DNA from: Escherichia coli | GTDB taxonomy: Bacteria; Pseudomonadota; Gammaproteobacteria; Enterobacterales; Enterobacteriaceae | Direction: 5' to 3' (one strand) | Assembly: GCF_050320075.1 (NCBI RefSeq) | Contig: NZ_CP190018.1 | DNA length: 64,000 nt | Shown: in pieces, positions 1 through 64,000 of the stretch | Position numbering within the stretch: position 1 is the stretch's first letter | How the letters are laid out: the number at the start of each line of letters is the position of its first letter | Notes under the pieces: model-generated | What the model saw: only the letters and a program-made list of their open reading frames with translations | Told to the model about the DNA's origin: nothing | Database searches by the model: none | Translations under genes and position numbers: made by a program

Positions 1-8
1 CTTTTTAA

Positions 9-392
<384 letters not shown>

Positions 393-401
393 GCCAGTTG
401 A

Positions 402-431
402 AAGAGGGAGCTAGTCTCCCTCTTTTCGTTT
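402..431 (+). terminator. rplT intrinsic terminator hairpin (AGAGGGAG-CTAG-CTCCCTCT plus T-rich tail)
   Basis: inverted repeat immediately after rplT stop, followed by TTTTCGTTT. Confidence 0.6.
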
Positions 432-514
432 CAACGCCATCAAAACATTGACTTTTATCGCCGTAGCCTTTTCAATAAAGGTCTTTTGAAAAGTACCAAA
501 AGGTAACGCAAGCA

Positions 515-559
515 ATGAATGCTGCTATTTTCCGCTTCTTTTTTTACTTTAGCACCTGA
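515..559 (+). CDS. pheM: pheST attenuator leader peptide (14 aa, [14 protein letters not shown], Phe-rich)
   Basis: ATG at 515, 5 Phe in 14 codons, stop at 557-559, upstream of pheS. Confidence 0.85.
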
Positions 560-605
560 CTCCAGGAGGCTAGCGCGTGAGAAGAGAAACGGAAAACAGC
601 GCCTG

Positions 606-631
606 AAAGCCTCCCAGTGGAGGCTTTTTTT
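606..631 (+). terminator. pheST attenuator terminator hairpin (AAGCCTCC...GGAGGCTT + T7)
   Basis: GC stem followed by TTTTTTT between pheM and pheS. Confidence 0.7.
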
Positions 632-655
632 GTATGCGCGTTTTGAAAAAATTAA

Positions 656-1681
<1,026 letters not shown>

Positions 1682-1692
1682 GGCAGGAATAG

Positions 1693-4083
<2,391 letters not shown>

Positions 4084-4087
4084 ACCT

Positions 4088-4387
4088 ATGGCGCTTACAA
4101 AAGCTGAAATGTCAGAATATCTGTTTGATAAGCTTGGGCTTAGCAAGCGGGATGCCAAAGAACTGGTTGAACTGTTTTTCGAAGAGATCCGTCGCGCTCT
4201 GGAAAACGGCGAACAGGTGAAACTCTCTGGTTTTGGTAACTTCGATCTGCGTGATAAGAATCAACGCCCGGGACGTAACCCGAAAACGGGCGAGGATATT
4301 CCCATTACAGCACGGCGCGTGGTGACCTTCAGACCCGGGCAGAAGTTAAAAAGCCGGGTCGAAAACGCTTCGCCCAAAGACGAGTAA
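4088..4387 (+). CDS. ihfA: integration host factor alpha subunit
   Basis: 99-aa [55 protein letters not shown]... Confidence 0.95.
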
Positions 4388-4400
4388 TCTGATCTAACTA

Positions 4401-4430
4401 AAAAGGCCGCTTTGCGGCCTTTTTTCTTTT
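4401..4430 (+). terminator. ihfA intrinsic terminator (GGCCGC-TTTG-CGGCC + T-run)
   Basis: hairpin and TTTTTTCTTTT 14 bp after ihfA stop. Confidence 0.7.
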
Positions 4431-4487
4431 CACTGTCGAAGAGTCACCGTAAAATCAACGCCATGACACTTCAGCAGAACGGATACC

Positions 4488-5468
4488 ATGCTGACACTTG
4501 CCCGCCAACAACAGCGACAAAATATTCGCTGGTTATTATGCCTGTCAGTTTTGATGCTGCTGGCGCTTCTCTTAAGCCTTTGCGCCGGTGAACAATGGAT
4601 TTCGCCCGGTGACTGGTCTACTCCTCGTGGCGAACTGTTCGTCTGGCAAATTCGCCTGCCACGTACGCTGGCTGTATTGCTGGTTGGTGCGGCGCTGGCT
4701 ATATCCGGCGCAGTAATGCAGGCGTTGTTTGAAAATCCTCTGGCAGAACCTGGACTACTTGGCGTCTCTAACGGCGCAGGCGTAGGGCTTATCGCCGCGG
4801 TGTTGCTTGGGCAAGGGCAACTCCCAAACTGGGCACTAGGGCTGTGTGCGATTGCTGGCGCGCTTATCATCACTTTAATACTCTTACGTTTCGCCCGTCG
4901 TCATCTTTCGACCAGTCGGTTATTGCTGGCTGGCGTTGCATTAGGGATTATCTGTAGCGCACTAATGACGTGGGCTATCTACTTTTCCACCTCTGTTGAT
5001 TTACGTCAGCTGATGTACTGGATGATGGGCGGTTTTGGCGGCGTAGACTGGCGGCAAAGCTGGCTGATGCTGGCATTGATCCCCGTGTTGTTGTGGATCT
5101 GTTGTCAGTCCAGGCCGATGAATATGTTAGCACTTGGCGAGATCTCGGCGCGGCAACTGGGTTTACCCCTGTGGTTCTGGCGCAATGTGCTGGTGGCAGC
5201 GACCGGCTGGATGGTTGGCGTCAGTGTGGCGCTGGCGGGTGCTATCGGCTTTATTGGTCTGGTTATCCCACATATTCTCCGGCTGTGTGGTTTAACCGAT
5301 CATCGCGTATTACTTCCCGGCTGCGCGCTGGCAGGGGCGAGCGCATTGCTGCTGGCCGATATTGTAGCGCGCCTGGCATTAGCTGCCGCAGAGCTGCCTA
5401 TTGGCGTGGTCACCGCAACGTTGGGTGCGCCGGTGTTTATCTGGTTATTGTTAAAAGCAGGACGTTAG
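4488..5468 (+). CDS. btuC: vitamin B12 ABC transporter permease
   Basis: 326-aa polytopic membrane ORF, FecCD family. Confidence 0.93.
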
Positions 5469-5530
5469 CCGCAAAAAGACGGTCTATGATTAAAAGCTAA
5501 GATTTTTACTGACCACACCCAGGAGAAACG

Positions 5531-6082
5531 ATGCAAGATTCCATTCTGACAACCGTAGTGAAAGATATCGACGGTGAAGTGACCACGCTGGAGAAGTACG
5601 CCGGTAATGTGCTGTTGATTGTCAATGTCGCCTCAAAGTGTGGCTTAACGCCGCAATATGAGCAGTTGGAGAATATTCAGAAAGCCTGGGCCGATCGTGG
5701 TTTTGTGGTGCTGGGATTCCCGTGCAACCAGTTTCTGGAGCAAGAACCGGGCAGCGATGAAGAGATTAAAACTTACTGCACCACTACATGGGGGGTGACG
5801 TTCCCGATGTTCAGTAAGATTGAAGTTAATGGCGAAGGACGCCATCCGCTGTATCAAAAATTGATTGCCGCAGCGCCGACCGCAGTCGCGCCGGAAGAGA
5901 GCGGATTCTATGCCCGTATGGTCAGCAAAGGTCGTGCACCGCTGTACCTTGATGATATTTTATGGAATTTTGAGAAATTTTTAGTTGGCAGGGACGGATT
6001 GGTCATCCAGCGTTTTTCCCCGGATATGACGCCGGAAGATCCCATTGTGATGGAAAGCATTAAACTGGCGTTGGCGAAATAA
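5531..6082 (+). CDS. btuE: glutathione peroxidase-like thioredoxin/GSH peroxidase
   Basis: 183-aa ORF with GPx motif [14 protein letters not shown]; stop overlaps btuD start (TAATG). Confidence 0.93.
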
Positions 6083-6831
6083 TGTCTATTGTGATGCAGT
6101 TACAGGATGTTGCGGAATCTACCCGCCTGGGGCCGCTTTCTGGCGAGGTTCGGGCTGGGGAGATCCTGCATCTGGTGGGGCCGAACGGCGCGGGTAAGAG
6201 TACCTTACTGGCGCGAATGGCCGGAATGACCAGCGGTAAGGGAAGCATTCAGTTCGCGGGGCAACCACTGGAAGCATGGTCCGCAACAAAACTCGCGCTG
6301 CATCGCGCCTATCTTTCACAACAACAGACGCCACCGTTTGCAATGCCGGTCTGGCACTACCTGACACTGCATCAGCACGATAAAACGCGTACCGAACTAC
6401 TGAATGATGTCGCAGGGGCGCTGGCTCTTGATGACAAACTCGGACGTAGCACCAATCAACTTTCCGGCGGCGAATGGCAACGCGTACGTCTTGCTGCGGT
6501 GGTGCTGCAAATCACACCACAAGCCAATCCCGCAGGTCAATTGCTGCTTCTTGATGAGCCGATGAACAGTCTTGATGTTGCGCAACAAAGTGCGTTAGAC
6601 AAAATTCTGAGCGCGCTGTGTCAGCAAGGACTGGCGATTGTGATGAGCAGTCACGATCTCAACCATACATTGCGTCATGCGCATCGGGCATGGTTGCTAA
6701 AAGGTGGAAAAATGCTGGCCAGTGGACGCAGGGAAGAGGTGCTCACGCCGCCAAATCTGGCGCAGGCCTATGGGATGAATTTTCGCCGTCTGGATATCGA
6801 AGGTCACAGAATGCTGATTTCGACCATCTGA
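6082..6831 (+). CDS. btuD: vitamin B12 ABC transporter ATPase
   Basis: 249-aa ORF with Walker [10 protein letters not shown] and ABC signature LSGGE. Confidence 0.93.
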
Positions 6832-6908
6832 TTTCATTAGTATCTTGAAAATCGGGTAATTACGACGCTAAATTAATGCAAGAATAAAAAACAGAGGAAC
6901 CGTACGGA

Positions 6909-7373
6909 ATGCGTTTCTGCCTTATTTTGATCACAGCACTGTTTCTGGCCGGGTGTAGCCACCATAAAGCACCGCCGCCAAATGCCAGACTTTCTGATTC
7001 GATTACCGTTATTGCCGGTTTGAACGACCAGCTACAAAGCTGGCATGGCACGCCGTATCGTTATGGTGGCATGACGCGGCGCGGTGTGGACTGTTCGGGA
7101 TTTGTGGTTGTGACGATGCGCGATCGTTTCGATTTGCAGCTGCCCCGAGAAACCAAAGAACAAGCCTCTATCGGCACGCAAATTGATAAAGACGAGTTGC
7201 TGCCTGGTGACCTGGTCTTTTTCAAAACGGGTTCCGGACAAAATGGTTTGCATGTAGGTATTTACGATACCAACAACCAATTTATCCACGCCTCTACCAG
7301 CAAGGGAGTGATGCGTTCCTCACTCGATAATGTCTATTGGCAGAAAAATTTCTGGCAGGCGAGACGAATCTAG
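6909..7373 (+). CDS. nlpC: NlpC/P60 family lipoprotein (peptidoglycan endopeptidase-like)
   Basis: 154-aa ORF with lipobox LAGC and NlpC/P60 Cys-His core. Confidence 0.9.
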   Translation: MRFCLILITALFLAGCSHHKAPPPNARLSDSITVIAGLNDQLQSWHGTPYRYGGMTRRGVDCSGFVVVTMRDRFDLQLPRETKEQASIGTQIDKDELLPGDLVFFKTGSGQNGLHVGIYDTNNQFIHASTSKGVMRSSLDNVYWQKNFWQARRI

Positions 7374-7619
7374 TATGTCGAAAAATGGACGGCGATGATA
7401 CATCTCCGTCCATTTACTCCTGAATACAGTAGTATTTTACAGACAAAAATTCCGTAAATGGATTATTCGTTTATAATCAGGATAATCTAATAAAAGGACC
7501 CCTGAAAAAGTGGTTAACATGGAACAAATGAAAGTTACTCCTTCTGTAATTGTTATGTCTTATGGCCTCATCCCTTTTAGCCGGATACTGAAAAACATCC
7601 TTCGAGAGGGACGGTTACC

Positions 7620-8333
7620 ATGAAGATTTTTTTGGAGAATCTTTATCATTCTGATTGCTATTTCCTGCCGATAAGAGATAACCAGCAAGACCTTGTCGGC
7701 GTTGAGTTAATTACCCATTTCTCCAGTGAAGATGGTACGGTTCGTATCCCGACGAGTCGGGTTATAGCGCAACTTACCGAGGAGCAACATTGGCAATTAT
7801 TTTCAGAGCAGTTGGAATTACTAAAATCATGCCAACACTTTTTTATTCAACATAAACTCTTTGCTTGGCTTAATTTAACGCCACAAGTGGCTACTTTATT
7901 ATTAGACAGGGATAATTACGCAGGCGAACTATTAAAATATCCGTTTATTGAACTGTTGATTAATGAGAATTACCCGCATCTCGATGAAGGAAAAGATAAT
8001 CGCGATCTTTTTTCCTTATCGCAAATGTATCCCCTTGTGTTAGGTAATTTGGGCGCAGGCAATAGCACAATGAAAGCGGTTTTTGATGGTCTTTTCACCC
8101 GCGTCATGCTGGATAAAAGTTTTATTCAGCAACAAATCACGCATCGCTCCTTCGAACCGTTTATTCGTGCGATCCAGGCGCAAATTTCCCCATGTTGCAA
8201 TTGCATCATCGCGGGGGGCATTGATACGCCAGAAATAATGGCACAGATTACCCCCTTTGATTTCCATGCTCTCCAGGGATGCCTGTGGCCTGCCGTTCCC
8301 ATAAATCAGATAACGACGTTGGTTCAGCGATAA
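7620..8333 (+). CDS. ydiV: anti-FlhDC factor, degenerate EAL-domain protein
   Basis: 237-aa ORF, AT-rich gene, matches YdiV. Confidence 0.88.
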   Translation: MKIFLENLYHSDCYFLPIRDNQQDLVGVELITHFSSEDGTVRIPTSRVIAQLTEEQHWQLFSEQLELLKSCQHFFIQHKLFAWLNLTPQVATLLLDRDNYAGELLKYPFIELLINENYPHLDEGKDNRDLFSLSQMYPLVLGNLGAGNSTMKAVFDGLFTRVMLDKSFIQQQITHRSFEPFIRAIQAQISPCCNCIIAGGIDTPEIMAQITPFDFHALQGCLWPAVPINQITTLVQR

Positions 8334-8356
8334 CCCTCCTGTTTGCTGGTGTTTAA

Positions 8357-9832
<1,476 letters not shown>

Positions 9833-9835
9833 AGG

Positions 9836-10027
9836 CTACTTGGTCAACAGCAGCTTGCCAGCCTGAGTTTTACGGAGCAGATATTCTTGCCCGTCATGAT
9901 CGATAATCAGTTTGCCATCCGGACCTAACAGTGTCTGGCTGGTAATTCGCCGGATGGGCTGCGGGGAAGCGGTCTTGTGATTGGCATCCGTTTCAGGCGT
10001 GAGTTTTCTGCTATCCGTATAACGCAT
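9836..10027 (-). CDS. hemP: hemin uptake protein HemP-like small protein (YdiE)
   Basis: 63-aa product from ATG at 10027 ([12 protein letters not shown]...); ORF track extends to a TTG at 10054. Confidence 0.7.
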
Positions 10028-10049
10028 AAAAATTAATAATAATTGATAT

Positions 10050-10068
10050 AACAATGATTCTTATTATC
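10050..10068. promoter_or_regulatory. candidate Fur box upstream of hemP
   Basis: AACAATGATTCTTATTATC matches 14/19 of the Fur consensus GATAATGATAATCATTATC, 23-41 bp upstream of hemP ATG. Confidence 0.45.
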
Positions 10069-10157
10069 AATATTATGGCGGCCAGAGCAAGCAGTAATTT
10101 GTTGAGAAGACAACAAGTTGCGCAGAAATGCCCATTCCGTCAGGAATGGGCACGCAT

Positions 10158-11204
10158 TCAGAAGCGGCTATCTACCGCAGAGGCGAGTTTTTCGACCAGG
10201 CGTTCGGTATCTTCCCAGCCCAGACACGGGTCGGTAATCGATTGACCGTAAGTGAGCGGCTGACCGCCGACGATTTTTTGCGTTCCTTCGCGCAGGAAAC
10301 TTTCCGCCATAATTCCAGCAATCGCCGTAGAGCCATTGCGGATTTGCTGACAAATATCCTCACAAACTTCTAACTGGCGACGGTGCTGCTTCTGGCAGTT
10401 ACCGTGGCTGAAATCCACCACCAGATGTTCAGGTAAATCAAACTCGTGCAGCGTATCGCAGGCTGCGGCGATATCATCGGCATGATAATTCGGTTTTTTG
10501 CCGCCACGCATAATAATGTGGCCATACGGGTTGCCGCTGGTCTGATAGATGGTCATCTGACCGTTTTTGTCTGGCGAGAGGAACATATGGCTGGCGCGGG
10601 CTGCGCGGATAGCATCTACGGCAATCCGCGTGTTGCCATCGGTACCATTTTTAAAACCTACCGGACAGGAGAGTGCCGAAGCCATTTCACGGTGGATCTG
10701 ACTTTCGGTAGTACGTGCGCCAATCGCGCCCCAACTGATTAAATCAGCAATAAACTGACCGGTCACCATATCGAGGAACTCAGTCGCGGTAGGGACGCCC
10801 AGCTCATTTACCTGTAAAAGTAATTTGCGCGCCAGCTCCAGACCGTGATTTACCCGATAGCTGCCGTTTAAATCTGGATCGGAGATTAGCCCTTTCCAGC
10901 CGACAACAGTTCGTGGTTTTTCAAAATAGGTGCGCATTACGATTTCCAGCCGTGACTGGTACTGGTTGCGCAGCGACTGCAGACGGGTGGCGTACTCCAT
11001 TGCAGCGGTGAGATCGTGGATCGAGCAGGGGCCAATAATGACCAACAGTCGCTTATCTTCACCATTCAGTATTTTTTCAATTCTGCGGCGGGAGTCGGTG
11101 ACATGGGTGGCGACGCTAGGCGTTACGGGATACCGTAGCGCGAGTTCGGCGGGCGTTACCAGGCTCTCAATACGCGCAGTACGGAGTTCGTCAGTTCTGT
11201 TCAT
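10158..11204 (-). CDS. aroH: DAHP synthase, Trp-sensitive
   Basis: 348-aa ORF, class I DAHP synthase. Confidence 0.95.
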   Translation of the reverse strand: MNRTDELRTARIESLVTPAELALRYPVTPSVATHVTDSRRRIEKILNGEDKRLLVIIGPCSIHDLTAAMEYATRLQSLRNQYQSRLEIVMRTYFEKPRTVVGWKGLISDPDLNGSYRVNHGLELARKLLLQVNELGVPTATEFLDMVTGQFIADLISWGAIGARTTESQIHREMASALSCPVGFKNGTDGNTRIAVDAIRAARASHMFLSPDKNGQMTIYQTSGNPYGHIIMRGGKKPNYHADDIAAACDTLHEFDLPEHLVVDFSHGNCQKQHRRQLEVCEDICQQIRNGSTAIAGIMAESFLREGTQKIVGGQPLTYGQSITDPCLGWEDTERLVEKLASAVDSRF

Positions 11205-11349
11205 TACAAGTCTCAGAAATTTGTTGCTTCTACGGCAGGACTACCGGGAAGTGATGCGCATCACGATAAACCAATCGCAGCTGATTTCAAGTGCGAGGTG
11301 TGTCACACCTCGCCGGGTGGTTAGCATGATAACAAAAAAATAAGCTAAT

Positions 11350-11368
11350 GCACTAGTTCTCTAGTACA
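11350..11368 (-). promoter_or_regulatory. TrpR operator of the aroH promoter
   Basis: minus-strand GTACTAGAGAACTAGTGC palindrome (the aroH trp-operator sequence as I recall it), about 145 bp upstream of aroH ATG, overlapping the ppsR stop. Confidence 0.55.
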
Positions 11369-12194
11369 TTCGGCGGCTAAGGCCCATGATATCGAGGATC
11401 TTGGTGGCAATCTCTTCTACCGAATAATTGGTACTGTTAATCCACGGGATCTGATTTTTACGGTACAAGGCTTCTACTTCCGCGACTTCCATCCTGCACT
11501 GACGAAGCGAGGCATAGCGACTGTTCTCCCGACGTTCTTCGCGAATCGCCGCCAGACGTTCCGGGTCGATAGTCAGGCCGAACAATTTATGCTGAAGCGG
11601 TTTGAGCGACGCGGGTAGCACCAGATTATCCATGTCGTCGGCAATAAAGGGGTAGTTTGCCGCGCGGATACCAAATTGCATTGCCAGATACAGACTGGTG
11701 GGGGTTTTACCACAGCGAGAAACACCGAGCAGGATCACCTGAGCCTGATCCAGATTGCGCAACGAAATGCCGTCATCGTGGGCGAGGGTGTAATCAATCG
11801 CCGCAATGCGCGCATCATATTTATTGAGATTATTAGGGTTAAGGCCATGGGTACGATGAGCAATCGGCGTTGGATCCAGTTTCATCTCTTGTTGTAGCGG
11901 GGCAACCAGCGCCTGAACGATATCCTGGCAAAAGCCTTCACTTTGCAAGATGATGGCGCGAATCTCCGGCAACACGATGGAGTAGAAGACCAGCGGGCGC
12001 ACGCCTGTCTGGTGATAAATTGCGTCAATCTGATCCTTCACTGCCCGTGCACGGCTCTCATTTTCGACAAACGGCAGCGTAATGCTGCTGATAGTGACGG
12101 GAAATTGTGACATTACTGCGTGTCCTAATACCTCCGCAGTTATTGCCGTACCATCAGAAATATAAAAAACGTGGCGATCAACAGCATTATCCAT
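11361..12194 (-). CDS. ppsR: PEP synthase regulatory protein (bifunctional kinase/pyrophosphorylase)
   Basis: 277-aa ORF, divergent from ppsA. Confidence 0.9.
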
Positions 12195-12424
12195 TTTGTT
12201 CTTCCCGTGATGCAGACATAATTCTATGAAAGCATAAATTAAAAACGCACAGAAGCGTAGAACGTTATGTCTGGTTTATAAAATGAACCTTCAATTTTAT
12301 TTTTTATGAAAACAGCATTTCATTTTTACGGTTTCGTTTATACCGATGGTTTATGTGGAAATTGTCGAAGAGAGCAGATTTGCGCAACGCTGGGATCAGT
12401 CTTAAAAAGTAAAAAAATATATTT

Positions 12425-12440
12425 GCTTGAACGATTCACC
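12425..12440. promoter_or_regulatory. candidate Cra (FruR) site in ppsA promoter region
   Basis: GCTTGAACGATTCACC, imperfect TGAA...TTCA palindrome about 90 bp upstream of ppsA ATG; half-site spacing is off consensus. Confidence 0.3.
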
Positions 12441-12526
12441 GTTTTTTTCATCCGGTTAAATATGCAAAGATAAATGCGCAGAAATGTGTTTCTCAAACCG
12501 TTCATTTATCACAAAAGGATTGTTCG

Positions 12527-14905
12527 ATGTCCAACAATGGCTCGTCACCGCTGGTGCTTTGGTATAACCAACTCGGCATGAATGATGTAGACAGGGTTGG
12601 GGGCAAAAATGCCTCCCTGGGTGAAATGATTACTAACCTTTCCGGAATGGGTGTTTCCGTTCCGAATGGTTTCGCCACAACCGCCGACGCGTTTAACCAG
12701 TTTCTGGACCAAAGCGGCGTAAACCAGCGCATTTATGAACTGCTGGATAAAACGGATATTGACGATGTTACCCAGCTTGCGAAAGCGGGCGCGCAAATCC
12801 GCCAGTGGATTATCGACACTCCCTTCCAGCCTGAGCTGGAAAACGCCATCCGCGAAGCCTATGCACAGCTTTCCGCCGATGACGAAAACGCCTCGTTTGC
12901 GGTGCGTTCCTCCGCTACTGCAGAAGATATGCCGGACGCTTCTTTTGCCGGTCAGCAGGAAACTTTCCTCAACGTTCAGGGTTTTGACGCCGTTCTCGTG
13001 GCAGTGAAACATGTATTTGCTTCTCTGTTTAACGATCGCGCCATCTCTTATCGTGTGCACCAGGGTTACGATCACCGTGGCGTGGCGCTCTCCGCCGGTG
13101 TTCAGCGGATGGTGCGCTCCGACCTCGCATCTTCTGGCGTGATGTTCTCCATTGATACCGAATCCGGCTTTGACCAGGTGGTGTTTATCACTTCCGCATG
13201 GGGCCTTGGTGAAATGGTCGTGCAGGGTGCGGTTAACCCGGATGAGTTTTACGTGCACAAACCGACACTGGCGGCGAATCGCCCGGCTATCGTGCGCCGC
13301 ACCATGGGGTCGAAAAAAATCCGCATGGTCTACGCGCCGACCCAGGAGCACGGCAAGCAGGTTAAAATCGAAGACGTACCGCAGGAACAGCGTGACATCT
13401 TCTCGCTGACCAACGAAGAAGTGCAGGAACTGGCAAAACAGGCCGTACAAATTGAGAAACACTACGGTCGCCCAATGGATATTGAGTGGGCGAAAGATGG
13501 CCACACCGGCAAACTGTTCATTGTGCAGGCGCGCCCGGAAACCGTGCGCTCACGCGGTCAGGTCATGGAGCGTTATACGCTGCATTCACAGGGTAAGATT
13601 ATCGCCGAAGGCCGTGCTATCGGTCATCGCATCGGCGCGGGTCCGGTGAAAGTCATCCATGACATCAGCGAAATGAACCGCATCGAACCTGGCGACGTGC
13701 TGGTTACTGACATGACTGACCCGGACTGGGAACCGATCATGAAGAAGGCATCTGCCATCGTCACCAATCGTGGCGGTCGTACCTGTCACGCGGCGATCAT
13801 CGCTCGTGAACTCGGCATTCCGGCGGTAGTGGGCTGTGGTGATGCAACAGAACGGATGAAAGACGGTGAGAACGTCACTGTTTCTTGTGCCGAAGGTGAT
13901 ACCGGTTATGTCTATGCGGAGTTGCTGGAATTTAGCGTGAAAAGCTCCAGCGTAGAAACGATGCCTGATCTGCCGTTGAAGGTGATGATGAACGTCGGTA
14001 ACCCGGACCGTGCTTTCGACTTCGCCTGCCTGCCGAACGAAGGCGTGGGCCTTGCGCGTCTGGAATTTATCATCAACCGTATGATTGGCGTCCACCCACG
14101 CGCACTGCTTGAGTTTGACGATCAGGAACCGCAGTTGCAAAACGAAATCCGCGAGATGATGAAAGGTTTTGATTCTCCGCGTGAATTTTACGTTGGGCGT
14201 CTGACTGAAGGGATCGCGACGCTGGGTGCCGCGTTTTATCCGAAGCGCGTCATTGTCCGTCTCTCTGATTTTAAATCGAACGAATATGCCAACCTGGTCG
14301 GTGGTGAGCGTTACGAGCCAGATGAAGAGAACCCGATGCTCGGCTTCCGTGGCGCGGGCCGCTATGTTTCCGACAGCTTCCGCGACTGCTTTGCGCTGGA
14401 GTGTGAAGCAGTGAAACGTGTGCGCAGCGACATGGGACTGACCAACGTTGAGATCATGATCCCGTTCGTGCGTACCGTAGATCAGGCGAAAGCGGTGGTT
14501 GACGAATTGGCGCGTCAGGGGCTGAAACGTGGTGAGAACGGGCTGAAAATCATCATGATGTGTGAAATTCCGTCCAACGCCTTGCTGGCAGAGCAGTTCC
14601 TCGAATATTTCGACGGCTTCTCAATTGGCTCAAACGACATGACACAGCTGGCGCTCGGTCTGGACCGTGACTCCGGAGTGGTGTCTGAACTGTTCGATGA
14701 GCGCAACGATGCGGTGAAAGCACTGCTGTCGATGGCGATTCGTGCCGCGAAGAAACAGGGCAAATATGTCGGGATTTGCGGTCAGGGCCCGTCCGACCAC
14801 GAAGACTTTGCCGCATGGTTGATGGAAGAAGGGATCGATAGCCTGTCTCTGAACCCGGATACCGTGGTGCAAACCTGGTTAAGCCTGGCTGAACTGAAGA
14901 AATAA
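12527..14905 (+). CDS. ppsA: phosphoenolpyruvate synthase
   Basis: 792-aa ORF with PEP-utilising enzyme domains. Confidence 0.95.
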
Positions 14906-14912
14906 AATAAAT

Positions 14913-14941
14913 CCCCGGCGGCGTTCAGTCGCCGGGTTTAT
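14913..14941. terminator. bidirectional terminator between convergent ppsA and fadK
   Basis: CCCGGCG-9nt-CGCCGGG hairpin flanked by an A-rich run upstream and TTT downstream. Confidence 0.55.
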
Positions 14942-14961
14942 GTGATCCCCGAAGATGAAAC

Positions 14962-16608
14962 TTATTCAATCTCTTCACAGACATCCTGAGTTAATCTCCG
15001 CATAATATCTTTCCTTAACAAAAACTTTTGTATTTTACCTGAGGCAGTGCGCGGTAGTTTTTCGATTACCACGATATGTTCAGGATATTTATATTTCGCG
15101 ACCCGTTTACGGCTAAAAAAAGCCACCACCTCTTCCAGCGATAATGAATGATGCGGTGCTTTCAGCACGACATAAGCGCATGAGCGTTCACCTAAACGTT
15201 CATCGGGCATCGCAACCACACAGGCATCGTGAATTTTAGGATGCTGCAATAAAATATCTTCTACTTCACGGCTGCTAATATTTTCGCCGCCGCGGACAAT
15301 AATATCTTTCTTGCGCCCGGTTATTTTTATATAGCCGGCCTCATCCATGCAGCAGAGATCGCCGCTGTAATACCAGCCTTCTTCATCCAGGGCACGGGCG
15401 GTTAATTCAGGTTCATCAAAATACCCCATAAACACATTGGGGCCACGCGAGGCTTCTTCACCTTCGCAACCTGGCGGTAAGGTCTTGCGTGCGTCATCGA
15501 CCACTTTAATCTCAACACCTGCGGCAGCGTAACCATCGGTGTGCATAAAGCGCGACAAAGGATCGTCGAGATTCACCACTGCGTGCGGCGAACTTTCTGT
15601 GGAACCATAAACACTTAATAATTTAATGCCGCGCTGCTGGCATTCACGCGCCACTTTTTTGGGGATTGTGGTCCCGCCGCAAAGAAAGAAGCGCAGCGCT
15701 GAAAGGTCAGCGGGTTGTTTCTCCAGTAAATTCAAAAGATCATAGACAAACGGCGTTGCGCCGAGCATACAGGTGCAACGCTGCTGCTCAAGCAGCGCGA
15801 GACACGCATCAGGAGTGAAAATATCTAACAACACGCTGCGAGCGCCAATTAAGAATGGTGCCGTTACGCCATGCAGAAAGCCCGTTGCATGACCAAGTGG
15901 CGCAGGCATCATAAAGACATCCTGCCAGGTCAGATTCAACCGCGCGCAATAAGCCCGCTCACTGGCGAGAATATTGTTATGCGTTAGCATCACGCCCTTT
16001 GGCAGACCCTCGGTTCCGGAGGTAAACAGCACCGCGGCTAATTCATCGCCGTGGACCGTTATCGCCGTGGTTAGAGGAGTATTGTCGGCGATAATCTGAC
16101 TTAATGAGAGAGCAGAGGTGGCGGGAGCCAGTTTGTCCACGCCGACAAGTTGTTGTAGTTGTGGAAGCTGATTTTGCAGCGGCAGGATTAAATCTACCGG
16201 ACGCGTTTGTTTAAACAACGTCGGAGCAAAGAACATTTTTGCCTGACACTTATTGAGCACCCATACTAGTTCTGCTTCCCGCCAGGAAGGCAACAGCGGT
16301 ACGGAAACCGCACCGATTTTCAGGCAGGCAAGATAGATAACGGTAAATTCACACCAGCCAGGCAGTTGAAATGCGATGCGATCGCCTGATTCAATACCCT
16401 TCGCTAACATCCAGTTTGCCAGACAGCTCGCGGCGTGATCGAGCGCGCTATAGGTGTACGATGCTCCATGATTATCGACCACGGCAATTTTGTCTGGCAT
16501 CGCACGAGCGGTCTGCTGCCAGTAATCGGCCAGCGAAGCATCGCCCCATAGCCCTTGCTGACGATACGCCGCACGACGTTGTTCGTTAAACGTTAATGTC
16601 ACTTTCAT
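14962..16608 (-). CDS. fadK: short-chain acyl-CoA synthetase (anaerobic)
   Basis: AMP-binding enzyme; start placed at MKVTLTF with GAGAG SD (548 aa); an in-frame upstream ATG at 16662 would give 566 aa. Confidence 0.8.
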   Translation of the reverse strand: MKVTLTFNEQRRAAYRQQGLWGDASLADYWQQTARAMPDKIAVVDNHGASYTYSALDHAASCLANWMLAKGIESGDRIAFQLPGWCEFTVIYLACLKIGAVSVPLLPSWREAELVWVLNKCQAKMFFAPTLFKQTRPVDLILPLQNQLPQLQQLVGVDKLAPATSALSLSQIIADNTPLTTAITVHGDELAAVLFTSGTEGLPKGVMLTHNNILASERAYCARLNLTWQDVFMMPAPLGHATGFLHGVTAPFLIGARSVLLDIFTPDACLALLEQQRCTCMLGATPFVYDLLNLLEKQPADLSALRFFLCGGTTIPKKVARECQQRGIKLLSVYGSTESSPHAVVNLDDPLSRFMHTDGYAAAGVEIKVVDDARKTLPPGCEGEEASRGPNVFMGYFDEPELTARALDEEGWYYSGDLCCMDEAGYIKITGRKKDIIVRGGENISSREVEDILLQHPKIHDACVVAMPDERLGERSCAYVVLKAPHHSLSLEEVVAFFSRKRVAKYKYPEHIVVIEKLPRTASGKIQKFLLRKDIMRRLTQDVCEEIE

Positions 16609-16664
16609 TTTGGACTCTCGAGACAGAACATCAGGCCCGAGATGCGGGCCTGTGGGATGCATGA

Positions 16665-16958
16665 TTAGCCGTAGCGAAAATCAATACCGAAGGTGCCTGC
16701 GGGATATTGCCACTGTTCGAGAATAGTGTTGCCGCACAGCACCCGACAGGTGCCGCACTCCAGACAACCGGCAGAATCAAAATGAATGTTGCCGGCGTCA
16801 TCCTGCTTATAAAGTCCGGCAGGGCAGGCTTTCATTAATTTACGGAATTCATTGATATCGGGATTTGCCGCCAAAATGATATGCGGGTGGCCCTCATCAA
16901 CATGGAATTTATTGACGCCTAATTTGATGTCGACGTTAACCGTAGCGTTCTGGCTCAT
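16665..16958 (-). CDS. ydiT: ferredoxin-like protein (FixX family)
   Basis: 97-aa ORF with Cys cluster; 4-bp overlap with ydiS. Confidence 0.88.
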   Translation of the reverse strand: MSQNATVNVDIKLGVNKFHVDEGHPHIILAANPDINEFRKLMKACPAGLYKQDDAGNIHFDSAGCLECGTCRVLCGNTILEQWQYPAGTFGIDFRYG

Positions 16959-18244
16959 AGCGCGGTTGCTCCCTTAATGCCATCTTTCAGCAAGTTGATC
17001 AGCCCAATTTTTTTCGCGTGTCCCATGATCATTTTGCGTACCGGCTGGTTTGGTTTGCCGTCAATGGTGAACATATCGTTCATGATGTCGGCGACAATGC
17101 GCGGATACTGACTAAACAGGCGCGGATTTTCCATCAGCGCCGGGATCTTGCGGAAATGCTGCATATCGCGCATAACACAACTTTGTTCCAGCTCACGTTT
17201 GTATTGCGCCAGACTGCTGGCGGAGAAATCCGCGCGTTCTTTGGCGGCAATCACTGTTGTGGCGGCAGCCTGAGCTGATGCAATGGCTAAATCCATGCCG
17301 CGAACTGTAAAACCCAAATTCAGGCAGAAGCCTGCGGCGTCACCAACGATCATCACGCCATCGTTAACCAGCTGCGGCACCATTGCCAGACCGCCTTCCG
17401 GCACCATATGCGCGGAATATTCAAGCAGTTTGCCGCCGCTAATCAGCGGGCGAATGGCGGGGTGTTGTTTAAAATCTTCCAGCATTTGCGGCACGCTTTT
17501 TTGCGCATGGGCGATATCACCCAATCCACAAACCAGCCCCAACGATATGGAATCCTTATTGGTATAGAGGAATCCGCCACCCATCAGGCCGTCAGAAGGG
17601 GAACCGGCAAACAGCCAGGCGGCACCTTCCTCGCCCGTAATATTAAAGCGATCGTTGATCTGTTCTGGTGTGAGGCCAATAACCTCTTTAACACCAACAG
17701 CGTAATGATGCGGATCGGAAGCGGAAACCATTCCCAGCGAGCGGCCAAGCATCGAGTTAACGCCATCAGCCAGAATCACCACATTCGCTTCAAGAACATC
17801 ATCCCCGGCCTGCACGCCAGTGACCTTGTTTCCTTCACGAACCAGCGCATCGACGCGTACGCCCGGGATAAACTGCGCGCCCGCCTGCTCGGCTTGTTCC
17901 ATCAACCACGGGTCCAGACGATTACGCAATACGGTATAAGACGCGTGTTGCGGAACATCTGGTTGCTCGCGGTGAAAGTCGAGGGTAACGGCGCTTTCTT
18001 CGGTTAAGAAGGAGATTTTCTCGCGTGTGACCTTGCGTTCTACCGGCGCTGATGCTGCAAAGCCTGGAATAATCGCTTCAAGTGTGTGGGCATAAAGACG
18101 CCCGCCGGTCATGTTTTTACATCCGGCACTGTCGCCGCGTTCTATCACCAGGACATCCAGCCCGGCTCGCGCCATGACCAGTGCGGCAACGCTACCGGCA
18201 ACGCCCGCACCGACCACAATGGCATCAAATTTGTCATCCGACAT
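16955..18244 (-). CDS. ydiS: FAD-dependent oxidoreductase (ETF-quinone oxidoreductase, FixC family)
   Basis: 429-aa ORF with N-terminal GAGVAG FAD fold. Confidence 0.88.
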   Translation of the reverse strand: MSDDKFDAIVVGAGVAGSVAALVMARAGLDVLVIERGDSAGCKNMTGGRLYAHTLEAIIPGFAASAPVERKVTREKISFLTEESAVTLDFHREQPDVPQHASYTVLRNRLDPWLMEQAEQAGAQFIPGVRVDALVREGNKVTGVQAGDDVLEANVVILADGVNSMLGRSLGMVSASDPHHYAVGVKEVIGLTPEQINDRFNITGEEGAAWLFAGSPSDGLMGGGFLYTNKDSISLGLVCGLGDIAHAQKSVPQMLEDFKQHPAIRPLISGGKLLEYSAHMVPEGGLAMVPQLVNDGVMIVGDAAGFCLNLGFTVRGMDLAIASAQAAATTVIAAKERADFSASSLAQYKRELEQSCVMRDMQHFRKIPALMENPRLFSQYPRIVADIMNDMFTIDGKPNQPVRKMIMGHAKKIGLINLLKDGIKGATAL

Positions 18245-18299
18245 GCGTTATGCTCCCTTCCCGCTGCGTTTACAGCGGGAGATGTGGTTGAAAGGGGAA

Positions 18300-19238
18300 T
18301 TAGCGGCTCAACTGGCTAATCAGGGCAGGGACGACTTTGTAGATATCGCCCACCAGACCGTAGTCGGCATAGTTGAAGATTGGCGCATTTTTATCTTTAT
18401 TGATGGCGACAATCACTTTTGCGCCGTTGCCGCCAACCATATGCTGGATCTGCCCGGAGATCCCCAGCGTCAGGTAGAGATCGGATTTCAGCAACACGCC
18501 GGAGACACCGATATAACGTTCACGCTCCATCCAGTTCTCGCCTTCGGCAATTGGACGTGAACAGCCGACTTCAGCATTCAGCACCGCCGCCAGTTCGTGG
18601 ACCATTTTCAGGTCATCCTGCGCTGCCAGACCACGACCGACGCCAACCACACGTTTTGCTTTGCTCAGGTCCACGCTGCTTGCCGCTTTCGCACGGCGTT
18701 CGCGACAGAGAATTTCATGACGCGGGGCAACATAAGGTACCGTTTCTGTCGGGCACTGATGAGCGGTATCACTGGTGCACGGTTCCTGAACACCGGGTGC
18801 AAGGGTAATGATCGCCAGCGGGCTGTTGATCTTTTCCTGTGCGAACGCTAACCCGCCATACATCCGGTGTTCGGCGCAAATGTGACCATCGACAATATCC
18901 ACCGCAGTGGCATCGTTCACCAGCGCCGCATTCAGTTGCACACTTAACCGTGCTGCCAGAGCTTTACCGCGTTTCGTCGCGGCCAGCAGCAACATAGAAG
19001 GATGTTTATCTTTCAGCAGGGCAGCAATGCTTTCGGCGTAATTTTCAGTACGTTGCAGCGCATCATTTTGCTCAAGAACATAAATACATTTTGGACCATA
19101 AGGCATAACTGCCTGCGCCTGGTCGGTATTTTGTACAATGGCATACACCTGTTGGCCCCATTGCTGCGCGCCGCCAAACAGTTCAGCATAACGTTCAGGA
19201 TTATCGCTAAAGACCCAGACGCTGTTTAATTGACTCAT
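18300..19238 (-). CDS. ydiR: electron transfer flavoprotein alpha subunit (FixB family)
   Basis: 312-aa ORF. Confidence 0.88.
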   Translation of the reverse strand: MSQLNSVWVFSDNPERYAELFGGAQQWGQQVYAIVQNTDQAQAVMPYGPKCIYVLEQNDALQRTENYAESIAALLKDKHPSMLLLAATKRGKALAARLSVQLNAALVNDATAVDIVDGHICAEHRMYGGLAFAQEKINSPLAIITLAPGVQEPCTSDTAHQCPTETVPYVAPRHEILCRERRAKAASSVDLSKAKRVVGVGRGLAAQDDLKMVHELAAVLNAEVGCSRPIAEGENWMERERYIGVSGVLLKSDLYLTLGISGQIQHMVGGNGAKVIVAINKDKNAPIFNYADYGLVGDIYKVVPALISQLSR

Positions 19239-19257
19239 CGTTTCTTCTCCGTAGGCT

Positions 19258-20022
19258 TCAGTTCAGGGCTTTCTTCAGATATTCCGCCAGCTCGGCAATG
19301 GCCTCCGGCGAATCGTTATCGAGAATGATGTGCTTACGTTCTGTTTGCGGCGGTACGCGAATGCCGGTCAGCTCAGCAAGTGGCGCGCTCTGGCTCCAGC
19401 CAATGTCACTTGCCTGCCACTGATTTATCGGTTTTTTACCCGCGCCGAGAATGGCTTTCATCGAAGGAATGCGTGGCATGTTAATATCGGAGGTGACGCA
19501 GAGCACGGCTGGAACAGAGAGCTCAATAACTTCAACATCATCTTCAAGCGTGCGTTCAATCACCAGTGTATTGCCCTGACGCTGAATAGCACTCACTGCA
19601 TTAATCACCGGAAGTTGCAGAATTTCTCCGACCAGCAAGCCAACCTGCTGGGCATAAAGGTCACCGCAACCTTCACCAAAGATCAGTAAATCGAAGCCGA
19701 TCTTTTCAACTGCTGCCGCCAGTGCTTTTGCGGTATCGAGAGGCAGTGCATGTTCAAGTTGCGCATCCTGCACCAAATACAGGCTATGCGGCCCGCGGGA
19801 TAGCACGTCTTTGCGTACTTTCGAGTTCTGCAACAATGAGCCGCCAACGGTCAGCGCGGCTATCTCATCGTCATCTGTTGCAATCTGGCTTGCAGCTTCA
19901 ATGGCATTGAGATCGAACTGGCTGATTTTGGCGTCGGCATTGTCGAAATTCAGGGTATATTCTGGAGTGACAACAATGTCCTGTTCTTCAGGCACCAGCT
20001 TAAAGCAGGTTATTATTTTCAT
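19258..20022 (-). CDS. ydiQ: electron transfer flavoprotein beta subunit (FixA family)
   Basis: start at ATG 20022 (MKIITCFKLVPEEQD, 254 aa); ORF track extends upstream. Confidence 0.85.
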   Translation of the reverse strand: MKIITCFKLVPEEQDIVVTPEYTLNFDNADAKISQFDLNAIEAASQIATDDDEIAALTVGGSLLQNSKVRKDVLSRGPHSLYLVQDAQLEHALPLDTAKALAAAVEKIGFDLLIFGEGCGDLYAQQVGLLVGEILQLPVINAVSAIQRQGNTLVIERTLEDDVEVIELSVPAVLCVTSDINMPRIPSMKAILGAGKKPINQWQASDIGWSQSAPLAELTGIRVPPQTERKHIILDNDSPEAIAELAEYLKKALN

Positions 20023-20337
20023 GATTTCTCCTGTGAGTCGCATACGGAACCATCTCCGATGGAAGATAAAAATGGCCTGAAAATAGTGTGCGATAGCGGT
20101 GCGGGGTTTTCGACGGAGCAAGCTGTTTTCCTTGCCAACAATCTTGCAAAAAAAATGCGATCGCTAAAACAAAAGTGCAATTTGCGGCAATATAGTTATT
20201 CCATGACCGTACAATCTTGCATTCAGTGTAAATAATCTTGTTTAGCTCTCGCTAAACGCGGTTGTATAACCGCAATACACGCCGTATTTTATCCGGCATA
20301 TATTGTTTTTGCTTGCTCATGGAATAGGGAGGTTGTC

Positions 20338-21249
20338 ATGTATCAACGCTGTTTTGATAACGCCAGCGAAACGCTGTTTGTCGCCGGTAAAACGCCACGG
20401 CTTTCACGTTTTGCATTTAGCGATGATCCAAAATGGGAGTCCGGACATCACGTTCATGACAATGAAACCGAGTTGATTTACGTCAAGAAAGGGGTAGCAA
20501 GGTTTACCATCGATTCTTCGTTATATGTCGCGCACGCCGATGACATTGTGGTGATAGAACGTGGCAGGCTGCATGCGGTGGCCTCTGACGTTAACGATCC
20601 GGCAACGACGTGTACCTGTGCGCTGTACGGCTTTCAGTTTCAGGGGGCTGAGGAAAATCAGCTACTGCAACCGCATTCTTGCCCGGTAATTGCCGCAGGG
20701 CAGGGAAAAGAAGTTATTAAAACCTTATTTAATGAGCTAAGTGTGATTTTGCCGCAAAGTAAAAATAGCCAAACATCTTCGTTATGGGACGCATTTGCCT
20801 ATACGTTAGCAATTCTTTACTATGAAAACTTTAAAAATGCTTATCGTTCGGAGCAGGGATATATTAAAAAAGATGTTCTGATAAAAGATATTCTTTTCTA
20901 TCTGAATAATAACTATCGCGAAAAAATCACTTTAGAGCAGTTATCGAAAAAGTTTCGTGCCAGCGTCAGTTATATTTGCCATGAATTTACCAAAGAGTAT
21001 CGTATTTCCCCTATTAACTATGTTATTCAACGGCGTATGACGGAAGCGAAATGGTCACTCACTAATACTGAATTATCACAGGCAGAGATCTCCTGGCGTG
21101 TGGGTTATGAAAATGTCGATCACTTTGCCAAACTGTTTTTGCGCCATGTCGGCTGTTCGCCCAGCGATTACCGCAGGCAATTTAAAAACTGTTTTGCGGA
21201 ACAAGAAATCTTATCTGAATTTCCTCAACCGGTAAGTCTTGCCGGATAA
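20338..21249 (+). CDS. ydiP: AraC-family transcriptional regulator
   Basis: 303-aa ORF with C-terminal AraC HTH; divergent from ydiQ. Confidence 0.85.
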   Translation: MYQRCFDNASETLFVAGKTPRLSRFAFSDDPKWESGHHVHDNETELIYVKKGVARFTIDSSLYVAHADDIVVIERGRLHAVASDVNDPATTCTCALYGFQFQGAEENQLLQPHSCPVIAAGQGKEVIKTLFNELSVILPQSKNSQTSSLWDAFAYTLAILYYENFKNAYRSEQGYIKKDVLIKDILFYLNNNYREKITLEQLSKKFRASVSYICHEFTKEYRISPINYVIQRRMTEAKWSLTNTELSQAEISWRVGYENVDHFAKLFLRHVGCSPSDYRRQFKNCFAEQEILSEFPQPVSLAG

Positions 21250-21252
21250 ATC

Positions 21253-21286
21253 TGGCGGCGCAGTTTGTTAAGAAGCTGCGCCGCCT
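21253..21286. terminator. hairpin between convergent ydiP and ydiO
   Basis: GGCGGCGCAG-loop-CTGCGCCGCC perfect 10-bp stem. Confidence 0.5.
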
Positions 21287-21291
21287 GCAGA

Positions 21292-22443
21292 TTATTTGTT
21301 CTGATAATCTTTCAGGATCTGCCGACCCGCTACGTAAATCATAATTTCGTCTGTACCGCCGCCGATACGTTCACAACGGACATCACGCCAGAAGCGAGAG
21401 ACGCGCGCCTCATCGGTATAGCCCAGACCGCCCATGATTTGAATCGCATCATCAATAACTTCCATTGCGGTACGTGCGCAGTACAGTTTTGCCAGCGCCG
21501 CGCTGGTGCGCAGTGACTGATGCTGATCGGCTTGCCATGCCACTTTCAGCACCATGTTGCGCATGTTGTCGATCTTAATCGCCATCAGCGCCAGTTTTTC
21601 CTGGATCATCTGGTTATGACCAATGGGCTTACCAAAAGCGATACGTTGGTTGGCATAGCGGGCGGCATCTTCAAAGGCACACTCGGCAAAGCCGGTGCTG
21701 CGCGCGGCGTTGATCAGGCGCTCCATCTCAAAGTTGTACATCACATTGAGGAAACCCATTCCTTCTTCGCCCACCATGTCGCTCTCTTCAACTTCCACGT
21801 TGTCGAGATAGACTTCGCAGGTGCTGAGCATATGCCAGCCGATTTTATGCAGCGGGTTAATCTTAATGCCGGGCTTACTGGAGTCGACCCACCACAGGGT
21901 GAAGGCTTTTTTGGGATCTTTCGGTTCTGGATCGCGCGCCAGCACCAGCATATACGGGTACTCTTTCGCGCCGGTAATAAAGGTTTTCTGGCCGTTGATG
22001 TAAACCTTGCCGTTTTTACGCGTGTAAGTGGTGGTGGCGCTGTTGTTATCTGAGCCTGCGCCTGGTTCCGTCAATGCCAGGGCATAGGCGGGATCACCCG
22101 TTTCCAGGGTGCTCTCTGCCGTTTTACGTAGCTGCTCTGCAGAACCGAAACGGCGCATACTGTGAATACATTGACCGTTGGTGATCAAAAATGCCGGGGC
22201 ACCGCATTTTGACACTTCCATCAGCGCCAGCATTTGGGTGACGTAATCCGCAGGGATACCACCAAATTCTTCCGGCACGCCAAGCATGGAAATACCGTTA
22301 TCCGCCAGTGCCCGCATAAATTCACGCGGGTATGTCCCGTTTTGATCGCAGGTGCGGAAATACTCTTCCGGAAAGTTAGTCGTAATCAGTTCGCGAATAC
22401 TGGCCAGCAGCAGTTCTTGTTCTTCAGTTAAAGAAAAATCCAT
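21292..22443 (-). CDS. ydiO: acyl-CoA dehydrogenase
   Basis: start at ATG 22443 (MDFSLTEEQELL, 383 aa). Confidence 0.88.
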   Translation of the reverse strand: MDFSLTEEQELLLASIRELITTNFPEEYFRTCDQNGTYPREFMRALADNGISMLGVPEEFGGIPADYVTQMLALMEVSKCGAPAFLITNGQCIHSMRRFGSAEQLRKTAESTLETGDPAYALALTEPGAGSDNNSATTTYTRKNGKVYINGQKTFITGAKEYPYMLVLARDPEPKDPKKAFTLWWVDSSKPGIKINPLHKIGWHMLSTCEVYLDNVEVEESDMVGEEGMGFLNVMYNFEMERLINAARSTGFAECAFEDAARYANQRIAFGKPIGHNQMIQEKLALMAIKIDNMRNMVLKVAWQADQHQSLRTSAALAKLYCARTAMEVIDDAIQIMGGLGYTDEARVSRFWRDVRCERIGGGTDEIMIYVAGRQILKDYQNK

Positions 22444-22456
22444 CGTGATACTCCTG

Positions 22457-24052
22457 TTAATGAGCCGCTTCAGGCAGGACAAAACCCATCGCCGCATCGA
22501 TAAATAATCTTTCGTCCATCAGTTTGAGTTCTGGCGAAATCACTGGGGTGAAATCCATTTTGTCGAGAATATCTTTTTGTAAATCGACGCCAGGGGCGAT
22601 TTCGATTAAATGCAGGCCGTCTTCTTTCAGCGTGAATACTGCGCGCTCAGTGATATAACGAACATCCAGCCCTCGCTCGAGAGCGATTTTTCCGCTGAAA
22701 GTAATTTCCGGTAGTTCCCGAATAAATTTCTTCACCCGTCCTTCCTGGACGATATTTAATTTGCCGTCGGTAATTTCTGTTTTTAAACTGCCCGCAGTTA
22801 ATGTGCCGCAGAAAACGATTTTCTTCGAAGTGGCACTGATATCAATAAATCCACCGGTGCCCATGATTTTACCATTGAATTTATGCACGCCGACGTTACC
22901 GTGCTGGTCGACTTCAGCAAAACTCAAATAACAAACATCCAGACCGCCACCGTGATAAAAATCAAACTGGGACGTCATATCCAGAATGGCACGGGTATTC
23001 ACGTTCGCGCCAAAGGCGATCCCCTGTGAAGTAATTCCGCCAATCGGACCTGTTTCTACCGTCAGAATAAAGTCATCAGCACAACCTTCTTCTCGGGCGA
23101 CCAGGCCAATGCCGTCAGCAATACCGACGCCGACATTCCCCACCGCGCCTTTACGCATTTCGAATAATGCGCGCCGTGCAACTAATTTACGTTGGTTTAG
23201 GGGCAGGCTAAGTTTGGTGCTGTCATCAAGGGTGAAGTCACCAGAAATAAAGCGGTTAACCGGCGCACCGCCATACAGTTGGGTTTGATCCGGATCGACC
23301 ACCACAATATCCACCAGATAACCCGGAATACGGACAGATTTAGGATGCAGCGTGGCTTTCTTAACCATTTTCTGCACCTGCATCATCACAATACCGCCGT
23401 TATTGTGCACCGCCTGGGCAATAACCAATGCGTCGAGATACATCACCTCATCTTCAAAAGTGGCGTAGCCTTCGCTGTCGCAGGTGGTAGCGCGAATGAA
23501 GGCGATATCTGGCGCAATCGCTTTGTAATAGAGATATTCTTGGTTATCAAACTCGACCAGTTTAATCAGGTCTTCTTTAGTGACTTCATTCAGTTTGCCG
23601 CCTTGCTGGCGTGGATCAACAAATGTCCCGATGCCAATATCACTAATAATACCAGGCTGGTGGGCTGCGGCGGCGCGTAAGGTTTGTGTAAGTACACCTT
23701 GTGGATAGTTATAAGCAATAATTTTATTTTGTTCTGCGAGATCAGAAATACGCGGCGATTGTCCCCAGTGACCGCATAATGCCCATTTCACCAGACCTTC
23801 TTGTGCCAGCGGACTAATACCACGGTCGGCGCGATCGCCAAGCCCTGTTGGACTAATAATCGATAAATTACGTGGTGTTTGAGTCTGTTTATATTTATCA
23901 GCAAGAGCAGTAATTAACGTGGTGGCTTCCAGAATACCGCCGCCAGCGCCTAACACACAAAGTGTTGCTTCGTCGGGAATATAATTCACCGCTTCCTGTG
24001 CCGACAGGACCGGCACTCGTCCATTAATACGAGGTGGTTTTACAGGTTTCAT
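22457..24052 (-). CDS. ydiF: acetate/short-chain acyl-CoA transferase (fused alpha/beta)
   Basis: 531-aa ORF, CoA-transferase family I. Confidence 0.88.
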   Translation of the reverse strand: MKPVKPPRINGRVPVLSAQEAVNYIPDEATLCVLGAGGGILEATTLITALADKYKQTQTPRNLSIISPTGLGDRADRGISPLAQEGLVKWALCGHWGQSPRISDLAEQNKIIAYNYPQGVLTQTLRAAAAHQPGIISDIGIGTFVDPRQQGGKLNEVTKEDLIKLVEFDNQEYLYYKAIAPDIAFIRATTCDSEGYATFEDEVMYLDALVIAQAVHNNGGIVMMQVQKMVKKATLHPKSVRIPGYLVDIVVVDPDQTQLYGGAPVNRFISGDFTLDDSTKLSLPLNQRKLVARRALFEMRKGAVGNVGVGIADGIGLVAREEGCADDFILTVETGPIGGITSQGIAFGANVNTRAILDMTSQFDFYHGGGLDVCYLSFAEVDQHGNVGVHKFNGKIMGTGGFIDISATSKKIVFCGTLTAGSLKTEITDGKLNIVQEGRVKKFIRELPEITFSGKIALERGLDVRYITERAVFTLKEDGLHLIEIAPGVDLQKDILDKMDFTPVISPELKLMDERLFIDAAMGFVLPEAAH

Positions 24053-24196
24053 TGTTAATTCCTGATTCAGATGTGATTTTCCCTACGCCAGATGGAGAAT
24101 TAGCGCACAGAGACTCACGAAATATTTTTATTAAATACGGTTAAATATATTTTTTTAGTTCGGCGGGGGAGGATGTTCCCGCCGAAATATTATTGC

Positions 24197-24955
24197 TTAT
24201 GCCTGATGTAAAATAGTTAATACTGTGCGCAAATCATTTACCGAGATTTGCCCTGGTGCAGAGGCCTTTTTTACCGCACCAAAAGTTGCCGCCGAGCCAA
24301 ATACTTCACCAGCCAGACGAGAAATTACGCCAGTTTTTGCCATTGACATCGTGATGATTGGACGATCGGCATACTGCTCCTGCATCTCCAGGGTCGCGGC
24401 AAGCAACGTCAGCACATCGCTGGTACTTTGCGGCATCAGCGCAATCTTAGGAATATCGGCGTCGAAGGACTGCATTTTGCGCAGACGGGCAATGATTTCT
24501 TCGGCTTCCGGCGTTTTATGGAAGTCATGGTTGGACATGACAACTTTCACATCATGCGCGTGGGCGTAGGCGACGGTTTCTTTAACCTGATCATCGCCGG
24601 TAAATAACTCCAGATCGATCATATCAACCAGGCCGCTGTCGATGGCTGCACGATTGAGTGCAATATAAGCCTCGGTGGAAATCGCCTGCTCGCCGCCTTC
24701 TTTGGCACTGCGGAAGGTAAACAGCAGCGGTTTTTCTGGCATGGTTTCACGGAGAATTTTTGCCGCCGCCATGACAGAATCCACATTGGAGAGGTCGGCA
24801 TAGTGGTCAACACGCCATTCCAGAATATCAAAGTCCGCTTCACGATAGGCGAGAGCTTCAGATTTCACGCTGGCGATATCTTTCGCCATCAGCGAGACGA
24901 TGATTTTAGGTGCGCCCGTACCAATGACGAGATCTTTTACAGTTACGGTTTTCAT
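24197..24955 (-). CDS. aroD: 3-dehydroquinate dehydratase (type I)
   Basis: 252-aa ORF. Confidence 0.95.
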
Positions 24956-24985
24956 TTTTTACCCTTTCTGCACGCGGTCAGCCTG

Positions 24986-25852
24986 TCAGGCACCGAACCC
25001 CATGACCTGTTTAACATATTCCAGAGGGAAATCTTTGCCAGTCCATAACGTGAACTGTTCAGCCCCTTGCCACAACAACATGCCGTATCCATCAATCGTT
25101 TTGCAACCAGCTTGTTGCGCCTGCTGCAATAACTTCGTCATATGCGGGTTATACACGCATTCAGTGACCAGAAGTCCCGGATGTAACAGACTGATATCAT
25201 TAACCAATGATTCATTCTCAAGGGGTTTCATACCCACTTTTGTGCCATTGGTTAAAATGTCGGCGGAAGCCAGGGCTTCAGCAAAGGCTTGCTGATCGGC
25301 GAGATCGGTAACCGTGACGACACAATCGGTGTTTTCGTTAACCCGCTGCGCGAAGGCGAGGGCTTTATCGAAGAACTCATCCCGACGGTTAAAGAGTTTA
25401 ATTTCTTTTAAACCTTCAATTGCCCCCTGCGCGCCAATCGCCGTTGAGGCACCTCCGGCCCCTAACAGCACCATCGTTTTGCCTTTGATATCAAAACCGC
25501 TCTCTTTAATGGCGCGAATATGGCCCGTGCCGTCGGTGTTATAGCCACGCAGATAGCCATCATCATTAACGATGGTGTTGATGGCACCCACCAGTTTGGC
25601 CGCTGGCGTTAATTCATCAACATATTCACACGCCAGTTGTTTGTTCGGCATTGATACACCAGTTCCGCGCATTTTGAGGGCTTTTAATCCTTCAATTGCT
25701 CCGGGAAAACTATCGTTATCCACTTCAAAAGCCATATAGGTAAATGGCAATCCCGCTTTTTCTAAGGCTTTATTCTGCATTTCAGGCGATAAACTGTGGC
25801 GGATGGGATATGCCATCAGCCCAATCAATTCGTATTTTGCGGTAACATCCAT
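24986..25852 (-). CDS. ydiB: quinate/shikimate dehydrogenase
   Basis: 288-aa ORF, AroE paralogue. Confidence 0.9.
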
Positions 25853-25863
25853 AATTAACTCCT

Positions 25864-27129
25864 TTAACCTCTATGCTTAATTGTGTTTAACCGGGTGCTA
25901 AATTTACGCTCGCCAAACCGCACATCATTTTCAGGAATAATGAAAACGCGGTAATAGCGGATAAAGACAATAATTGCGGTAATCAGGGCCAGCAGCGCGA
26001 AAGTAAAATCGAGAGCAATGATATATTGCAGGCCGATGTTCGACAGATAACCGGTAATCAGCGGAATAACAAAATTAGCCAGTCCACCCATCATCATATA
26101 TATACTGGTGACTTTGGCTTTGCTTTTTGGGAAAAACTCTGACATGACCGAAACGCCGAGCTGTAAAATGCCGCCAGCTGCTGAGAAACCGATAACAAAG
26201 GCTCCGGCATTACACACCAATGGAGAAGGGTACAGGTAGATAATGGCAGCTGTTATTGTTGCCAGTGCAGAGTTAAATACATTAGCCCAGATGGGCCGGA
26301 CCATTTTTTTCAGCAGTGCGGCAAAAATAAAGACACAGACCAACGAGCCCATACTGTAATAAGAGATGGTTTTTAATGCCTCAGCTTCTGACATACCAGC
26401 AAAAGCCATCGCATATTTGGGCATCCACACCACAATCACATAAAAGGTCGAGAATGCGGCTACACCGAACAGTACTGATGAAACACCTTCCAGCCAGACT
26501 AACGGTTTGCTGTTCATTTGCGGTAATTCATTAGCTACGCTGGCGTCCACCAACTGGCTGGGGAATTTGCTTTTCAACAGCATCAGTGTGATCAGTACAA
26601 ACAGAATACCCGGAATAATCAGCCCATAGCCGTACCAGATGTTATTGAGCAACATATAGCTCACCAGCATTGGGTAGAACATTTGCCCGAATGACACCAT
26701 CGCTTTAACCAGTATGACCGCCGAACCAGAGGCTTTCGGAAAGCATTCCATGAGCGCGGGGTAGCCACCCGTATCCAGCGCTGAGTTAGCGATACCTACG
26801 CACACTGCCAGACAGTAGGCGAGAGTTAAATTCGGGCAAGCGGGAATACCAAAGAAGAATAGCAGATACATTATTACTGCCATTAATATCACCGCCCGAC
26901 GACCAAACTTATCGGAGATCACACCGAAGAATAAAATACTGATCAATCGCCCCAAACCGATACCGGAAATTAAATAGGCAATGCCCGCGTTGTCAGTGGA
27001 AAACTTTTCTGCCAGAGATGACATATTTTGGGCAAGCGTAATAACACTAATGCCGTGCAGGAAATAGCTGAAGTAAATACAAAGAACAGCCAGGATAAAT
27101 GGCGTGCTGAAAGCCTTATTTTGAGACAT
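25864..27129 (-). CDS. ydiN: MFS transporter
   Basis: polytopic membrane ORF; ATG at 27129 (MSQNKAF); GTG two codons upstream also possible. Confidence 0.85.
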
Positions 27130-27355
27130 TTTCACAGCTCCTTGCTGAAAGATAATTTCGTTACCGTACGTATTGTTCTCCGACGGTTCACATAATTACT
27201 ATACTGAAGATGATTTTCCCTGGGTACATGGCATAAAGTTTATGTTTCCAGGAATATTGCATGTCATAGTTTGTTTTTTATCGCGATTTTCGTTAGTTGG
27301 CGCAGAAAGAGTTATTTATCCGTAAGATCTTGCATGACCTGAAAAGAATATTGCA

Positions 27356-28570
27356 TTACCCACCCGGAGCGACATTTTCCTTTAGCGAGTGATGCCGCGT
27401 TTCTTTGCGGCTGCGTAAGCCGATAAACAGTGCCAGTAAAAAGCCGATGGCAGCGATGGCGGTATCGAACCACATAATATCGGCAATACTTCTTTGGGAC
27501 AGATGAGCCGTAATCAACGGAATAGTAAAGGTCGCAATACTGCCCGCACTGTAATAGATCCCTGTAGCTTTACCTTTAGCGTAGGGGAAACGTTCAGCCA
27601 TTAATGTCAGGCCAATTTGCACAACACCTCCAGCAGAGGTAAAACCAATGACAAAAGCAAATATTATCACCACATAAAATGTGGGATGCAGGCAGACGGT
27701 AAACAGAGCAGTAAATGAGATAAAGGTGTACAGCATGAGTAATGTTGTTGCTCGAACGGTATTACGAATGAGTGGAGCGGTAATAAATACACAAAGCAGC
27801 GAACCCACGGTGTAGATACTGAGTAGTTTGATCGACATAGTGTATGACATGCCTGCAACAAATTGTCCGTACTGTGCCAGCCACTGGCTAACCAGATAAA
27901 ACGTTGCCATTGAGATATAGCCATATAAGGTATAACTGGCTAAATCGATTATTGAGCAGCGATGTTCCGTAGAGCTGGTGGTTTTCTTTATGACAGGTAA
28001 GCGACGACCCGGATGGGGTGGGAACGTACAACGGTATAAAAACAGAGCGTTAATAAACATAATGCCTGCGGCAATCATAAAGGACCAACCGAACCACAGT
28101 TCAGCCCACACTAACAGGCTAATGATTAGCGGTAATAAAAATTGCCCGCTGGAAACAAATGCTTTAATTAAAATATTGGCTGTACCCGGTGAGCGTGGAA
28201 AAGCTTCCATCAAACTGGGATAGGTGCCTGCATCGAGAAAACTGTTTGCCATTCCCGCCAGAAAGCCAAAAACATAAGCGATAATGATGTTATTGGTGTG
28301 CAGGATGCCAAAAAAGAAGGCCATATAGCAACACATCCCGAGCATGATAAAAGGGCGGCGACCAAAGCGATCGGATAATAATCCTGCAAAAAGCAAGACA
28401 CTTAATCGACCAATACCCAGCGATGAGATAACTATTGAGACGCCTGCGGCATTAGTCTGCCAAAGCGTCTCCAGCGAGGCCATATTCAGGCTCATCAAAA
28501 TGACGCCCATACCATGCACCAGGTAATTAAAATACAACCCCAGTGCGGTAGGGAAATAGGGATTTTTCAT
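27356..28570 (-). CDS. ydiM: MFS transporter
   Basis: 404-aa polytopic membrane ORF. Confidence 0.85.
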   Translation of the reverse strand: MKNPYFPTALGLYFNYLVHGMGVILMSLNMASLETLWQTNAAGVSIVISSLGIGRLSVLLFAGLLSDRFGRRPFIMLGMCCYMAFFFGILHTNNIIIAYVFGFLAGMANSFLDAGTYPSLMEAFPRSPGTANILIKAFVSSGQFLLPLIISLLVWAELWFGWSFMIAAGIMFINALFLYRCTFPPHPGRRLPVIKKTTSSTEHRCSIIDLASYTLYGYISMATFYLVSQWLAQYGQFVAGMSYTMSIKLLSIYTVGSLLCVFITAPLIRNTVRATTLLMLYTFISFTALFTVCLHPTFYVVIIFAFVIGFTSAGGVVQIGLTLMAERFPYAKGKATGIYYSAGSIATFTIPLITAHLSQRSIADIMWFDTAIAAIGFLLALFIGLRSRKETRHHSLKENVAPGG

Positions 28571-28668
28571 AGGTTCTACTTAGCAAAGGTGCTTTAAAAA
28601 GTGAAGCGATGTTGTGTCAGCATCCGTTCATTATTGTTGTAACAACGACAATTCCTTTCTTTGGAAAA

Positions 28669-29025
28669 TTAACAAAGGCGCTCCAGATCGTGTGCATATA
28701 ATTCAGCGGCTACCGATTGATAGATCTTCCAGTCAATAAAATTGCCATCAGGGTAGACTTGTTGAAACGCGGTTAAGTCGGGGAAAAAACGCATGGTGTT
28801 GTTGCCGATGCGGTTATTTATTTTCTCTATGATGGCATGAAGATGTTTTTTTCTTTGCTGACGCATAGCCAACAGTTGCTCGACTACACGATCAGGAATG
28901 GCGTATTTGCCATTTTCCCACTGACGCCAGCTTTCACTGTCACCGGTCTGGGCAATCCAGGTCGCGCATTCATCAATAGTCATGGCAAAAATATGGCGGA
29001 GTGCCTGGAGTTCATAAGCGTTCAT
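28669..29025 (-). CDS. ydiL: DUF1870 HTH-like protein
   Basis: start at ATG 29025 (MNAYELQALRHIF, 118 aa); track ORF begins at upstream TTG. Confidence 0.8.
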   Translation of the reverse strand: MNAYELQALRHIFAMTIDECATWIAQTGDSESWRQWENGKYAIPDRVVEQLLAMRQQRKKHLHAIIEKINNRIGNNTMRFFPDLTAFQQVYPDGNFIDWKIYQSVAAELYAHDLERLC

Positions 29026-29163
29026 CGTGTAATGGCTGCATGAAATAAACAATAAAATATAAATAACATTATCAGCCTGCTGACGGCTTGAAGAGAGTCA
29101 CAGTATCTTGTGCAACATTATTGGAAAGCGTGAGGGGCGAGGTAGCGAAGCGGAAAAATGTTA

Positions 29164-29268
29164 AAAAAAAGCCCATCGTGGGAGATGGGCAAAGACTACA
29201 CACAGCAATTCGTTGTTTCACTCAGGGGATTTCCATGCTTATAAATCAATATGTTGATTTATAACCGT
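29164..29268 (-). ncRNA. rprA: RprA small RNA (RpoS translational activator)
   Basis: minus-strand sequence ACGGTTATAAATCAACATATTGATTTATAAGCATGGAAATCCCCTGAGTG...CCCATCTCCCACGATGGGCTTTTTTT matches my recollection of rprA, including the terminator. Confidence 0.85.
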
Positions 29269-29453
29269 GAGCTAATAGTAGGCATACGGACTTTTTGCGT
29301 CGATCAGATTCGTCTCATTAGTTTAAAAACTGTAAAGAATTTGCGACAGGTACTACCAGCTGAATGGCGGTAAGCAGGAAAATATGGGGAAGAGCAAGCA
29401 AATATCAATTAGCAGGGGTTAACAATCAGGCGGCAGAGCCGCCTGATGAGAAA

Positions 29454-30566
29454 TTACTTATTCGGTTTCTCGATTTCGCCAAGTTCTTCGAGAACTTCTT
29501 CCGGTTGGTCAGTCGGCGGTGGGACTTCTTCCACCCACGCGGCAAAAAGACGCCAGGAAACGGCTAACAGAACCGGACCAATAAACAGGCCGATCATCCC
29601 GAAAGCAATCAAACCACCAATAACGCCAGAGAGAATCAGGATCAGCGGTAAATCGGCACCCATGCGAATTAACATTGGGCGGATGACGTTATCCAGCGTG
29701 CCAACCACACCGCTCCACACTAACAATACCGTTCCCCAGGTGGTATCGCCAGTCCAGTAGAGCCAGATAATCGCCGGAATCAGTACCGGCAACGGTCCAA
29801 GCTGGACAAGGCAGGAGAGGATCATTAACACCGTGAGCAAAGTTGCATAAGGTACGCCGGATACGGCGAGGCCGATACCGCCAAGCACTGCCTGTACTAA
29901 CGCTGTCACCACAACACCCAGCGCCACCGCGCGGATAGCTTGTGCCGCCAGCAGCACGGCGGCATCTCCACGAACGCCTGCCAGACGGGTTGCAAAATGG
30001 CGAATGCCTTGCGCCACTTGTTCACCGCGCCAGTACAGCAGGGCGCTGAAGAGAAGCATCAGCGCACAATGCACCATAAAGCGCCCGATATGCGCCGCCT
30101 GCCCAACGAACCAGGTGGTGGTGGTGCCAATATAAGGACGGACTTTTGCCATGATCGCCGTCCCCCCCATATCCAGCAAGTTGTGCCAGCCTGCATACAG
30201 CTTCGCGCCAATCACCGGAATGGTATTAAGCCACGCCAGATCGGGTAACGTCATGTCACCGCTGGAAATGGCTTTAATTAGCGGGCCGCTGCCGTCGACG
30301 ATACTGTTAACCAGCAAGGCAATAGGGATGATAAACACCATCACTAATAACAGCGTCATCACCAGAACGGCGAGAGAGCGGCGACCAAACATGATCTTTT
30401 GCAAACGTAACAATACCGGCCAGGTGGCGATAACCACCGTACCAGCCCATGCAAAGCCGAGAATAAAGGGTTGTACAATCCACAGACATGCCACAATCAT
30501 GATGGCTAAAAAAAGCACCGAAAGCAGAATTTGTGCGACATCCCTGGGCTGACGAACATTTACCAT
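29454..30566 (-). CDS. ydiK: AI-2E/PerM family membrane transporter
   Basis: 370-aa polytopic membrane ORF. Confidence 0.88.
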   Translation of the reverse strand: MVNVRQPRDVAQILLSVLFLAIMIVACLWIVQPFILGFAWAGTVVIATWPVLLRLQKIMFGRRSLAVLVMTLLLVMVFIIPIALLVNSIVDGSGPLIKAISSGDMTLPDLAWLNTIPVIGAKLYAGWHNLLDMGGTAIMAKVRPYIGTTTTWFVGQAAHIGRFMVHCALMLLFSALLYWRGEQVAQGIRHFATRLAGVRGDAAVLLAAQAIRAVALGVVVTALVQAVLGGIGLAVSGVPYATLLTVLMILSCLVQLGPLPVLIPAIIWLYWTGDTTWGTVLLVWSGVVGTLDNVIRPMLIRMGADLPLILILSGVIGGLIAFGMIGLFIGPVLLAVSWRLFAAWVEEVPPPTDQPEEVLEELGEIEKPNK

Positions 30567-30739
30567 AACTACTTTTCACCTTTTTTGTGCGTCAAATCGT
30601 CGACGCGACGTGAACACGCGAAACTCACCTGCATAATGATGAGCAATTTCAGCGGTTTTTAACAGGCCGATTCTGCCCTTAATTCTGATGGGCGTGTTAG
30701 AAAAAAATGTGGTACAACAACTCAGGCAACACGCAAACG

Positions 30740-30868
30740 ATTTACTCGTCGTATTTCAAGTTGCATGTGCTGCGGCTACGTTCGTTCACCCCAGTCACTT
30801 ACTATTGTAAGCTCCTGGAGTTCACTCGCTTGCCGCCTTCCTGCAACTCGAAATCCATAGAGTAAATA
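30740..30868. repeat. ERIC (IRU) enterobacterial repetitive intergenic consensus element
   Basis: contains TCACCCCAGTCACTTACT and TGTAAGCTCCTGGAGTTCAC, near-matches to the ERIC2 and ERIC1R primer sites as recalled. Confidence 0.7.
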
Positions 30869-30954
30869 AACATCACCTTTCAGTGCGCTATTGCAGCAGC
30901 CTGAAAGAATAGTGTATCGACCTACATCACAGACCGCAGGAAAGGGTCAATATA

Positions 30955-33900
30955 ATGATTCCACAGATTTCCCAGGCACCCGGCGTCGTTCAACTGGTGC
31001 TTAATTTTTTGCAAGAGCTGGAGCAACAAGGTTTTACCGGCGATACGGCGACAAGTTATGCCGATCGTCTGACAATGTCGACCGACAACAGTATTTACCA
31101 ACTTCTCCCCGATGCGGTGGTATTTCCGCGTTCAACCGCAGATGTGGCGCTGATCGCCCGTCTTGCCGCGCAGGAACGCTATTCATCGCTGATCTTTACC
31201 CCCCGCGGCGGCGGCACCGGCACTAACGGTCAGGCGCTCAACCAGGGGATTATTGTTGATATGTCCCGCCATATGAACCGCATCATCGAAATTAACCCTG
31301 AAGAGGGCTGGGTGCGCGTTGAGGCCGGGGTGATAAAAGATCAACTCAATCAGTACCTGAAACCGTTCGGCTACTTTTTTGCGCCGGAACTTTCGACCAG
31401 CAACCGGGCAACGCTCGGTGGGATGATCAATACCGATGCATCCGGTCAGGGATCGCTGGTCTATGGCAAAACGTCAGATCACGTACTTGGCGTACGCGCG
31501 GTGTTGTTGGGGGGCGATATTCTCGATACGCAACCTTTACCCGTCGAACTGGCAGAAACGCTGGGTAAAACCAATACCGCAATCGGGCGAATTTATAACA
31601 CGGTTTATCAACGTTGCCGTCAGCAACGCCAGTTAATCATCGACAACTTCCCCAAACTTAACCGCTTTCTTACCGGTTACGATCTGCGTCATGTCTTTAA
31701 CGATGAGATGACCGAGTTCGACCTGACGCGCATTCTGACGGGTTCAGAAGGGACGCTGGCCTTTATTACCGAAGCGCGGCTGGATATTACGCGCTTGCCT
31801 AAAGTGCGGCGTCTGGTGAACGTCAAATATGACTCTTTTGACTCCGCGCTGCGTAACGCGCCGTTTATGGTTGAGGCGCGGGCGCTTTCGGTAGAGACGG
31901 TGGACTCAAAAGTGCTGAATCTGGCGCGGGAAGATATTGTCTGGCATTCCGTCAGCGAGTTGATTACCGATGTGCCTGACAAAGAGATGCTCGGGCTGAA
32001 CATTGTGGAATTTGCTGGTGATGATGAGGCGCTGATTGACGAGCGAGTTAATGCACTCTGTGTGCGGCTTGATGAGCTGATTGCCAGCCAACAGGCGGGG
32101 GTGATTGGCTGGCAGGTGTGCCGCGATCTGGCGGGTGTTGAACGTATCTATGCGATGCGCAAAAAAGCTGTCGGCCTGCTCGGTAATGCCAAAGGAGCAG
32201 CCAAGCCAATTCCGTTTGCTGAGGATACCTGCGTACCGCCGGAACATCTGGCCGATTATATTGCTGAATTTCGCGCGCTGCTCGACAGCCACGGCTTAAG
32301 CTACGGTATGTTCGGTCACGTCGACGCAGGTGTCTTGCACGTCCGTCCTGCGCTGGATATGTGCGATCCGCAACAAGAGATTTTGATGAAGCAAATCTCT
32401 GATGACGTAGTGGCGCTTACCGCGAAATACGGTGGTTTGTTGTGGGGCGAGCACGGCAAAGGTTTTCGCGCTGAATACAGCCCGGCGTTTTTCGGTGAGG
32501 AACTTTTTGCAGAACTGCGCAAAGTGAAAGCGGCATTTGACCCGCATAACCGACTCAACCCAGGGAAGATTTGCCCGCCAGAAGGTCTCGATGCGCCGAT
32601 GATGAAAGTGGACGCGGTGAAGCGCGGTACATTCGATCGGCAGATCCCCATTGCGGTACGCCAGCAGTGGCGCGGTGCGATGGAGTGTAACGGCAACGGT
32701 TTATGCTTCAACTTTGATGTCCGTAGTCCGATGTGTCCGTCGATGAAGATCACCCAGAACCGGATTCATTCACCGAAAGGGCGCGCAACGCTGGTGCGTG
32801 AATGGCTGCGCTTGTTGGCGGATCGCGGCGTTGACCCACTCAAACTAGAACAAGAACTGCCTGAATCCGGCGTCAGTTTGCGGACGTTAATTGCCCGCAC
32901 GCGCAATAGCTGGCATGCGAATAAAGGCGAATACGACTTCTCACACGAAGTCAAAGAGGCAATGTCGGGCTGTCTGGCCTGTAAAGCGTGTTCGACCCAG
33001 TGCCCCATCAAAATTGATGTGCCGGAGTTTCGCTCTCGTTTTCTGCAGCTCTATCACACCCGTTATTTACGCCCGCTTCGCGACCACCTCGTTGCTACGG
33101 TCGAGAGCTACGCACCGCTGATGGCACGCGCGCCGAAAACCTTTAACTTCTTCATTAACCAGCCGCTGGTGCGCAAACTCTCGGAAAAACATATCGGCAT
33201 GGTTGATTTGCCACTGCTGTCAGTCCCCTCGCTACAACAACAAATGGTGGGGCATCGCTCGGCGAATATGACGCTGGAACAGCTTGAAGCTCTCAATGCA
33301 GAGCAGAAAGCGCGCACGGTGTTGGTGGTGCAGGACCCCTTTACCAGCTATTACGATGCACAAGTGCTGGCGGATTTTGTCCGTCTGGTTGAAAAATTAG
33401 GATTCCAGCCTGTGTTACTGCCATTTTCGCCAAATGGCAAAGCCCAGCATATCAAAGGCTTTCTTAATCGTTTTGCGAAGACGGCGAAAAAGACGGCGGA
33501 TTTCCTCAACCGTATGGCGAAGCTGGGGATGCCAATGGTGGGCGTCGATCCGGCGCTGGTACTTTGTTATCGCGATGAATATAAACTGGCGCTGGGCGAG
33601 GAACGTGGCGAGTTTAACGTCTTACTGGCGAATGAATGGCTGGCAAGCGCACTTGAGTCACAGCCAGTGGCTACAGTCAGCGGTGAATCATGGTATTTCT
33701 TTGGTCACTGTACCGAAGTTACCGCTTTGCCGGGCGCGCCAGCACAATGGGCCGCGATATTTGCCCGTTTTGGCGCGAAACTGGAAAATGTCAGCGTGGG
33801 TTGCTGCGGCATGGCAGGGACTTACGGACATGAAGCGAAAAACCATAAAAATTCGCTCGGGATCTATGAGTTATCCTGGCATCAGGCGATGCAGCGACTG

Positions 33901-34011
33901 CCGCGTAATCGCTGTCTGGCGACCGGATATTCCTGCCGTAGCCAGGTAAAACGGGTCGAAGGCACGGGGGTACGCCATCCTGTGCAGGCTTTACTGGAGA
34001 TTATTAAATGA
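30955..34011 (+). CDS. ydiJ: FAD-linked oxidase fused to 4Fe-4S/CCG domains (reported D-2-hydroxyglutarate dehydrogenase)
   Basis: 1018-aa ORF with N-terminal FAD-binding domain and C-terminal Cys clusters. Confidence 0.9.
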   Translation: MIPQISQAPGVVQLVLNFLQELEQQGFTGDTATSYADRLTMSTDNSIYQLLPDAVVFPRSTADVALIARLAAQERYSSLIFTPRGGGTGTNGQALNQGIIVDMSRHMNRIIEINPEEGWVRVEAGVIKDQLNQYLKPFGYFFAPELSTSNRATLGGMINTDASGQGSLVYGKTSDHVLGVRAVLLGGDILDTQPLPVELAETLGKTNTAIGRIYNTVYQRCRQQRQLIIDNFPKLNRFLTGYDLRHVFNDEMTEFDLTRILTGSEGTLAFITEARLDITRLPKVRRLVNVKYDSFDSALRNAPFMVEARALSVETVDSKVLNLAREDIVWHSVSELITDVPDKEMLGLNIVEFAGDDEALIDERVNALCVRLDELIASQQAGVIGWQVCRDLAGVERIYAMRKKAVGLLGNAKGAAKPIPFAEDTCVPPEHLADYIAEFRALLDSHGLSYGMFGHVDAGVLHVRPALDMCDPQQEILMKQISDDVVALTAKYGGLLWGEHGKGFRAEYSPAFFGEELFAELRKVKAAFDPHNRLNPGKICPPEGLDAPMMKVDAVKRGTFDRQIPIAVRQQWRGAMECNGNGLCFNFDVRSPMCPSMKITQNRIHSPKGRATLVREWLRLLADRGVDPLKLEQELPESGVSLRTLIARTRNSWHANKGEYDFSHEVKEAMSGCLACKACSTQCPIKIDVPEFRSRFLQLYHTRYLRPLRDHLVATVESYAPLMARAPKTFNFFINQPLVRKLSEKHIGMVDLPLLSVPSLQQQMVGHRSANMTLEQLEALNAEQKARTVLVVQDPFTSYYDAQVLADFVRLVEKLGFQPVLLPFSPNGKAQHIKGFLNRFAKTAKKTADFLNRMAKLGMPMVGVDPALVLCYRDEYKLALGEERGEFNVLLANEWLASALESQPVATVSGESWYFFGHCTEVTALPGAPAQWAAIFARFGAKLENVSVGCCGMAGTYGHEAKNHKNSLGIYELSWHQAMQRLPRNRCLATGYSCRSQVKRVEGTGVRHPVQALLEIIK

Positions 34012-34418
34012 TATGGAAACGAAAAATCACCCTGGAAGCACTGAATGCCATGGGTGAAGGAAACATGGTGGGGTTGCTGGATATTCGCTTTGAACATATT
34101 GGTGATGACACCCTTGAAGCGACAATGCCAGTAGACTCGCGGACAAAGCAGCCTTTCGGGTTGCTGCATGGAGGGGCATCCGTGGTACTGGCCGAAAGTA
34201 TCGGTTCCGTTGCCGGTTATTTATGTACCGAAGGTGAGCAAAAGGTGGTTGGTCTGGAAATCAATGCTAACCACGTCCGCTCGGCACGAGAAGGGCGGGT
34301 GCGCGGCGTATGCAAACCGTTGCATCTCGGTTCGCGTCACCAGGTCTGGCAGATTGAAATCTTCGATGAGAAAGGGCGTTTGTGCTGTTCGGCACGATTG
34401 ACGACCGCCATTTTGTGA
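34008..34418 (+). CDS. menI: 1,4-dihydroxy-2-naphthoyl-CoA hydrolase (hotdog thioesterase)
   Basis: 136-aa ORF, PaaI-type fold; ATGA overlap with ydiJ. Confidence 0.9.
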   Translation: MIWKRKITLEALNAMGEGNMVGLLDIRFEHIGDDTLEATMPVDSRTKQPFGLLHGGASVVLAESIGSVAGYLCTEGEQKVVGLEINANHVRSAREGRVRGVCKPLHLGSRHQVWQIEIFDEKGRLCCSARLTTAIL

Positions 34419-34517
34419 CGTTGTCACCAGAAAAGTGTGACGCATATTGCTTTTGGTCATTATCTGCACAGTAAACGGTGGTATACTGTGCAGGTCTTGT
34501 CTAAAAGCGAGGATGCT

Positions 34518-34706
34518 ATGTCTACTCAACTTGATCCCACCCAGCTGGCCATTGAATTTTTACGCCGTGACCAAAGCAATCTTTCACCTGCCCAATATCT
34601 CAAACGTCTGAAACAACTAGAACTTGAATTTGCTGACCTGCTTACTCTCTCTTCTGCTGAATTAAAAGAAGAAATCTACTTTGCCTGGCGTCTGGGCGTG
34701 CATTGA
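34518..34706 (+). CDS. ydiH: small uncharacterised protein YdiH
   Basis: 62-aa product from ATG 34518 with GAGGA SD; track ORF extends upstream. Confidence 0.7.
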   Translation: MSTQLDPTQLAIEFLRRDQSNLSPAQYLKRLKQLELEFADLLTLSSAELKEEIYFAWRLGVH

Positions 34707-34904
34707 TCCTGACTTGATGCCGCAATTTCGCCAAATCGACCTTGATTAACCTCCGTCCAGGTTCGATGGCCTTCTTAATACTGCTTATCTACCCGCCTGA
34801 TATTGTTCAAAAATAATACTAATCGCAGTTTGTGTTAAAACGGCGGGTTAGCTTTATGAGATTATTCTTATCGCCCCTTCAAGAGCTAAGCCACTGAGAG
34901 TGCC

Positions 34905-34975
34905 GGAGATAAGCGCCGGATGGGGTAGAAACCCTTAAGCCTGTGTCGCACAGACTTAAGGGTTTTCTTATTTCT
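34905..34975 (+). ncRNA. rydB: candidate RydB small RNA
   Basis: ydiH-sufA intergenic position where rydB is annotated in K-12; hairpin ACCCTTAAGCCTGTG/CACAGACTTAAGGGT followed by TTTTCTTATTT; 5' end and identity not verifiable from memory. Confidence 0.35.
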
Positions 34976-35193
34976 GAACGCTGCACTTTTTTACCTATCT
35001 CTTAAATAGTCATTTTCAATACAACTTTTTCTTTTTCATCACAGCCTTAATGCTCCTTAGATAATAATCATTATCTAACAATGAGATACCTAATTCTTAG
35101 CGTGCCTGTTAACCCACACATCAGGGTCTATGCTTATTAAAAGCAGGAAAAAAGCATGTTTTACGGTAAAGCCCCTGCGTTTGCTGGGTTGAA

Positions 35194-35212
35194 CTGATAA
35201 TCATTATCACTA
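35194..35212. promoter_or_regulatory. Fur box in suf operon promoter
   Basis: TGATAATCATTATCAC, close match to the Fur consensus core, 45-60 bp upstream of sufA ATG. Confidence 0.65.
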
Positions 35213-35254
35213 ACATGCTGTTATACGCTGAAAGCGATGAAGTGAGGTAAATCG

Positions 35255-35623
35255 ATGGACATGCATTCAGGAACCTTTAATCCACAGGATTTCGCCTGGC
35301 AGGGCTTAACGCTGACACCCGCAGCCGCTGTCCACATCCGCGAGCTGGTGGCAAAGCAGCCGGGTATGGTCGGCGTGCGCTTAGGCGTGAAGCAAACGGG
35401 CTGCGCGGGCTTTGGCTATGTGCTCGACAGTGTTAGCGAGCCGGACAAAGACGATCTGCTGTTTGAACACGACGGCGCGAAGCTGTTTGTCCCGCTGCAA
35501 GCGATGCCGTTTATTGATGGCACGGAAGTCGATTTTGTTCGTGAAGGACTTAATCAGATATTCAAATTTCACAACCCTAAAGCCCAGAATGAATGTGGCT
35601 GTGGCGAAAGCTTTGGGGTATAG
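35255..35623 (+). CDS. sufA: Fe-S cluster A-type carrier
   Basis: 122-aa ORF with C-terminal CGCGESF motif. Confidence 0.95.
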
Positions 35624-35631
35624 GCGGTACT

Positions 35632-37119
35632 ATGTCTCGTAATACTGAAGCAACTGACGATGTCAAAACCTGGACCGGCGGCCCGCTGAATTATAAAGAA
35701 GGATTCTTCACCCAGTTAGCCACCGATGAGCTGGCAAAGGGGATAAACGAAGAGGTGGTGCGCGCAATTTCGGCGAAGCGTAATGAGCCGGAGTGGATGC
35801 TGGAGTTTCGTCTCAACGCCTATCGCGCATGGCTGGAGATGGAAGAACCGCACTGGTTGAAAGCGCACTACAACAAGCTGAATTATCAGGATTACAGCTA
35901 CTACTCAGCACCATCGTGCGGTAATTGTGACGACACTTGTGCGTCTGAACCCGGCGTGGTGCAGCAAACTGGCGCGAACGCCTTTTTAAGTAAAGAGGTG
36001 GAGGCGGCGTTTGAGCAGTTGGGCGTTCCCGTGCGGGAAGGCAAAGAGGTGGCGGTGGACGCCATTTTCGACTCTGTTTCGGTTGCCACCACTTATCGCG
36101 AAAAACTGGCGGAGCAGGGAATTATTTTCTGTTCCTTTGGCGAGGCGATCCACGATCACCCGGAACTGGTGCGTAAATATCTCGGCACCGTGGTGCCGGG
36201 GAATGACAACTTCTTTGCCGCACTTAATGCGGCGGTAGCCTCTGACGGTACGTTTATTTATGTGCCTAAAGGCGTGCGCTGCCCGATGGAACTTTCCACC
36301 TATTTTCGTATTAACGCGGAAAAAACCGGGCAGTTTGAGCGCACCATTCTGGTGGCCGACGAAGACAGCTACGTTAGCTACATTGAAGGCTGTTCCGCTC
36401 CGGTGCGTGACAGCTATCAGTTACACGCGGCGGTGGTGGAAGTCATCATCCATAAAAACGCCGAGGTGAAATATTCCACGGTACAAAACTGGTTCCCTGG
36501 CGATAACAACACCGGCGGTATTCTCAACTTCGTCACCAAGCGTGCTTTGTGCGAAGGCGAAAACAGCAAAATGTCATGGACGCAATCAGAAACCGGGTCA
36601 GCGATTACGTGGAAATATCCCAGCTGTATTTTGCGCGGCGATAACTCCATTGGTGAGTTTTACTCAGTGGCGCTGACCAGCGGTCATCAGCAAGCGGATA
36701 CCGGCACCAAGATGATCCACATCGGTAAAAACACTAAATCGACCATTATCTCGAAAGGGATCTCTGCCGGACATAGTCAGAACAGTTATCGCGGCTTAGT
36801 GAAAATCATGCCGACGGCAACCAATGCGCGCAATTTCACTCAGTGCGACTCAATGCTGATTGGCGCTAATTGTGGGGCGCATACCTTCCCGTATGTCGAA
36901 TGTCGCAATAACAGCGCACAACTGGAGCACGAGGCAACAACATCACGTATTGGTGAAGATCAACTGTTTTACTGCCTGCAACGCGGGATCAGCGAAGAAG
37001 ACGCCATCTCGATGATTGTTAACGGTTTCTGCAAAGACGTGTTCTCAGAACTGCCGCTGGAATTTGCCGTTGAAGCACAAAAACTCCTCGCCATCAGTCT
37101 TGAACACAGCGTCGGATAA
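35632..37119 (+). CDS. sufB: Fe-S cluster assembly scaffold SufB
   Basis: start at ATG 35632 ([16 protein letters not shown], 495 aa). Confidence 0.95.
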
Positions 37120-37128
37120 GGAATAAAC

Positions 37129-37875
37129 ATGTTAAGTATTAAAGATTTACACGTCAGCGTGGAAGATAAAGCTATCCTGCGTGGATTAAGCCTCGACGTT
37201 CGTCCCGGCGAAGTTCACGCCATTATGGGGCCAAACGGTTCTGGCAAAAGTACCTTATCGGCAACGCTTGCCGGGCGAGAAGATTATGAGGTGACGGGCG
37301 GCACGGTTGAGTTCAAAGGCAAAGATTTGCTTGCGCTGTCGCCGGAAGATCGTGCAGGTGAAGGCATCTTTATGGCCTTCCAGTATCCGGTGGAAATTCC
37401 CGGCGTCAGTAACCAGTTTTTCCTGCAAACGGCACTTAATGCGGTGCGCAGCTATCGCGGCCAGGAAACGCTCGACCGCTTTGATTTTCAGGATTTGATG
37501 GAAGAGAAAATCGCTCTCCTGAAGATGCCGGAAGATTTATTAACCCGTTCGGTAAACGTTGGTTTTTCCGGCGGCGAGAAAAAGCGCAACGATATTTTTC
37601 AAATGGCGGTGCTGGAACCGGAGTTATGCATTCTTGATGAGTCGGACTCCGGGCTGGATATTGACGCATTAAAAGTGGTTGCCGATGGCGTGAACTCGCT
37701 GCGTGACGGCAAGCGCTCATTCATCATTGTTACGCACTACCAACGCATTCTCGACTACATCAAGCCTGATTACGTCCATGTGCTGTATCAGGGACGAATT
37801 GTGAAATCCGGAGATTTCACGTTGGTCAAACAACTGGAGGAGCAGGGTTATGGCTGGCTTACCGAACAGCAGTAA
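37129..37875 (+). CDS. sufC: Fe-S cluster assembly ATPase
   Basis: 248-aa ABC-type ATPase with Walker A GPNGSGKST. Confidence 0.95.
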   Translation: MLSIKDLHVSVEDKAILRGLSLDVRPGEVHAIMGPNGSGKSTLSATLAGREDYEVTGGTVEFKGKDLLALSPEDRAGEGIFMAFQYPVEIPGVSNQFFLQTALNAVRSYRGQETLDRFDFQDLMEEKIALLKMPEDLLTRSVNVGFSGGEKKRNDIFQMAVLEPELCILDESDSGLDIDALKVVADGVNSLRDGKRSFIIVTHYQRILDYIKPDYVHVLYQGRIVKSGDFTLVKQLEEQGYGWLTEQQ

Positions 37876-39121
37876 CGCGCTGCAACAGTGGCATCACTTG
37901 TTTGAAGCTGAAGGGACAAAACGCTCACCGCAAGCACAGCAGCATTTACAACAATTGCTGCGTACCGGACTGCCGACACGGAAACATGAAAACTGGAAAT
38001 ATACGCCGCTGGAAGGGCTGACCAATAGCCAGTTTGTCAGCATTGCGGGAGAGATATCCCCACAGCAGCGTGATGCCTTAGCGTTAACGTTAGACGCCGT
38101 GCGGCTGGTGTTTGTTGATGGACGTTACGTGCCCGCGCTGAGCGATGCAACTGAAGGCAGCGGATATGAAGTGAGCATTAACGACGACCGTCAGGGGTTA
38201 CCCGACGCTATTCAGGCGGAAGTGTTTCTGCATTTGACGGAAAGCCTGGCACAAAGCGTGACGCATATCGCCGTGAAGCGCGGTCAACGACCGGCAAAGC
38301 CATTGCTGTTAATGCATATAACCCAGGGCGTGGCAGGTGAAGAGGTGAACACTGCCCATTACCGACATCATCTGGATCTGGCGGAAGGTGCCGAAGCAAC
38401 GGTGATCGAACATTTTGTCAGCCTTAATGATGCTCGTCATTTTACTGGGGCACGGTTCACTATCAATGTCGCAGCGAACGCCCACTTGCAGCATATCAAG
38501 CTGGCGTTTGAAAACCCGCTCAGTCACCACTTTGCCCATAACGATTTGTTGCTGGCAGACGATGCCACCGCATTTAGCCACAGTTACCTGCTGGGTGGCG
38601 CAGTGTTACGACACAACACCAGTTCGCAACTCAATGGCGAAAACAGCACGCTGCGGATCAATAGCCTGGCGATGCCGGTGAAAAACGAGGTGTGTGATAC
38701 CCGTACCTGGCTGGAACACAATAAAGGTTTTTGTAACAGCCGACAGTTGCACAAAACTATCGTCAGCGACAAAGGCCGCGCGGTATTTAACGGTTTGATC
38801 AACGTCGCGCAGCACGCCATCAAAACGGATGGTCAGATGACCAACAATAATCTGCTGATGGGCAAACTGGCGGAAGTGGATACGAAACCACAGCTGGAAA
38901 TCTATGCAGATGATGTGAAATGCAGCCACGGCGCGACGGTGGGGCGTATTGATGACGAACAGATGTTTTATCTGCGCTCGCGCGGGATCAATCAGCAAGA
39001 TGCCCAGCAGATGATCATCTACGCCTTTGCTGCTGAACTGACGGAAGCACTGCGTGATGAGGGGCTTAAACAGCAGGTGCTGGCCCGAATCGGTCAACGA
39101 CTGCCAGGAGGTGCAAGATGA
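37850..39121 (+). CDS. sufD: Fe-S cluster assembly protein SufD
   Basis: 423-aa ORF; 26-nt overlap with sufC. Confidence 0.93.
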
Positions 39122-40338
39122 CTTTTTCCGTCGACAAAGTGCGGGCCGACTTTCCGGTGCTTTCGCGTGAGGTAAACGGTTTGCCGCTGGCTTATCTCGA
39201 CAGCGCCGCCAGTGCACAGAAACCGAGCCAGGTGATTGACGCCGAGGCCGAGTTTTATCGTCATGGCTACGCGGCGGTGCATCGCGGTATTCATACCTTA
39301 AGCGCCCAGGCGACCGAGAAAATGGAGAACGTGCGCAAGCGGGCATCGCTGTTTATTAATGCCCGTTCGGCGGAAGAGCTGGTGTTCGTCCGCGGCACGA
39401 CGGAAGGGATCAATCTGGTCGCCAATAGCTGGGGTAACAGCAATGTGCGGGCGGGCGATAACATCATCATCAGTCAGATGGAGCACCACGCTAACATTGT
39501 TCCCTGGCAGATGCTTTGCGCACGCGTTGGCGCAGAGCTGCGTGTGATCCCGCTCAATCCCGACGGTACGTTGCAACTGGAGACGCTACCTACGCTGTTT
39601 GATGAGAAAACTCGCCTGCTGGCAATTACTCATGTCTCCAACGTGCTGGGAACGGAAAATCCGCTGGCGGAAATGATCACGCTTGCGCATCAGCATGGCA
39701 CAAAAGTACTGGTGGATGGCGCTCAGGCGGTGATGCATCATCCGGTGGACGTTCAGGCGCTGGATTGCGATTTTTACGTGTTCTCCGGGCATAAACTGTA
39801 TGGCCCCACTGGGATTGGCATTCTTTATGTCAAAGAAGCCTTGTTGCAGGAGATGCCGCCGTGGGAAGGGGGCGGTTCTATGATCGCCACCGTCAGCCTG
39901 AGTGAAGGCACTACCTGGACCAAAGCACCTTGGCGGTTTGAAGCCGGTACACCCAATACCGGGGGCATCATTGGTCTTGGCGCGGCGCTGGAGTATGTGT
40001 CGGCGCTGGGGCTTAATAATATAGCCGAGTATGAACAGAATCTGATGCACTACGCGCTATCACAGCTGGAATCTGTACCGGATCTCACTCTCTATGGTCC
40101 CCAGAACAGACTTGGCGTTATTGCTTTTAATCTTGGTAAACACCACGCCTATGATGTTGGCAGTTTTCTCGATAATTACGGCATTGCTGTGCGTACCGGA
40201 CATCACTGCGCTATGCCATTAATGGCCTATTACAACGTTCCTGCCATGTGTCGGGCGTCGCTGGCTATGTATAACACCCATGAAGAAGTGGATCGTCTGG
40301 TGACCGGCCTGCAACGTATTCACCGTCTGCTGGGATAA
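39118..40338 (+). CDS. sufS: cysteine desulfurase (group II)
   Basis: 406-aa PLP-dependent aminotransferase class V ORF; ATGA overlap with sufD. Confidence 0.95.
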
Positions 40339-40350
40339 CAGGGAGGCACT

Positions 40351-40767
40351 ATGGCTTTATTGCCGGATAAAGAAAAATTGCTGCGTAATTTTTTACGCTG
40401 CGCCAACTGGGAAGAGAAATATCTCTACATTATTGAGCTGGGCCAGCGTCTGCCAGAATTACGCGACGAAGACAGAAGCTCACAAAATAGCATTCAGGGC
40501 TGCCAGAGTCAGGTGTGGATTGTCATGCGCCAGAATGCGCAGGGAATTATTGAATTGCAGGGCGACAGCGATGCGGCGATTGTGAAAGGGCTTATTGCGG
40601 TCGTCTTTATTCTCTACGATCAGATGACGCCGCAGGATATTGTCAATTTCGATGTGCGTCCGTGGTTTGAAAAAATGGCGCTCACTCAACATCTCACCCC
40701 ATCTCGTTCACAAGGTCTGGAAGCGATGATTCGCGCAATTCGCGCCAAAGCCGCTGCACTTAGCTAA
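40351..40767 (+). CDS. sufE: cysteine desulfuration sulfur acceptor
   Basis: 138-aa ORF. Confidence 0.95.
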
Positions 40768-40915
40768 ACTAAAGGAACAGCTTTCATCCGGTTGGCTCAC
40801 ATTGCCGGATGGTCAATGTTTACACTGACCTGCACAGGAGTGTTTTGGTTTCAGGTGAACATAAGCGCCATCCGACGTTTCAGCGTGAGTCTCCGGCAAA
40901 TACAGGAGGTTTACA

Positions 40916-41920
40916 ATGAAACGCGCGTCTTTGCTTACACTCACGCTTATCGGCGCTTTTAGCGCCATCCAGGCTGCCTGGGCGGTTGATTATCCGCTAC
41001 CTCCAACCGGAAGCCGACTGGTTGGGCAAAATCAAACGTATACGGTGCAAGAAGGGGATAAAAACCTTCAGGCCATCGCCCGACGTTTTGATACTGCGGC
41101 AATGTTGATCCTTGAAGCCAATAACACTATCGCCCCGGTGCCAAAACCTGGTACGACGATAACTATTCCTTCGCAACTGTTATTACCTGATGCGCCGCGT
41201 CAGGGGATTATCGTTAACCTGGCAGAGCTGCGCCTTTATTATTATCCGCCGGGAGAAAATATCGTGCAGGTCTATCCGATAGGTATTGGTTTGCAGGGGC
41301 TGGAAACGCCAGTGATGGAAACGCGTGTGGGGCAGAAAATCCCTAACCCAACCTGGACGCCTACGGCGGGCATTCGTCAGCGTTCGCTGGAGCGTGGCAT
41401 TAAATTACCGCCAGTCGTTCCTGCCGGGCCAAATAACCCGCTAGGACGTTACGCACTGCGCCTCGCGCATGGTAATGGCGAATACCTCATTCATGGCACC
41501 AGTGCGCCGGACAGCGTCGGTTTGCGCGTCAGTTCGGGCTGTATTCGCATGAATGCGCCGGATATTAAAGCCTTATTCTCCAGCGTGCGGACGGGAACGC
41601 CGGTGAAAGTGATCAACGAACCGGTGAAATATTCCGTGGAACCGAACGGGATGCGTTATGTTGAAGTACATCGACCACTATCAGCAGAAGAACAGCAGAA
41701 CGTTCAGACAATGCCATACACACTGCCAGCAGGCTTTACGCAATTTAAAGACAATAAGGGTGTAGATCAGAAATTAGTCGATAAAGCGTTGTATCGTCGG
41801 GCAGGGTATCCGGTTGCGGTGAGCAGTGGAGCAACTCCCGCAGCCAGCAATGCGCCTTCAGTAGAGTCAGCGCAGAATGGTGAACCAGAGCAAGGGAATA
41901 TGTTACGCGCGACGCAGTAG
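40916..41920 (+). CDS. ldtE: L,D-transpeptidase with LysM domain
   Basis: 334-aa ORF with signal peptide, LysM and YkuD catalytic motif ([20 protein letters not shown]). Confidence 0.9.
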
Positions 41921-41934
41921 CGGTAAATGGCAGG

Positions 41935-41967
41935 CAAAAAAATGGCGCACAATGTGCGCCATTTTTC
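41935..41967. terminator. bidirectional intrinsic terminator shared by ldtE and lpp
   Basis: A-run, TGGCGCACA-A-TGTGCGCCA perfect hairpin, T-run. Confidence 0.8.
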
Positions 41968-41982
41968 ACTTCACAGGTACTA

Positions 41983-42231
<249 letters not shown>

Positions 42232-42469
42232 CTAGATTGAGTTAATCTCCATGTAGCGTTACAAGTATTACACAAACTTTTTTATGTTGAGAATATTTTT
42301 TTGATGGGAAGGCACTTATTTTTGATCGTTCGCTCAAAGAAGCATCGAACGCTGGGTTTTAGATAAAAAAATTGAGAGAAAACAGGATGCTTCCATCGGA
42401 TTCATCTTAGATAAAGTGAGATTATATAGTGAAATCCGATTTGATTTTTTATTGCTTCTGGTTATCGAT

Positions 42470-42498
42470 TAAATAAAAAAAGCGCCCATCAGGGCGCT
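42470..42498 (-). terminator. pykF intrinsic terminator
   Basis: minus-strand AGCGCCC-UGAU-GGGCGCU hairpin followed by U-run, 30 nt after pykF stop. Confidence 0.7.
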
Positions 42499-42529
42499 TC
42501 GATATACAAATTAATTCACAAAAGCAATA

Positions 42530-43942
42530 TTACAGGACGTGAACAGATGCGGTGTTAGTAGTGCCGCTCGGTACCAGTGCACCAGAAACCATAACTACGA
42601 CGTCACCTTTGTGTGCCAGACCGCTCTGCAGAGCCAGTTCTTTACCCAGACGGTAGAAATCATCAGTAGAAGTGATCTCTTTAACCAGCTGCGGCACAAC
42701 GCCTTTGCTCAGTACCAACTGATGAGCCGTTTTTTCGTTGGTGGTCAGTGCCAGGATGGTGGCATCCGGGAAGTATTTACGTACTGCGCGAGCAGATTTA
42801 CCGCCCTGGGTAGCAACCACGATCAGCGGGGCATCCAGTTTTTCAGCAGTTTCAACGGCACCACGGCATACCGCTTCGGTAATGCGCAGTTTACGGTTGT
42901 CATTGTTGAACTCGAGACGGCTGTTCATCACGCGGTCGGTACGTTCGCAGATGGTCGCCATGATAGAAACCGCTTCCAGCGGGTATTTACCTTTTGCGGA
43001 TTCACCAGACAGCATCACTGCGTCAGTACCGTCGAGGATGGCGTTTGCAACGTCACCGGCTTCTGCGCGAGTCGGGCGTGGGTTTTTGATCATGGAATCC
43101 AGCATCTGGGTCGCAGTGATAACGACTTTACGTGCACGGATACATTTTTCGATCATCATCTTCTGGGCGAAGATAACTTCTTCTACCGGGATTTCTACAC
43201 CCAGGTCGCCACGCGCAACCATGATGCCGTCAGAGGCTTCGAGGATTTCGTCGAAGTTGTTGAGGCCTTCCTGGTTTTCGATTTTGGAGATGATGTGGAT
43301 GTTTTCGCCGCCGTGCGCTTTCAGGTGCTCACGGATTTCGATAACGTCAGAACGCTTACGAATAAAGGAAGCAGCGACAAAGTCTACGCCTTGTTCGCAA
43401 CCAAAGATCAGGTCCTGTTTGTCTTTTTCAGCCAGTGCTGGCAGGGCAATGGAAACGCCAGGCAGGTTCACACCTTTGTTTTCACCCAGGTCGCCGTTGT
43501 TCAGCACTTTACAGATAACTTTGTTACCTTCAATGGCAGTAACTTCCATACCGATCAGACCATCGTCAACCAGTACGGTGTTGCCAACAGACAGGTCAGT
43601 AGTGAAACCTTCATACGTTACCGCAACCATTTCGCTGTTGCCGATAACAGATTTATCAGTGGTGAAAGTAAAGGTCTGACCCGCTTTCAGAGAAACGTCG
43701 TTACCGCCTTCCAGTTTCATGGTGCGGATTTCCGGACCTTTGGTATCAAGCAGGATAGCGGCGGTTTTACCAGTTTTGCTCATCACGTTGCGCAGATTCT
43801 GAATGCGCTGACCGTGTTCTGCATAGTCACCATGAGAGAAGTTCAGACGCATAACGTTCATGCCAGCGTCCAGCATTTTAGCTAACATCTCTTCAGATTC
43901 GGTTTTCGGTCCGATGGTGCAAACAATTTTGGTCTTTTTCAT
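42530..43942 (-). CDS. pykF: pyruvate kinase I
   Basis: 470-aa product from ATG 43942 ([19 protein letters not shown]); track ORF has an in-frame 72-codon upstream extension. Confidence 0.95.
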
Positions 43943-44498
43943 GACAGTCTTAGTCTTTAAGTTGAGAAGGATGGGAGAAACTTGCTTTCTGGGCGCACTG
44001 CCGGAAAGCGAATCCGGTATTACGAAAGTGGTGGTGCCTCGCTCTAAGGATAGGTGACATCGAAAAAGCGTGCAGAGGAATGTGTGCTTGTGTCTCAGCC
44101 CAACGTGAGTGCCTGTTTTTGAGTCGTTGAGTTCTACAGTCCAAAGTGCTGAAACCATTCAAGAGTCAATTGGCGCGCATTATACGCTGAAATTAATCCA
44201 AAAGGAAAACAAAAACAGCGTTTCAAAAAATATACAACTTGTAAGACAATAAATTGTTATCAAAGATTTAACGTTCCAGGGAAAAGGTTACGCAAAAACT
44301 TCGCTGTTTGCGCAACGTCTGGTGCCGGGGTTGTCACTGTGAAGATAAGTGAAAGTTCATCCGGTGTATAAATACATCATCGCTCAATTGCTACAGTTAA
44401 AATAATTTATCGCGTTATTTGTCTGATTTTGTTTGATTTTTGTCTAATTGGTTAGATTGATATATGCTGATAGTTGGCATGATAAATAGGTATAAAGA

Positions 44499-44708
44499 AT
44501 GGGAAATCGGACAAAAGAGGATGAACTGTACCGAGAAATGTGCAGAGTTGTCGGTAAAGTTGTGCTGGAAATGCGCGATCTGGGGCAGGAACCAAAGCAT
44601 ATTGTTATCGCAGGCGTATTACGTACAGCATTAGCCAATAAACGCATTCAGCGCAGTGAGCTGGAAAAGCAGGCGATGGAAACCGTCATTAACGCACTGG
44701 TAAAATGA
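44499..44708 (+). CDS. ydhZ: small fumarase D-like protein
   Basis: 69-aa ORF matching YdhZ/FumD. Confidence 0.8.
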   Translation: MGNRTKEDELYREMCRVVGKVVLEMRDLGQEPKHIVIAGVLRTALANKRIQRSELEKQAMETVINALVK

Positions 44709-44948
44709 CCATTCAGGATGAGGCGATAAGCTTCATCCTGATATTCTTGCTTCAGTTGCGGTCCAGTTAATCATTCTAAATAACAACTGCTGAAATTATA
44801 CGAATTTCGGTATGTATTTTAATTTATAGCGATAATGTTATTTTTATTTTCTGCAATGAACGTCACAAATAATTGTCGCTTAAGTTAAATTTATTTCAAA
44901 TGATAATAAATATCAGTTCACTTATAATTTCTTGCTTTGTAATTTTAA

Positions 44949-44962
44949 TTGATAACGATCAA
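44949..44962. promoter_or_regulatory. FNR-type site (TTGAT-N4-ATCAA) upstream of ydhY
   Basis: perfect TTGATAACGATCAA in the AT-rich ydhZ-ydhY intergenic region; ydhY operon is reported FNR-activated. Confidence 0.55.
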
Positions 44963-45163
44963 TGTTAAGGGCTCAGAATAATCACATTATTTTTTCTCCT
45001 AATCATAAAGGATTAGTTTATCGGCGTTAAATCTTTTCTCATACACTATCGGGTTAGGGAAAATATCTGGTGTTGGGGACAGAGTCAGCAGCGTATTAGT
45101 TGAATGCTTAATATCAGACTGCTGAATTGTCAGCACTGTGTTTGCGAAGAGGATGCGAAATAA

Positions 45164-47913
<2,750 letters not shown>

Positions 47914-47916
47914 GGA

Positions 47917-48564
47917 ATGGGTGAGATGAACCATCAGGATGAATTGCCGTTAGCGAAAGTCAGCGAAGTTGATGAGGCGAAGCGGCAATGGTTGCAGGGG
48001 ATGCGTCACCCCGTTGATACGGTAACCGAACCAGAACCTGCTGAAATCCTGGCAGAGTTCATTCGTCAGCATTCTGCGGCTGGGCAGCTGGTGGCGCGCG
48101 CCGTGTTTCTTTCGCCACCCTATTCGGTTGCAGAAGAGGAACTGTCAGTTTTGCTGGAAAGCATTAAGCAGAACGGAGACCACGCGGATATCGCTTGTTT
48201 GACGGGAAGCCAGGATGATTACTATTACTCAACTCAGGCCATGAGTGAAAACTACGCGGCGATGTCTTTGCAAGTTGTGGAGCAGGACATTTGTCGCGCC
48301 ATTGCACACGCCGTTCGTTTTGAGTGCCAGACGTATCCTCGTCCTTACAAAGTCGCCATGCTGATGCAAGCGCCATATTACTTCCAGGAAGCGCAGATCG
48401 AATCCGCGATCGCCGCGATGGATATTGCACCTGAATATGCTGATATACGGCAGGTGGAGTCATCGACGGCGGTGTTGTACTTGTTTAGCGAGCGATTTAT
48501 GACCTATGGCAAGGCGTATGGCTTATGCGAATGGTTCGAGGTAGAGCAGTTTCAGAACCCCTGA
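47917..48564 (+). CDS. ydhW: uncharacterised protein YdhW
   Basis: 215-aa ORF within ydhYVWXUT. Confidence 0.85.
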   Translation: MGEMNHQDELPLAKVSEVDEAKRQWLQGMRHPVDTVTEPEPAEILAEFIRQHSAAGQLVARAVFLSPPYSVAEEELSVLLESIKQNGDHADIACLTGSQDDYYYSTQAMSENYAAMSLQVVEQDICRAIAHAVRFECQTYPRPYKVAMLMQAPYYFQEAQIESAIAAMDIAPEYADIRQVESSTAVLYLFSERFMTYGKAYGLCEWFEVEQFQNP

Positions 48565-48627
48565 AATTTCAGGGAGATGTCATGGATAGGGTGGACAGTT
48601 GCAGCCACTGCATTAGGGGATAATCAG

Positions 48628-49296
48628 ATGTCCTTCACTCGACGCAAATTTGTTCTGGGGATGGGAACAGTAATCTTTTTTACTGGTTCTGCGTCTTCTC
48701 TGTTAGCGAACACGAGGCAAGAAAAGAAAGTTCGGTATGCCATGATTCATGACGAGTCACGGTGCAATGGCTGTAATATTTGCGCCCGCGCATGCCGTAA
48801 AACTAACCACGTCCCCGCTCAGGGAAGCCGTTTATCGATAGCACACATTCCAGTCACCGATAACGACAACGAAACGCAGTATCACTATTTTCGCCAGTCA
48901 TGCCAGCACTGTGAAGATGCTCCTTGCATCGACGTATGCCCGACAGGGGCGTCGTGGCGTGATGAGCAGGGGATCGTGCGGGTAGAAAAATCGCAGTGCA
49001 TCGGCTGCAGTTATTGCATTGGCGCTTGTCCTTACCAGGTTCGCTACCTTAACCCTGTCACTAAAGTGGCAGATAAATGTGATTTCTGCGCTGAGTCCCG
49101 ACTGGCAAAAGGCTTTCCGCCCATTTGCGTCAGCGCCTGTCCGGAACACGCATTGATCTTTGGTCGCGAAGATAGCCCAGAAATTCAGGCGTGGTTGCAG
49201 GAAAATAAATACTATCAATATCAGCTACCTGGTGCCGGGAAACCGCACCTGTATCGCCGGTTCGGTCAACATTTGATTAAAAAGGAAAATGTATGA
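48628..49296 (+). CDS. ydhX: Tat-signal 4Fe-4S ferredoxin-like protein
   Basis: start at ATG 48628 (MSFTRRKFVLG twin-arginine motif, 222 aa); four Cys clusters. Confidence 0.85.
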   Translation: MSFTRRKFVLGMGTVIFFTGSASSLLANTRQEKKVRYAMIHDESRCNGCNICARACRKTNHVPAQGSRLSIAHIPVTDNDNETQYHYFRQSCQHCEDAPCIDVCPTGASWRDEQGIVRVEKSQCIGCSYCIGACPYQVRYLNPVTKVADKCDFCAESRLAKGFPPICVSACPEHALIFGREDSPEIQAWLQENKYYQYQLPGAGKPHLYRRFGQHLIKKENV

Positions 49297-50078
49297 ACCC
49301 GTCGCAACATGCTGAACAGTTTCAGAGCCAGTTGGCGAACTATGTGCCACAGTTCACTCCCCAATTTTGGCCGGTGTGGTTGATCATTGCCGGACTATTG
49401 CTGGTAGGGATGTGGTTTGTGCTGGGGCTGCATGCCTTGCTTCGTGCTCGTGGCGTGAAGAAATCAGCCACCGACCATGGTGAGAAGGTTTATCTTTACA
49501 GCAAAGCGGTCAGATTATGGCACTGGTCGAATGCGTTACTCTTTGTATTGTTGCTGGCAAGTGGGCTGATAAATCACTTTGCGCTGGTGGGCGCAACTGC
49601 GGTTAAAAGTCTGGTTGCGGTGCATGAAGTTTGCGGATTTTTGTTACTGGCATGTTGGCTCGGCTTTGTTCTGATCAATGCCGTTGGGGGTAATGGTCAC
49701 CATTATCGCATTCGTCGTCAGGGGTGGCTGGAGCGAGCGGCAAAACAAACGCGATTCTATTTGTTTGGCATTATGCAGGGGGAAGAACATCCTTTCCCGG
49801 CAACAACACAGTCTAAATTTAATCCCTTACAGCAGGTTGCCTATATTGGTGTCATGTATGGATTGCTGCCGTTGTTACTATTGACGGGGCTGCTGTGTCT
49901 CTATCCGCAAGCCGTGGGAGATGTGTTTCCTGGCGTAAGATACTGGTTATTGCAGGCGCATTTTGCTCTGGCATTTATAAGCCTCTTTTTTATCTTCGGT
50001 CATCTTTATCTTTGCACCACGGGGCGTACGCCACACGAAACCTTTAAAAGCATGGTCGATGGCTATCACCGGCACTAA
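49293..50078 (+). CDS. ydhU: membrane cytochrome b-like subunit (PhsC/NrfD-like)
   Basis: 261-aa polytopic membrane ORF, ATGA overlap with ydhX. Confidence 0.85.
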   Translation: MNPSQHAEQFQSQLANYVPQFTPQFWPVWLIIAGLLLVGMWFVLGLHALLRARGVKKSATDHGEKVYLYSKAVRLWHWSNALLFVLLLASGLINHFALVGATAVKSLVAVHEVCGFLLLACWLGFVLINAVGGNGHHYRIRRQGWLERAAKQTRFYLFGIMQGEEHPFPATTQSKFNPLQQVAYIGVMYGLLPLLLLTGLLCLYPQAVGDVFPGVRYWLLQAHFALAFISLFFIFGHLYLCTTGRTPHETFKSMVDGYHRH

Positions 50079-50081
50079 CGA

Positions 50082-50894
50082 ATGATCATTACACGAGCAG
50101 ACCTGCGAGAATGGCGTATCGGAGCGGTGATGTATCGCTGGTTCCTGCGCCATTTCCCACGCGGCGGTAGTTATGCCGATATTCATCATGCACTGATTGA
50201 GGAAGGATATACGGACTGGGCGGAGAGTCTGGTTGAGTATGCGTGGAAAAAATGGCTGGCGGATGAAAACTTCGCGCATCAGGAAGTTTCCTCTATGCAA
50301 AAATTGGCCACAGATCCCGGAGAGAGACCATTTTGCAGTCAGTTTGCCCGCAGCGACGATCATGCTCGCATCGGCTGTTGTGAGGATAATGCCAGAATCG
50401 CAACCGCTGGGTATGCCGCGCAAATTGCCAGTATGGGTTATAGCGTGCGGATTGGAAGTGTCGGCTTTAACAGTCACATTGGCAGCTCCGGTGAACGCGC
50501 ACGGGTTGCTGTAACCGGTAATTCTTCGCGGATAAGCAGCGCTGGAGATAGTAGTCGGATTGCGAATACCGGAATGCGAGTACGCGTTTGTACATTGGGT
50601 GAACGGTGTCATGTCGCCAGTAATGGTGACCTGGTGCAAATCGCCAGCTTTGGCGCAAACGCCAGAATTGCCAACAGCGGCGACAATGTACACATCATTG
50701 CCAGCGGTGAAGATTCAACAATAGTGAGCACGGGCGTGGTCGACTCAATTATTCTCGGGCCAGGGGGAAGCGCCGCACTGGCATATCATGACGGCGAAAG
50801 AGTTCGCTTCGCCGTCGCCATTGAAGGTGAAAACAATATTCGAGCCGGAGTCCGCTATCGTCTTAATGAACAGCATCAGTTTGTTGAGTGCTGA
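50082..50894 (+). CDS. ydhT: uncharacterised protein YdhT with about 15 tandem 9-residue repeats
   Basis: 270-aa ORF; residues about 93-228 form repeats of pattern x-x-R-I-A-x-x-G-x. Confidence 0.85.
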   Translation: MIITRADLREWRIGAVMYRWFLRHFPRGGSYADIHHALIEEGYTDWAESLVEYAWKKWLADENFAHQEVSSMQKLATDPGERPFCSQFARSDDHARIGCCEDNARIATAGYAAQIASMGYSVRIGSVGFNSHIGSSGERARVAVTGNSSRISSAGDSSRIANTGMRVRVCTLGERCHVASNGDLVQIASFGANARIANSGDNVHIIASGEDSTIVSTGVVDSIILGPGGSAALAYHDGERVRFAVAIEGENNIRAGVRYRLNEQHQFVEC

Positions 50895-50905
50895 TAGCTT
50901 TACCT

Positions 50906-52510
50906 TTAATCAAACGAAAGACGCCTACGTGCACGGGAGGCAGGTTTTACGACAGCCCGAGCCATCGCCTCACCAATTTCTGCACATGCCGTAAGTCCCT
51001 GAACGAAAGGCTGGTCGTGCATTAACCAGGGCAACGCGCCGAACGCTACGCGCCCACGAATATCTTCGGGTTGCTGTAACGTATAATCTTCGCCAACATC
51101 AGGGTTTTTATCCCCTGTTTTCTGTAATTGTTCGCGTAGTCCAGGGAAAGGAATATCTTTCACTTTAAGCGGACGCTGCCCACGGGCATCAATAAAAACG
51201 TCAAACGAGTAGCTGTTGTCTTCCGTTTTCAGGACGGTGCGCGACTCATTAATTTCCATTTCGTAGTCTTCACCGAGGGCGAGAATATGAATGATTCCCG
51301 CTTCACGTAAGGCCAGTAGTCGACGAATAGACTCTGAAGGGATTGCCGCATAATTATCGATGAAAACCCGGGCAAGGCCTTTACTGAACCGTTTATGGTC
51401 GTGTTCATTCAGATGTGGAACAATTTCCTGTACTGCTTCATGCAGGCGCAGAATGACATAACGCCAGGGAACAGTATGTTTTTCTCGTTTATTGCGTTCG
51501 ACTTCCTGGAGATTTTTTTCTGCCCAGTCAAATGGGTCGCGTTGTTTGCGCTCGGCAAACCAGGCTTGAGCAAAGGAATCGACATTCAGGCTCTCTAAGG
51601 CTATGCGTTGGCTCCAGCCTGGATCAGCAAACTTGATTTCCTCTACTATCAATCTAAATACCCGATCCAAAAGGCCATATTCGCCTTTTTGAATCTCAGC
51701 ATTTAATGCTTGATCAGTGACGATGTGTAAGGGCTCGTAGGGAATAGGGCAATAGAAATCGGCTTCGGGTAAAATACCCGTGCGCGACATTAACGTAATA
51801 TTTAGCTTTTCACTTGCGTTATCGCGGTGAAAAATGACGTGTTGTTTATCATCTTCAATGAACGAACCATGCTGAATAGCCACTGCCATTGCCGCATCCA
51901 GTCCGCTCAAGGATGTTCCCATAATACCCACGTTACACGCATCGACCTTTGCTTCCATCAGGCCTGACCACGGGCTGGGAAAGTACGTTCTGGTTGCTTC
52001 TTCTTCATCAGGCCAGACGTGACCCGTGGCAATCACCGCTAAATCAAACGTCTCGCTGGGTAAATCCTGATTTGTAGCGAGCATGACGCCAGCATTTGTA
52101 ATTTGCAGATCGGTAACCTGGCATGATTCATAAACAGCCACCGCAAATTTTTGCTGTCGTGCCTGGTCTACTAATCGTAAAAATTGATCGCGGAAATATT
52201 CGCCCAGCAGAATTCGCGGTAAAAACTGACGATCGTGCAAGGTTTCTTTTTTAACGCCATAACGCTGGAGATGGCTGGCTTCTTGCTTTTGTAGCCATTC
52301 GAGATACGTACAATAAATCGGCGGTATTTCAATACTGGCAATATTTGCCAGCATCAGTTTTGAGTTTTCCTCATCACTGTATGGCATCCCGACACCGGCT
52401 TCGTCAGCCTGCTCGAAGATAGAAATAGAAAGTGGAGTTTGTTGCTGTAGAAGCGAGAATAAGGTGTAGATCCCCGTAGGCCCGGCACCCACAATAGCAA
52501 TTTTTTTCAT
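50906..52510 (-). CDS. ydhS: FAD/NAD(P)-binding protein
   Basis: 534-aa ORF with N-terminal GAGPTG dinucleotide-binding motif. Confidence 0.85.
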   Translation of the reverse strand: MKKIAIVGAGPTGIYTLFSLLQQQTPLSISIFEQADEAGVGMPYSDEENSKLMLANIASIEIPPIYCTYLEWLQKQEASHLQRYGVKKETLHDRQFLPRILLGEYFRDQFLRLVDQARQQKFAVAVYESCQVTDLQITNAGVMLATNQDLPSETFDLAVIATGHVWPDEEEATRTYFPSPWSGLMEAKVDACNVGIMGTSLSGLDAAMAVAIQHGSFIEDDKQHVIFHRDNASEKLNITLMSRTGILPEADFYCPIPYEPLHIVTDQALNAEIQKGEYGLLDRVFRLIVEEIKFADPGWSQRIALESLNVDSFAQAWFAERKQRDPFDWAEKNLQEVERNKREKHTVPWRYVILRLHEAVQEIVPHLNEHDHKRFSKGLARVFIDNYAAIPSESIRRLLALREAGIIHILALGEDYEMEINESRTVLKTEDNSYSFDVFIDARGQRPLKVKDIPFPGLREQLQKTGDKNPDVGEDYTLQQPEDIRGRVAFGALPWLMHDQPFVQGLTACAEIGEAMARAVVKPASRARRRLSFD

Positions 52511-52635
52511 TGTTACTTACCTGTACGCATTCTTTCGAATTTAGTGTTATCAGATAAGTTTGGTTGAAATTTTTAGAATTTGAGAAATTTCAGACAGGGA
52601 TGAAAAGGGCGCTAACCGCCCTTGGTTAAAATCTG

Positions 52636-52941
52636 TCAGGCGAGTTTTGCCTGATTGATTTGACTCAGTGGCTCATTGACATCGAAAACTTTGGCGACAA
52701 CTTCCTCAACGCCGAGATTTTTCAGTCGGGCAGTATGTTTTTCCAGATAGGCAAGGGCGCTTTTTTCATCAGTGAAAAGGTAGATCCCACCGGCTTCGTG
52801 GTTCTTTTCACTTTCTGTCCATACCTTCCACAGAAAACCAGGTTCCTGATTAATCGACTCAGCAAGCGGTTCAAGCTGCTCAGCCATTGCGTCGCCAAAT
52901 GGGCCATTAAAAGCAAAATGAAGTTGTAACAAAGTTGCCAT
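52636..52941 (-). CDS. ydhR: putative monooxygenase (dimeric alpha/beta barrel)
   Basis: 101-aa ORF. Confidence 0.85.
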
Positions 52942-53048
52942 AGCGATTCTCCTTCTGATAACGCATACGAAGACAGTGTAAATCTTTTAATGTATTGGAT
53001 ACAGAGAAGAAACAGAGGGAAAAAGGAGAAGACCAGATTAAGAAAATC

Positions 53049-53125
53049 TGGTGCGTCCGAGTGGACTCGAACCACCGACCCCCACCATGTCAAGGTGGTG
53101 CTCTAACCAACTGAGCTACGGACGC
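53049..53125 (-). tRNA. valW: tRNA-Val (anticodon GAC)
   Basis: minus-strand GCGTCCGTAGCTCAGTTGGTTAGAGCACCACCTTGACATGGTGGGGGTCGGTGGTTCGAGTCCACTCGGACGCACCA. Confidence 0.95.
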
Positions 53126-53129
53126 AGGA

Positions 53130-53206
53130 TGGTGCGTTCAATTGGACTCGAACCAACGACCCCCACCATGTCAAGGTGGTGCTCTAACCAACTGAGCTAT
53201 GAACGC
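53130..53206 (-). tRNA. valV: tRNA-Val (anticodon GAC)
   Basis: minus-strand GCGTTCATAGCTCAGTTGGTTAGAGCACCACCTTGACATGGTGGGGGTCGTTGGTTCGAGTCCAATTGAACGCACCA. Confidence 0.95.
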
Positions 53207-53232
53207 AACGTTGTAGGTGACAACGGGGACGA

Positions 53233-53261
53233 ATATTAGCGGCAGAGTGGGAAGGTGGCAA
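53233..53261 (-). promoter_or_regulatory. candidate sigma70 promoter of valVW
   Basis: minus-strand TTGCCA-17bp-TAATAT followed by GC-rich discriminator, about 20-30 nt upstream of tRNA 5' end. Confidence 0.45.
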
Positions 53262-53513
53262 GAGGCAAAACGTATTTTTCTGCGGTATTTCGACCGTTTG
53301 CAGAGCTTTTAAGCAAATTGGCTATATTTTGTTGATTTGCAAGGGCGATTTTTATTCAGGATCGCATTTACATCTGACACAACCCAATAATCTGTGTATC
53401 AGAGTTTAAACAGAGTTGTTTGCCACCATCTCAAATCTGTCGTGGATAAATCCTTCGTAGCCTTTACACTTAGGTAGCAATAAAGGCACACAGATGCAGC
53501 AAAGGAATAAATC

Positions 53514-54770
53514 ATGGGATCTGATGCGAAAAACTTGATGAGCGACGGGAACGTGCAAATTGTTAAGACCGGCGAGGTCATTGGCGTGACGCAACTTACT
53601 GAAGGTGAGTTAATTGTTGAAGCTGGCGGAAGAGCCGAAAATACCGTGGTCACGGGGGCTGGCTGGTTGAAAGTGGCAACCGGTGGGATCGCCAAATGCA
53701 CACAGTACGGCAACAATGGCACGCTATCGGTCAGCGACGGTGCCATTGCCACAGATATTGTTCAGTCCGAGGGAGGCGCAATTAGTCTCTCTACGCTCGC
53801 TACGGTTAATGGCCGCCATCCCGAAGGTGAATTCAGCGTTGATAAAGGTTATGCCTGCGGTTTGTTGCTGGAAAATGGCGGTAACCTGCGTGTACTGGAA
53901 GGCCATCGCGCGGAAAAAATTATTCTCGATCAAGAGGGTGGCCTGTTGGTCAATGGGACAACCTCAGCGGTCGTGGTAGATGAAGGTGGTGAATTGTTGG
54001 TGTATCCAGGTGGGGAAGCCAGCAATTGTGAGATTAATCAGGGCGGCGTTTTTATGCTGGCGGGGAAAGCCAGTGATACATTGCTTGCTGGTGGCACCAT
54101 GAATAATCTCGGTGGTGAAGACTCTGACACTATTGTTGAGAATGGATCCACTTATCGTCTGGGGACGGATGGTCTTCAGCTCTACAGTTCCGGTAAGACG
54201 CAAAACCTGTCCGTTAATGTGGGTGGTCGGGCTGAAGTGCATGCCGGTACGCTGGAAAATGCGGTAATACAAGGTGGGACAGTGATCCTGTTGTCACCCA
54301 CCAGCGCGGACGAAAATTTTGTCGTAGAGGAAGATCGCGTACCGGTTGAACTGACCGGTAGTGTTGCATTACTGGACGGCGCTTCAATGATTATTGGCTA
54401 TGGCGCAGATCTGCAACAATCAACGATTACTGTACAGCAGGGCGGTGTGTTGATTCTCGACGGCAGTACGGTAAAAGGTGACAGTGTCACTTTCAGTGTT
54501 GGTAACATCAATCTCAATGGCGGAAAACTGTGGCTGATCACTGATGCGGCAACGCAGGTGCATCTGAAAGTGAAACGCCTGCGTGGAGAGGGAGCCATTT
54601 GCCTGCAAACCAGTGCGAAAGAAATTTCACCTGACTTCATCAATGTGAAAGGGGAAGTTACCGGGGATATACACGTTGAGATAACAGATGCCAGTCGGCA
54701 AACTCTGTGTAACGCACTGAAACTACAGCCAGACGAAGACGGGATTGGCGCAACGCTCCAGCCTGCGTAA
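53514..54770 (+). CDS. ydhQ: autotransporter passenger-like beta-helix repeat protein (no obvious signal peptide or beta-barrel)
   Basis: 418-aa Gly/Val/Asn-rich repeat ORF resembling AIDA-type passenger domains. Confidence 0.85.
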   Translation: MGSDAKNLMSDGNVQIVKTGEVIGVTQLTEGELIVEAGGRAENTVVTGAGWLKVATGGIAKCTQYGNNGTLSVSDGAIATDIVQSEGGAISLSTLATVNGRHPEGEFSVDKGYACGLLLENGGNLRVLEGHRAEKIILDQEGGLLVNGTTSAVVVDEGGELLVYPGGEASNCEINQGGVFMLAGKASDTLLAGGTMNNLGGEDSDTIVENGSTYRLGTDGLQLYSSGKTQNLSVNVGGRAEVHAGTLENAVIQGGTVILLSPTSADENFVVEEDRVPVELTGSVALLDGASMIIGYGADLQQSTITVQQGGVLILDGSTVKGDSVTFSVGNINLNGGKLWLITDAATQVHLKVKRLRGEGAICLQTSAKEISPDFINVKGEVTGDIHVEITDASRQTLCNALKLQPDEDGIGATLQPA

Positions 54771-54776
54771 AAACAC

Positions 54777-54809
54777 AGGCGCAACCCGTGAAGGTTGCGC
54801 CTTGTCTTT
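54777..54809. terminator. terminator between convergent ydhQ and mdtK
   Basis: AGGCGCAACC-CGTGAA-GGTTGCGCCT hairpin followed by TTGTCTTT. Confidence 0.65.
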
Positions 54810-54810
54810 A

Positions 54811-56205
<1,395 letters not shown>

Positions 56206-56398
56206 TTATATGAGAGACTAAAAAGCCGCCTGAATGGGCAGCAAAAAGAAGAAGCAGGGGAAATTCAGTCTATTGTAGCGAGGATTTATTAATTCTCCAG
56301 TGAAAAAATAGCCATTCTTGCCCCTTCACTGGTAAGGGCGTTTTCCACCTGCTATTGTGCTGAACAGAATGTCTTAACTGATTTCAGGAGTTGTAAGT

Positions 56399-57040
56399 AT
56401 GTTTACGGGGATTGTACAGGGCACCGCAAAACTGGTGTCGATTGACGAGAAACCAAATTTTCGCACGCATGTGGTGGAGTTACCCGACCACATGCTGGAC
56501 GGCCTGGAAACCGGTGCGTCCGTGGCGCATAACGGTTGCTGCCTGACCGTAACGGAAATTAACGGCAACCATGTCAGTTTTGACCTCATGAAAGAAACGT
56601 TACGCATTACCAATCTTGGCGATTTAAAAGTGGGGGATTGGGTAAACGTTGAGCGTGCGGCGAAATTCAGCGATGAAATTGGCGGACACTTAATGTCAGG
56701 TCATATTATGACCACCGCTGAAGTCGCGAAAATATTAACCTCGGAAAATAATCGCCAGATCTGGTTTAAAGTCCAGGATAGTCAGTTGATGAAATATATC
56801 CTGTACAAAGGATTTATTGGCATCGACGGTATTAGCCTGACCGTCGGCGAAGTCACGCCAACGCGTTTTTGCGTCCATTTAATTCCGGAAACACTGGAAC
56901 GCACGACTCTTGGGAAGAAAAAACTCGGCGCACGCGTCAACATTGAAATCGATCCACAAACTCAGGCAGTGGTAGATACGGTAGAACGAGTGCTGGCGGC
57001 ACGAGAAAATGCCATGAATCAACCAGGTACAGAAGCCTGA
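56399..57040 (+). CDS. ribC: riboflavin synthase
   Basis: 213-aa [19 protein letters not shown]..., lumazine-binding repeat. Confidence 0.93.
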
Positions 57041-57046
57041 TCTGAA

Positions 57047-57069
57047 ATCGCCCCCGGAGAGGGGGCGAT
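57047..57069. terminator. hairpin between convergent ribC and cfa
   Basis: ATCGCCCCC-GGAGA-GGGGGCGAT perfect 9-bp stem; weak U-tract. Confidence 0.45.
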
Positions 57070-57079
57070 AGAATAGCCT

Positions 57080-58228
57080 TTAGCGAGCCACTCGAAGGCC
57101 GTTTTCAACACCGCGTGAGAACACGACCTGCCAGAGCTGAATATCACGGGCGCGGAAAGCACCTGCACAGGCATTCAGATAATAGGTAAACATCCGTTTA
57201 AAGCGTTCACTGTAGTTATCCGCAATTTCTGGCCATGCGGCGAGGAATCGTTCATACCACGCCATCAACGTAGTATCGTAATCAGCACCGAAGTTATGCC
57301 AGTCTTCCATCACAAAGTGGGGTTCGCTGGACTGAGCAATCTGGCGTACAGAGGGCAGGCAACCGTTCGGAAAAATATATTTATTAATCCAGGGATCAAC
57401 ATTCAGATCGGTTTTTTTCGAACCGATAGTATGGAGCAGGAATATGCCTTCCGGTTTCAAATTACGATCCACCACCGCAAAATAAGTATCGTAATTTTTC
57501 GGTCCGACGTGCTCGAACATCCCCACAGAAACAATACGATCAAACTGGTCGTTCAGGTCACGATAATCTTGCAGCAAAATGGTGACATCCAGGCCTTCGC
57601 AGCGTTCCTGAGCCATTTTTTGCTGTTCGGCAGAAATGGTGACGCCAACCACGCTTACGTCATAATTAGATGCCATGTAGTGCGCCAGTCCGCCCCAGCC
57701 GCAGCCAATATCCAGTACGCGCATCCCTGGTTTTAACTGCAATTTTTCACAAATCATTTTGAGCTTCGCCTGCTGGGCAGATTCCAGATTATCGGCATCT
57801 TTCCAGTAAGCGCAGGAATATTGCATGAAGGGATCAAGCATGCGGCTGAACAAGTCATTACCCAAATCGTAATGCTCTTTGCCGACTATCCAGGCACGTT
57901 TTTTACTCTGCAGATTGAAGAGACGAGCGCCGGCAATACGCAGCGTGTCTTTGAAATGATGGGGGAGTTGGTTCTCGAGACCTGCGCGTAAGACTTTGCT
58001 AAAAAACATATCCAGTCGGTCACATTCCCACCAGCCATCCATATAACTTTCGCCTAACCCCAACGATCCTTCCTGCAGAACGCGTTTAAAAAAATCGGGG
58101 TTTTTCACATGAATATCCGCCGGGGCAGAACCGTTAATGGCTATACCGGCACGGCTAAGTAATTCGTTGGCGATACGGTACCAGTTGTCATCCGGTACAC
58201 TGACTTCTTCTATACACGATGAACTCAT
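57080..58228 (-). CDS. cfa: cyclopropane fatty acyl phospholipid synthase
   Basis: 382-aa SAM-dependent methyltransferase ORF. Confidence 0.93.
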   Translation of the reverse strand: MSSSCIEEVSVPDDNWYRIANELLSRAGIAINGSAPADIHVKNPDFFKRVLQEGSLGLGESYMDGWWECDRLDMFFSKVLRAGLENQLPHHFKDTLRIAGARLFNLQSKKRAWIVGKEHYDLGNDLFSRMLDPFMQYSCAYWKDADNLESAQQAKLKMICEKLQLKPGMRVLDIGCGWGGLAHYMASNYDVSVVGVTISAEQQKMAQERCEGLDVTILLQDYRDLNDQFDRIVSVGMFEHVGPKNYDTYFAVVDRNLKPEGIFLLHTIGSKKTDLNVDPWINKYIFPNGCLPSVRQIAQSSEPHFVMEDWHNFGADYDTTLMAWYERFLAAWPEIADNYSERFKRMFTYYLNACAGAFRARDIQLWQVVFSRGVENGLRVAR

Positions 58229-58518
58229 AGTTTCTCCATCACTGGTCGGTGATCAGAACCTTAAAACAGCGTAGACGCTTTTTGGGCTTTGTGAGAAATC
58301 TCGCAGAAAAAACCGCGAGTCTATAATCCGACGTAGAACAGAGGGAAAGGAGGAACCCTTGCCGAAATGACCATCCATAGCGAGTCGGGAACGATCCTGT
58401 CCCCGTAAAAACATAATATTTATCGTAGCTTTAACAACTCGAAATTAGTATAGGCCGCTAATTTCAATCATACAACAAAATTTTGTTAGCAGCCTAAGTA
58501 TAAGCATATCGATATAGA

Positions 58519-59730
58519 TCAGTGTGATTCGCTATGAGCGACTTCGGCATTGCCATGATTCTGGCAGTCTACTTCTTCACAACGTTGCATCATGTAACCC
58601 AGAGCAACCAGCACTACTGTTGATAACATCACGCTGGTGGTGGTGAGCAATGGCGTGCTGATACTGATAAGCCAGGAAACTACCAGACTTGCGAGGAAGC
58701 ACAGACCCAGTTGTAGAGTGTTCTGCAACGCTGCGGCGCGACCAGTTGCATGTGGGAAGGGACGCAGCGCCTGGGCGACAACAATCGGGTAGATCGCGCC
58801 ATTGGCAATCGCCATCACACAGAATGGGATCAGGATTTCGACTAGCGACACATGGCTAATGAAGCCCGCAGCCCAGGTCGCAATGACGCTGACAGCAAAC
58901 AGTACCAGCAACCACGGTAATAACTGCTTGCCTTGCCATTTCTGCAGTGCGGCGCGACAGCCATAACCACCAATCAGAAACGCGATAGTTTGCGGGACAT
59001 AACTTAAACCAATAACTGCCGGGCTGTAGCCCATTTCACTAAGGATGAACGGTGAGCCGGTCAGCCATGCAAAAAAACTGGCTGAACAGGCCGCATATAT
59101 CAGCACGTTGCCGCGATAGGTTTTAGAACGTAGCAGGTCGGTAAAGGTCAGACCATCCTGACTATTGTTACGGGCCTTCGTCGTGGGTTTGAGCCAGAAA
59201 ATAGGCAGAATCAGCACCACGGTAATGGCAAACAGGGTGGCGAAAATCGCCTGCCAGGAAAAATGGACCAGCAGCCAGCTTCCTAACAGAGGAGCCAGTG
59301 CCGGAGATAGACCCACCAGCGGCATGATGGTCGCAAAAATACGGTTAACTTTCTGTGAAGGATAATAATCCGTCACTAACGCTTGCCAGATAACCGCCGC
59401 GGCGCAGACACCCACAGCCTGTACAAAACGCAATACCAGCAGCGTAGCGGCGTTTTCTACCCACAGCATCCCCAGACTACCTAACGCAAAAATTGTCAGG
59501 CCGATTAATAATACCGGTTTACGACCATAACGGTCGGAGAGCGGCCCCCACAGAAGCTGGGCTGCGGCAAAACCGGCAAGGAACAGACTAAGGCTGGCAC
59601 TGACAGCAGACGCAGGCGTTTGCAGGTCGGCCTGTATGGCGGCGAAAGCAGGCAGATACATATCGGTTGCCAGAAAACCGAGTACGCTCAAACCCGCCAG
59701 CCAGACTAAAAATCTTTTCCCAGGTTGCAT
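58519..59730 (-). CDS. punC: MFS transporter (purine nucleoside importer PunC / YdhC)
   Basis: 403-aa polytopic membrane ORF. Confidence 0.85.
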
Positions 59731-59842
59731 GTATATTCTCTAAATCTCTCAATTAAACACCGCCGCAAAGTGTAGGGAGTGAAATTAGTGTTGTGAAACG
59801 GTAATATTTGATGACTGGTTTCAAAAATTTTGCAGGCAGACT

Positions 59843-60775
59843 ATGTGGTCAGAATATTCACTCGAAGTTGTTGATGCGGTAGCGCGTAATGGTAGTTTTA
59901 GCGCTGCGGCACAGGAGTTGCATCGCGTTCCTTCTGCGGTCAGCTATACCGTGCGTCAGCTGGAAGAGTGGCTGGCGGTGCCGCTGTTTGAACGACGTCA
60001 CCGTGATGTGGAACTGACCGCTGCCGGGGCGTGGTTTCTCAAAGAAGGGCGCTCTGTTGTCAAAAAAATGCAGATCACCCGGCAGCAATGTCAGCAGATA
60101 GCGAACGGCTGGCGCGGTCAGTTAGCTATCGCAGTGGATAATATTGTCAGGCCGGAACGTACACGGCAGATGATCGTTGATTTTTATCGCCATTTTGATG
60201 ATGTCGAACTCCTTGTCTTTCAGGAAGTGTTCAACGGTGTCTGGGATGCGCTTTCCGACGGGCGCGTGGAACTGGCGATTGGCGCAACACGCGCGATTCC
60301 GGTAGGCGGTCGTTATGCCTTCCGCGATATGGGGATGCTAAGCTGGAGTTGCGTTGTTGCCAGTCACCACCCGCTGGCGTTGATGGATGGCCCGTTCAGC
60401 GATGATACGTTGCGCAACTGGCCGTCGTTGGTGCGCGAAGACACCTCGCGAACGCTACCTAAACGTATTACCTGGTTGCTGGATAACCAAAAAAGACTTG
60501 TCGTGCCTGACTGGGAATCATCGGCAACCTGTATCTCTGCAGGATTATGCATAGGGATGGTGCCAACACATTTCGCCAAACCGTGGCTTAATGAGGGGAA
60601 GTGGGTGGCACTAGAACTGGAAAACCCCTTCCCGGATTCGGCATGTTGTCTGACATGGCAGCAAAATGATATGTCGCCTGCGTTAACCTGGTTGCTTGAG
60701 TATCTCGGCGATAGTGAGACGCTGAATAAGGAGTGGCTGCGGGAGCCGGAAGAGACTCCCGCAACGGGTGATTAA
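59843..60775 (+). CDS. punR: LysR-family transcriptional regulator (PunR / YdhB)
   Basis: 310-aa ORF with N-terminal HTH, divergent from punC. Confidence 0.85.
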
Positions 60776-61797
60776 CGACGATAGTCGCGGAACGGGCCGT
60801 CAGCCACGGAGCGGCGTTCAATCAACCGCGGATGCACTTCAATGGATTGCGGTTCTTCGCGTTTATTGACGATACGATCCAACAGCATATTGAACGCAGT
60901 TTCGCCCAGCGAATCTTTTGGCTGATGGATCGTGGTCAGCGCCGGCGTAAAATAGCGGGCGTTGCGCACGTTATCATACCCGATCAGCGAAACATCCTGC
61001 GGGACGCGCAGACCCATTTCATCAGCAGCACAAAGTGCGCCCATTGCCATGATATCGCCACCACAGAAGACGGCAGTAGGGCGATGCGGCTGCGACAGGA
61101 TTTGCTGCATGGCGCGATAACCGGATTCAGGTTCAAAGTCACCCTGCACAATCCAGCTTTCCGGCACTTTGATCATCGCTTCTTCCATCGCCTTCATAAA
61201 ACCGGCAAGGCGGCCTGCGCCGGTGTTACGTTCCAGTGGGCCAGGGATAACGCCGATTTCGCGGTGACCGCGTTCAATCAGATAACGCCCGGCCATGTAG
61301 CCGCCTTCGAACGCGTTATCAATGACCGCATCGGTGAAGTCAGCTTTTGCTTCACCCCAGTCCATCACCACCATCGGGATATGGCGATACTCTTCCAGCA
61401 TCGCCAGCAACGGCTCTGGGTACTCAGAACACATCACCAGCAGACCATCGACGCGTTTTTGCGCCATCATCGACAGATAAGCCCGCTGTTTCTCAAGATT
61501 GTTCCACGCATTGCCCAGAATCAGGGTGTAACCTTTCTGGAAGCAATTTTTTTCAACCGCTTCAATGATCTCGGCAAAATAGGCCGCTTCGCTGCTGGTC
61601 GCCAGCAAACCGATAGACTTGGTGTGGTTAACCTTCAGACTACGCGCCACCGCGCTAGGGGAGTAGTGTAATTCTTTGATCGCTGCCCACACGGCGTTGC
61701 GCGTTTCTTCAGCGACGAAACGTGTTTTGTTGATCACGTGTGACACAGTTGTAGTGGAAACGTTTGCTCGTTTCGCTACATCTTTTATTGTTGCCAT
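60772..61797 (-). CDS. purR: purine repressor
   Basis: 341-aa LacI-family [39 protein letters not shown]... Confidence 0.95.
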
Positions 61798-61840
61798 TCC
61801 ATTTCACTCCAGACCCTAACTTCAGCTCCTGCAAAATCGC

Positions 61841-61858
61841 AAGGTAAACGTTTGCCTT
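61841..61858. promoter_or_regulatory. PurR operator (autoregulation) in purR leader
   Basis: AAGGTAAACGTTTGCCTT, good match to the PurR box ACGCAAACGTTTGCGT; a second box-like site GAAACGTTTGCTCG lies in the first codons (61756-61771). Confidence 0.6.
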
Positions 61859-62066
61859 TACACACCTTACGCACAACAAAAGTGTTGCGGTACGCCGGAA
61901 AAACGACACGGAGCGTCAGGAAGGGGTCAATGGCCAGTACGCAAATAGTGTAAGCGTGGAATTTTGGCCGATCTTGACGAAAAGGGGAAGTGGTAAAAAC
62001 ACTTATCATTATAAATGACGGGAGATTTTTTCATCACAGTGTGTAAAAATGCGTAATATCACTTTT

Positions 62067-62075
62067 TGTGTGGTA
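62067..62075. repeat. IS1 target-site duplication, left copy (TGTGTGGTA)
   Basis: identical 9-mer at 62844-62852. Confidence 0.9.
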
Positions 62076-62130
62076 GGTGATGCTGCCAACTTACTGATTT
62101 AGTGTATGATGGTGTTTTTGAGGTGCTCCA

Positions 62131-62406
62131 GTGGCTTCTGTTTCTATCAGCTGTCCCTCCTGTTCAGCTACTGACGGGGTGGTGCGTAACGGCAAAAGCA
62201 CCGCCGGACATCAGCGCTATCTCTGCTCTCACTGCCGTAAAACATGGCAACTGCAGTTCACTTACACCGCTTCTCAACCCGGTACGCACCAGAAAATCAT
62301 TGATATGGCCATGAATGGCGTTGGATGCCGGGCAACTGCCCGCATTATGGGCGTTGGCCTCAACACGATTTTCCGCCATTTAAAAAACTCAGGCCGCAGT
62401 CGGTAA
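62131..62406 (+). CDS. insA: IS1 InsA (transposition repressor / N-terminal part of transposase)
   Basis: 91-aa [46 protein letters not shown]... Confidence 0.95.
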
Positions 62407-62828
62407 CCTCGCGCATACAGCCGGGCAGTGACGTCATCGTCTGCGCGGAAATGGACGAACAGTGGGGATACGTCGGGGCTAAATCGCGCCAGCGCTGGCT
62501 GTTTTACGCGTATGACAGGCTCCGGAAGACGGTTGTTGCGCACGTATTCGGTGAACGCACTATGGCGACGCTGGGGCGTCTTATGAGCCTGCTGTCACCC
62601 TTTGACGTGGTGATATGGATGACGGATGGCTGGCCGCTGTATGAATCCCGCCTGAAGGGAAAGCTGCACGTAATCAGCAAGCGATATACGCAGCGAATTG
62701 AGCGGCATAACCTGAATCTGAGGCAGCACCTGGCACGGCTGGGACGGAAGTCGCTGTCGTTCTCAAAATCGGTGGAGCTGCATGACAAAGTCATCGGGCA
62801 TTATCTGAACATAAAACACTATCAATAA
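62325..62828 (+). CDS. insB: IS1 InsB frame (expressed as InsAB' transposase by -1 frameshift at the A6C motif)
   Basis: 167-aa ORF in -1 frame relative to insA, with AAAAAAC slippery run near 62383. Confidence 0.9.
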
Positions 62829-62843
62829 GTTGGAGTCATTACC

Positions 62844-62852
62844 TGTGTGGTA
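62844..62852. repeat. IS1 target-site duplication, right copy (TGTGTGGTA)
   Basis: identical 9-mer at 62067-62075. Confidence 0.9.
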
Positions 62853-62872
62853 ATAAAAAAGGAGAAAACTTG

Positions 62873-62962
62873 ATGAGCACCGACCTTAAATTTTCACTGG
62901 TAACAACGATTATCGTCCTCGGTTTGATCGTGGCCGTGGGTTTGACTGCCGCGCTGCACTGA
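62873..62962 (+). CDS. ynhF: small membrane protein YnhF (29 aa)
   Basis: ATG with GGAGAAAA SD; product MSTDLKFSLVTTIIVLGLIVAVGLTAALH, single TM helix. Confidence 0.75.
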   Translation: MSTDLKFSLVTTIIVLGLIVAVGLTAALH

Positions 62963-63127
62963 TTTCCTCTCGAGGGAGCGCGTTCTCCCTCGCATCTCCT
63001 TCCTGTTTGTTAGCAAAATGGCAAAAGTGTTTTCTCTTTTTGTTATTTTCATTTTTTTGTGATTGCTGTCATGCTTTCGCCACTTTAATGAATATCGCGT
63101 AATGACGCGAAGAGGTGGAGATAAGGC

Positions 63128-64000
63128 ATGAAAATTAACTATCCGTTGCTGGCGCTGGCGATTGGCGCGTTTGGTATCGGGACAACGGAGTTCTCGCCAA
63201 TGGGCTTGTTGCCCGTCATTGCGCGCGGTGTGGATGTCTCGATTCCCGCTGCCGGAATGTTAATCAGTGCCTATGCAGTTGGCGTAATGGTTGGCGCGCC
63301 GCTGATGACGCTTCTACTTTCTCATCGTGCCCGCCGCAGTGCGTTGATTTTCCTGATGGCGATTTTCACGCTCGGCAATGTACTTTCCGCCATCGCGCCG
63401 GATTATATGACTCTGATGCTTTCACGCATTTTGACCAGCCTGAATCACGGAGCATTTTTTGGTTTGGGTTCAGTTGTGGCCGCAAGCGTGGTGCCAAAAC
63501 ATAAACAGGCCAGCGCAGTTGCCACTATGTTTATGGGGTTAACCCTGGCAAATATCGGTGGCGTGCCGGCGGCGACCTGGTTGGGTGAAACCATCGGCTG
63601 GCGGATGTCATTTCTGGCAACGGCGGGGCTGGGAGTGATTTCAATGGTAAGTCTGTTCTTCTCATTACCTAAAGGTGGCGCAGGGGCGCGACCTGAAGTG
63701 AAAAAAGAGCTGGCGGTATTAATGCGTCCGCAGGTGCTGTCTGCATTGCTGACGACGGTACTGGGAGCTGGTGCAATGTTTACCCTCTACACCTATATCT
63801 CTCCGGTACTGCAAAGTATTACCCACGCAACGCCGGTGTTCGTTACGGCAATGCTGGTGCTGATTGGTGTCGGATTCTCTATTGGTAACTATCTCGGCGG
63901 CAAACTGGCAGATCGTTCAGTTAACGGCACGTTGAAAGGCTTTTTGTTGCTGCTGATGGTGATTATGCTGGCAATCCCGTTCCTGGCCCGCAATGAGTTC
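63128..64000 (+). CDS. ydhP: MFS transporter, 5' partial (runs off window end)
   Basis: ORF begins MKINYPLLALAIGAFGIGTTEFSPMGLLP..., open to the window end. Confidence 0.85.
   Translation, partial: MKINYPLLALAIGAFGIGTTEFSPMGLLPVIARGVDVSIPAAGMLISAYAVGVMVGAPLMTLLLSHRARRSALIFLMAIFTLGNVLSAIAPDYMTLMLSRILTSLNHGAFFGLGSVVAASVVPKHKQASAVATMFMGLTLANIGGVPAATWLGETIGWRMSFLATAGLGVISMVSLFFSLPKGGAGARPEVKKELAVLMRPQVLSALLTTVLGAGAMFTLYTYISPVLQSITHATPVFVTAMLVLIGVGFSIGNYLGGKLADRSVNGTLKGFLLLLMVIMLAIPFLARNEF

Follow-up and report, generated by a model that had tools for sequence, protein, structure and literature searches.

An AT-rich ydiV (rflP) locus of Escherichia coli: a long-resident gene for an EAL pseudo-enzyme with a candidate coupled reading frame in its leader

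In a window of 64 kb of Escherichia coli DNA (the whole stretch that was analysed), the segment at positions 7380-8333 is very probably the chromosomal ydiV (rflP) gene together with its promoter and leader: an ancient resident of its site that encodes a pseudo-enzyme, holds a stable low GC content, is a plausible target of H-NS and carries a candidate upstream open reading frame (uORF) coupled to the ydiV start. Our main finding on ydiV/rflP itself restates textbook facts, and the AT-richness of the gene, its marginal EAL match and the loss of its catalytic residues have all been published before. The uORF was previously unannotated and is the new point of this analysis. The features of the locus are collected in Table 1.

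Table 1. Features of the ydiV locus (positions in the 64-kb window)
Feature	Position	Strand	Description
nlpC-ydiV intergenic region, 246 bp, GC 0.374	7374..7619	+	ydiV promoter and 5' leader
Hairpin directly 3' of the nlpC stop	7383..7415	+	inverted repeat I4: 15-nt arms, 93% complementary, 3-nt loop
TATAAT, -10-like hexamer in the conserved block GTTTATAATCAGGATAA	7472..7477	+	candidate ydiV promoter element
Conserved uORF, 31 codons and stop (MKVTPSVIVMSYGLIPFSRILKNILREGRLP)	7528..7623	+	open frame, stop-start overlap, cross-genus conservation
Shine-Dalgarno-like element of ydiV, GAGAGGGA	7604..7611	+	about 10 nt from the ATG, within the last uORF codons
ydiV (rflP) coding sequence, 237 aa	7620..8333	+	degenerate stand-alone EAL domain, anti-FlhD4C2 factor
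ydiV-selO spacer, 62 bp	8334..8395	+	conserved promoter-like blocks and inverted repeat

A degenerate EAL protein encoded by an AT-rich gene

The sequence-only reading of this DNA had named the gene ydiV, an anti-FlhD4C2 factor, and had described its product as an EAL-like domain without catalytic residues, and both statements are correct. The encoded protein matches crystallised E. coli YdiV (PDB 3TLQ, and 4ES4 in complex with FlhD) at 229 of 237 residues (97% identity), and the locus is that of K-12 rflP (b1707, annotated 'anti-FlhDC factor'), with which it shares the nlpC-ydiV-selO context, the protein length and the FlhD contacts. The eight substitutions relative to K-12 YdiV (V23D, E97D, N122D, G129D, L130F, V135M, A204P and L207M) all spare helix alpha8 and the conserved motifs of the interface. 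The residues reported to form the FlhD interface (F155, F168, F181 and A184, with helix alpha8 spanning residues 176-192; PMC3510510) are present here and invariant across 20 orthologues. At the DNA level, the uORF region is identical to that of K-12, and three bases differ in the upstream spacer.

The Pfam EAL profile (PF00563) recognises YdiV marginally (34.2 bits against a cut-off of 31.3) and matches 20 of 20 orthologues, with a top E-value of 5e-13; the NCBIfam PdeH equivalog model gives it 49.5 bits against a cut-off of 190. Alignment to the active enzymes PdeH and PdeL places G142-N143 at the metal-binding DD, M163 at the catalytic Lys, G199 at the general-base Glu of EGVE and H33 at the Arg of EALxR, and the key residues of the class I EAL phosphodiesterase motifs (DDFGTG, KxD, EGVE) are absent from YdiV by this alignment. 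Retained at catalytic-site positions are E29, N85 and Q219, which YdiV shares, along with the domain family, with the active EAL enzymes PdeH/YhjH, PdeL/YahA, RocR and TBD1265. In the ExxE segment, the alignments of PdeH and of PdeL over YdiV 'IELLINE' are offset from each other by two residues, and either E111 or E116 is a candidate for the retained Glu. YdiV is a pseudo-enzyme that has kept the EAL fold and lost the residues of a c-di-GMP phosphodiesterase. Previous work describes a TIM-barrel-like EAL fold for YdiV, the 97%-identical protein having been solved as 3TLQ/4ES4, and reports that YdiV neither binds nor hydrolyses c-di-GMP (PMC3510510).

The outputs differ as well: active EAL phosphodiesterases, which keep the DD, the catalytic Lys and the general-base Glu that YdiV has replaced, promote motility, whereas YdiV inhibits it. 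YdiV has been reported to bind FlhD and to inhibit class 2 flagellar transcription (PMC3510510, PMC5425062, PMC7157525), and by the mechanism established in that literature, rather than by our analysis, its binding to FlhD blocks and destabilises FlhD4C2, the flagellar master activator. How large a fraction of cells carries flagella is determined by YdiV levels in Salmonella and in pathogenic E. coli, with consequences for immune evasion.

The gene and its upstream region had also been described as visibly AT-richer than the flanking nlpC and selO, and they are: GC is 0.422 for the ydiV coding sequence and 0.374 for the nlpC-ydiV spacer, against 0.497 for nlpC and 0.523 for selO (btuD, 0.548). 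The segment as a whole has a GC of 0.410, compared with 0.500 for the window, a value matched or undercut by only 1.6% of 954-bp windows across the 64 kb (z = -2.4), and ydiV has the lowest GC among the 52 ORF-called genes (z = -2.6). The depression hits codon positions 1, 2 and 3 alike. GC3 is 0.43 (z = -2.0 among the 52 genes of the window), GC2 at 0.33 is again the bottom value of the 52, and the protein is rich in FYMINK and poor in GARP residues, which lowers GC1 and GC2 too. The base composition of ydiV is therefore atypical, and the locus is AT-rich relative to the genome. Codon usage, proposed by the sequence-only reading as a check alongside GC, did not stand out: the codon-usage log-likelihood of ydiV against the window's own usage is ordinary (z = -0.5), so the anomaly is one of composition and not of an exotic codon dialect. 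Nor is ydiV unique, since patches of comparable or lower GC lie in the window at ydiP, at ydiL-N and in the fumD-pykF spacer.

H-NS and occupancy of the ydiV promoter

Possible silencing by H-NS, with H-NS ChIP data as the proposed check, was a further suggestion made from the sequence, and it divides into two parts of different strength. Occupancy of E. coli ydiV by H-NS is plausible. Two published K-12 ChIP-chip regions (1788463-1790797 and 1788851-1791070 in U00096.2; PMC3688515 Table S3) map to about 6.6-9.2 kb of the window and are centred on ydiV, in a set that is permissive, with many regions nearby; nlpC is also marked as H-NS-bound (PMC4720273 Table S2). Silencing of E. coli ydiV, by contrast, finds no support here. 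In one gel-shift assay, H-NS produced no shift with the E. coli ydiV promoter (PMC9728131), and two K-12 sigma-70 ChIP-seq peaks (1790227 and 1790238 in U00096.2) fall at approximately 7425-7436 of the window, at the ydiV promoter, indicating that the promoter is occupied and that the gene is not fully silent. Matches to the high-affinity H-NS motif TCGATAAATT with at most two mismatches numbered 87 in the window against 67 expected, and local enrichment of the motif is no greater than AT-richness predicts.

The situation is clearer for the Salmonella orthologue (YdiV/STM1344/CdgR/RflP; loci L019 and L089), which shares the flanking genes, the AT-richness and the anti-FlhD4C2 activity with E. 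coli ydiV, while the two proteins are only 52% identical. The Salmonella ydiV promoter is silenced and footprinted by H-NS and is derepressed when H-NS is removed (PMC9728131). H-NS silencing is thus demonstrated for Salmonella ydiV and not for E. coli ydiV, and the distal Salmonella promoter, with its CadC/H-NS footprint TCATCATATATAATGATAT and a transcription start site at -230, has no E. coli counterpart.

Residence of ydiV between nlpC and selO and its persistent GC offset

The horizontal origin that the sequence-only reading drew from this AT-richness does not hold in any recent sense. A horizontal acquisition in E. coli, with ydiV as an AT-rich islet kept quiet by H-NS as foreign DNA, could appeal to the atypical composition, to the H-NS ChIP enrichment over the gene and to the occurrence of a distant EAL-only subclass (27-29% identity) on 250 plasmids (PMC10333796). 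Yet we consider it highly improbable on the distribution of the gene. It is found in 5409 of 5426 complete E. coli genomes, the btuD-nlpC-ydiV-selO order is preserved in all 80 Enterobacteriaceae loci surveyed (15 genera), and the same junction occurs in Dickeya, Duffyella and Symbiopectobacterium (Pectobacteriaceae and Erwiniaceae). Across all surveyed loci ydiV lies between nlpC (or lplA) and selO in constant position and orientation; its distribution is not patchy, nor is it missing from this site in close relatives. No integrase, IS or other mobility gene borders ydiV, whose neighbours are btuD, nlpC and selO; flanking direct repeats around the gene are absent, as are tRNA genes within positions 1-20000 of the window. 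On true plasmids we found no ydiV, the matches of at least 95% identity being mislabelled chromosome-size records or one 420-kb record. STM1697 (PDB 5HXG) and plasmid-borne EAL-only proteins belong to the same inactive stand-alone EAL subclass and act on FlhD4C2, but they are paralogues of about 27-30% identity, sited elsewhere or on plasmids, and it is this subclass, and not ydiV itself, that forms the mobile part of the family.

Divergence of ydiV also scales with that of its flanks: pairs that are farther apart in SelO and NlpC are also farther apart in YdiV (Spearman 0.50 for SelO and 0.60 for NlpC, from pairwise distances), and at the level of these pairwise distances there is no incongruence with the flanks. 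We considered allelic replacement in E. fergusonii, whose YdiV is 49% identical to that of E. coli, and rejected it because SelO and NlpC are likewise unusually divergent there and the YdiV/SelO distance ratio of 2.96 is typical. When SelO homologues were searched for outgroups that lack a gene at the nlpC-selO junction, all the relatives retrieved were close and carried ydiV. The conserved synteny refutes a recent transfer, and we conclude that ydiV is an ancient resident between nlpC and selO, in place before the Enterobacteriaceae, Erwiniaceae and Pectobacteriaceae split.

At this site ydiV evolves two- to fivefold faster than its neighbours, under selection that is weaker yet purifying. 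Its dN is about three times that of selO, and its dN/dS of 0.10-0.15 compares with 0.04-0.05 for selO and reaches up to about ten times that of nlpC. Taken over all pairs, the median YdiV/SelO distance ratio is 2.15; measured from the window sequence, the ratio ranges from 2.2 to 4.8, with one exception of 1.24 that belongs to a frameshifted assembly (L074). Between E. coli and Salmonella or Citrobacter the dS of ydiV exceeds 2.5; with synonymous sites saturated, synonymous composition must have reached equilibrium and is no relic. The low GC nonetheless persists: ydiV lies below selO in 76 of 76 genomes, by a mean of 0.105 overall and 0.16 at GC3, the equivalent nlpC-ydiV spacer has a mean GC of 0.39 over the 76 genomes, and ydiV GC3 regresses on selO GC3 with a slope of 0.61 (r = 0.69). 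The offset is also present in Dickeya, Duffyella and Symbiopectobacterium.

What, then, accounts for an offset that is this stable? A single ancient entry into the nlpC-selO junction, no later than the base of the Enterobacterales, with AT-richness as an unameliorated donor signature, would suit the narrowness of the family, since a YdiV profile run against 1.84 billion representatives matches only 317 clusters at E<=1e-3 and its named matches come exclusively from Enterobacterales, a pattern compatible with a single duplication or transfer, and PdeH is the nearest active relative (PMC10333796). Saturation between genera and the tracking of host GC3 speak against the relic part of this account, because they indicate that ydiV composition has re-equilibrated, and we regard the account as unlikely. 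A neutral equilibrium is a better contender, although still the less probable one: here AT-biased mutation in a weakly expressed, weakly constrained gene sets the low GC, and H-NS binding is a by-product with no selected role. It accommodates a dN/dS two to three times that of selO, a GC3 close to the spacer GC of 0.37-0.39 that follows the host at a constant offset, the frequency of truncated ydiV alleles (one of them interrupted by IS1) and the poor translation reported for K-12 ydiV (PMC7157525). It sits less well with the low GC1 and GC2, which come from a FYMINK-rich, GARP-poor protein under purifying selection, with H-NS control that is functional in Salmonella, and with a gene that is in use, given that ST131 and pathogenic E. 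coli become hypermotile when ydiV is mutated.

We favour a picture in which ydiV keeps, in every lineage, a gene-specific GC equilibrium some 10 points below its flanks (16 at third positions), a state that makes it a natural H-NS target. We infer that the AT-richness is maintained at least in part because it is useful to keep the basal expression of a flagellar brake low and gated by nucleoid proteins, with passive AT drift in a weakly expressed and weakly constrained gene as a probable further contributor; the present data do not separate selected from passive AT-richness. The locus carries a caution, in that low GC and H-NS binding do not imply recent horizontal transfer: ydiV is AT-rich and plausibly H-NS-bound, and it has been inherited vertically through three enterobacterial families with a stable compositional offset.

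An upstream reading frame that overlaps the ydiV start

The AT-rich spacer may be a leader with a uORF whose position, length, frame, Shine-Dalgarno (SD) sequence and overlap are conserved in at least 14 Enterobacteriaceae genera and whose predicted translation would gate YdiV synthesis, a reading to which we give slightly less than even weight. The uORF TGA (7621-7623) overlaps the ydiV ATG (7620-7622) in an ATGA junction, and a further in-frame ATG in E. coli, at 7519, would give a 34-codon version. In K-12 the uORF lies on the complement at about 1792018-1792113 and extends to 1792122 if the upstream ATG is used. The ATG at -92, the open frame and the ATGA overlap occur jointly in 66 of 80 loci. 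No stop interrupts the uORF frame in 75 of the 80, as against 3 and 7 for the other two frames, in which the same nucleotides hold on average 2.85 and 1.57 stops. Markov simulations yield 11 open frames in 80, falling to 0.23 in 80 when an ATG is also required at the exact position. An SD-like 4-mer is found at -15 to -4 of the uORF in 59 of 65 loci (background, 11%), AAA or AAG follows the start codon in 57 of 65, and ydiV has an A at base +4 in 79 of 80 loci, so that the ATGA overlap is preserved. Salmonella has the uORF with 30 codons and a TAATG overlap; in E. albertii it is shortened, and it is absent from Dickeya, Duffyella and Symbiopectobacterium. Judged at the sequence level, a start codon with an SD, a frame open across species and a stop-start overlap are thus all in place, and the predicted peptide sequence drifts neutrally.

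The surrounding leader was examined for promoter and RNA elements. The hairpin behind nlpC is terminator-like without a clear T-run; it was not called by a terminator scan, and it holds its position in all aligned Escherichia sequences. In 21 loci from Escherichia, Citrobacter and Salmonella, the TATAAT hexamer precedes the uORF ATG by 54-57 nt. A sigma-70 consensus scan of the nlpC-ydiV spacer called no promoter and passed over TATAAT because its -35 element is poor. Older predictions put the E. coli ydiV transcription start near -80, that is, inside the uORF, while the start mapped at -230 in Salmonella places the uORF within the mRNA. A GGGGC/GGGAC block is kept at about -16 to -12 of ydiV across 24 aligned genera. 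Rejected was a reading of the leader as an RNA switch: an Rfam scan gave no credible family, the single-sequence fold is as stable as shuffled controls (z = -0.06), RNAalifold over 24 genera found no conserved structure, and no attenuator-type terminator was found in the leader either.

In the trp operon, translation is coupled through AUGA and UGAUG stop-start overlaps, which the uORF-ydiV junction resembles. With such coupling and leader-ORF systems the uORF shares an SD of its own and the stop-start overlap (ATGA or TGATG), and it differs from trp-type coupling in that the upstream cistron is a 31-codon ORF whose predicted peptide evolves neutrally. Expression of ydiV would additionally be routed through a long leader that holds this uORF with its own SD, and we infer translational coupling to be its likeliest role, in which ribosomes terminating on the uORF would either supply or gate initiation at ydiV, whose own ribosome-binding site is poorly spaced.

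Against translation, it can be argued that the leader holds a promoter, operator or RNA element whose nucleotides are conserved and that the frame stays open only as a consequence, an alternative we hold to be improbable, if less so than the ancient donor signature discussed above. The uORF has a pN/pS of 0.98 and no third-position excess, its 'synonymous' divergence is 0.15 compared with 0.45 in ydiV, which points to constraint on the nucleotides, and the uORF is not among the entries listed from the Stringer 2021 and Venturini 2020 supplements, so that these published profiling tables offered no experimental detection among those entries. Our literature search likewise found no paper that ties ydiV to a uORF or leader peptide. 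Mere nucleotide conservation does not readily explain, however, why one frame is open far more often than its two companions and than in the simulations, why an SD-like motif and an AAA or AAG second codon accompany it, or why base +4 of ydiV preserves the overlap, and there is no conserved RNA structure to account for the constraint. If the uORF is indeed translated and gates ydiV, it would be the missing post-transcriptional step in the nutritional control of YdiV in Salmonella and would explain the 'transcribed but poorly translated' ydiV of laboratory E. coli. The conserved uORF offers a simple, directly testable hypothesis for post-transcriptional control of YdiV, a question that dates from 2011-2012.

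Downstream of ydiV, in the spacer to selO, 8335-8352 and 8374-8391 form an inverted repeat, and the selO SD lies within its 3' arm. The predicted hairpin is 74.5% paired across genera, against 38-54% in slid controls, and remains unproven, with no covariation above shuffles. The same spacer contains promoter-like blocks, TGTTTA at 8350-8355 and TACACT at 8373-8378 separated by a 17-nt gap, and a K-12 sigma-70 peak at 1789284 (U00096.2) maps into it.

The ydiV product and its degenerate EAL domain

The window is a piece of the E. coli chromosome, collinear in reverse orientation with 1.73-1.80 Mb of K-12 MG1655, and ydiV lies in the order btuC-btuE-btuD-nlpC-ydiV-selO, all on the plus strand. 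Its product matches crystallised E. coli YdiV (PDB 3TLQ; 4ES4 for the FlhD complex) at 229/237 positions, and the K-12 counterpart is rflP in RefSeq ('anti-FlhDC factor RflP'), bearing out the sequence-only reading's identification of an anti-FlhD4C2 factor. Others have shown that YdiV binds FlhD (PMC3510510), removes FlhD4C2 from DNA and directs it to ClpXP, and shapes motility heterogeneity in Salmonella and pathogenic E. coli. K-12 ydiV is poorly translated (PMC7157525).

Features in and around ydiV (window coordinates)
Feature	Position	Strand	Remarks
H-NS ChIP-chip region, anaerobic	6866-9200		position with the assumed offset
H-NS ChIP-chip region, aerobic	6593-8812		position with the assumed offset
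Hairpin	7383-7415		directly 3' of nlpC stop; 15-bp arms; terminator-like, without clear T-run
K-12 sigma-70 ChIP-seq peaks	~7425-7436
CAGGATAA block	7478-7485		conserved; just 3' of -10-like TATAAT, ~45-50 nt before uORF start
Additional in-frame uORF ATG (E. coli)	7519	+
uORF	ATG 7528 to TGA 7621-7623	+	stop overlaps ydiV ATG as ATGA
ydiV ORF	7620-8333	+	237 aa
ydiV-selO spacer	8334-8395		62 bp; highly conserved between genera (alignment A5)
Further AT-rich patches	12000-12600; 20338-21249; 26800-29500; 43500-45800		GC at or below that of ydiV

The EAL domain had also been said to lack catalytic residues, and alignment of YdiV with the active K-12 enzymes PdeH and PdeL shows a dead site: the DDFGTG metal-binding pair is replaced by G142-N143, the catalytic Lys by M163, the EGVE general base by G199 and the Arg of EALxR by H33, with E29, N85 and Q219 retained and the ExxE stretch aligning ambiguously. 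These alignment-derived losses agree with the structural work, in which 8/10 catalytic residues are gone and c-di-GMP is not bound (PMC3510510). The Pfam EAL match is marginal (34.2 bits against a cut-off of 31.3), and the PdeH equivalog model scores far below threshold (49.5 bits against 190). Searched with a profile of 20 YdiV orthologues, 1.84 billion representatives yielded just 317 clusters at E<=1e-3, so the subfamily has drifted almost beyond reach of ordinary EAL domains. The residues that contact FlhD (F155, F168, F181, A184) are invariant.

An AT-rich but long-resident gene

That ydiV and its upstream region are AT-richer than their neighbours is confirmed by GC contents of 0.422 for the coding sequence and 0.374 for the 246-bp spacer, compared with 0.497 for nlpC and 0.523 for selO (btuD, 0.548; window, 0.500). 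The whole of 7380-8333 has a GC of 0.410, a value reached or undercut by just 1.6% of stretches of that size. ydiV ranks last of 52 ORF-called genes for GC (z = -2.6) and for GC2 (0.33), and close to last for GC3 (0.43, z = -2.0), and its protein is high in FYMINK residues, which have AT-rich codons (0.27), and low in GARP residues, which have GC-rich ones (0.19 versus 0.24-0.30 elsewhere). Since ydiP, ydiL-ydiN and the fumD-pykF spacer equal or exceed it in AT-richness, ydiV is an outlier, though not a unique one. The AT-rich patches in the table comprise the ppsR-ppsA spacer (12000-12600), ydiP (20338-21249; an AraC-type regulator, GC 0.429), ydiL-ydiM-ydiN (26800-29500) and the fumD/ynhH/pykF upstream region (43500-45800; GC minimum 0.356).

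The sequence-only reading had taken this composition to suggest horizontal origin. For any recent timescale this is contradicted by the distribution of the gene, which is carried by 5409/5426 complete E. coli genomes. In a synteny scan of one genome per species (80 loci, 15 named Enterobacteriaceae genera), selO lay directly downstream in the same orientation in 80/80 loci, and nlpC, then btuD, lay upstream in the same orientation at every locus with sufficient upstream sequence. E. fergusonii has the same ydiV gene order, and distant relatives occupy the same position in Dickeya and Symbiopectobacterium (Pectobacteriaceae) and in Duffyella (Erwiniaceae). In the two Pectobacteriaceae loci an lplA-like lipoate-protein ligase gene stands between nlpC and ydiV, the remaining btuCED-nlpC-ydiV-selO order being preserved. 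The ydiV borders carry neither a tRNA nor a mobility gene nor flanking direct repeats, and YdiV distances increase with those of SelO and NlpC. The residence of ydiV at this syntenic position is ancient, and its AT offset is stable.

This offset is persistent: ydiV GC is below that of selO in 76/76 genomes (mean gap 0.105, and 0.16 at GC3) and below that of nlpC in 73/76, and the upstream spacer averages 0.39 in the same set. ydiV GC3 follows host GC3 (slope 0.61, r = 0.69) with the offset maintained, and between E. coli and Salmonella or Citrobacter synonymous substitution has reached saturation (dS above 2.5). A donor relic is therefore excluded as the source of the low GC3, which is an equilibrium being held. 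That equilibrium may be selected, as regulatory AT-richness, or passive, through weak constraint and AT-biased mutation; both are live options. The dN of ydiV is ~3x that of selO and its dN/dS is 0.10-0.15 versus 0.04-0.05, that is, rapid evolution, yet under clear purifying selection.

E. fergusonii YdiV (49% identity) was considered as an anomaly and dropped, as its flanking proteins diverge too; its SelO and NlpC differ from those of E. coli by 17% and 10%, unusually high for a congener, and btuE is absent between btuC and btuD in both E. fergusonii loci (L084, L085). A YdiV orthologue of 50% identity (P0061) is labelled 'Vagococcus sp. WN89Y' at NCBI, a name that probably belongs to a misassigned enterobacterial genome. 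A distant stand-alone EAL-only gene, 27-29% identical to YdiV, occurs on about 250 enterobacterial plasmids, many conjugative (matches H15-H25), and four plasmid-collection records with YdiV at >=95% identity are chromosome-size or chromosomal fragments. In E. coli NZ_CP042899.1, IS1 lies inside ydiV in an otherwise 100% identical segment, and truncated YdiV forms of 130-206 aa (P0010, P0020, P0028, P0049) have hundreds of member sequences, a pattern suggesting that E. coli populations repeatedly lose or truncate the flagellar brake.

H-NS and sigma-70 at ydiV

We take the offset from U00096.2 to U00096.3 to be +1977 here. As a cross-check, the sigma-70 peak at 1790227 is labelled 'ydiV' in PMC3688515. 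Myers et al. reported MG1655 H-NS ChIP-chip regions at 1788463-1790797 (anaerobic) and 1788851-1791070 (aerobic), in a region-dense table with many entries in the ydiV neighbourhood (PMC3688515 Table S3). Converted to the window, both are centred on ydiV. Higashi et al. marked nlpC as H-NS-bound (PMC4720273 Table S2). The Salmonella ydiV promoter is footprinted and silenced by H-NS, which CadC displaces (PMC9728131). Three observations count on the other side: in that study the E. coli promoter gave no H-NS shift, the ChIP-chip table is crowded with regions, and sigma-70 ChIP-seq peaks map to ~7425-7436. The published evidence on binding is mostly positive, and H-NS binding at ydiV is likely. 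The suggestion of possible H-NS silencing is reasonable: silencing is demonstrated at the Salmonella promoter and putative in E. coli. The AT-rich state may provide H-NS-type gating of a low-level regulator.

A conserved upstream ORF in the ydiV leader

The sequence-only reading was correct in observation, its substance being already known; only the leader ORF is potentially new. In 66/80 loci three features coincide: an ATG exactly 92 nt 5' of the ydiV start, an uninterrupted frame and the ATGA overlap. At several further loci the uORF ends in TGATG or TAATG. The frame is stop-free in 75/80 loci, against 3/80 and 7/80 for the two alternative frames over these bases, and Markov simulations expect 11/80 open and 0.23/80 with the ATG in place. 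ydiV base +4 is A in 79/80. Initiation signals are likewise conserved: an SD-like 4-mer lies at -15 to -4 of the uORF ATG in 59/65 loci (background, 11%), and the second codon is AAA or AAG in 57/65. The peptide itself is unconstrained and evolves neutrally (pN/pS 0.98 without third-position excess, versus 0.20 for the first 25 ydiV codons).

On these sequence features the uORF is a candidate translational-coupling leader, through which ydiV translation would be coupled, positively or negatively, to that of the uORF. The SD-like GGG(G/A)C block of ydiV lies ~10-12 nt from its ATG, a long spacing, and the Salmonella TSS (5'-RACE, -230) puts the uORF within the mRNA. Neither an Rfam match, nor exceptional folding stability, nor a conserved RNA structure was found that would explain this part of the leader. 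The uORF is present among the 80 Enterobacteriaceae loci and in E. fergusonii (L084) and Salmonella (L089), shortened in E. albertii, and absent from Dickeya, Duffyella and Symbiopectobacterium. K-12 RefSeq annotation lacks it, though it does list other small upstream ORFs that have been validated (ynhH, ahead of pykF, is one), and the 34-aa form is known solely as an unnamed predicted protein. We found no description of the uORF in the accessible literature.

Hairpins at the nlpC-stop position also occur in other Escherichia, with a different one in E. fergusonii. The CAGGATAA block, shared by Escherichia, Citrobacter, Enterobacter, Lelliottia and Pseudenterobacter, may represent an operator or the TSS region. 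The ydiV-selO spacer holds a promoter-like TGTTTA, 17 nt, TACACT beneath a K-12 sigma-70 peak, and an inverted repeat in which the selO SD would base-pair with the CCTCCTG immediately 3' of the ydiV stop (74.5% paired between genera, without covariation).

Follow-up and report, generated by a model that had tools for sequence, protein, structure and literature searches.

Does the AT-rich DNA in front of hemP (ydiE) carry a genuine Fur operator that places the gene under iron control, or does it only resemble one? A preliminary description of the window, by which we mean the whole 64,000-nucleotide stretch of DNA analysed here, had pointed to a candidate Fur box between aroH and hemP and had suggested iron-responsive control. 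We conclude with high confidence that the AT-rich stretch 5′ of hemP is a real Fur site and a Fur-repressed promoter, a conclusion for which the experiments all come from other E. coli strains.

The window belongs to the E. coli chromosome; of 5426 complete genomes of this species, 5422 match a 451-bp query that spans the site. The genes and the spacer under study are arranged as follows.

8396-9832, plus strand: selO (ydiU), with a Pfam SelO match.
9836-10027, minus strand: hemP (ydiE) coding sequence, 63 aa, ATG at 10027; an open reading frame annotated by RefSeq as 'hemin uptake protein HemP' on identical sequence and matched by Pfam.
10028-10157: aroH-hemP intergenic spacer, 130 bp.
10158-11204, minus strand: aroH (Trp-sensitive DAHP synthase), upstream of hemP; supported by the open reading frame, annotation and Pfam DAHP_synth_1.

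Reading along the minus strand, hemP lies directly downstream of aroH, as had been described. HemP matches PF10636 with 55.9 bits (cut-off 25; E = 3.7e-15) through residues 27-63, which cover the full 37-position model. The E. coli gene stands by itself, flanked by aroH and convergent selO, and does not head a haem-uptake operon, unlike those of characterised family members; this setting bears on the inferred function of the protein and not on the Fur-box finding. selO ends at 9832 and the stop codon of the convergent hemP occupies 9836-9838. With only 3 nt separating the two ends, the transcripts must overlap at their 3′ ends, and the ydiE-selO pair is an excludon candidate in PMC12288877. 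An Rfam scan of 9700-10400 (E<=1) returned no RNA family, so no known sRNA or riboswitch lies in the spacer.

The composition of the spacer is uneven. It had been called very AT-rich over all 130 bp, which holds for 10028-10076 (10% GC) and fails for the spacer as a whole, at 36% GC against 50% window-wide. The remainder, 10077-10157, has 52% GC and contains a hairpin.

10130-10151, minus strand: terminator-like hairpin of aroH, GCCCATTCC-TGAC-GGAATGGGC, just past the aroH stop codon.

This structure has a minimum free energy of -24.6 kcal/mol (z = -4.7), equally good folds arise in 0 of 200 shuffles, and its stem is kept across the 13 aligned loci described below. Its tail, ATTTCTGC, is weak, with 4 T in 8, and a consensus scan made no terminator call; the Citrobacter hairpin tail is poorer still. 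The aroH 3′ hairpin looks like the aroH terminator. At the opposite end of the spacer, the hemP leader (10028-10047) is nearly pure A/T, ATTATTATTAATTTTT. It is partly conserved, overlaps weak Fur-like sites, and contains no Shine-Dalgarno-like purine run in these 20 nt 5′ of the hemP ATG.

Within the AT-rich half, the 19-mer that had drawn attention, AACAATGATTCTTATTATC, was found once, at 10050-10068 on the plus strand. It agrees with the Fur consensus GATAATGATAATCATTATC at 14 of 19 positions, exactly as first counted, and the minus strand does one better.

10050-10068, minus strand (the strand of hemP): classic-register 19-bp Fur box GATAATAAGAATCATTGTT, reverse complement of AACAATGATTCTTATTATC, 15/19.

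Consensus matches of at least 15/19 occur at 6 strand-positions in the window, compared with 0.13 in dinucleotide shuffles. When the 49-bp AT-rich tract alone is shuffled, 15/19 is reached in 0.4% (mononucleotide) or 1.25% (dinucleotide) of cases. A match through chance is unlikely. The local shuffles also bear on a different explanation, in which an AT-rich promoter region bound by H-NS happens to resemble a Fur box and Fur has no direct role. A tract of 10% GC does raise the odds of matching an AT-rich consensus, to the point that 0.4-1.3% of local shuffles reach 15/19, and Shimada 2014 flags H-NS at the aroH-ydiE spacer.

A weight matrix gives a sharper measure. We trained it on 12 footprinted or gel-shifted E. 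coli Fur sites that are independent of the hemP locus (fhuA, fepA-fes, fepD-entS, entC, gpmA, yoeA, cirA, exbB, ryhB, sodA, fecI and fhuF), taking site centres from Chen 2007 Table 4 (PMC2189734) and converting them to NC_000913.3 via annotated gene starts. The resulting symmetric matrix has the consensus AATGATAATAATTATCATT and 20 bits of information. Such a scan had been proposed as a check on the candidate box; it returns two strong overlapping sites, of 17.5 and 16.2 bits, and a series of weaker ones, none assigned to a strand.

10053-10071: best Fur site by the matrix, ATTGATAATAAGAATCATT, in 9-1-9 register, centre 10062; 17.5 bits.
10047-10065: second Fur site, overlapping the first and 6 bp downstream; 16.2 bits.
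10035-10053: weaker Fur-like site; 8.5 bits.
10032-10050: weaker Fur-like site; 10.5 bits.
10025-10043: weaker Fur-like site; 6.6 bits.

With starts at 10053, 10047, 10035, 10032 and 10025, these sites form a cluster with offsets of 6 or 3 bp, the weaker ones together crossing the 5′ leader as far as the start codon. The two strong hemP sites rank third and fourth by matrix score in the 64-kb window, behind the sufA and ydhY clusters, and 0.095 sites of at least 16 bits are expected per simulated window. When the local AT tract is shuffled 20000 times, two sites of this strength arise together in only 12 cases, which argues against AT-richness or H-NS binding as the origin of the match. In leave-one-out scoring the training sites reach 18.3-27.9 bits, a range just above both hemP scores; the hemP operator is therefore good but not top-strength.

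The two higher-ranking sites, at sufA and ydhY, provide a measure of how the matrix performs; two further positions are listed alongside the sufA box.

35193-35211: sufA promoter Fur box, about 50-60 bp upstream of sufA; 16/19, the window's best consensus match, and 19.8 bits.
35057-35078 and 35002-35020: positions noted together with the sufA promoter Fur box.
44899-44917: site between ydhY and fumD, AATGATAATAAATATCAGT; 20.8 bits, the window's top matrix score.

The sufA site at 35193-35211 maps exactly onto the Fur cluster and the ChIP-exo peak published for sufA; 44899-44917 coincides with the 'ydhY -255' cluster predicted in Chen 2007. With this exact agreement, the two sites act as positive controls for the matrix within the window itself. 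No MG1655 ChIP-exo Fur peak is listed at 44899-44917; ydhV and ydhY belong to the Fur-2 iModulon. Another Fur-like site, with 15.7 bits, is found at 7632-7650, where it overlaps the beginning of the ydiV open reading frame (7620-8333). For both MG1655 and W3110, published ChIP-exo data include Fur peaks attributed to ydiV; the one in W3110 falls no more than a few bases away from 7632-7650. The ydiV frame is intact in the window (237 aa) and frameshifted in BL21, and an IS1 insertion interrupts it in strain CFSAN061763, which matches the window at 100% identity across the hemP region. We rejected one candidate, the near-perfect palindrome GGTAATGGTCACCATTATC at 49689-49707. It scores 15/19 to the classic consensus, sits in a GC-rich context with no nearby MG1655 ChIP-exo peak, and is not among the 25 best matrix hits; its match is probably chance.

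Conservation across genera points in the same direction as the scans. A scan for HemP relatives, with one genome per species, returned 13 loci, 12 of them usable and all downstream of aroH, and we aligned 13 hemP upstream regions from Escherichia, Citrobacter and Salmonella. Past the aroH hairpin, the first 40-90 bp are divergent in both sequence and length. CTTG is then invariant in 13/13, followed by a variable spacer and by the box core TTGATAATAAnAATCATTGT, which is again invariant in all 13 promoters; in the leader, an ATTnTTnnTAA block is partly conserved. The orthologous best site in most Citrobacter and in both Salmonella loci is ATTGATAATAATAATCATT, at 22.9 bits. What is kept across the three genera is the exact box and not just AT content, a second observation against the AT-richness and H-NS explanation.

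The published record on Fur speaks to binding and to regulation. From the Fur box through the ATG, K-12 is identical to the window base for base, so published K-12 Fur results transfer directly. Chen 2007 (PMC2189734) places ydiE among the 42 strongest predicted E. coli Fur clusters and cites earlier microarray evidence; its Table 4 entry, from an information-theory model, gives 20.1 bits and 10 sites over 53 bp, centred -35 from the ATG. The corresponding coordinate, 1787602, converts to 10062 in the window, where our best matrix site is also centred, and our weaker sites toward the start codon are consistent with that 10-site, 53-bp cluster. Gao 2023 (PMC10164565) reports an MG1655 Fur ChIP-exo peak for ydiE (P53, 1787605-1787617, NC_000913.2) classed 'R', iron-replete only, which maps to window positions of about 10047-10059. 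According to the same study, the ydiE peak is also found in the earlier Seo data set, a matching peak is found in W3110, and ydiE-assigned peaks occur in the study's other strains too. Beauchene 2015 does not mention ydiE.

Regulation follows binding in these data. Gao 2023 (PMC10164565) lists ydiE as one of 36 core Fur-regulon genes common to nine E. coli strains, with Δfur/WT log2 fold changes by RNA-seq of 2.87, 8.14, 5.24, 2.91, 7.08, -1.10, 3.20, 2.23 and 5.16, among them +2.87 in MG1655, +8.14 in W3110 and -1.10 in BL21. The rise in Δfur is given as 7- to 280-fold, BL21 being the exception (PMC10164565). Expression of hemP in a fur mutant had been named as a check on the candidate, and this RNA-seq supplies it: ydiE is up by log2 2.2-8.1 in 8 of 9 strains. 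Likewise, Salmonella ydiE (STM1346) is 7.4-fold derepressed in Δfur, carries a predicted box, and has earlier Fur-titration work cited for it. Fur-dependent regulation of hemP, the point on which the original proposal depended, is therefore present in published data; Fur and iron-responsive control is borne out jointly by the matrix, the conservation, the ChIP-exo and the Δfur results. With an iron-replete ChIP-exo peak on the site and derepression in 8 of 9 Δfur strains, an AT-rich, H-NS-bound region in which Fur plays no direct part becomes exceedingly improbable.

BL21 differs from the window near the operator. In BL21(DE3), a T-to-A change lies immediately 5′ of the strongest Fur 19-mer (CCATAAAATTGATAAT), aligned to window position 10072. 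This change does not obviously account for the reversed ydiE response in that strain: it is one base outside the best 19-mer, and no matrix score above 5 bits is altered by it.

Fur could also act at a different step. hemP might be expressed mainly by read-through from aroH, with Fur serving as a roadblock to elongating polymerase and not as a block to initiation. The two genes are co-directional and 130 bp apart, and the aroH hairpin, with a T-tail of only 4 T in 8, went uncalled by the terminator scan. Against this, in wild-type MG1655 the abundance of aroH (about 275 units) exceeds that of ydiE (about 11) approximately 25-fold, and deletion of fur takes aroH slightly down (log2 fold change -0.48) while ydiE rises 7-fold (PMC10164565). 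The differences in both abundance and Δfur response indicate that the genes are uncoupled, with hemP insulated and transcribed from a separate promoter under Fur control. Shimada 2014 detected binding of RNA polymerase holoenzyme within the spacer, and promoter-like elements are conserved beside the box. Expression mainly through read-through is therefore very improbable.

Where the hemP promoter lies within the spacer is suggested by two candidate hexamers.

10063-10068, minus strand: putative -10-like hexamer GATAAT, within the Fur box and invariant in 13 loci.
10085-10090, minus strand: putative -35-like hexamer TTGCTC, its CTTG invariant in 13 loci and its flanking spacer divergent.

The arrangement TTG-17-GATAAT is found in all 12 related loci, in K-12 and in BL21; the window alone has 16 nt (10069-10084). 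From this pattern we infer a hemP promoter with a TTGCnn -35 and a GATAAT -10, whose start would fall at about 10055-10058, so that the Fur sites would lie over the -10 and the start point. A literature search found no published transcription start site for ydiE. A simple sigma-70 scan called no promoter on the minus strand. Its sole call was promoter-like sequence on the plus strand at 10048-10076, which we attribute to the palindromic, AT-rich nature of the box. CATAAT/TAATAT, just upstream of the box, was considered as a -10 and rejected: it has no acceptable -35 at 16-18 nt and is not conserved.

A different geometry comes from Shimada 2014, in which a genomic SELEX experiment with RpoD holoenzyme assigned a 'constitutive promoter', TTGATA-16-TATCAA, to the aroH-ydiE spacer. 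Here Fur would still regulate hemP, with the -35 TTGATA at 10066-10071 and the -10 TATCAA at 10044-10049, and the strong Fur sites would cover the -35 and spacer in place of the -10 and start site. TTGATA is invariant in the 13-locus alignment, as expected from its position inside the Fur box. The proposed -10 is not conserved, aligning with AACCAA, AACTGA, AATTGA and GTTTGA in Citrobacter and Salmonella, and TATCAA lacks the final T of a -10, whereas TTG-17-GATAAT holds in sequence and spacing in 12 of 13 loci. We consider the SELEX-derived geometry unlikely, and either placement would put Fur on core promoter elements. All the alternatives considered are weak, and the two that invoke AT-richness with H-NS or read-through are contradicted by published data.

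We propose that the AT-rich segment 10028-10076 acts as the hemP promoter and is covered by the cluster of overlapping Fur operators. In iron-sufficient cells, Fe2+-Fur dimers would occupy 10053-10071 and 10047-10065, and Fur probably spreads over the weaker sites toward the start codon. Fur lying over the -10 hexamer and the start would exclude RNA polymerase and turn hemP off, the occlusion step being deduced from this overlap. Iron scarcity would release Fur, and hemP would then be transcribed from its own promoter, as it would be in a fur mutant. In the GC-richer upstream half of the spacer, the aroH 3′ hairpin would separate hemP from aroH transcription. The sites, their conservation, the occupancy confined to iron-replete cells and the Fur-dependent repression on which this model draws are established here or in published data.

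The window carries an uncommon version of this promoter. Relative to K-12, its -35/-10 spacer is one base shorter and has one substitution (CTGGCC-GCC versus CTGGTCAGCC), and there is one substitution at the aroH 3′ end. Of 5389 E. coli genomes, only 171 (~3%) have exactly this 73-nt promoter allele. It is conceivable, and in our judgement improbable, that the 16-nt spacer allele, or the AU-rich leader that lacks a Shine-Dalgarno sequence and is overlapped by Fur-like sites up to the start codon, makes hemP in this lineage differ in its basal expression or in its response to iron. If true, this would amount to strain-level rewiring of a core Fur regulon member, comparable to the reversed response reported for BL21, and not to a new kind of element.

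The hemP Fur operator is already published and the promoter itself is nothing new, so the finding matters little beyond correct annotation. Given that hemP belongs to the 36-gene core Fur regulon, spotting its operator by eye confirms that sequence reading catches real regulatory sites. Elsewhere, homologues of the HemP/HmuP family are small proteins that bind haem and regulate haem-receptor genes, and in one screen YdiE overexpression protected BL21 against phage T5.

Several known systems frame this locus. The closest is the K-12 ydiE (b1705) promoter, the same locus and the one for which the Fur cluster, the ChIP-exo peak and the induction in Δfur were published. Salmonella enterica ydiE (STM1346) and Citrobacter hemP share the gene order after the aroH hairpin, the box core and the TTG-17-GATAAT arrangement. 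Their box is nearer to consensus (22.9 bits for ATTGATAATAATAATCATT versus 17.5 in the window), and their HemP differs from that of E. coli in its N-terminal half and in the position of its start codon. In Yersinia enterocolitica, the hemPRSTUV cluster (hem-1, hem-2) contains a HemP-family gene with a Fur-repressed promoter about 40 bp upstream and a Fur box at the -10; there hemP opens a haem-uptake operon, whereas the E. coli gene stands alone, convergent with selO. Within the window itself, the sigma-70 promoter of sufA is overlain by a classical Fur operator, which the consensus and matrix scans also picked up and which is bound in the same ChIP-exo set. Its Fur box, described in the literature as integrated with other regulators, scores above that of hemP, at 19.8 bits and 16/19.

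Follow-up and report, generated by a model that had tools for sequence, protein, structure and literature searches.

The DNA between ppsR and aroH of Escherichia coli raises a question of shared bases. A palindrome lies exactly on the 3' end of ppsR, and we asked whether it is the TrpR operator of aroH, whether the aroH promoter is embedded in the upstream gene and where the arrangement came from. The locus was analyzed in the window, meaning the whole 64-kb stretch of E. coli DNA. A 1.7-kb stretch of it is 100% identical to sequenced E. coli and is found in 5423 of 5426 complete genomes. Gene names (selO, hemP, aroH, ppsR, ppsA) are those that RefSeq gives for an E. coli chromosome with 100% identity.

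The aroH operator includes the stop codon of ppsR

The genes and the operator lie as follows.

11361 to 12194, minus strand: ppsR, PEP synthetase regulatory kinase/phosphorylase, protein end ...SRRMY (ORF list, RefSeq)
11361 to 11363, minus strand: ppsR stop codon TAG, in the left half-site (sequence)
10158 to 11204, minus strand: aroH, Trp-sensitive DAHP synthase (ORF list, RefSeq)
11350 to 11367, minus strand: TrpR operator of aroH, GTACTAGAGAACTAGTGC (sequence, K-12 identity, half-sites invariant in 77 sequences)
11367 to 11361, minus strand: left half-site GTACTAG (sequence)
11356 to 11350, minus strand: right half-site CTAGTGC (sequence)

The minus strand from 11367 to 11350 reads GTACTAGAGAACTAGTGC, and the plus strand from 11350 to 11367 reads GCACTAGTTCTCTAGTAC. 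The last codons of ppsR are CGC CGA ATG (11369-67) TAC (11366-64) TAG (11363-61), after which the minus strand continues with AGAACTAGTGCATT. The left half-site is made up of the G of Met276, the full Tyr277 codon and the stop codon, so that ppsR contributes 7 bp to the 18-bp operator and TAG forms the last 3 nt of GTACTAG. The sequence-only reading had placed a TrpR operator palindrome on the 3' end of ppsR at 11340-11370. This was borne out, since the interval correctly encloses the operator and the TAG stop falls within the left half-site. The gap between ppsR and aroH measures 156 bp in the window, and ppsA starts at 12527 on the plus strand.

We scanned the window with the TrpR consensus GTACTAGTTAACTAGTAC. 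Allowing up to 3 mismatches, a single site was found, the aroH operator, whereas shuffles gave an expectation of 0.02 matches and any match at all in only 2 of 100 cases. The operator agrees with the consensus at 15 of 18 bases and has an intact CTAG core in both halves. Its 18 bp are the same in K-12 and in two more divergent E. coli strains; the variation among E. coli strains is found in the P1 spacer adjoining the operator. Compared with K-12, the window has the same locus with the 18-bp operator (100% identical), the P1 -10, P2 and the 156-bp spacer, and both start sites match the database values. The strain of the window differs from K-12 by one synonymous base in ppsR and two bases in the leader.

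The aroH operator is described as covering the -35 region of its promoter. The classic studies of TrpR binding at this operator are reportedly those of Kumamoto 1987 and Klig 1988 (by title), and the operator and promoters are said to be treated in the primary papers Zurawski 1981, Grove & Gunsalus 1987 and Hudson 1991. A comparative-regulon paper states that aroH is repressed by TrpR; in full texts, neither the name of the operator nor its sequence gave a match. The assignment of the palindrome to TrpR and aroH held up on the identity with K-12, on the consensus match and on invariant half-sites around a free center across 77 species. The palindrome is the long-known aroH TrpR operator, and it is real, conserved and ordinary. 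The operator, TrpR and both aroH promoters are already known from textbooks or databases, and every annotated E. coli genome lets one see that the operator overlaps ppsR.

The operator covers the -35 region of promoter P1

11334 to 11326, minus strand: extended -10 of P1, composed of TG (11334-33), T and TATCAT (11331..11326) (sequence, conservation)
11355 to 11349, minus strand: -35 region of P1, with little likeness to TTGACA and located in the right operator arm (spacing and TSS)
11321 to 11318, minus strand: transcription starts of P1 (RegulonDB, Cappable-seq, guide-RNA offsets)

Start sites were collected from three published sources that are independent of one another. The distances from the aroH start codon to the transcription start are '117, 51' in RegulonDB v10.5 (K-12) and '114, 51' in a Cappable-seq study of O157:H7 EDL933, the meaning of these table columns being inferred from the methods text of that study. 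The 114-nt start of EDL933 corresponds to window position 11318. In a CRISPRa preprint the guides were placed at set distances from two promoters of a database, aroHp1 and aroHp2; counting back from these distances puts aroHp1 at about 11321/11322 and aroHp2 at about 11255/11256. With P1 starts at 11318-11321 the operator therefore extends from about -49 to -29 and covers the weak -35 region. TATCAT lies 7-8 nt upstream of the P1 5' triphosphate start mapped by Cappable-seq. The -35 region was positioned by a 17-18 bp spacing to the -10 and by the start sites. No recognizable -35 hexamer was found for P1, the best candidates AGTGCA and TAGTGC matching at 2 of 6 bases, and the consensus promoter scan did not call P1. 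The extended -10 may compensate for the poor -35.

According to the sequence-only reading, the aroH promoter is embedded in the end of ppsR and leaves a leader of about 100 nt or more. The leader length is right for P1, which starts 114-117 nt before the aroH ATG (RegulonDB, Cappable-seq). The embedding applies to the left operator arm and to the DNA upstream of -40, which lie in ppsR, but not to the promoter hexamers, which are intergenic. Mapping of the start site, proposed as a check, does place the P1 start just downstream of the operator; however, P1 is not the sole aroH promoter, as P2 is used too. The P1 start is not listed in the map of transcription starts of MG1655 in M9 glucose, where P2 alone appears for aroH, and therefore P1 may be weak or largely repressed in ordinary growth.

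Taken as a whole, the best explanation is that the palindrome serves as operator for tryptophan-bound TrpR and lowers aroH transcription from P1 (probability about 0.92). As the operator lies over the P1 -35, bound repressor would exclude RNA polymerase by occupying this region, which is the action expected from its position and from established knowledge. The bases (AT)G-TAC-TAG would then serve Tyr277, the stop codon and the repressor contacts alike. P2, 63-66 bp downstream of P1, would be too far from the operator for occlusion and probably supplies a TrpR-independent basal expression, with a putative CRP site over its start.

We compared this arrangement with known systems. The trpEDCBA and trpR operators of E. 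coli have the same repressor and the same CTAG-containing near-palindrome consensus as aroH, and all three operators overlap contact points of RNA polymerase. The trp operator covers the -10 region, the trpR operator the start site and the aroH operator the -35 region. Of the three, it is the operator of aroH that has bases in common with the coding sequence of an upstream gene and that is joined by a second, unoccluded promoter. Operators in the 3' end of an upstream gene are common in compact bacterial genomes, and the aroH operator resembles them in its shared coding bases and in selection on a synonymous site. In contrast to such operators, the aroH overlap is just 7 bp with the stop codon included, and the operator-free ancestral state is still visible in sister families.

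The operator is conserved across Enterobacteriaceae

For comparison, one genome per species was used in which PpsR shared at least 90% identity, giving 80 loci, all from Enterobacteriaceae. In 76 of them the best TrpR-like site starts exactly 4 nt before the ppsR stop, with aroH 125-171 bp downstream. Klebsiella has the same arrangement, so that the operator on the stop codon is kept in 77 of 81 species of the family. These 77 canonical operators all agree at positions 1-6 and 12-15, and variation is free in the central 4 nt. The right arm CTAGT.C, which is non-coding DNA, is invariant as well. The P1 -10 is conserved as T-A-T-n-A-T among the 76 unique intergenic sequences.

The Tyr277 codon is TAC in all 77 sequences. 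Among the 41 ppsR codons with an invariant residue and C or T as third base, it is the sole fixed synonymous site. TAT was found at this codon in L033 and L036, two loci that have ceased to use the left arm. In L033 and L040, from Kosakonia-like genomes, DNA is inserted between ppsR and the aroH operator (L033:3334-3694; L040:3334-4944), with a duplicated TGTACTAA flanking the insertion at both ends. Despite the insertion the operator is still located 159 nt upstream of the aroH ATG. The element stays with aroH and is therefore, in function, a part of aroH.

A second promoter, P2, lies downstream of the operator

11290 to 11263, minus strand: P2, with TTGAAA (11290..11285), a 16-nt spacer and TATCGT (11268..11263) (consensus scan, conservation)
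11255, minus strand: transcription start of P2, 51-nt leader (TSS-seq, RegulonDB, EDL933, aroHp2 guides)
11250 to 11265, both strands: CRP-type palindrome AGTGATGCGCATCACG on the P2 -10 and start (ChIP-seq site list, conservation)
11313 to 11293, minus strand: hairpin GCGAGGTGT-GAC-ACACCTCGC, 9 bp, early in the P1 leader (sequence)

The TSS-seq supplement of Kim et al. 2012 lists an aroH start for MG1655 in M9 glucose at NC_000913.2 position 1786408 with 414 reads. This position equals 11255 of the window and gives a 5' UTR of 51 nt. Several other supplements with transcription starts had no aroH entry. An entry for aroH in a table of constitutive promoters was rejected, since it concerns the aroH-ydiE spacer and not the site between ppsR and aroH. 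In an ArgR ChIP-exo paper aroH is included only as a negative control.

Could aroH be driven effectively by P2 alone, with the operator a relic or accessory site and the ppsR overlap of little regulatory consequence? We consider this unlikely. It is in its favor that P2 is the sole aroH start listed for MG1655 in M9 glucose, that P2 and its leader are far more widely conserved than P1 and that CRISPRa activated neither aroH promoter. However, the starts at 114 nt (Cappable-seq) and 117 nt (RegulonDB) exist, and partial repression of P1 is expected in tryptophan-making cells, which can explain its absence from one dataset. Moreover, across about 77 species purifying selection clearly acts on the half-sites, on the synonymous site of Tyr277 and on the P1 -10. 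Such a level of selection is unexpected for a relic and therefore argues against one.

The CRP-type palindrome AGTGATGCGCATCACG is centered at about -2.5 relative to the P2 start, and for ETEC H10407 the same sequence is listed as the CRP site beneath the ChIP-seq peak found at aroH. The palindrome shows strong conservation and comes nearer to the consensus in Serratia, Yersinia, Erwinia and Pantoea (TGTGATCGCCATCACT), which suggests that the ancestral aroH promoter was repressed by cAMP-CRP. A second CRP site predicted by MEME, TGCGAGGTGTGTCACA (11292..11307), overlaps the hairpin at 11293..11313. This hairpin begins within the first nucleotides of the P1 transcript and lies shortly before the P2 -35. 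Its sequence is poorly conserved, but GC hairpins of different sequence occupy this position in other genera.

P2 and its 51-nt leader (11204-11291, minus strand) are 80-100% conserved across 76 intergenic sequences, more than the synonymous sites of ppsR. Within this stretch, CTTCCCGGTAGTCCTGCCGTAGAAG could form the pairings CTTC/GAAG and CGG/CCG. We searched 11100..11500 with Rfam covariance models and obtained no match at E <= 1, for which reason we rejected the idea of a riboswitch or other structured RNA leader. We likewise rejected a Trp-rich peptide encoded by the P1 leader, as judged from reading frames sought by eye and from a conservation that is promoter-like (P2) rather than coding-like. 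The frames seen by eye in the P1 leader were a GTG-initiated frame of 21 codons with one Trp and an ATG frame of 6 codons, with no others.

Unlikely readings: the palindrome as a terminator or as a by-product of coding

It is quite unlikely that the palindrome is mainly the hairpin of an intrinsic ppsR terminator, with the T-run at 11340..11334 as U-tract and the likeness to a TrpR site secondary. A terminator scan does flag AATGTACTAGAGAACTAGTGCATT and AGCTTATTTT, and the RNA fold has -17.4 kcal/mol (z = -2.66). A GC-rich terminator after ppsR is present in Serratia and Erwinia and absent in E. coli. However, the scan gave 1 terminator-like hit, fewer than the 2.0 expected from shuffles. Only 3 of 10 pairs in the stem are G-C pairs, and the T7 run, which starts 6 nt beyond the stem, is not conserved. 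In 62 of 77 species the innermost stem position has A opposite C, which do not pair; no compensating change is seen because the right-arm C is invariant. In L033 and L040, where the two genes are separated, the palindrome goes with aroH and not with ppsR. The analysis found no G+C-rich stem directly before a U-tract, as an intrinsic ppsR terminator would have, and no maintenance of stem pairing across species. A dual role as terminator in E. coli would be a minor one.

The chance that the palindrome is just a by-product of the conserved C-terminal codons of PpsR is practically nil: although the end RRM[YF]-stop is ancestral and ATGTACTAA alone provides 6 of the 7 half-site bases, the invariance of the non-coding right arm excludes an origin by chance, and taxa with the same PpsR C-terminus but without the right arm exist, besides the expectation of 0.02 matches in 64 kb.

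Stop codon type and operator symmetry

We compared the stop codon of ppsR with the right operator arm. When the stop is TAG, which makes the left arm perfect, the right arm is imperfect in 15 of 15 species. With a TAA stop the right arm is perfect in 53 of 62, these counts being species and not independent events. A perfect palindrome was found in none of the 77 species. This pattern of stop codon and arm suggests selection for an intermediate affinity. If so, ppsR may have been constrained by the operator since its origin, with TAC fixed for Tyr277 and the choice of stop codon tied to operator strength. For recoding of genomes some caution is advised, as a change of the ppsR stop from TAG to TAA would alter the aroH operator.

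The comparative results make a small teaching case in which regulatory DNA and a stop codon share bases, and in which selection can be measured both at a synonymous site and in the stop type. They also illustrate how, in a single bacterial family, an older promoter gained a repressor site. The small additions made here are the synonymous-site constraint, an apparent trade-off between stop codon and half-site, and an apparent family-level origin of the operator atop an older CRP-associated promoter. They have little weight for discovery, the system being already known.

Probable origin of the operator within Enterobacteriaceae

Serratia, Yersinia, Dickeya, Erwinia and Pantoea keep the order ppsA<-ppsR->aroH and the PpsR end RRM[YF]-stop. 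No operator-like site was found in these five genera, the best match reaching 9-10 of 18 bases. The P2 block and leader are nearly unchanged in Serratia, Yersinia, Erwinia and Pantoea, Dickeya being the exception. From this distribution, the aroH operator looks like an add-on of Enterobacteriaceae that was built on existing codons. A comparative-regulon paper limits TrpR control of aroH to few closely related Enterobacteriales, in agreement with an operator limited to one family.

The most economical reading would be that P2 is ancestral and that the operator and P1 were added in Enterobacteriaceae, with the terminal ppsR codons as one arm. P2 with its leader would be the ancestral aroH promoter of Enterobacterales. 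A right arm and a new -10 (P1) may then have evolved just downstream of the ppsR end, atop the older CRP-associated P2. We lean slightly toward the full scenario of exaptation in the ancestor of Enterobacteriaceae, in which the ppsR bases ATG-TAY-TAR were joined by a new right arm and P1, and the operator, selected for intermediate affinity, later came to constrain ppsR.

In Serratia and Erwinia a GC-rich hairpin followed by a T-run stands right after ppsR (L083:3323-3360; L086:3355-3385) and is likely the ppsR terminator. Such a GC-rich terminator is absent after ppsR in E. coli (window 11330-11360). Transcripts of ppsR in E. coli may therefore continue into aroH, unless bound TrpR or Rho halts them. 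Starts of ppsR itself were found in the TSS-seq of MG1655 30 and 25 nt upstream, with just 8 and 7 reads (window 12195-12526). RegulonDB has them at 106, 94 and 62 nt and Cappable-seq of EDL933 at 30 nt, so the sources disagree.

Some loci showed other arrangements at the ppsR end. In L070 (3300-3400) a complete operator, GAACTAGTAAGCTAGTAC, lies 20 nt past an intact ATGTACTAA end of ppsR. In L036 (3320-3360) ppsR has an extra Gln codon (ATG TAT CAA TAA), which leads to a degenerate left arm GTATCAA. The peptides encoded by the insertion in L040 are rich in glycine and about 100 aa long, have a leader of the double-glycine type (MKELTAHEMQYASGG...) and look like class II microcins.

Follow-up and report, generated by a model that had tools for sequence, protein, structure and literature searches.

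Control of ppsA by Cra (FruR) is a textbook case of flux-dependent control of the switch between glycolysis and gluconeogenesis, and ppsA is listed as one of the genes of gluconeogenesis whose expression Cra raises when carbon sources are poor (PMC5888115). In PMC7897506, which summarises Ramseier 1993 and Negre 1998 on binding and release, effector-free Cra is described as binding and stimulating an otherwise basal ppsA promoter from which fructose-1-phosphate displaces it. The same source, citing Negre 1998, positions the EcFruR operator at -45.5 and describes FruR at ppsA as a class I activator that strengthens RNA polymerase alpha-CTD binding. Cra target sequences have been represented both by an older, asymmetric 14-bp consensus, RSTGAAWCSNTHHW, quoted in PMC5829826, and by a published symmetric motif, gcTGAAtCGaTTCAgc (PMC5888115). 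The ppsA operator itself, OppsA, puts synthetic promoters under Cra-dependent control (PMC9948231), and already serves as a part in synthetic flux biosensors. From an evolutionary standpoint, FruR acts locally, on fru, in Vibrionales and Pseudomonadales, and its role became global in Enterobacterales (PMC4052901).

The DNA analysed here, a 64-kb stretch referred to below as the window, is part of an Escherichia coli chromosome: a 421-bp query spanning the ppsR/ppsA spacer was found in 5423 of 5426 complete E. coli genomes, many of them 100% identical to it, and the spacer differs from that of K-12 MG1655 by a single base, at position 12329, outside the Cra operator. The genes ppsR and ppsA have aroH and fadK as neighbours in the window, and the two genes, identified by NCBIfam equivalog models, leave between them the divergent spacer of 332 bp (12195..12526) that an earlier, sequence-only reading of this DNA had delimited; the AT-richness claimed in that reading is likewise evident, with a GC content of 33.4% vs 50% for the window. 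A scan for PpsA with one genome taken per species yielded 80 gammaproteobacterial loci (L003-L082); in 78 of these the two genes are divergently arranged, the exceptions being the two Legionella loci. Within this set the Enterobacterales spacers are about twice as long as the others (median 327 bp vs 147.5 bp), a difference that goes along with the emergence of the Cra box and of KdgR-like boxes. The coordinates of all features are collected in Table 1.

Table 1. Features of the ppsR/ppsA locus, in window coordinates
Feature	Position	Strand	Basis or detail
ppsR (ydiA), PEP synthase regulatory kinase/phosphorylase	11361..12194	-	NCBIfam NF049928 equivalog_domain, 430 bits; RefSeq annotation of identical E. 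coli DNA
ppsR core promoter	12219..12236	-	starts 12224 and 12219; -10 TATGCT, 12236..12231 on minus strand
Conserved AT-rich block with two KdgR-like boxes	12280..12324		box A 12280..12298, box B 12306..12324
Cra (FruR) operator O_ppsA	12425..12440	-	minus strand GGTGAATCGTTCAAGC; 14-bp consensus match 12427..12440; centre -45.5
-35 region, ppsA promoter	12443..12448	+	TTTTTT, 2/6 to TTGACA, 17 bp 5' of -10 hexamer
Extended -10, ppsA promoter	12463..12471	+	TG 12463-12464, one base, AAAGAT 12466..12471
ppsA transcription start (G)	12478	+	PMC3415461 supplement
ppsA 5' leader, 49 nt	12478..12526	+	Shine-Dalgarno AAGGA 12515..12519
Candidate 27-aa ORF	12484..12567	+	only ATG-initiated ORF wholly inside transcript
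ppsA, phosphoenolpyruvate synthase	12527..14905	+	NF005057 and TIGR01418 equivalog models, ~1300 bits
PdhR box CTTTGGTATAACCAACT	12557..12573		inside ppsA codons 11-16, centre +88

Our principal conclusion is that the segment 12425..12440 is almost certainly the operator through which Cra activates the ppsA promoter. This conclusion draws on sequence identity, consensus match, the -45.5 geometry and conservation; binding, alpha-CTD dependence and effector release are taken from the literature. The window has a single copy of the 16-mer GCTTGAACGATTCACC, which corresponds to K-12 NC_000913.3 1787199..1787214 (NC_000913.2 1785223..1785238); the reverse complement of the 16-mer is, letter for letter, the published Cra binding site 'OppsA', ggtgaatcgttcaagc (PMC9948231 Table S5). 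O_ppsA is already known, and the present analysis describes it in a further E. coli strain. In its minus-strand reading (GGTGAATCGTTCAA), the box, of which CGATTCAC is a segment, fits the asymmetric consensus at all 14 of 14 positions, and the best score reached elsewhere in the spacer, with all other positions scored, is no higher than 12/14. From base composition, chance would yield 0.0037 perfect matches for the spacer and about 0.55 for the window (0.70 per window according to shuffles); three were observed in the window, the pykF operator among them.

The sequence-only reading had placed an imperfect TGAA...TTCA palindrome about 90 bp upstream of ppsA, which agrees with the 94.5 bp measured from the centre of the 16-mer to the ppsA ATG, and had expressed unease about its half-site spacing. 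Relative to the symmetric consensus this misfit is real, as the plus-strand arrangement TGAA-CGA-TTCA has a 3-bp gap vs the 4-bp gap of gcTGAAtCGaTTCAgc, and the site matches that consensus at 12 of 16 positions. The unease arises because the site joins one perfect half-site to one degenerate half-site. The perfect half (TGAATCG on the minus strand, CGATTCACC on the plus strand) adjoins and faces the ppsA promoter, while the distal half, GTTCAA as compared with the ideal GATTCA (the ideal form at O_ppsA being GATTCAGC), is apparently shifted or compressed by one base. Cra sites pair a strong TGAAWC half with a weak second one, and the odd spacing reflects this normal asymmetry; the symmetric Cra consensus is an average and sets no requirement for individual sites.

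The window also supplies an internal positive control in the form of the Cra box of pykF. A perfect match to the asymmetric consensus, GCTGAAACCATTCA, lies upstream of pykF, a gene classically repressed by Cra, at 44148..44161 and is the only other intergenic one in the window; relative to the pykF transcription start (~44171, minus strand, from the data set of PMC3415461) it occupies +11..+24, the geometry expected for a Cra-repressed gene. The third perfect match, AGTGAAACCTTCAT at 43601..43614, falls within coding sequence of pykF and may be due to chance.

The ppsA transcription start could be placed at 12478 by means of the 51-nt upstream sequence printed in the supplement of PMC3415461, which is identical to the window; the supplement lists this start at NC_000913.2 1785185, minus strand, with 420 reads and a 49-nt leader. 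With its centre at 12432.5, O_ppsA is thus situated at -45.5. Classical activators are centred at -41.5 (class II) or -61.5 (class I), and a position of -45.5, between the two, is unusual. It is nevertheless the position attributed to Negre et al. 1998 in PMC7897506, and the footprinted Cra site, as that source reports it, therefore does not lie elsewhere in the spacer. Downstream of the operator, the promoter has TG at -15/-14 and AAAGAT at -12..-7 (A-11, T-7), and the TTTTTT at its -35 position is part of a conserved T-tract that begins 2 bp past O_ppsA. A generic sigma-70 promoter scan of the spacer returned no plus-strand promoter, because the -35 position holds the T-tract only; the promoter was placed instead by the published start sites and by phylogenetic footprinting. 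With an extended -10 and essentially no -35, the ppsA promoter therefore depends on an activator.

Conservation of the box was assessed in 17 Enterobacterales (the window together with L003-L018) and in a comparison set of 62 other gammaproteobacterial spacers. Among the Enterobacterales the box scores 14/14 in 13 species, 13/14 in three and 12/14 in one (Acerihabitans), with the variant GGTGAATCGATCAA present in Yersinia, Photorhabdus, Brenneria and Arsenophonus, and the E. coli orientation, with the strong half facing the promoter, is kept in all but Budvicia (16/17). The 62 comparison spacers contain no perfect Cra match, and two of them reach 13/14 at unrelated positions; this distribution is consistent with Cra being a global regulator in Enterobacterales only (PMC4052901). 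When eight Enterobacteriaceae are aligned, no other 16-bp block of the spacer is conserved as well as the box (0.969 vs a mean of 0.715); the extended -10 shows no variation at its TG, A-11 and T-7, and the T-tract is conserved.

The geometry of the box is conserved as well. A TGnnAnnnT element follows the box at a distance of 22-23 bp in 16 of the 17 Enterobacterales, as compared with 2.3% of shuffles, such that the predicted box centre is -45.5 or -46.5 in 16/17 and the box-to-(-10) distance is constant within 1 bp in the same proportion of species (16/17); the distance from the box to the ATG, on the other hand, ranges from 82 to 206 bp. What is conserved is thus the placement of the box relative to the promoter, which is what one would expect of a position-dependent activator. 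Leader length and the stretch separating box from promoter drift across the order, unlike the box, its orientation and its geometry. The distal half-site is the ideal GATTCA in none of the 17 species and G(T/A)TCAA in 13; because this degenerate half is kept across the order, the asymmetry is a conserved property and not decay. Within E. coli, a 76-bp query comprising the box and the core promoter was matched in 4849 of 5426 genomes, with at least 99% identity in 4487, and two variant genomes (L083 and L084) have an unchanged box flanked by A-tracts and T-tracts of varying length (12402..12448). The A-tract 5' of the box is one A shorter in strain WB61 and several bases longer in SCU-485, and in SCU-485 the run between box and -35 region is T6, not T7, a change that would shift the box to -44.5. 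Overall, the possible Cra site proposed by the sequence-only reading is borne out by its identity to OppsA, its 14/14 consensus match, its centre at -45.5 and its standing as the best-conserved block of the spacer.

A second cluster of conserved sequences lies on the ppsR side of the spacer. Two ppsR starts were mapped by sequence from the supplement of PMC3415461 (8 and 7 reads, corresponding to 30- and 25-nt leaders), and the block 12229..12244, which includes the ppsR -10, ranks second for conservation within the spacer (0.938). Further upstream, box B (ATGAAAACAGCATTTCATT, 12306..12324) matches at 17/19 what we take to be the KdgR consensus, AATRAAAYRNYRTTTYATT, and is the best match in the 64-kb window; both boxes were scored against this assumed consensus, to which the regions upstream of K-12 kdgK and kdgT, used as a check, match at 17/19 and 18/19. 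Box A is weak in E. coli; its score rises to 16-17/19 in Citrobacter, Enterobacter and Superficieibacter, and a box in Brenneria reaches 18/19. The pattern TGAA-N8-TTCA is present in 7 of 10 Enterobacteriaceae and in none of the 62 other gammaproteobacteria, and arises in 1.1% of shuffles. KdgR input at ppsR-ppsA was reportedly predicted by comparative genomics in 2004. In Dickeya dadantii, ppsA, ydiA and pykF have been shown to be KdgR-regulated (PMC6127512). The boxes in the E. coli ppsR-ppsA spacer are probable KdgR boxes. A KdgR-like sequence, TTTGAAACGCTGTTTTTGT, 15/19 by manual count, also occurs at about -57..-39 of pykF.

Several alternatives to, or extensions of, the operator reading can be considered, and the one that survives best is compatible with it: the same Cra site might also control the divergent ppsR promoter and so serve as a bidirectional operator. 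The divergent synteny retained in 78/80 loci would suit such an arrangement, as would the second perfect Cra-consensus match that Citrobacter has near its ppsR promoter. However, synteny is older than the Cra site, because the site is absent outside Enterobacterales; the site lies 208.5 bp from the ppsR start; and reads at the ppsR start are low (7-8 vs 420 for ppsA). Furthermore, the conserved elements upstream of ppsR fit KdgR better than Cra, and the E. coli sequence corresponding to the Citrobacter box reaches about 10/14 by manual count. A second Cra site near E. coli ppsR was accordingly rejected, the block being better described as a KdgR box, and control of ppsR from O_ppsA appears unlikely to us.

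Considerably less probable is that the site serves mainly as the operator of another LacI/GalR-family regulator sharing the AACG/CGTT core, with Cra binding incidental. LacI-family operators are in general alike around the central CG, a resemblance that lends this idea some initial plausibility. The flanking half-site GGTGAATC, however, is the Cra-specific half, and the analyses run gave no pointer to a regulator other than Cra at the site. The transplanted operator confers Cra-dependent control (PMC9948231), the distribution of the box follows the lineage in which Cra became global (PMC4052901), and deletion of cra is reported in the literature to abolish carbon-source regulation of ppsA together with binding to this fragment. 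Finally, the notion of a palindrome arisen by chance in AT-rich DNA, with the functional ppsA Cra site elsewhere in the spacer, could appeal to the imperfect 12/16 symmetric match and to other TGAA-containing spacer sequences that reach 12/14 in a generic scan, but it is effectively refuted already, and its probability is very low, given the 0.0037 perfect matches expected in the spacer, the want of any other spacer position above 12/14, the identity with the published operator, the exact -45.5 geometry, and the fixed distance from the -10 of what is the most conserved block across Enterobacterales.

With the Cra operator reading retained, a more tentative proposal concerns its asymmetry. Because the distal half is never ideal, the strong half faces the promoter in 16/17 species and the -10 distance is fixed in 16/17, the operator might be held by selection in an asymmetric, sub-optimal form, perhaps for tuning of Cra occupancy to the flux signal or for the orientation or bend that activation from the unusual -45.5 position would need; a smaller option would be a spacer receiving two inputs, from Cra and KdgR. 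We regard this as possible yet doubtful, and know of no characterisation in E. coli of a Cra and KdgR two-input switch at ppsR-ppsA.

The region downstream of the operator has been linked to additional regulators. The ppsA 5' UTR is reported as a region of control by CsrA, CsrC and ArcZ (PMC9426594), and the sole GGA motif of the leader sits within the AAGGA Shine-Dalgarno sequence, flanked by ACAA/UUGU; this context would be compatible with the reported CsrA repression and with effects of ArcZ and CsrC via the 5' UTR. A riboswitch or attenuator was considered and rejected, since the leader matched no family in Rfam and shows less structure than its shuffled controls (fold z-score +2.0). An inverted repeat, GATAAATG/CATTTATC at 12469-76 / 12503-10, straddles the ppsA start; with arms on either side of the transcription start it was rejected as an RNA hairpin. 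According to PMC9426594, which cites Weaver 2019, a small protein, PssL, is expressed from the ppsA 5' UTR, and the 27-aa ORF is a candidate for it: this ORF begins 6 nt past the transcription start of ppsA and runs across the ppsA start codon in a different frame, and in the alignment its ATG is not conserved beyond Escherichia.

Binding of PdhR and of CRP has also been reported. The PdhR box matches AATTGGTnnnACCAATT at 11/14, and a PdhR site, AgTTGGTtatACCAAag, listed at 1785098 in Table 1 of PMC7660256, maps to window position 12565; that study identified the site by genomic SELEX and found ppsA mRNA reduced in a pdhR mutant (PMC7660256). The box overlaps the conserved peptide WYNQL, and coding constraint may thus contribute to its conservation. 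For CRP, binding at the ppsA region was reported by genomic SELEX (PMC3105977); a CRP-consensus scan of the spacer gave at best 7/10 core matches, for example TTATGTGGAAATTGTCGAAGAG (12351..12372), and no convincing box, and the reported binding therefore could not be placed in the spacer.

Taken with the published work, the locus suggests the following course of events. Under low glycolytic flux, e.g. on pyruvate, lactate or acetate, free Cra, a LacI/GalR-family protein, would occupy the asymmetric site; bound at -45.5, just 5' of a promoter without a usable -35, it would help RNA polymerase to bind, reportedly via alpha-CTD in class I fashion, and transcription of ppsA from 12478 would rise. 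The AT-rich tract 12402..12424 directly 5' of the box may supply docking DNA for alpha-CTD. During sugar metabolism, fructose-1-phosphate would free Cra from the DNA and leave ppsA at its basal level. Fructose-1,6-bisphosphate is widely reported as a Cra-releasing effector as well. So familiar an interaction carries little weight as a discovery; the modest addition made here is that the box, its orientation and its -45.5/-46.5 geometry are each conserved in 16/17 Enterobacterales.

Compared with the K-12 O_ppsA (Ramseier et al. 1993, Negre et al. 1998), the site described here has the same sequence, the same -45.5 position and the same genomic context, and shows no difference. The pykF operator resembles it in fitting the same asymmetric consensus at 14/14 (GCTGAAACCATTCA) and in being bound by the same regulator, but the pykF site lies downstream of the start, where Cra represses, whereas at ppsA Cra activates from a site 5' of the -35 region. 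With O1 and O2 of fruB (e.g. gctgaaacgtttcaag) the ppsA operator shares the form of a 14-16-bp imperfect palindrome in which the left half, TGAAWC, is conserved and the right half degenerate; the fruB sites, however, overlap the promoter and repress, and the ppsA distal half, GTTCAA, is further from the ideal GATTCA. A more distant likeness exists to class I and class II activation of the CRP type, in which a dimeric activator is likewise stationed directly 5' of a promoter whose -35 is poor and acts, reportedly, via alpha-CTD. The regulators nevertheless belong to different families, CRP/FNR on the one hand and LacI/GalR for Cra on the other, and the -45.5 position of Cra is intermediate; and while the ligand enables binding in the CRP-type systems, that of Cra takes the activator off the DNA.

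Follow-up and report, generated by a model that had tools for sequence, protein, structure and literature searches.

What reaction is served by a group of genes that brings together an acyl-CoA ligase, an acyl-CoA dehydrogenase and an electron-transfer flavoprotein (ETF) chain is the question raised by positions 14962-24052 of the window, the 64,000-nucleotide stretch of Escherichia coli DNA analysed here. This region carries intact fadK, ydiT, ydiS, ydiR and ydiQ on the minus strand, ydiP on the plus strand, and ydiO and ydiF on the minus strand; a check of the open reading frames (ORFs) in the window placed them exactly at the limits given in an earlier note made from the sequence (RefSeq gene coordinates were converted as window = L001 + 10999). 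The stretch is 100% identical to one sequenced E. coli and 98% identical to K-12, and is found in 5425 of 5426 complete E. coli genomes, 5350 of which cover at least 80% of its length. Its eight genes are colinear with those of K-12 (96.5-99.2% nucleotide identity per gene, no gaps). It is an already known, long-annotated and ordinary core locus of the E. coli chromosome, and since the genes are real, chance is no issue for the fadK-to-ydiF ORFs. Pfam and NCBIfam assign the products to the families AMP-binding ligase, FixX-like ferredoxin, FixC/ETF-quinone-oxidoreductase-like flavoprotein, ETF alpha, ETF beta, AraC/cupin regulator, acyl-CoA dehydrogenase (ACAD) and family I CoA-transferase, which, together with the RefSeq annotation, bears out the gene identities proposed earlier, just as ORFs and annotation confirm the strand layout around the divergent AraC-type regulator gene ydiP.

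The ETF part of the locus resembles FixABCX. ydiQ (19258-20022, minus strand; RefSeq) encodes a FixA-like ETF beta subunit of 254 aa (NCBIfam NF008998, 490 bits; 54% identity to FixA), ydiR (18300-19238, minus; RefSeq) a FixB-like ETF alpha subunit (Pfam ETF and ETF_alpha; NCBIfam NF008884, 691 bits; 44% identity to FixB), ydiS (16955-18244, minus; RefSeq) a FixC or ETF-quinone-oxidoreductase-like flavoprotein with a Pfam ETFQO_UQ-bd match (NCBIfam NF007450, 973 bits; FixC subfamily model 644 bits, above its cut-off of 610; 62% identity to FixC), and ydiT (16665-16958, minus; RefSeq, NCBIfam) a FixX-like ferredoxin of 97 aa with the cysteine group Cys65-x2-Cys68-x2-Cys71-x3-Cys75 (63% identity to FixX; NCBIfam FixX model 144 bits, under its cut-off of 166). 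The likely partner of this chain, YdiO (21292-22443, minus; 383 aa, RefSeq, three ACAD domains), scores 786 bits with NCBIfam NF008997 and 452 bits with the CaiA model, whose cut-off is 540. Its nearest characterised relative is the crotonobetainyl-CoA reductase CaiA (48% identity), with which it shares a glutamate (Glu 241) within E-R-L; the Y-E-G-T motif of short/medium-chain dehydrogenases was not found in YdiO, which reads 358-ERIGGGT instead, and the NCBIfam FadE model barely matches (19 bits). By the NCBIfam subfamily cut-offs, YdiQ passes as FixA and YdiS as FixC, and YdiO, YdiR and YdiT fall under the CaiA, FixB and FixX equivalog cut-offs. The proposal that an acyl-CoA/ETF module may run here as an enoyl-CoA reductase is thus supported by the likeness of YdiO to CaiA and of YdiQRST to FixABCX (44-63%).

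ydiF (22457-24052, minus; RefSeq, Pfam CoA_trans) encodes a fused alpha/beta family I CoA-transferase of 531 aa that matches PDB 2AHU/2AHV/2AHW over its full length (1187 bits) and contains Glu333. fadK (ydiD; 14962-16608, minus; RefSeq) encodes an AMP-forming acyl-CoA ligase of 548 aa with motifs A3, A5, A8 and A10 (NCBIfam NF004758, 1088 bits, cut-off 736). In K-12 the annotated start is an ATG further upstream, at 16662 (566 aa); this codon reads ACG in E. whittamii, and the match to the family model does not begin before residue 19 of the long ORF. FadK is 32% identical to EntE and 29% to both FadD and CaiC, its best PDB matches are aryl-acid adenylating enzymes, and its second-best NCBIfam match, after its own model, is cyclohexanecarboxylate-CoA ligase (420 bits); it is therefore slightly nearer to ligases for aryl and alicyclic acids than to FadD, which counts for a hydroaromatic substrate. 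For ydiQ (287 aa, TTG start) and ydiO (401 aa), too, the longest ORF extends beyond the real start, the family models beginning at residues 34 and 19. Several genes had been thought to be coupled by overlapping stop and start codons, which holds for a single pair, ydiS/ydiT (4 nt), and is otherwise overstated: the spacers measure 13 nt (ydiF-ydiO), 19 nt (ydiQ-ydiR), 55 nt (ydiR-ydiS) and, with the 548-aa start of FadK, 56 nt (ydiT-fadK), which shrinks to 2 nt only with the 566-aa start of the longest ORF.

The earlier description of the module as self-contained does not stand. The eight genes are no unit on their own; with aroD, ydiB and ydiN added, the block counts 11 genes, stays together across Enterobacterales and in Sutterella, and was apparently transferred as a unit. 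Beyond the limits first considered lie aroD (24197-24955, minus), for a type I 3-dehydroquinate dehydratase (TIGR01093, 292 bits), ydiB (24986-25852, minus), for an NAD(P)-dependent quinate/shikimate dehydrogenase (NCBIfam NF009390, 670 bits, cut-off 349), and ydiN (25864-27129, minus), annotated as an MFS transporter gene and the first of the string ydiN-ydiB-aroD(-ydiF-ydiO). AroD doubles as the housekeeping dehydroquinase of E. coli, a point against a dedicated hydroaromatic role. The order ydiN-ydiB-aroD-ydiF-ydiO-ydiP-ydiQRST-fadK is constant in every YdiO locus on a long enough contig, in about 40 species of genera that include Escherichia, Citrobacter, Kosakonia, Yersinia, Serratia, Dickeya and Brenneria, and the ppsA flank is kept in the closest genera only.

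Over these roughly 40 species, ydiF-ydiO and ydiQRST(-fadK) accompany aroD, ydiB and ydiN in at least four gene orders. In Sutterella wadsworthensis, ydiO-F-aroD-ydiB-ydiN is divergent from ydiQRST-fadK, with a YdiP ortholog about 6 kb off; locus L049 is one tight operon (MFS-CoA_trans-ACAD-ETFb-ETFa-Shikimate_dh-DHquinase_I-FixC-FixX), L058 reads MFS-CoA_trans-ACAD-ETFb-ETFa-DHquinase_I-FixC-FixX-ligase, and L048 has Shikimate_dh-CoA_trans-ACAD and a second Shikimate_dh a few genes downstream. Thus aroD lies together with ydiF, ydiO and the ETF genes in four of these arrangements (enteric, L049, L058 and Sutterella), and ydiB does so in the enteric loci, L048, L049 and Sutterella; in L049, L058 and Sutterella, too, the operon begins with an MFS gene, and two operons from metagenomes have the dehydroquinase gene placed after the ETF genes and ahead of the FixC-like one. 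Among YdiO-clade loci with inspected neighbours, shikimate-pathway genes are always there, and hydratase, 3-hydroxyacyl-CoA dehydrogenase or thiolase genes were found in none. Because neighbouring clades of YdiO paralogs (62-68% identity) have the same ACAD/ETF/transferase design, the Desulfovibrio clade with FixCX and a ligase as well, and are devoid of shikimate genes, the accessory genes may well mark the substrate. A YdiO-like gene that stands alone in L059, with none of the partners beside it, counts against the hydroaromatic reading.

A second tie between the two halves of the block lies in its control regions. The divergent ydiQ/ydiP region (20023-20337) contains two TGCAAGAT boxes on the minus strand (20221-20214 and 20148-20141, at -199 and -126 from the ydiQ ATG, 73 bp apart), and the ydiN control region (27130-27355) three TGCAAKAT boxes, also on the minus strand (27355-27348, 27334-27327 and 27261-27254, at -226, -205 and -132 from the ATG), with spacings of 21 and 73 bp. 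The window as a whole holds 16 TGCAAKAT matches where 6.6 +/- 2.5 are expected, and five of the 16 are these boxes, in one orientation and with the same 73-bp spacing. At least two boxes occur between ydiQ and ydiP in 14 of 14 representative species (proximal consensus TTTGCAAGATnGTTGGyA); those of the ydiN promoter are conserved in Escherichia, Citrobacter, Kosakonia and Intestinirhabdus, and the 21-bp pair recurs in Yersinia (L021, 4817 and 4838), S. wadsworthensis and L049. The boxes are conserved across 14 species, and they recur from E. coli as far as Yersinia and Sutterella; they were seen solely at loci that have a YdiP ortholog and are missing where none is visible. YdiP (20338-21249, plus strand) is an AraC/XylS-family regulator with an N-terminal cupin ligand domain (Pfam HTH_18, Cupin_2, AraC_binding), whose orthologs adjoin or lie near the cluster in the enteric loci, L049 (45% identity) and S. 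wadsworthensis (51%), and it is most likely the protein that binds the boxes of the ydiQ and ydiN promoters. Two observations count against a hydroaromatic function: a search of the aroD-ydiF spacer found no TGCAAKAT box before ydiF, and a 2022 genetic-interaction study is said to tie ydiP to cold-shock adaptation. An FNR-like site, TTGACGTAAATCAA, predicted beneath an FNR ChIP-chip peak at ydiP/ydiQ (PMC1802558), is present within the ydiP coding sequence of the window (20473-20486, minus strand), and since no conservation of it was found beyond E. coli, the evidence for anaerobic control is thin.

The conserved neighbours and shared regulatory boxes suggest plant-derived quinate or shikimate, and not fatty acids, as the substrate, and we would give about an even chance to the block being a cai/fix-like system for the CoA-dependent reduction of a quinate- or shikimate-derived enoyl-CoA. 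Its parts list is that of carnitine respiration in E. coli (caiTABCDE/fixABCX): a transporter (CaiT/YdiN), a priming AMP-ligase (CaiC/FadK, 29% identity), a CoA-recycling CoA-transferase (CaiB/YdiF), an ACAD-type enoyl-CoA reductase (CaiA/YdiO, 48%), a substrate-specific dehydratase (CaiD/AroD), a dedicated activator (CaiF/YdiP) and the FixABCX chain (44-63%); the Sutterella transporter operon, divergent from the fix-like one, even mirrors the cai<>fix layout. The systems differ in that YdiF is a family I CoA-transferase whereas CaiB belongs to family III, YdiN is an MFS and not a BCCT transporter, and AroD dehydrates a free acid and not a CoA ester. By this analogy, YdiN would import a hydroaromatic acid, and YdiB and AroD would interconvert quinate, 3-dehydroquinate, 3-dehydroshikimate and shikimate, yielding a ring acid with a C1=C2 bond conjugated to the carboxyl group. 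To prime the cycle, FadK would spend ATP on forming the first CoA thioester, YdiF would move CoA from product to fresh substrate, and the CaiA-like flavoprotein YdiO would reduce the double bond of the enoyl-CoA, presumably the CoA ester of shikimate or 3-dehydroshikimate. Electrons would pass from the quinol pool or NADH through the FixCX-like YdiS/YdiT to the ETF YdiQR and on to YdiO, with YdiP most likely acting at the boxes common to both promoters.

A comparable combination of CoA-transferase, priming ligase, ACAD-type reductase and ETF acts on an alpha,beta-unsaturated plant acid in the Car system. YdiO matches PDB 6FAH chain C (158 bits), which we take to be CarC of caffeate respiration (CarABCDE) in Acetobacterium woodii; the sequence relationship is at family level only, and Car is devoid of a FixCX pair, its ETF bifurcating NADH to ferredoxin, whereas Ydi has the quinone-linked FixC/FixX pair. 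The FixABCX genes of nitrogen-fixing bacteria share the order etfB-etfA-fixC-fixX with ydiQRST, but the ydi block has no nif context and its partner is an ACAD. The net reaction proposed (shikimate + 2[H] -> hydroshikimate) is that of the flavin (FAD_binding_2) shikimate reductase of Eggerthella lenta, a gut bacterium in which shikimate reduction is a respiratory electron sink (Little et al., bioRxiv 10.1101/2022.12.26.521950); this enzyme, of an unrelated family and acting on the free acid with neither CoA nor ETF, is an analogue and not a homologue. According to the same work, S. wadsworthensis, which carries the whole ydi-type gene set, grows by reduction of the enoate group of shikimate as electron acceptor. 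However, this organism has many E. lenta-type flavin reductases, two of them encoded directly beside its ydi-like cluster, so the phenotype may not stem from that cluster. Expression data also speak for a link to shikimate, ydiB, aroD and ydiN being up in shikimate-producing E. coli (PMC4585142) and ydiQRST being among the differentially expressed genes of another producer (PMC4015609), but as non-producer controls are absent from both studies this is weak evidence. That engineered reverse beta-oxidation employs YdiO to reduce crotonyl-CoA counts against a hydroaromatic substrate.

The textbook view, also that of the earlier note, is that FadK and YdiO are anaerobic counterparts of FadD and FadE for short- and medium-chain beta-oxidation with FadIJ, YdiO being re-oxidised through YdiQRST to the quinone pool, YdiF activating short acids by CoA transfer, and the adjacency of aroD, ydiB and ydiN having no functional meaning; we consider it unlikely, though deserving of attention. 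Genetics published by Campbell (2003), Morgan-Kiss (2004) and Gulevich (2016) reportedly placed fadK, ydiO and ydiQRST in the anaerobic use of fatty acids. NCBIfam names the acyl-CoA ligase FadK medium-chain fatty-acid--CoA ligase, and a 2022 review states that its activity is highest on C6-C8 acids and that a mutant lacking both fadD and fadK fails on fatty acids (PMC9329746); YdiO has been put forward as a second FadE (PMC3896788), and in Salmonella the ydi genes decay alongside fadHIJK in extraintestinal serovars (PMC3967523). Nevertheless, the same review doubts the anaerobic fatty-acid role of FadK, notes that anaerobic induction of fadK is not seen in transcriptomes and that evidence for its regulation by FadR or CRP is missing, and describes experimental evidence for YdiQR as lacking and their function as unknown (PMC9329746), in agreement with the earlier remark that the true substrates are only partly known. 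FadE has 814 residues (PMC9329746) against 383 aa for the CaiA-like YdiO, and the conserved partners of the block are shikimate-pathway genes and not those for a hydratase, dehydrogenase and thiolase. The reported fatty-acid activities could be side activities. Of the two functions first proposed, enoyl-CoA reduction gains from the CaiA and FixABCX likeness, and fatty-acid oxidation stays weak.

Opposite chemistry on the same substrates seems improbable: a saturated alicyclic acid, such as dihydroshikimate from other gut bacteria or a cyclohexanecarboxylate-type acid, would be oxidised as CoA ester to the enoyl-CoA, electrons would run from YdiO over ETF and YdiS/T to the quinone pool, and YdiB and AroD would channel what is formed into the shikimate pathway, salvaging it for the making of aromatic amino acids. 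An ETF with an ETF-quinone oxidoreductase is normally oxidative, YdiS has the ubiquinone-binding domain of the latter, aroD is common to biosynthesis, and the cyclohexanecarboxylate-CoA ligase match of FadK would fit. To our knowledge E. coli has no protocatechuate pathway, so the biosynthetic shikimate pathway would be the only onward route. But a CoA-transferase paired with a priming ligase is typical of the product-to-substrate CoA recycling of reductive enoate respirations (cai, car), and CaiA/FixABCX, the closest characterised homologous system, works reductively. Although other gut bacteria do make hydroshikimate (bioRxiv 10.1101/2022.12.26.521950), S. wadsworthensis consumes shikimate as an acceptor and does not produce it. 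Least probable of all, and barely to be expected, is some other unsaturated or branched acid, with the aroD-ydiB-ydiN link a matter of shared regulation or history and not of pathway: two neighbouring paralog modules clearly serve other substrates, ydiF has no box ahead of it and YdiF reportedly takes several short acyl-CoAs in vitro (the 2AHU work), but dehydroquinase and shikimate dehydrogenase genes lie inside the ETF/FixCX operon in L049 and L058 (spacers 2-140 nt, 11-21 nt at 4/6 junctions), the association has outlasted four or more rearrangements as well as transfer into Betaproteobacteria, and more distant YdiF relatives are also linked to a non-homologous type II dehydroquinase.

These relatives (61-65% identity), from Firmicutes, Synergistota and other anaerobes (L050-L053), adjoin a MaoC dehydratase gene in YdiF-MaoC-ApbA(-DHquinase_II) clusters, with the type II dehydroquinase in two of the four (L050, L051) and TRAP transporters, SDRs and AP_endonuc_2 proteins additionally in L051 and L052. 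Unlike the ydi block they have neither ACAD nor ETF, and their MaoC hydratase and ApbA-like reductase suggest ring hydration and oxidation, that is degradation and not reduction. Finally, two stem-loops recur in the block: a GC-rich one in the ydiT-fadK spacer (16632-16652, minus strand; spacer fold -17.7 kcal/mol), with a hairpin there in 10 of 12 genera, and one of 11 pairs in the 144 nt that separate aroD from ydiF, directly behind the aroD stop codon (24159-24186), where all 14 species have a hairpin, in both cases with differing sequences.

The unit to which the acyl-CoA and electron-transfer-flavoprotein (ETF) genes at 14962-24052 belong is larger than the "self-contained" module described in the earlier note, since aroD, ydiB and ydiN (24197-27129, minus strand) are part of the same conserved string. 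In RefSeq the order is ppsA (plus strand), fadK-ydiT-ydiS-ydiR-ydiQ (minus), ydiP (plus) and ydiO-ydiF-aroD-ydiB-ydiN-ydiM (minus). A scan of one genome per species recovered relatives of the acyl-CoA dehydrogenase (ACAD) YdiO in 45 loci, onto which the E. coli proteins were then mapped. Every locus of sufficient length carries the identical string, i.e., ydiN-ydiB-aroD-ydiF-ydiO, ydiP on the opposite strand and ydiQRST-fadK, in genera that include Escherichia, Citrobacter, Kosakonia, Intestinirhabdus, Yersinia, Serratia, Dickeya, Brenneria, Prodigiosinella and Symbiopectobacterium. Only the closest genera retain the ppsA flank, and the block thus appears to move as a whole. Protein conservation along the block is uneven: YdiO of E. 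coli shares 91-93% identity with its counterparts in Yersinia, Serratia or Dickeya (80-89% for those of Sutterella and loci L048 and L049) and YdiF is conserved at 87-90%, both far above YdiP (65-69%), YdiR (68-71%) and FadK (70-77%).

The association extends to the betaproteobacterium Sutterella wadsworthensis, in which ydiO-ydiF-aroD-ydiB-ydiN is followed, after a 1.36-kb gap, by ydiQ-R-S-T-fadK on the other strand; the cluster spans 627-13371 of its locus. The FadK ortholog of this species is 59% identical, and a YdiP ortholog (51%) lies about 6 kb further, past inserted flavin-reductase genes. The insertion between the fadK and ydiP orthologs (13462-19058 of that locus) contains FAD_binding_2 reductase genes and a two-component system. 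In the 1.36-kb ydiN-ydiQ spacer no ORF of at least 90 aa was found except one on the opposite strand that overlaps ydiQ. One metagenomic contig (L049) encodes in a single tight operon an MFS transporter, a CoA-transferase, an ACAD, ETF-beta, ETF-alpha, a shikimate dehydrogenase, a type I dehydroquinase, FixC and FixX; a second (L058) encodes an MFS transporter, a CoA-transferase, an ACAD, ETF-beta, ETF-alpha, a type I dehydroquinase, FixC, FixX and a ligase. Locus L048 has genes for a shikimate dehydrogenase, a CoA-transferase and an ACAD, followed a few genes later by another shikimate dehydrogenase. Of the two shikimate-pathway enzymes, L058 therefore encodes only the dehydroquinase and L048 only the dehydrogenase. 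E. coli, S. wadsworthensis and L058 each encode together a transporter, a CoA-transferase, a priming ligase, an ACAD-type reductase and ETF, the gene complement expected of a CoA-dependent enoate respiration (cai/fix or car type), and L049 has this complement minus the ligase. Two public gene calls, P0056 (Shikimate_dh_N plus CoA_trans, 651 aa) and P0128 (ACAD plus CoA_trans, 496 aa), are fusions that are probably read-through calls of adjacent genes, and thus further cases of adjacency.

The ydiQ and ydiN promoters share a repeated octamer, TGCAAKAT. Relative to the ydiQ start, two TGCAAGAT boxes are located in the ydiP-ydiQ spacer at -199 (20214-20221) and -126 (20141-20148). The ydiM-ydiN spacer has three TGCAAKAT boxes, at -226 (27348-27355), -205 (27327-27334) and -132 (27254-27261). 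All have one shared orientation, and in each promoter 73 bp separate the distal from the proximal box. The window as a whole contains 16 such octamers, compared with 6.6 +/- 2.5 expected. At least two boxes are present in the ydiP-ydiQ spacer of all 14 representative species, with TTTGCAAGATnGTTGGyA as the proximal site. Conservation of the ydiN boxes extends to the closer genera, and a 21-bp pair is found again in Yersinia, L049 and S. wadsworthensis. No TGCAAKAT box was found in L058, which has no YdiP ortholog in the locus, or in paralogous clusters, which makes YdiP, an AraC/XylS-type protein, the obvious candidate for binding them. Judged from this pattern of co-occurrence, the boxes are a candidate YdiP operator. 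A position-weight-matrix search upstream of ydiF found no site of at least 12 bits. Elsewhere, a 17.5-bit match at 29107-29128 (plus strand), between ydiL and rprA and in opposite orientation to ydiL, may mark another YdiP target or have arisen by chance, and matches at 57577 and 57829 lie inside cfa and were taken as chance. Box spacing upstream of ydiQ varies among the spacers compared (L021-L025, L038 and L044): it is 73 bp in Escherichia, C. amalonaticus, Kosakonia and Intestinirhabdus, about 250 bp in C. werkmanii, and 327-337 bp (~260 bp extra) in Yersinia, Brenneria, Dickeya, Serratia, Prodigiosinella and Symbiopectobacterium.

YdiO contains the ACAD N-terminal, middle and C-terminal domains (PF02771, PF02770 and PF00441, all above cut-offs) and is 48% identical to CaiA of the E. 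coli carnitine respiration system (caiTABCDE/fixABCX). It scores below the CaiA equivalog cut-off (452 bits vs 540; NCBIfam NF002885) and reaches 786 bits with its own equivalog model (NF008997), by which it is classed as a paralog of CaiA and not an ortholog. The Y-E-G-T catalytic-glutamate motif of SCAD, MCAD and Bcd types is absent from YdiO, which has 358-ERIGGGT in its place; CaiA has VSGGS at this position. A Glu in an E-R-L/F motif is common to both proteins (E241 in YdiO) and, as read without a structural alignment, is presumably the IVD/LCAD-type position, the placement found in dehydrogenases of bulky or branched substrates. YdiQRST have the FixABCX-type order of ETF-beta, ETF-alpha, FixC-like flavoprotein and FixX-like ferredoxin, with identities to FixA, FixB, FixC and FixX of 54, 44, 62 and 63%, respectively. 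With the NCBIfam Fix models, YdiQ (320 vs 219) and YdiS (644 vs 610) score above the cut-off, and YdiR (321 vs 549) and YdiT (144 vs 166) below it. YdiF is a family I CoA-transferase (PF01144) with a full-length match to PDB 2AHU/2AHV/2AHW, and it has Glu333, which from those entries we take to be the catalytic residue that forms the glutamyl-CoA thioester. FadK contains the adenylate-forming motifs A3, A5, A8 and A10 and scores 1088 bits with the medium-chain fatty-acid--CoA ligase equivalog (NF004758, cut-off 736), a name that mirrors the sole substrates so far tested; it is 29% identical to CaiC, and its resemblance to FadD is slightly lower than that to EntE-type and alicyclic-acid ligases. 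YdiP combines a C-terminal double helix-turn-helix (PF12833) with an N-terminal cupin ligand domain (PF07883 and PF02311). YdiB and AroD are assigned to the quinate/shikimate dehydrogenase (NF009390, 670 vs 349) and type I dehydroquinase (TIGR01093, 292 vs 139) equivalogs.

Set beside carnitine respiration, the block matches it part for part: transporter, priming ligase, recycling CoA-transferase, ACAD-type reductase, Fix chain, activator and substrate-specific dehydratase. In the ydi block the substrate-specific genes are ydiB and aroD, the products of which convert quinate, 3-dehydroquinate, 3-dehydroshikimate and shikimate into one another. Because shikimate and dehydroshikimate are both cyclohex-1-ene-1-carboxylates, the CoA ester of either is an enoyl-CoA. 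We therefore propose a CoA-dependent pathway in which YdiO would reduce a shikimate-type enoyl-CoA with electrons that reach it through YdiQRST. It is likely that the acyl-CoA/ETF genes are functionally coupled to the quinate/shikimate enzymes in some way. The full model of a cai/fix-like hydroaromatic reduction, which is built on gene content and sequence comparison, seems to us evenly poised between right and wrong. Its most explicit form, which we hold tentatively and with the balance slightly against it, is that gut and plant-associated Proteobacteria respire quinate or shikimate by a CoA-dependent pathway: these acids, taken from the diet, would be converted to shikimoyl-CoA or 3-dehydroshikimoyl-CoA, YdiO would reduce this ester with quinol-pool electrons delivered by YdiQRST, the dihydro product would be released, and YdiP would sense a hydroaromatic acid and activate both promoters through the TGCAAKAT boxes.

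A hint in favor of this hydroaromatic model comes from S. wadsworthensis, which carries the whole ydi set and grows by reducing the enoate group of shikimate, an activity to which no gene is assigned (bioRxiv 10.1101/2022.12.26.521950). The supplement of that study mentions neither shikimate nor acyl-CoA dehydrogenase nor ETF. Weaker support is given by each of the sequence similarities of FadK, the missing Y-E-G-T motif with the E-R-L/F Glu of YdiO and CaiA, and the transcriptomes of shikimate producers, in one of which ydiB, aroD and ydiN were reported up (PMC4585142) and in another ydiQRST differentially expressed (PMC4015609); these transcriptomes compare growth phases of one strain and not a producer with a non-producer, and were downgraded for that reason. 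The literature searched contained no published link of the ydi genes to quinate or shikimate. Several points count against the model. The flavin reductases right beside the S. wadsworthensis cluster are alternative candidates for its shikimate reductase, and Eggerthella lenta reduces shikimate with an unrelated flavin reductase (bioRxiv 10.1101/2022.12.26.521950). Moreover, aroD has a housekeeping role as well. A 2022 study reportedly links ydiP to cold-shock adaptation.

The standing alternative is that the cluster serves fatty-acid metabolism, one of the two functions suggested in the earlier note. Published genetic and enzymological work connects fadK, ydiO and ydiQRST with the anaerobic use of fatty acids (PMC9329746; PMC3896788), and YdiO is reported to serve as crotonyl-CoA reductase in engineered strains. 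However, genes for enoyl-CoA hydratase, 3-hydroxyacyl-CoA dehydrogenase and thiolase are present neither in the block nor in the inspected YdiO-clade loci, and a review reports no evidence that FadR or CRP regulates fadK (PMC9329746). A fatty-acid function is considered unlikely, and a self-contained fatty-acid module is probably the wrong frame for the locus. The comparison gives a testable function for genes reviewed as unknown or doubtful (ydiF, ydiO, ydiP, ydiQRST, ydiN and the true substrate of fadK) and a defined candidate operator for YdiP. If true, the hydroaromatic reading would name a route by which dietary quinate, chlorogenate and shikimate act as electron sinks in common gut Proteobacteria, and the pathway would be a counterpart, not homologous, of the flavin shikimate reductase of E. 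lenta. The reading would also account for the shikimate respiration of Sutterella, provide a physiological function for some eight E. coli genes that are poorly characterised, be relevant to the by-products formed by shikimate-producing strains and alter the view of YdiO/YdiQRST in engineered reverse beta-oxidation.

A link to shikimate-pathway genes also shows among more distant relatives. In four loci of Firmicutes and other anaerobes (L050-L053), YdiF relatives of 61-65% identity adjoin a MaoC dehydratase and mostly an ApbA-like reductase, with a type II dehydroquinase and an unknown ~130-aa protein in two of these loci and TRAP transporters in two of the four; such clusters may represent an anaerobic quinate/chlorogenate degradation route. 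Hominifimenecus has four carboxylesterase genes just upstream of its cluster. By contrast, a third, paralogous module, found in E. albertii and Desulfovibrio desulfuricans with an ACAD 62-68% identical to YdiO, lacks shikimate genes. It comprises a family III CoA-transferase, an MFS transporter, two ACADs and ETF, to which the Desulfovibrio locus adds FixCX and a ligase. One YdiO-like gene (74% identity) is an orphan.

As an annotation, the locus agrees with the earlier note: the ORFs of its eight genes (fadK, ydiT, ydiS, ydiR, ydiQ, ydiP, ydiO and ydiF) coincide exactly with the limits it gave, and Pfam and NCBIfam confirm all the families it named. As described there, this is a known E. coli locus, long annotated, under its standard interpretation. 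The 11.5 kb around the ydi genes matches E. coli YZLc1-3, among other strains, at 100% identity, and the stretch is present in 5425 of 5426 complete E. coli genomes (at least 80% covered in 5350). Compared with K-12 it is colinear, with no indels, no premature stops and 96.5-99.2% identity per gene. E. coli E69 has the 5' part of ydiF close to ppsA, which looks like a deletion of ydiO through fadK, and the present strain has an IS1B-family element between purR and cydH (about 62132-62829). Of the several genes that the note calls coupled by overlapping or near-overlapping stop and start codons, ydiS/ydiT (ATGA, 4 nt) are the only pair that overlaps, the other spacers being 13 nt for ydiF-ydiO, 19 nt for ydiQ-ydiR and 55 nt for ydiR-ydiS. 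The ydiT-fadK junction is 2 nt only with the 566-aa FadK start still in the K-12 annotation, which was rejected because the family model begins at residue 19 and the upstream ATG is ACG in E. whittamii; the 548-aa start, used by PGAP and the NCBIfam model, is preceded by a GAGAG Shine-Dalgarno. The longest ORFs of ydiQ (287 aa, TTG start) and ydiO (401 aa) were likewise rejected, as the family models start at residues 34 and 19, respectively.

Additional candidate control elements lie within the block. An FNR ChIP peak with a predicted FNR site has been published for ydiP/ydiQ (PMC1802558). The predicted site is present at 20473-20486; since it lies within ydiP codons (ELIYVK), is specific to E. 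coli and is already missing from E. whittamii, it was rejected as evidence of conserved anaerobic control. A sigma-54 reading of TTGGCA...TTGC upstream of ydiQ was dismissed because the GG-to-GC distance, counted on the sequence, is 17 nt and not 12. An antisense intragenic sigma-54 site reported in K-12 fadK, GCGGCACGGAAACTGCA, is here GCGGTACGGAAACCGCA (16296-16312), with two mismatches and the GG and GC cores intact. Generic scans gave no enrichment of promoter-like sites (9 vs 12.3 expected from shuffles) and, as judged here, none of terminator-like sites (17 vs 11.7), and were set aside. The 56-nt ydiT-fadK spacer (16609-16664) contains a GC-rich hairpin on the minus strand (16632-16652), the structure of which is kept with unrelated sequences in 10 of 12 genera. 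Possible roles are those of an attenuator within the operon or of an element for RNA stability that sets fadK expression apart from ydiQRST, and the hairpin would occlude the upstream ATG of the 566-aa K-12 annotation. Another stem-loop, directly 3' of the aroD stop (24159-24186) and present with differing sequences in 14 of 14 species, is followed on the transcribed strand by an A-run, not a T-run, and may separate aroD from ydiFO expression. In the aroD-ydiF spacers of E. whittamii, C. amalonaticus and Kosakonia there is also a palindrome, GAATATT-N8-AATATTC, degenerate in the window (equivalent at about 24110-24135), possibly an operator through which a dimeric regulator acts on ydiFO.

Follow-up and report, generated by a model that had tools for sequence, protein, structure and literature searches.

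Is the short repeat between the divergent genes ydiK and ydiJ of Escherichia coli an ERIC element (short for enterobacterial repetitive intergenic consensus) and, if so, how did it come to lie there and what may it do to the genes beside it? These elements, also named IRU or RU-1, were reportedly described by Sharples and Lloyd in 1990 and by Hulton and colleagues in 1991. The locus was studied within a stretch of 64 kb of E. coli DNA that is referred to throughout as the window. An original prediction had placed an ERIC copy in a 388-bp spacer between the two genes. The spacer was located at 30567–30954 and has exactly that length, as it does in K-12 MG1655, and the gene names agree with the RefSeq annotation of identical DNA.

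29454–30566, minus strand: ydiK, AI-2E family transporter, the divergent neighbor (open reading frame; RefSeq annotation of identical DNA)
30955–34011, plus strand: ydiJ, D-2-hydroxyglutarate dehydrogenase, whose leader bears the ERIC (open reading frame; RefSeq annotation of identical DNA)

Identity of the repeat

A reference set was seeded with an 18-mer of the ERIC2 primer site, which yielded 9 loci from a viral collection and 120 metagenome loci. Combined with ERICs that were met by chance in orthologous loci, the set comprised 101 distinct elements, 85 of which were canonical and came from other loci. The consensus derived from these 85 copies, TATACCCGTCATACTTCAAGTTGCATGTGCGTTGGCTGCGCTCGCTCACCCCAGTCACTTACTTAAGTAAGCTCCTGGGGATTCACTCCCTTGCCGCCTTCCTGCAACTCGAATTATTTAGGGTATA, is one built here and not the original 1991 consensus. 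When a profile of the 85 independent copies was run with nhmmer against the 64 kb window, one element was identified with a score of 112.4 bits (E = 4.8e-34), covering positions 3–130 of the 132-position model within an envelope of 30739–30869. Since the minus strand scored just 12 bits against the same profile, the orientation of the element was defined as plus.

30741–30867, plus strand: ERIC/IRU element, 127 bp, placed by the profile search with 85 independent copies
30743–30864, plus strand: ERIC proper, TAC...GTA
30786–30826, plus strand: conserved ERIC core, a central inverted repeat whose apical loop is flanked by the ERIC2 primer in reverse complement and by primer ERIC1R

The original prediction had set the boundaries at 30740–30868, within 1 nt of the profile placement, and had named alignment to the ERIC consensus as its check. 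That alignment is good over the full length, with 108 of 130 positions identical (83%), as compared with a family median of 85% and a range of 60–97%; a poor match, which would have spoken against the assignment, was not seen. The observed length of 127 bp corresponds to the family size of ~127 bp given in PMC2229807 and PMC3184786. The core strings quoted in the prediction were recovered at 30786–30826, and this segment agrees with the ERIC-PCR primers, whose sequences were taken from published papers, at 20 of 22 positions for the ERIC2 complement and, with one gap, at 19 of 22 for ERIC1R. With 0.00 matches expected by chance, the core pattern CCCCAGTCACTTACTNNNGTAAGCTCCTGG was found once in the window, and the core-pattern and profile searches alike return a single ERIC copy from the 64 kb. 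E. coli genomes contain a median of 12 ERIC places each (range 2–18) by blastn.

A chance palindrome or an intrinsic terminator with no relation to ERIC would also present a hairpin in a spacer, and the hairpin itself is all that speaks for such a reading. It is ruled out by the profile match, and its probability is negligible. An alignment of 53 copies shows little or no variation in the core columns, the invariant core is common to ~100 metagenome and genome copies, and the T-run of a terminator is absent at the position of the element. From these results, it is clear that the spacer holds an ordinary full-length ERIC/IRU copy.

At its ends, the window copy has TT on the left (30741–30742) and AA on the right (30865–30866) where the family consensus has TA on both sides. 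Among 52 reference copies, TA was present on the left in 26, on the right in 29 and on both sides in 21, while TT occupied the left in 11. A shorter form of the spacer that lacks the element, the empty allele considered below, has TA at the insertion site (GATTAATC). The insertion may have used a TA target, as other ERICs do, although an intact TA duplication is lacking. The right arm carries the minority variant ATCCATA in place of TTATTTA, as do 4 of the 52 reference copies.

We know of no transposase for ERIC, and the copy is probably a resident, now immobile miniature inverted-repeat element. The signs of movement that were seen are the filled and empty forms of the spacer and the separate insertions in other taxa, both described below. 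The element type has long been known and this very copy is present in K-12 MG1655. As a result, naming it adds nothing new to a textbook repeat family.

The metagenome loci also held unusual family members. Enlarged ERICs with internal insertions of ~70–75 bp at model positions ~43, 86 and 104 were observed in L126, L145, L155, L159, L160, L165, L168, L183 and L213, and also in the orthologous locus L023 (3643–3848); the inserts share a sequence resembling GGCCTCGCCCC...GCGTTCAA. One locus (L138, 145–580) contains a head-to-tail tandem array of four ERICs with a period of ~126 bp. On the E. coli plasmid pH222-1 (L003, 1477–1586), an ERIC lies in the spacer between the yersiniabactin genes ybtA and ybtP.

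Structure of the ERIC hairpin

The element is an imperfect palindrome throughout its length, and its terminal arms form a 26-nt inverted repeat that is 81% complementary.

30740–30765: left terminal arm of the imperfect palindrome, pairs with 30842–30867
30842–30867: right terminal arm of the imperfect palindrome, pairs with 30740–30765

The predicted fold is the long imperfect hairpin of the family with ~42 base pairs, and its stability gave z-scores of −5.3 for the plus strand and −7.6 for the minus strand. In an alignment of 53 diverse copies, 82.9% of cells were paired as compared with 24–42% when the partners were slid, and the covariation score was 0.220 versus 0.03–0.06 for the slid controls. 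Double (compensatory) changes were found in 25 of the 42 pairs, and none of 500 shuffles reached the observed values. Compensatory changes across the family include those in helices 1–3, which involve the terminal arms. The hairpin is therefore maintained in the ERIC family by compensatory change.

Transcription of the element within the ydiJ leader

Transcript 5' ends were mapped in K-12 MG1655 by Kim et al. 2012 with a method that enriches primary transcripts (PMC3415461, Table S1). The main ydiJ start could be transferred to the window since its 51-nt upstream sequence matches window 30676–30726 at every position; the evidence for it is one dataset from K-12, a strain that differs from that of the window.

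30726, plus strand: main ydiJ transcription start, 5' UTR of 229 nt, 49 reads in K-12 MG1655 (PMC3415461, Table S1)
30875, plus strand: second ydiJ 5' end, located 8 nt beyond the ERIC, UTR of 80 nt, 25 reads (PMC3415461, Table S1)
30710–30718, plus strand: putative extended −10 element TGnTACAAC of ydiJ (TGGTACAAC), 8 nt upstream of the start, conserved across Enterobacteriaceae
30731–30741, plus strand: conserved leader box ACGCAAACGAT, nucleotides +6 to +16, directly after which insertions start in many taxa

Since the main start at 30726 lies 15 nt upstream of the ERIC, transcription passes through the element in its plus orientation, and the ERIC makes up nucleotides +16 to +142 of the 229-nt ydiJ leader. 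The prediction had described ERIC copies as transcribed hairpins, and the K-12 start bears this out for the copy in the window (PMC3415461, Table S1). Like other members of its family, the copy is both intergenic, in the ydiK-ydiJ spacer, and transcribed, inside the ydiJ leader.

The TGGTACAAC block is read here as a likely extended −10 promoter element of ydiJ. A generic σ70 scan of the spacer found no site scoring 9/12; as a result, the promoter assignment rests on the published start together with conservation. Of 79 orthologous spacers, 71 keep both the −10 block and the ACGCAAACGAT box, with a nearly fixed spacing of 15–18 nt between them. When the start is included, a conserved trio of fixed spacing is seen in 71/79 Enterobacteriaceae spacers (window 30700–30741; L005–L084), comprising an AAAAAAATGTGrTACAAC block, the ydiJ start and the ACGCAAACGAT box. 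Two open reading frames that overlap the ERIC (30688–30810 and 30707–30865) begin upstream of the transcription start and were treated as chance ORFs.

Two origins are conceivable for the second 5' end at 30875, namely processing where the hairpin has its foot and initiation at a weak promoter borne by the ERIC. In the latter case the right arm would serve as an outward promoter for a second ydiJ transcript, as might be expected of a 25-read 5' end located 8 nt beyond the element, with its −50 to −1 region inside the right arm, and mapped by a method that enriches primary transcripts (PMC3415461). The scan, however, gives no σ70-like site there and, in our own reading, even the best −10 hexamers are weak candidates, namely TAGAGT, which ends 12 nt from the start, and TAAATA, with 3 of 6 positions matching. 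Since a processing site at the hairpin foot accounts for the same 5' end, donation of a promoter by the ERIC is considered rather unlikely.

A further reading makes the element a gene of its own for a small or antisense RNA and not a part of the leader. Three sub-threshold Rfam matches to small RNA families on the minus strand, within window 30702–30870, are in its favor: V_AS5 (RF02818) scored 42.7 bits over its full length (E = 5.6e-8), Ysr49 (RF02766) 29.5 bits and STnc70 (RF02069) 18.6 bits. These scores fall far under the gathering thresholds of 96, 95 and 40 bits, respectively, and a gathering-level search reached no Rfam family at the ERIC. To our knowledge, Rfam has no ERIC family, and the three families were probably built on transcribed ERIC copies, most likely those of other species. 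The published 5' ends offer a weak start directed toward ydiK within the ERIC core (window 30796, 3 reads), where all ydiK starts are weak at 2–4 reads each (PMC3415461, Table S1). Three reads are marginal and no terminator was found by the scan, so that an independent RNA gene is very unlikely and the element is best regarded as a segment of the ydiJ leader. Elsewhere in the window, gathering-level Rfam matches were to RprA, RydB, STnc550, STnc540, the Phe leader, HPnc0260 and two tRNA genes (29161–29268, minus; 34873–34933, plus; 61798–62177, plus; 4329–4487, plus; 509–633, plus; 52925–53087, plus; 53052–53206, minus).

Filled and empty alleles of the spacer

Among 5426 complete E. coli genomes, 4255 have the full 388-bp spacer (filled) and 1168 have a spacer of 213 bp (empty), the latter including the B2 strains CFT073 and ST131. 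Expressed in terms of the transcript, ~78% of E. coli have a ydiJ leader of 229 nt with the ERIC hairpin and ~22% have one of 54 nt. The original prediction had stated that the presence of such copies varies between strains. This is correct for the locus; however, what varies is not the ERIC alone. The filled allele has 182 bp (window 30743–30924) where the empty allele has 7 nt, a span that consists of the ERIC and ~60 bp to its right.

30868–30927, plus strand: single-copy segment of ~60 bp, present or absent together with the ERIC and missing with it in ST131

The additional segment occurs in single copy in E. coli and in exactly the same 4255 genomes as the ERIC. It contains a small hairpin (~30877–30907) and is bracketed by direct repeats of ACATCAC (30871–30877 and 30924–30930). 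A remnant second or half ERIC was ruled out, since the ERIC profile did not match the segment even at E ≤ 100 with filters off. Its single-copy status in E. coli also led to rejection, at the sensitivity of blastn, of the idea that it belongs to another repeat family. A simple ERIC insertion does not account for these extra 60 bp.

When the whole leader was folded, the ERIC remained an independent hairpin domain. The leader of the empty allele was unstructured, and the Shine-Dalgarno region folded alike in the two alleles.

Orthologous loci were collected from 80 GTDB species. The ST131 junction GATTAATCTCTCATCACAG is collinear with the Citrobacter sequence GATTAAATTCACAACACAG, and the empty allele is also collinear with Enterobacter spacers. 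The distance from the leader box to the ATG is 23–43 nt in most Citrobacter, Enterobacter and many other genera. Since the empty allele is collinear with these outgroups, the short spacer is the ancestral state. A deletion was rejected as the origin of the empty allele, since the filled allele lacks 10 nt that are present at the empty junction (AATCTCTCAT) and that are collinear with outgroup sequence.

Recurrent insertions after the leader box

Across the orthologous loci, anything between 23 and 235 nt separates the box from the ydiJ ATG: 23–43 nt in 42 species and 52–235 nt in 29 species. Several of these spacers contain ERICs of their own.

L043, Enterobacter sp. JUb54: ERIC in the spacer, in the orientation of the window copy
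L049, Enterobacter genomosp. O: ERIC in the spacer, in the opposite orientation
L050, record titled Chryseobacterium sp. 18061: two ERICs in the spacer
L023, Citrobacter amalonaticus S646: ERIC that has an internal insertion and lies between the −10 element and the box
L082, Yersinia similis: partial ERIC in the spacer

These copies are independent of that in the window. Inserts of 50–130 bp unrelated to ERIC are found at the same point in Salmonella arizonae and diarizonae, Citrobacter (L011, L024, L025), Kluyvera and others. A comparison of the spacer across Enterobacteriaceae, as suggested in the original prediction, reveals one in 5 of ~75 species outside Escherichia. The profile gave 13 ERIC matches over 704 kb of orthologous loci, and 11 of them fell within the ydiK-ydiJ spacer, a count that carries an ascertainment bias since the locus was chosen because an ERIC was present. 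Degenerate ERIC termini in L030 and L043 gave weak signals (E = 0.009–0.3 in a tiny search space) and were not relied upon. The L050 record is probably mislabeled or contaminated, since it encodes an enterobacterial YdiK (83% identity) despite its Chryseobacterium title.

History of the filled allele in Escherichia

The filled allele is shared by E. albertii, E. whittamii and two more lineages of Escherichia, while one further lineage of the genus is empty. Between the window and the four filled-allele Escherichia, the ERIC differs by 2–5% and the 60-bp segment by 2–7%. In the same comparison, the figure for four-fold degenerate sites in ydiJ plus ydiK is 17–42% (for the ERIC, Fisher p lies between 1e-7 and 5e-19). 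A drop in synonymous divergence is likewise seen over the initial 150 nt of each gene and, in one lineage, over 450 nt. Since divergence falls at the gene starts as well, the low divergence of the spacer fits constraint and a recombination tract alike. The spacer as a whole (30567–30954) differs by 2–5% from L005, L007, L008 and L009. One of these records, L007, is titled E. coli SCPM-O-B-8794 while its ydiK has only 91% nucleotide identity to that of the window.

The main rival to a functional role is that the element, although a genuine ERIC, is a neutral relic that sits passively in the leader, owes its survival solely to a site that tolerates insertions and has no measurable effect on expression. 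The segment past the leader box is hypervariable, as seen in the box-to-ATG distances of 23–235 nt and the many unrelated inserts; 1168 E. coli genomes do without an ERIC at the locus; and the Shine-Dalgarno region folds identically in both alleles. A neutral sequence, however, would not be expected to differ by just 2–7% between the window and four other Escherichia lineages, E. albertii among them, when four-fold sites differ by 17–42%, with the caveat that recombination could mimic this pattern given the synonymous dip at the start of both genes. A neutral relic is thus a serious possibility that we would place somewhat short of an even chance.

A more ambitious reading of the same data would take the leader site after ACGCAAACGAT as a true hot spot, across Enterobacteriaceae, for the integration of ERICs and other short inserts, and the ERIC allele as a functional leader RNA held by purifying selection, which would persist next to the ancestral empty allele as a trans-species polymorphism. 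This combination is doubtful.

Proposed effect of the ERIC on ydiJ

The joint explanation that we regard as very probable is a resident ERIC that lies within the ydiJ leader, is transcribed with it, stems from an insertion in an Escherichia ancestor and may act in cis on the ydiJ mRNA. In an ancestor of Escherichia, the ERIC together with ~60 bp of unique DNA would have been inserted into the ydiJ 5' leader just past the leader box. Transcription of the ERIC from the ydiJ promoter, with its start at 30726, gives a leader of 229 nt in place of 54 nt, and one that has gained a stable imperfect hairpin. As RNA, the hairpin may influence in cis how the ydiJ mRNA is processed, degraded or translated, and such an influence might account for the 5' end at 30875.

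A cis effect on ydiJ expression is suggested by analogy. In the reviews PMC2229807 and PMC3184786, ERICs of Yersinia are described as co-transcribed with genes and as altering mRNA stability through RNase E in an orientation-dependent manner.

The locus is of modest value in that it presents a natural pair of alleles, one with a 54-nt leader and one with an ERIC-bearing leader of 229 nt. Such a pair is well suited for testing how an ERIC in a leader affects mRNA processing and the expression of D-2-hydroxyglutarate dehydrogenase. How ERICs choose their targets or survive in them is a further question on which the locus bears, given that other genera have repeatedly gained inserts at this leader site.

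Comparison with known systems

The small RNA families V_AS5, Ysr49 and STnc70 resemble the minus strand of the window ERIC, in part over the full length; with similarity below threshold, the element is a member of none of them.

Among miniature inverted-repeat elements found in leaders, the Correia elements of Neisseria (PMC3184786) are likewise small palindromic inserts in a 5' region and can supply promoters and processing sites. The presence of a mapped 5' end at the downstream edge of the window ERIC (30875) is reminiscent of this. ERICs constitute an unrelated sequence family, and their arms are not known to act as promoters.

Another parallel is offered by the Yersinia ERICs with an influence on mRNA decay (De Gregorio et al. 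2005, summarized in PMC2229807). The window copy shares with them co-transcription with a neighboring gene, a long RNA hairpin and a defined orientation. The arrangement differs in that the Yersinia element lies between cistrons where RNase E destabilizes the upstream cistron, whereas the ydiJ copy is situated in a 5' leader with no cistron upstream.

Set against typical ERIC/IRU elements, the window copy departs in three respects: it has a degenerate TA duplication, with TT and AA at its ends, a right arm of the minority ATCCATA type (4/52 reference copies), and a link to ~60 bp of unique non-ERIC DNA. It agrees with them in its length of 127 bp, in the primer-site central inverted repeat within a full-length imperfect palindrome, and in belonging to a multi-copy family whose members are intergenic, transcribed and variable between strains. 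The element in the ydiJ leader carries every testable defining feature of ERIC/IRU with the exception of an intact TA duplication.

Follow-up and report, generated by a model that had tools for sequence, protein, structure and literature searches.

The well-studied E. coli sufA (sufABCDSE) promoter responds to iron and oxidants and is reportedly controlled by OxyR, IHF, IscR and Fur (Lee et al. 2004, 2008; Outten et al. 2004; Mettert & Kiley 2014). A review assigns ORE-I of this promoter to OxyR and ORE-II to IHF, and reviews describe ORE-III as being bound by IscR and Fur in a mutually exclusive manner and the bending by IHF as bringing OxyR to the polymerase. The roles of the three elements are also set out in a primary paper. 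In the literature, suf is derepressed in the absence of Fur or iron, and RyhB additionally represses the suf mRNA within sufB. The small RNA RydB (K-12 gene b4430; Rfam family RF00118) is still described in recent papers as having no known target. The sole effect reported is that its overproduction lowers rpoS expression. In array and RNA-seq studies, RydB expression was SoxR-dependent, CRP-dependent and ppGpp-repressed. Enrichment of Salmonella RydB by co-immunoprecipitation with Hfq was weak, at 2.5-fold (Sittka et al. 2008). Both the RydB RNA and the sufA promoter are already well known.

Here we analysed the DNA between ydiH and sufA in a 64-kb stretch of an E. coli genome; this whole stretch is called the window, and positions refer to it. 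The spacer is very probably a mosaic of two known, independent units, a stand-alone sRNA gene, rydB, and the sufABCDSE control region. This degree of confidence applies to the whole explanation jointly, including the trimming of a rydB precursor proposed below.

The ydiH-sufA spacer

The spacer is 548 bp long (34707-35254) and extends from the end of ydiH at 34706 to the sufA ATG at 35255. The flanking genes are as follows.

34518-34706, + strand: ydiH coding sequence, 62 aa (open reading frame MSTQLDPTQ...RLGVH, identical to YdiH; annotated in MG1655 and in a genome with a 100% identical spacer)
35255-35623, + strand: sufA coding sequence (open reading frame and annotation), with the Shine-Dalgarno sequence GAGG at 35244-35247

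In the MG1655 annotation, ydiH, rydB (b4430, 1764713-1764780) and sufA follow in this order on one strand, the window being in reverse-complement orientation. Pairwise alignment of the spacer with K-12 gave 99% identity, with seven substitutions and one extra base. Rfam, the MG1655 annotation and this alignment agreed in placing rydB inside the spacer, in the orientation of both ydiH and sufA, as the original prediction had claimed. Of 5426 complete E. coli genomes, 5421 gave a match to the spacer, which was 100% identical in two. The NCBI annotation of a genome with an identical spacer carries neither a rydB feature nor any other RNA here. The locations, strand, conservation and covariation reported below, and the agreement with 3' ends and promoter mutations from the literature, were established directly for this spacer.

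The 150 bp 3' of ydiH have modest predicted structure and are not conserved outside Escherichia. No convincing terminator between ydiH and rydB was found in these 150 bp, the candidate at 34753-34769 being weak. Just 5' of the rydB promoter, an inverted repeat, ACCCGCC ... GGCGGGU (34791-34847; fold z = -2.6), encloses 43 nt; K-12 has a 1-nt deletion in its left arm. The repeat could be a loose ydiH 3' structure.

RydB, its putative promoter and the adjoining hairpin

Three features were located in the rydB part of the spacer.

34857-34865, + strand: putative rydB promoter, an extended -10 element proposed from conservation (TGn at 34857-34859 and GATTAT at 34860-34865; TGAGATTAT)
34873-34933, + strand: mature RydB sRNA, about 61 nt (Rfam RF00118 match and Term-seq 3' end; 5' end placed from the promoter and the start of the Rfam model)
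34928-34966, + strand: predicted intrinsic-terminator hairpin with a U-rich tail to about 34975 (fold and conservation)

The Rfam model RF00118 matched 34873-34933 on the + strand with 81.6 bits (gathering score, 50) along its full length (1-61 of 61), and the K-12 gene b4430 maps to 34861-34928 by annotation and alignment. A permissive Rfam scan of the region gave no other family beyond noise (E-values above 1). Elsewhere in the window, Rfam matches above the gathering score were RprA at 29161-29268 (- strand), the Phe leader at 509-633 (+), STnc550 at 61798-62177 (+) and STnc540 at 4329-4487 (+). Two tRNAs were found on the - strand (53052-53125 and 53133-53206), and the 3' end of a match to the Rfam family 'HPnc0260' (52925-53087, +) is antisense to the first of them.

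A strong + strand hairpin with a U tail (34930-34975) had been predicted and taken for RydB. The hairpin is there, at 34928-34966. It consists of 12 bp, a 1x1 mismatch, 5 bp and a 3-nt loop; its fold of -22 kcal/mol compares with -9.8 +/- 2.5 for shuffled sequences (z = -5.0), and none of 200 shuffles was as stable. The U-rich tail that follows is UUUUCUUAUUUCU and reaches about 34975; the lowest four pairs of the stem are formed between the upstream GAAA and the first four U. A simple terminator scan missed the hairpin because of its internal 1x1 mismatch. Its identification as RydB did not hold. Since the Rfam model and the K-12 annotation both stop where the hairpin starts, the body of the RNA lies directly 5' of the hairpin and is not the hairpin itself. 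RydB had been assigned about 55 nt too far downstream, and the Rfam match shares just the first 6 nt of the hairpin. Thus, alignment to the Rfam model upheld a RydB on the + strand of the spacer and moved it to 34873-34933, upstream of the hairpin.

The 3' end of the RNA has been mapped by Term-seq. In the rydB entries of Adams et al. (2021), the end is at MG1655 1764708, which is position 34933 of the window, with 2.17 million reads in LB at OD 0.4 and 4.14 million at OD 2.0; the same data give 3.5 million for the tRNA aspV and 0.18 million for lpp, and in these counts RydB is comparable to a tRNA. The name rydB appears three times in the file, which has three growth-condition sheets, and two of these entries both give 1764708, with no entry near the U tail beside them. 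The register of the sequence column was checked on the ends of the aspU and aspV genes, where the 3' end is the 51st base. By that register RydB ends at ...GGGGUAGAAACC, which is 34933 and coincides with the end of the Rfam model. In the two growth conditions covered by these entries, 34933 is the sole rydB-labelled end and none is listed at the U tail, so the mature RNA does not have the predicted end at the 34975 terminator. The literature, through these Term-seq entries, supports expression of RydB as a stable RNA of about 60 nt.

In the fold of RydB, helix P1 (34874-34877 paired with 34922-34925) encloses two hairpins, a short one that varies and an invariant one, CCGG-AGAUAAG-CGCCGG. P1 covaries: among 93 distinct sequences 5/5 pairs were changed on both sides and 94% of cells were paired; none of 500 shuffles reached the observed values, and slid controls paired in 27-49%. 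P2 is short in the E. coli type and covaries in the other types. The invariant pairing of P3 is uninformative because it was fixed by the search pattern. The mature 3' end at 34933 lies 8 nt beyond P1 and 6 nt into the 5' arm of the terminator hairpin. Hammerhead-like motifs (CUGAGAG ... GAAAC) present in E. coli RydB showed no conservation in the other copies when these were inspected, and a mini-ORF, AUG-GGG-UAG, after GGAG is not conserved; both were discarded.

Upstream of the RNA, 19 syntenic genomes (Escherichia, Citrobacter, Salmonella, Silvania and Leclercia) have TGAGAnTATTC with little or no variation and show no conservation of the -35 region. Each RydB-like copy of the other genera has a -10-like hexamer whose end lies 7-9 nt 5' of helix P1. 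From this motif and this spacing we infer an extended -10 promoter with a start at about 34872/34873. Against this start, the K-12 annotation begins 12 nt earlier, at 34861, a position within the proposed -10 element. The K-12 annotation (34861-34928), the Rfam match (34873-34933) and the Term-seq 3' end (34933) give rydB boundaries that differ by 5-12 nt, and these sources could be reconciled.

The hairpin was found in the same 19 syntenic genomes, where 96% of cells pair. Four of its pairs were changed on both sides, all in the upper stem, and the lower stem, CCCUUAAG/CUUAAGGG, is constant. A stable stem-loop with a U tract and conserved pairing are what an intrinsic terminator should have, and in vivo 3' ends in the U tract are absent from the Term-seq entries for rydB. 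The missing end would fit rapid removal of the terminator, and termination at the hairpin is proposed from sequence and conservation. Most likely, the hairpin terminates a RydB precursor of about 100 nt, which trimming shortens to about 61 nt. Such trimming is suggested by the length given for the Salmonella gene (105 nt), by the occurrence of an own hairpin in every RydB-like copy and by the conserved -10 element upstream.

We propose the following course of events. Transcription of rydB would start at about 34872/34873 from the extended -10 promoter and stop at the hairpin and U run, with termination at 34967-34975, to yield the precursor of about 100 nt. Subsequent loss of the terminator would leave an abundant and compact RNA of about 61 nt (34873-34933). 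A 3' exonuclease that stalls at a stable helix typically spares 7-9 nt of the tail beyond it. Trimming by a 3' exonuclease that is halted by the folded core would fit the 3' end 8 nt past P1. The hairpin may also shield the sites upstream of sufA from read-through out of the strong rydB promoter and out of ydiH. The start site, the precursor-and-trimming step and this shielding role are the parts of the explanation that we infer.

RydB-like genes in other Enterobacterales

An exact scan of species-representative genomes with the 19-nt core of RydB gave more than 120 loci, 115 of which have a RydB-like upstream motif. The Rfam model scored above its gathering threshold in 16 of the 18 non-syntenic loci tested, and our own model found the core in nearly all loci. 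A match to ydiH or sufA near the core occurred only in Escherichia, Citrobacter, Salmonella, Silvania, Leclercia, Pseudenterobacter and one contig labelled Raoultella. In other genera, for example Pantoea, Rouxiella and Klebsiella, the RydB-like genes are located away from sufA, among unrelated neighbours and with no common downstream gene. At least 12 genomes have two or three copies. Examples among loci L003-L122 are L023/L024 of Rouxiella aceris, L043/L044 of Pantoea agglomerans, L045/L046 of 'Martelella alba' and L005/L078/L079 of a Pantoea MAG. The copies have in common the covarying closing helix, the variable hairpin, two invariant GAGNUAAG motifs and a terminator of their own; in the other genera this is a separate, unrelated hairpin with a U run within 5-40 nt. 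The location of these genes away from sufA, sometimes in several copies, argues against a cis-regulatory role for sufA, and by these sequence comparisons RydB is a gene independent of sufA.

A divergent, unannotated RydB paralogue is present in 304 of 5426 complete E. coli genomes (about 5%). In the one locus examined, that of strain CREC-629 (locus L124, 5013-5075, + strand; NZ_CP024815.1, 2530732-2530794), it lies just 3' of ugd in the gnd-manC-rfbK-ugd ... wbdC-his O-antigen cluster, which by our reading is of the O8/O9 type. This paralogue scores 48 bits with our own model and is followed by a terminator.

Other readings of the locus have to be weighed against a stand-alone gene with a trimmed precursor. 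The hairpin and U tail at 34930-34975 might be RydB itself or a terminator retained at its 3' end, so that the mature RNA would end at about 34975. A strong hairpin followed by a U run would suit this reading, as would the length of Salmonella rydB, which is tabulated as 105 nt and is long enough to contain both (Sittka et al. 2008), and a tool-based survey flags rydB with 'RIT', which we read as Rho-independent terminator. However, in both the Rfam model and the K-12 annotation RydB stops at the foot of the hairpin, and the dominant 3' end in the Term-seq entries is 34933, with millions of reads and none listed at the tail, and we therefore consider this reading improbable. A somewhat smaller chance is given to the idea that RydB is a 3'-UTR-derived RNA cut from the ydiH transcript, the hairpin being the ydiH terminator. 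Both genes are on the same strand, and the interval between them offers only the weak terminator candidate at 34753-34769. But the conserved -10 element accompanies RydB-like cores even where ydiH is missing, the 150 bp 3' of ydiH lack conservation beyond Escherichia, and in many Citrobacter genomes ydiH and rydB are about 2 kb apart; by ORF clustering, what precedes rydB in these loci is a LysR-type ORF and a 283-aa ORF on the opposite strand.

It is also conceivable that the RydB core and the hairpin form a cis-acting sufA leader, that is, a riboswitch-like sensor with a terminator that gates read-through into suf, because a conserved and covarying core, oriented like sufA, stands directly 5' of a terminator. 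This is very improbable and largely refuted. sufA has its own promoter, which starts at 35223, about 250 nt 3' of the hairpin. RydB-like genes have unrelated downstream genes in many genera, most of the loci have no sufA nearby, and each copy has a promoter-like -10 element. In Salmonella, about 1.8 kb separate sufA from rydB, and the downstream neighbour given by Sittka et al. is STM1368. Synteny and the position of the sufA start thus speak against the consistent upstream placement within one transcript that a riboswitch-type leader should have.

The function of a stand-alone RydB can be considered in the light of its structure. Hfq needs a U tail. The weak Hfq enrichment of Salmonella RydB would fit a mature RNA from which the terminator U tail has been removed. 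RNAduplex gave -54.9 kcal/mol for RydB with the rpoS leader, against -43.8 +/- 3.7 for shuffles, 2 of 300 of which were as low; this calculation ignores the strong internal structure of RydB, and the duplex spans nearly the whole RNA. As a tentative and rather doubtful suggestion, RydB may act otherwise than by classical Hfq-dependent base pairing. It may instead be a member of a family of small, rigidly structured RNAs, widespread in Enterobacterales and sometimes present in several copies, that would act by binding a protein or a small ligand. The covarying closing helix with its variable hairpin and the two invariant motifs are consistent with it, as are the own promoter and disposable terminator of each copy and the paralogue in the O-antigen cluster. 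The tRNA-like abundance in the Term-seq entries, and a mature E. coli RNA that lacks a U tail by the same entries, point in the same direction. The structural conservation, the paralogues and the trimmed terminator suggest that a search for binding partners may be more rewarding than prediction of base-pairing targets. If there is novelty here, it belongs to the RydB family and not to the spacer: the breadth of the family and its paralogues, the riboswitch-like structural constraint, the trimmed terminator and the copy in an O8/O9-type O-antigen cluster. How much of this goes beyond the Rfam full alignments is uncertain.

The sufA control region and comparison with known systems

The original prediction regarded the whole 548 bp as a ydiH-sufA regulatory region. 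This is right for about 34984-35254, which alone is sufA regulatory DNA; the RydB part is the independent gene described above. The following features were located.

34984-35030 (approximate limits): OxyR site, ORE-I, with CTAT-N7-ATAG at 34995-35009 and TTCnATACAnCTTTT at 35015-35029
35057-35075, + strand: weaker second Fur-like sequence, TTAGATAATAATCATTATC, 14/19 against the Fur consensus
35067-35096 (approximate limits): IHF site, ORE-II, with TAACAATGAGATA at 35076-35088
35123-35144: conserved block CAGGGTCTATGCTTATTAAAAG, at -100 to -79 relative to sufA +1
35167-35192: IscR type-2 site, ORE-III, placed by published mutants, with conserved AAAGCCCCTG...GGGTTGA
35189-35223, + strand: sufA sigma-70 core promoter, with -35 TTGAAC at 35189-35194, -10 TAACAT at 35211-35216 and start A at 35223
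35196-35214, - strand: Fur box

The core promoter could be fixed by published mutations. In strain descriptions from the Kiley laboratory, the Fur-site mutation of PsufA is -26ATA-24, described as abolishing the intact Fur site, and the IscR-site mutations delete -56 to -51 and change -50C. The sole ATA in the Fur box is 35197-35199; therefore +1 is the A at 35223, 32 nt before the ATG. This start puts -50 at 35173, where the sequence has the C required by the published IscR mutation. The 16-bp spacer between the -35 and -10 elements is filled by the Fur box, which has a perfect 13-bp palindrome, GATAATCATTATC (35196-35208), as its core. Over 19 nt (35196-35214), the box matches the consensus GATAATGATAATCATTATC at 16/19 on the - strand, and 15/19 is reached at 35190-35208. 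It is the only match with at most 3 mismatches in the 64-kb window (0.01 expected) and also the top-scoring site there. A near-consensus Fur box just 5' of sufA had been predicted, and the finding that the published Fur-site mutants fall on 35197-35199 confirms it. The box thus combines a consensus match with overlap of the core promoter, as a Fur-repressed promoter should. The block GGGTTGAAnTGAnAATCnTTATCACTAACATG is nearly invariant in 20 genomes of six genera (Escherichia, Citrobacter, Salmonella, Pseudenterobacter, Silvania and Leclercia). Further matches to the Fur consensus in the window, at 15/19, are located at 10050-10074 and 49689-49707.

Farther upstream, the predicted AT-rich stretch (about 34980-35150) was recovered, with a GC content of 0.26-0.36 across 34950-35149, and it is accounted for by the OxyR and IHF sites. 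CTAT-N7-ATAG and TTCnATACAnCTTTT, the latter conserved across genera, would fit the OxyR site, which is reported to lie at about -236 to -197. The IHF site is reported at -156 to -127. In most of the relatives outside Escherichia that were aligned, the counterpart of TAACAATGAGATA is AATCAATGCATTG, which fits the IHF consensus WATCAANNNNTTR. Ten sites in the window score at least 14 against the Fur consensus, the second Fur-like sequence at 35057-35075 among them. This sequence is probably incidental and not a separate Fur site, because outside Escherichia it lacks conservation as a Fur box, matches at only 14/19, and overlaps by its right half the IHF region starting at 35067. K-12 has a T-to-C change within it, the base in the window making a slightly better Fur-like sequence.

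The block at 35123-35144 is more conserved across the six genera than the OxyR and IHF sites: its core, GTCTATGCTTA, does not vary among the 20 aligned genomes, and its flanks are at least 90% conserved. It presumably lies outside the positions of ORE-I, ORE-II and ORE-III. The block weakly resembles an NsrR half-site; the paper found on NsrR and sufA gave no site information.

Together, these sites suggest that OxyR at ORE-I and IHF at ORE-II would bind the AT-rich DNA, the IHF bend carrying OxyR to RNA polymerase. Apo-IscR would activate sufA from the type-2 site at -56 to -31, and Fe2+-Fur on the palindromic box would block polymerase and compete with IscR. For genome annotation the result is routine: a known sRNA and a known promoter are placed correctly, and the conspicuous hairpin is probably a terminator rather than the RNA itself.

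In comparison with known systems, the locus is that of E. coli K-12 RydB (b4430; RF00118), with the same position, strand and neighbours and with the whole RNA and the hairpin identical; there is no biological difference, and only the coordinates vary by source. RydB of Salmonella (Sittka et al. 2008) has the same core, CCCUUAAG...CUUAAGGG hairpin and U run, but it is annotated with its terminator, as 105 nt, and is located between ydiH and STM1368 instead of next to sufA; in the Salmonella diarizonae locus, the distance from rydB to the start of sufA is about 1.8 kb. Relative to K-12, the sufA spacer has seven single-base differences and one extra base, one of which slightly improves the Fur-like sequence at 35057-35075. 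The published Fur-site and IscR-site mutations of the E. coli sufA (sufABCDSE) promoter map exactly onto the sequence analysed here, and the order ORE-I, ORE-II, ORE-III matches that given in reviews.
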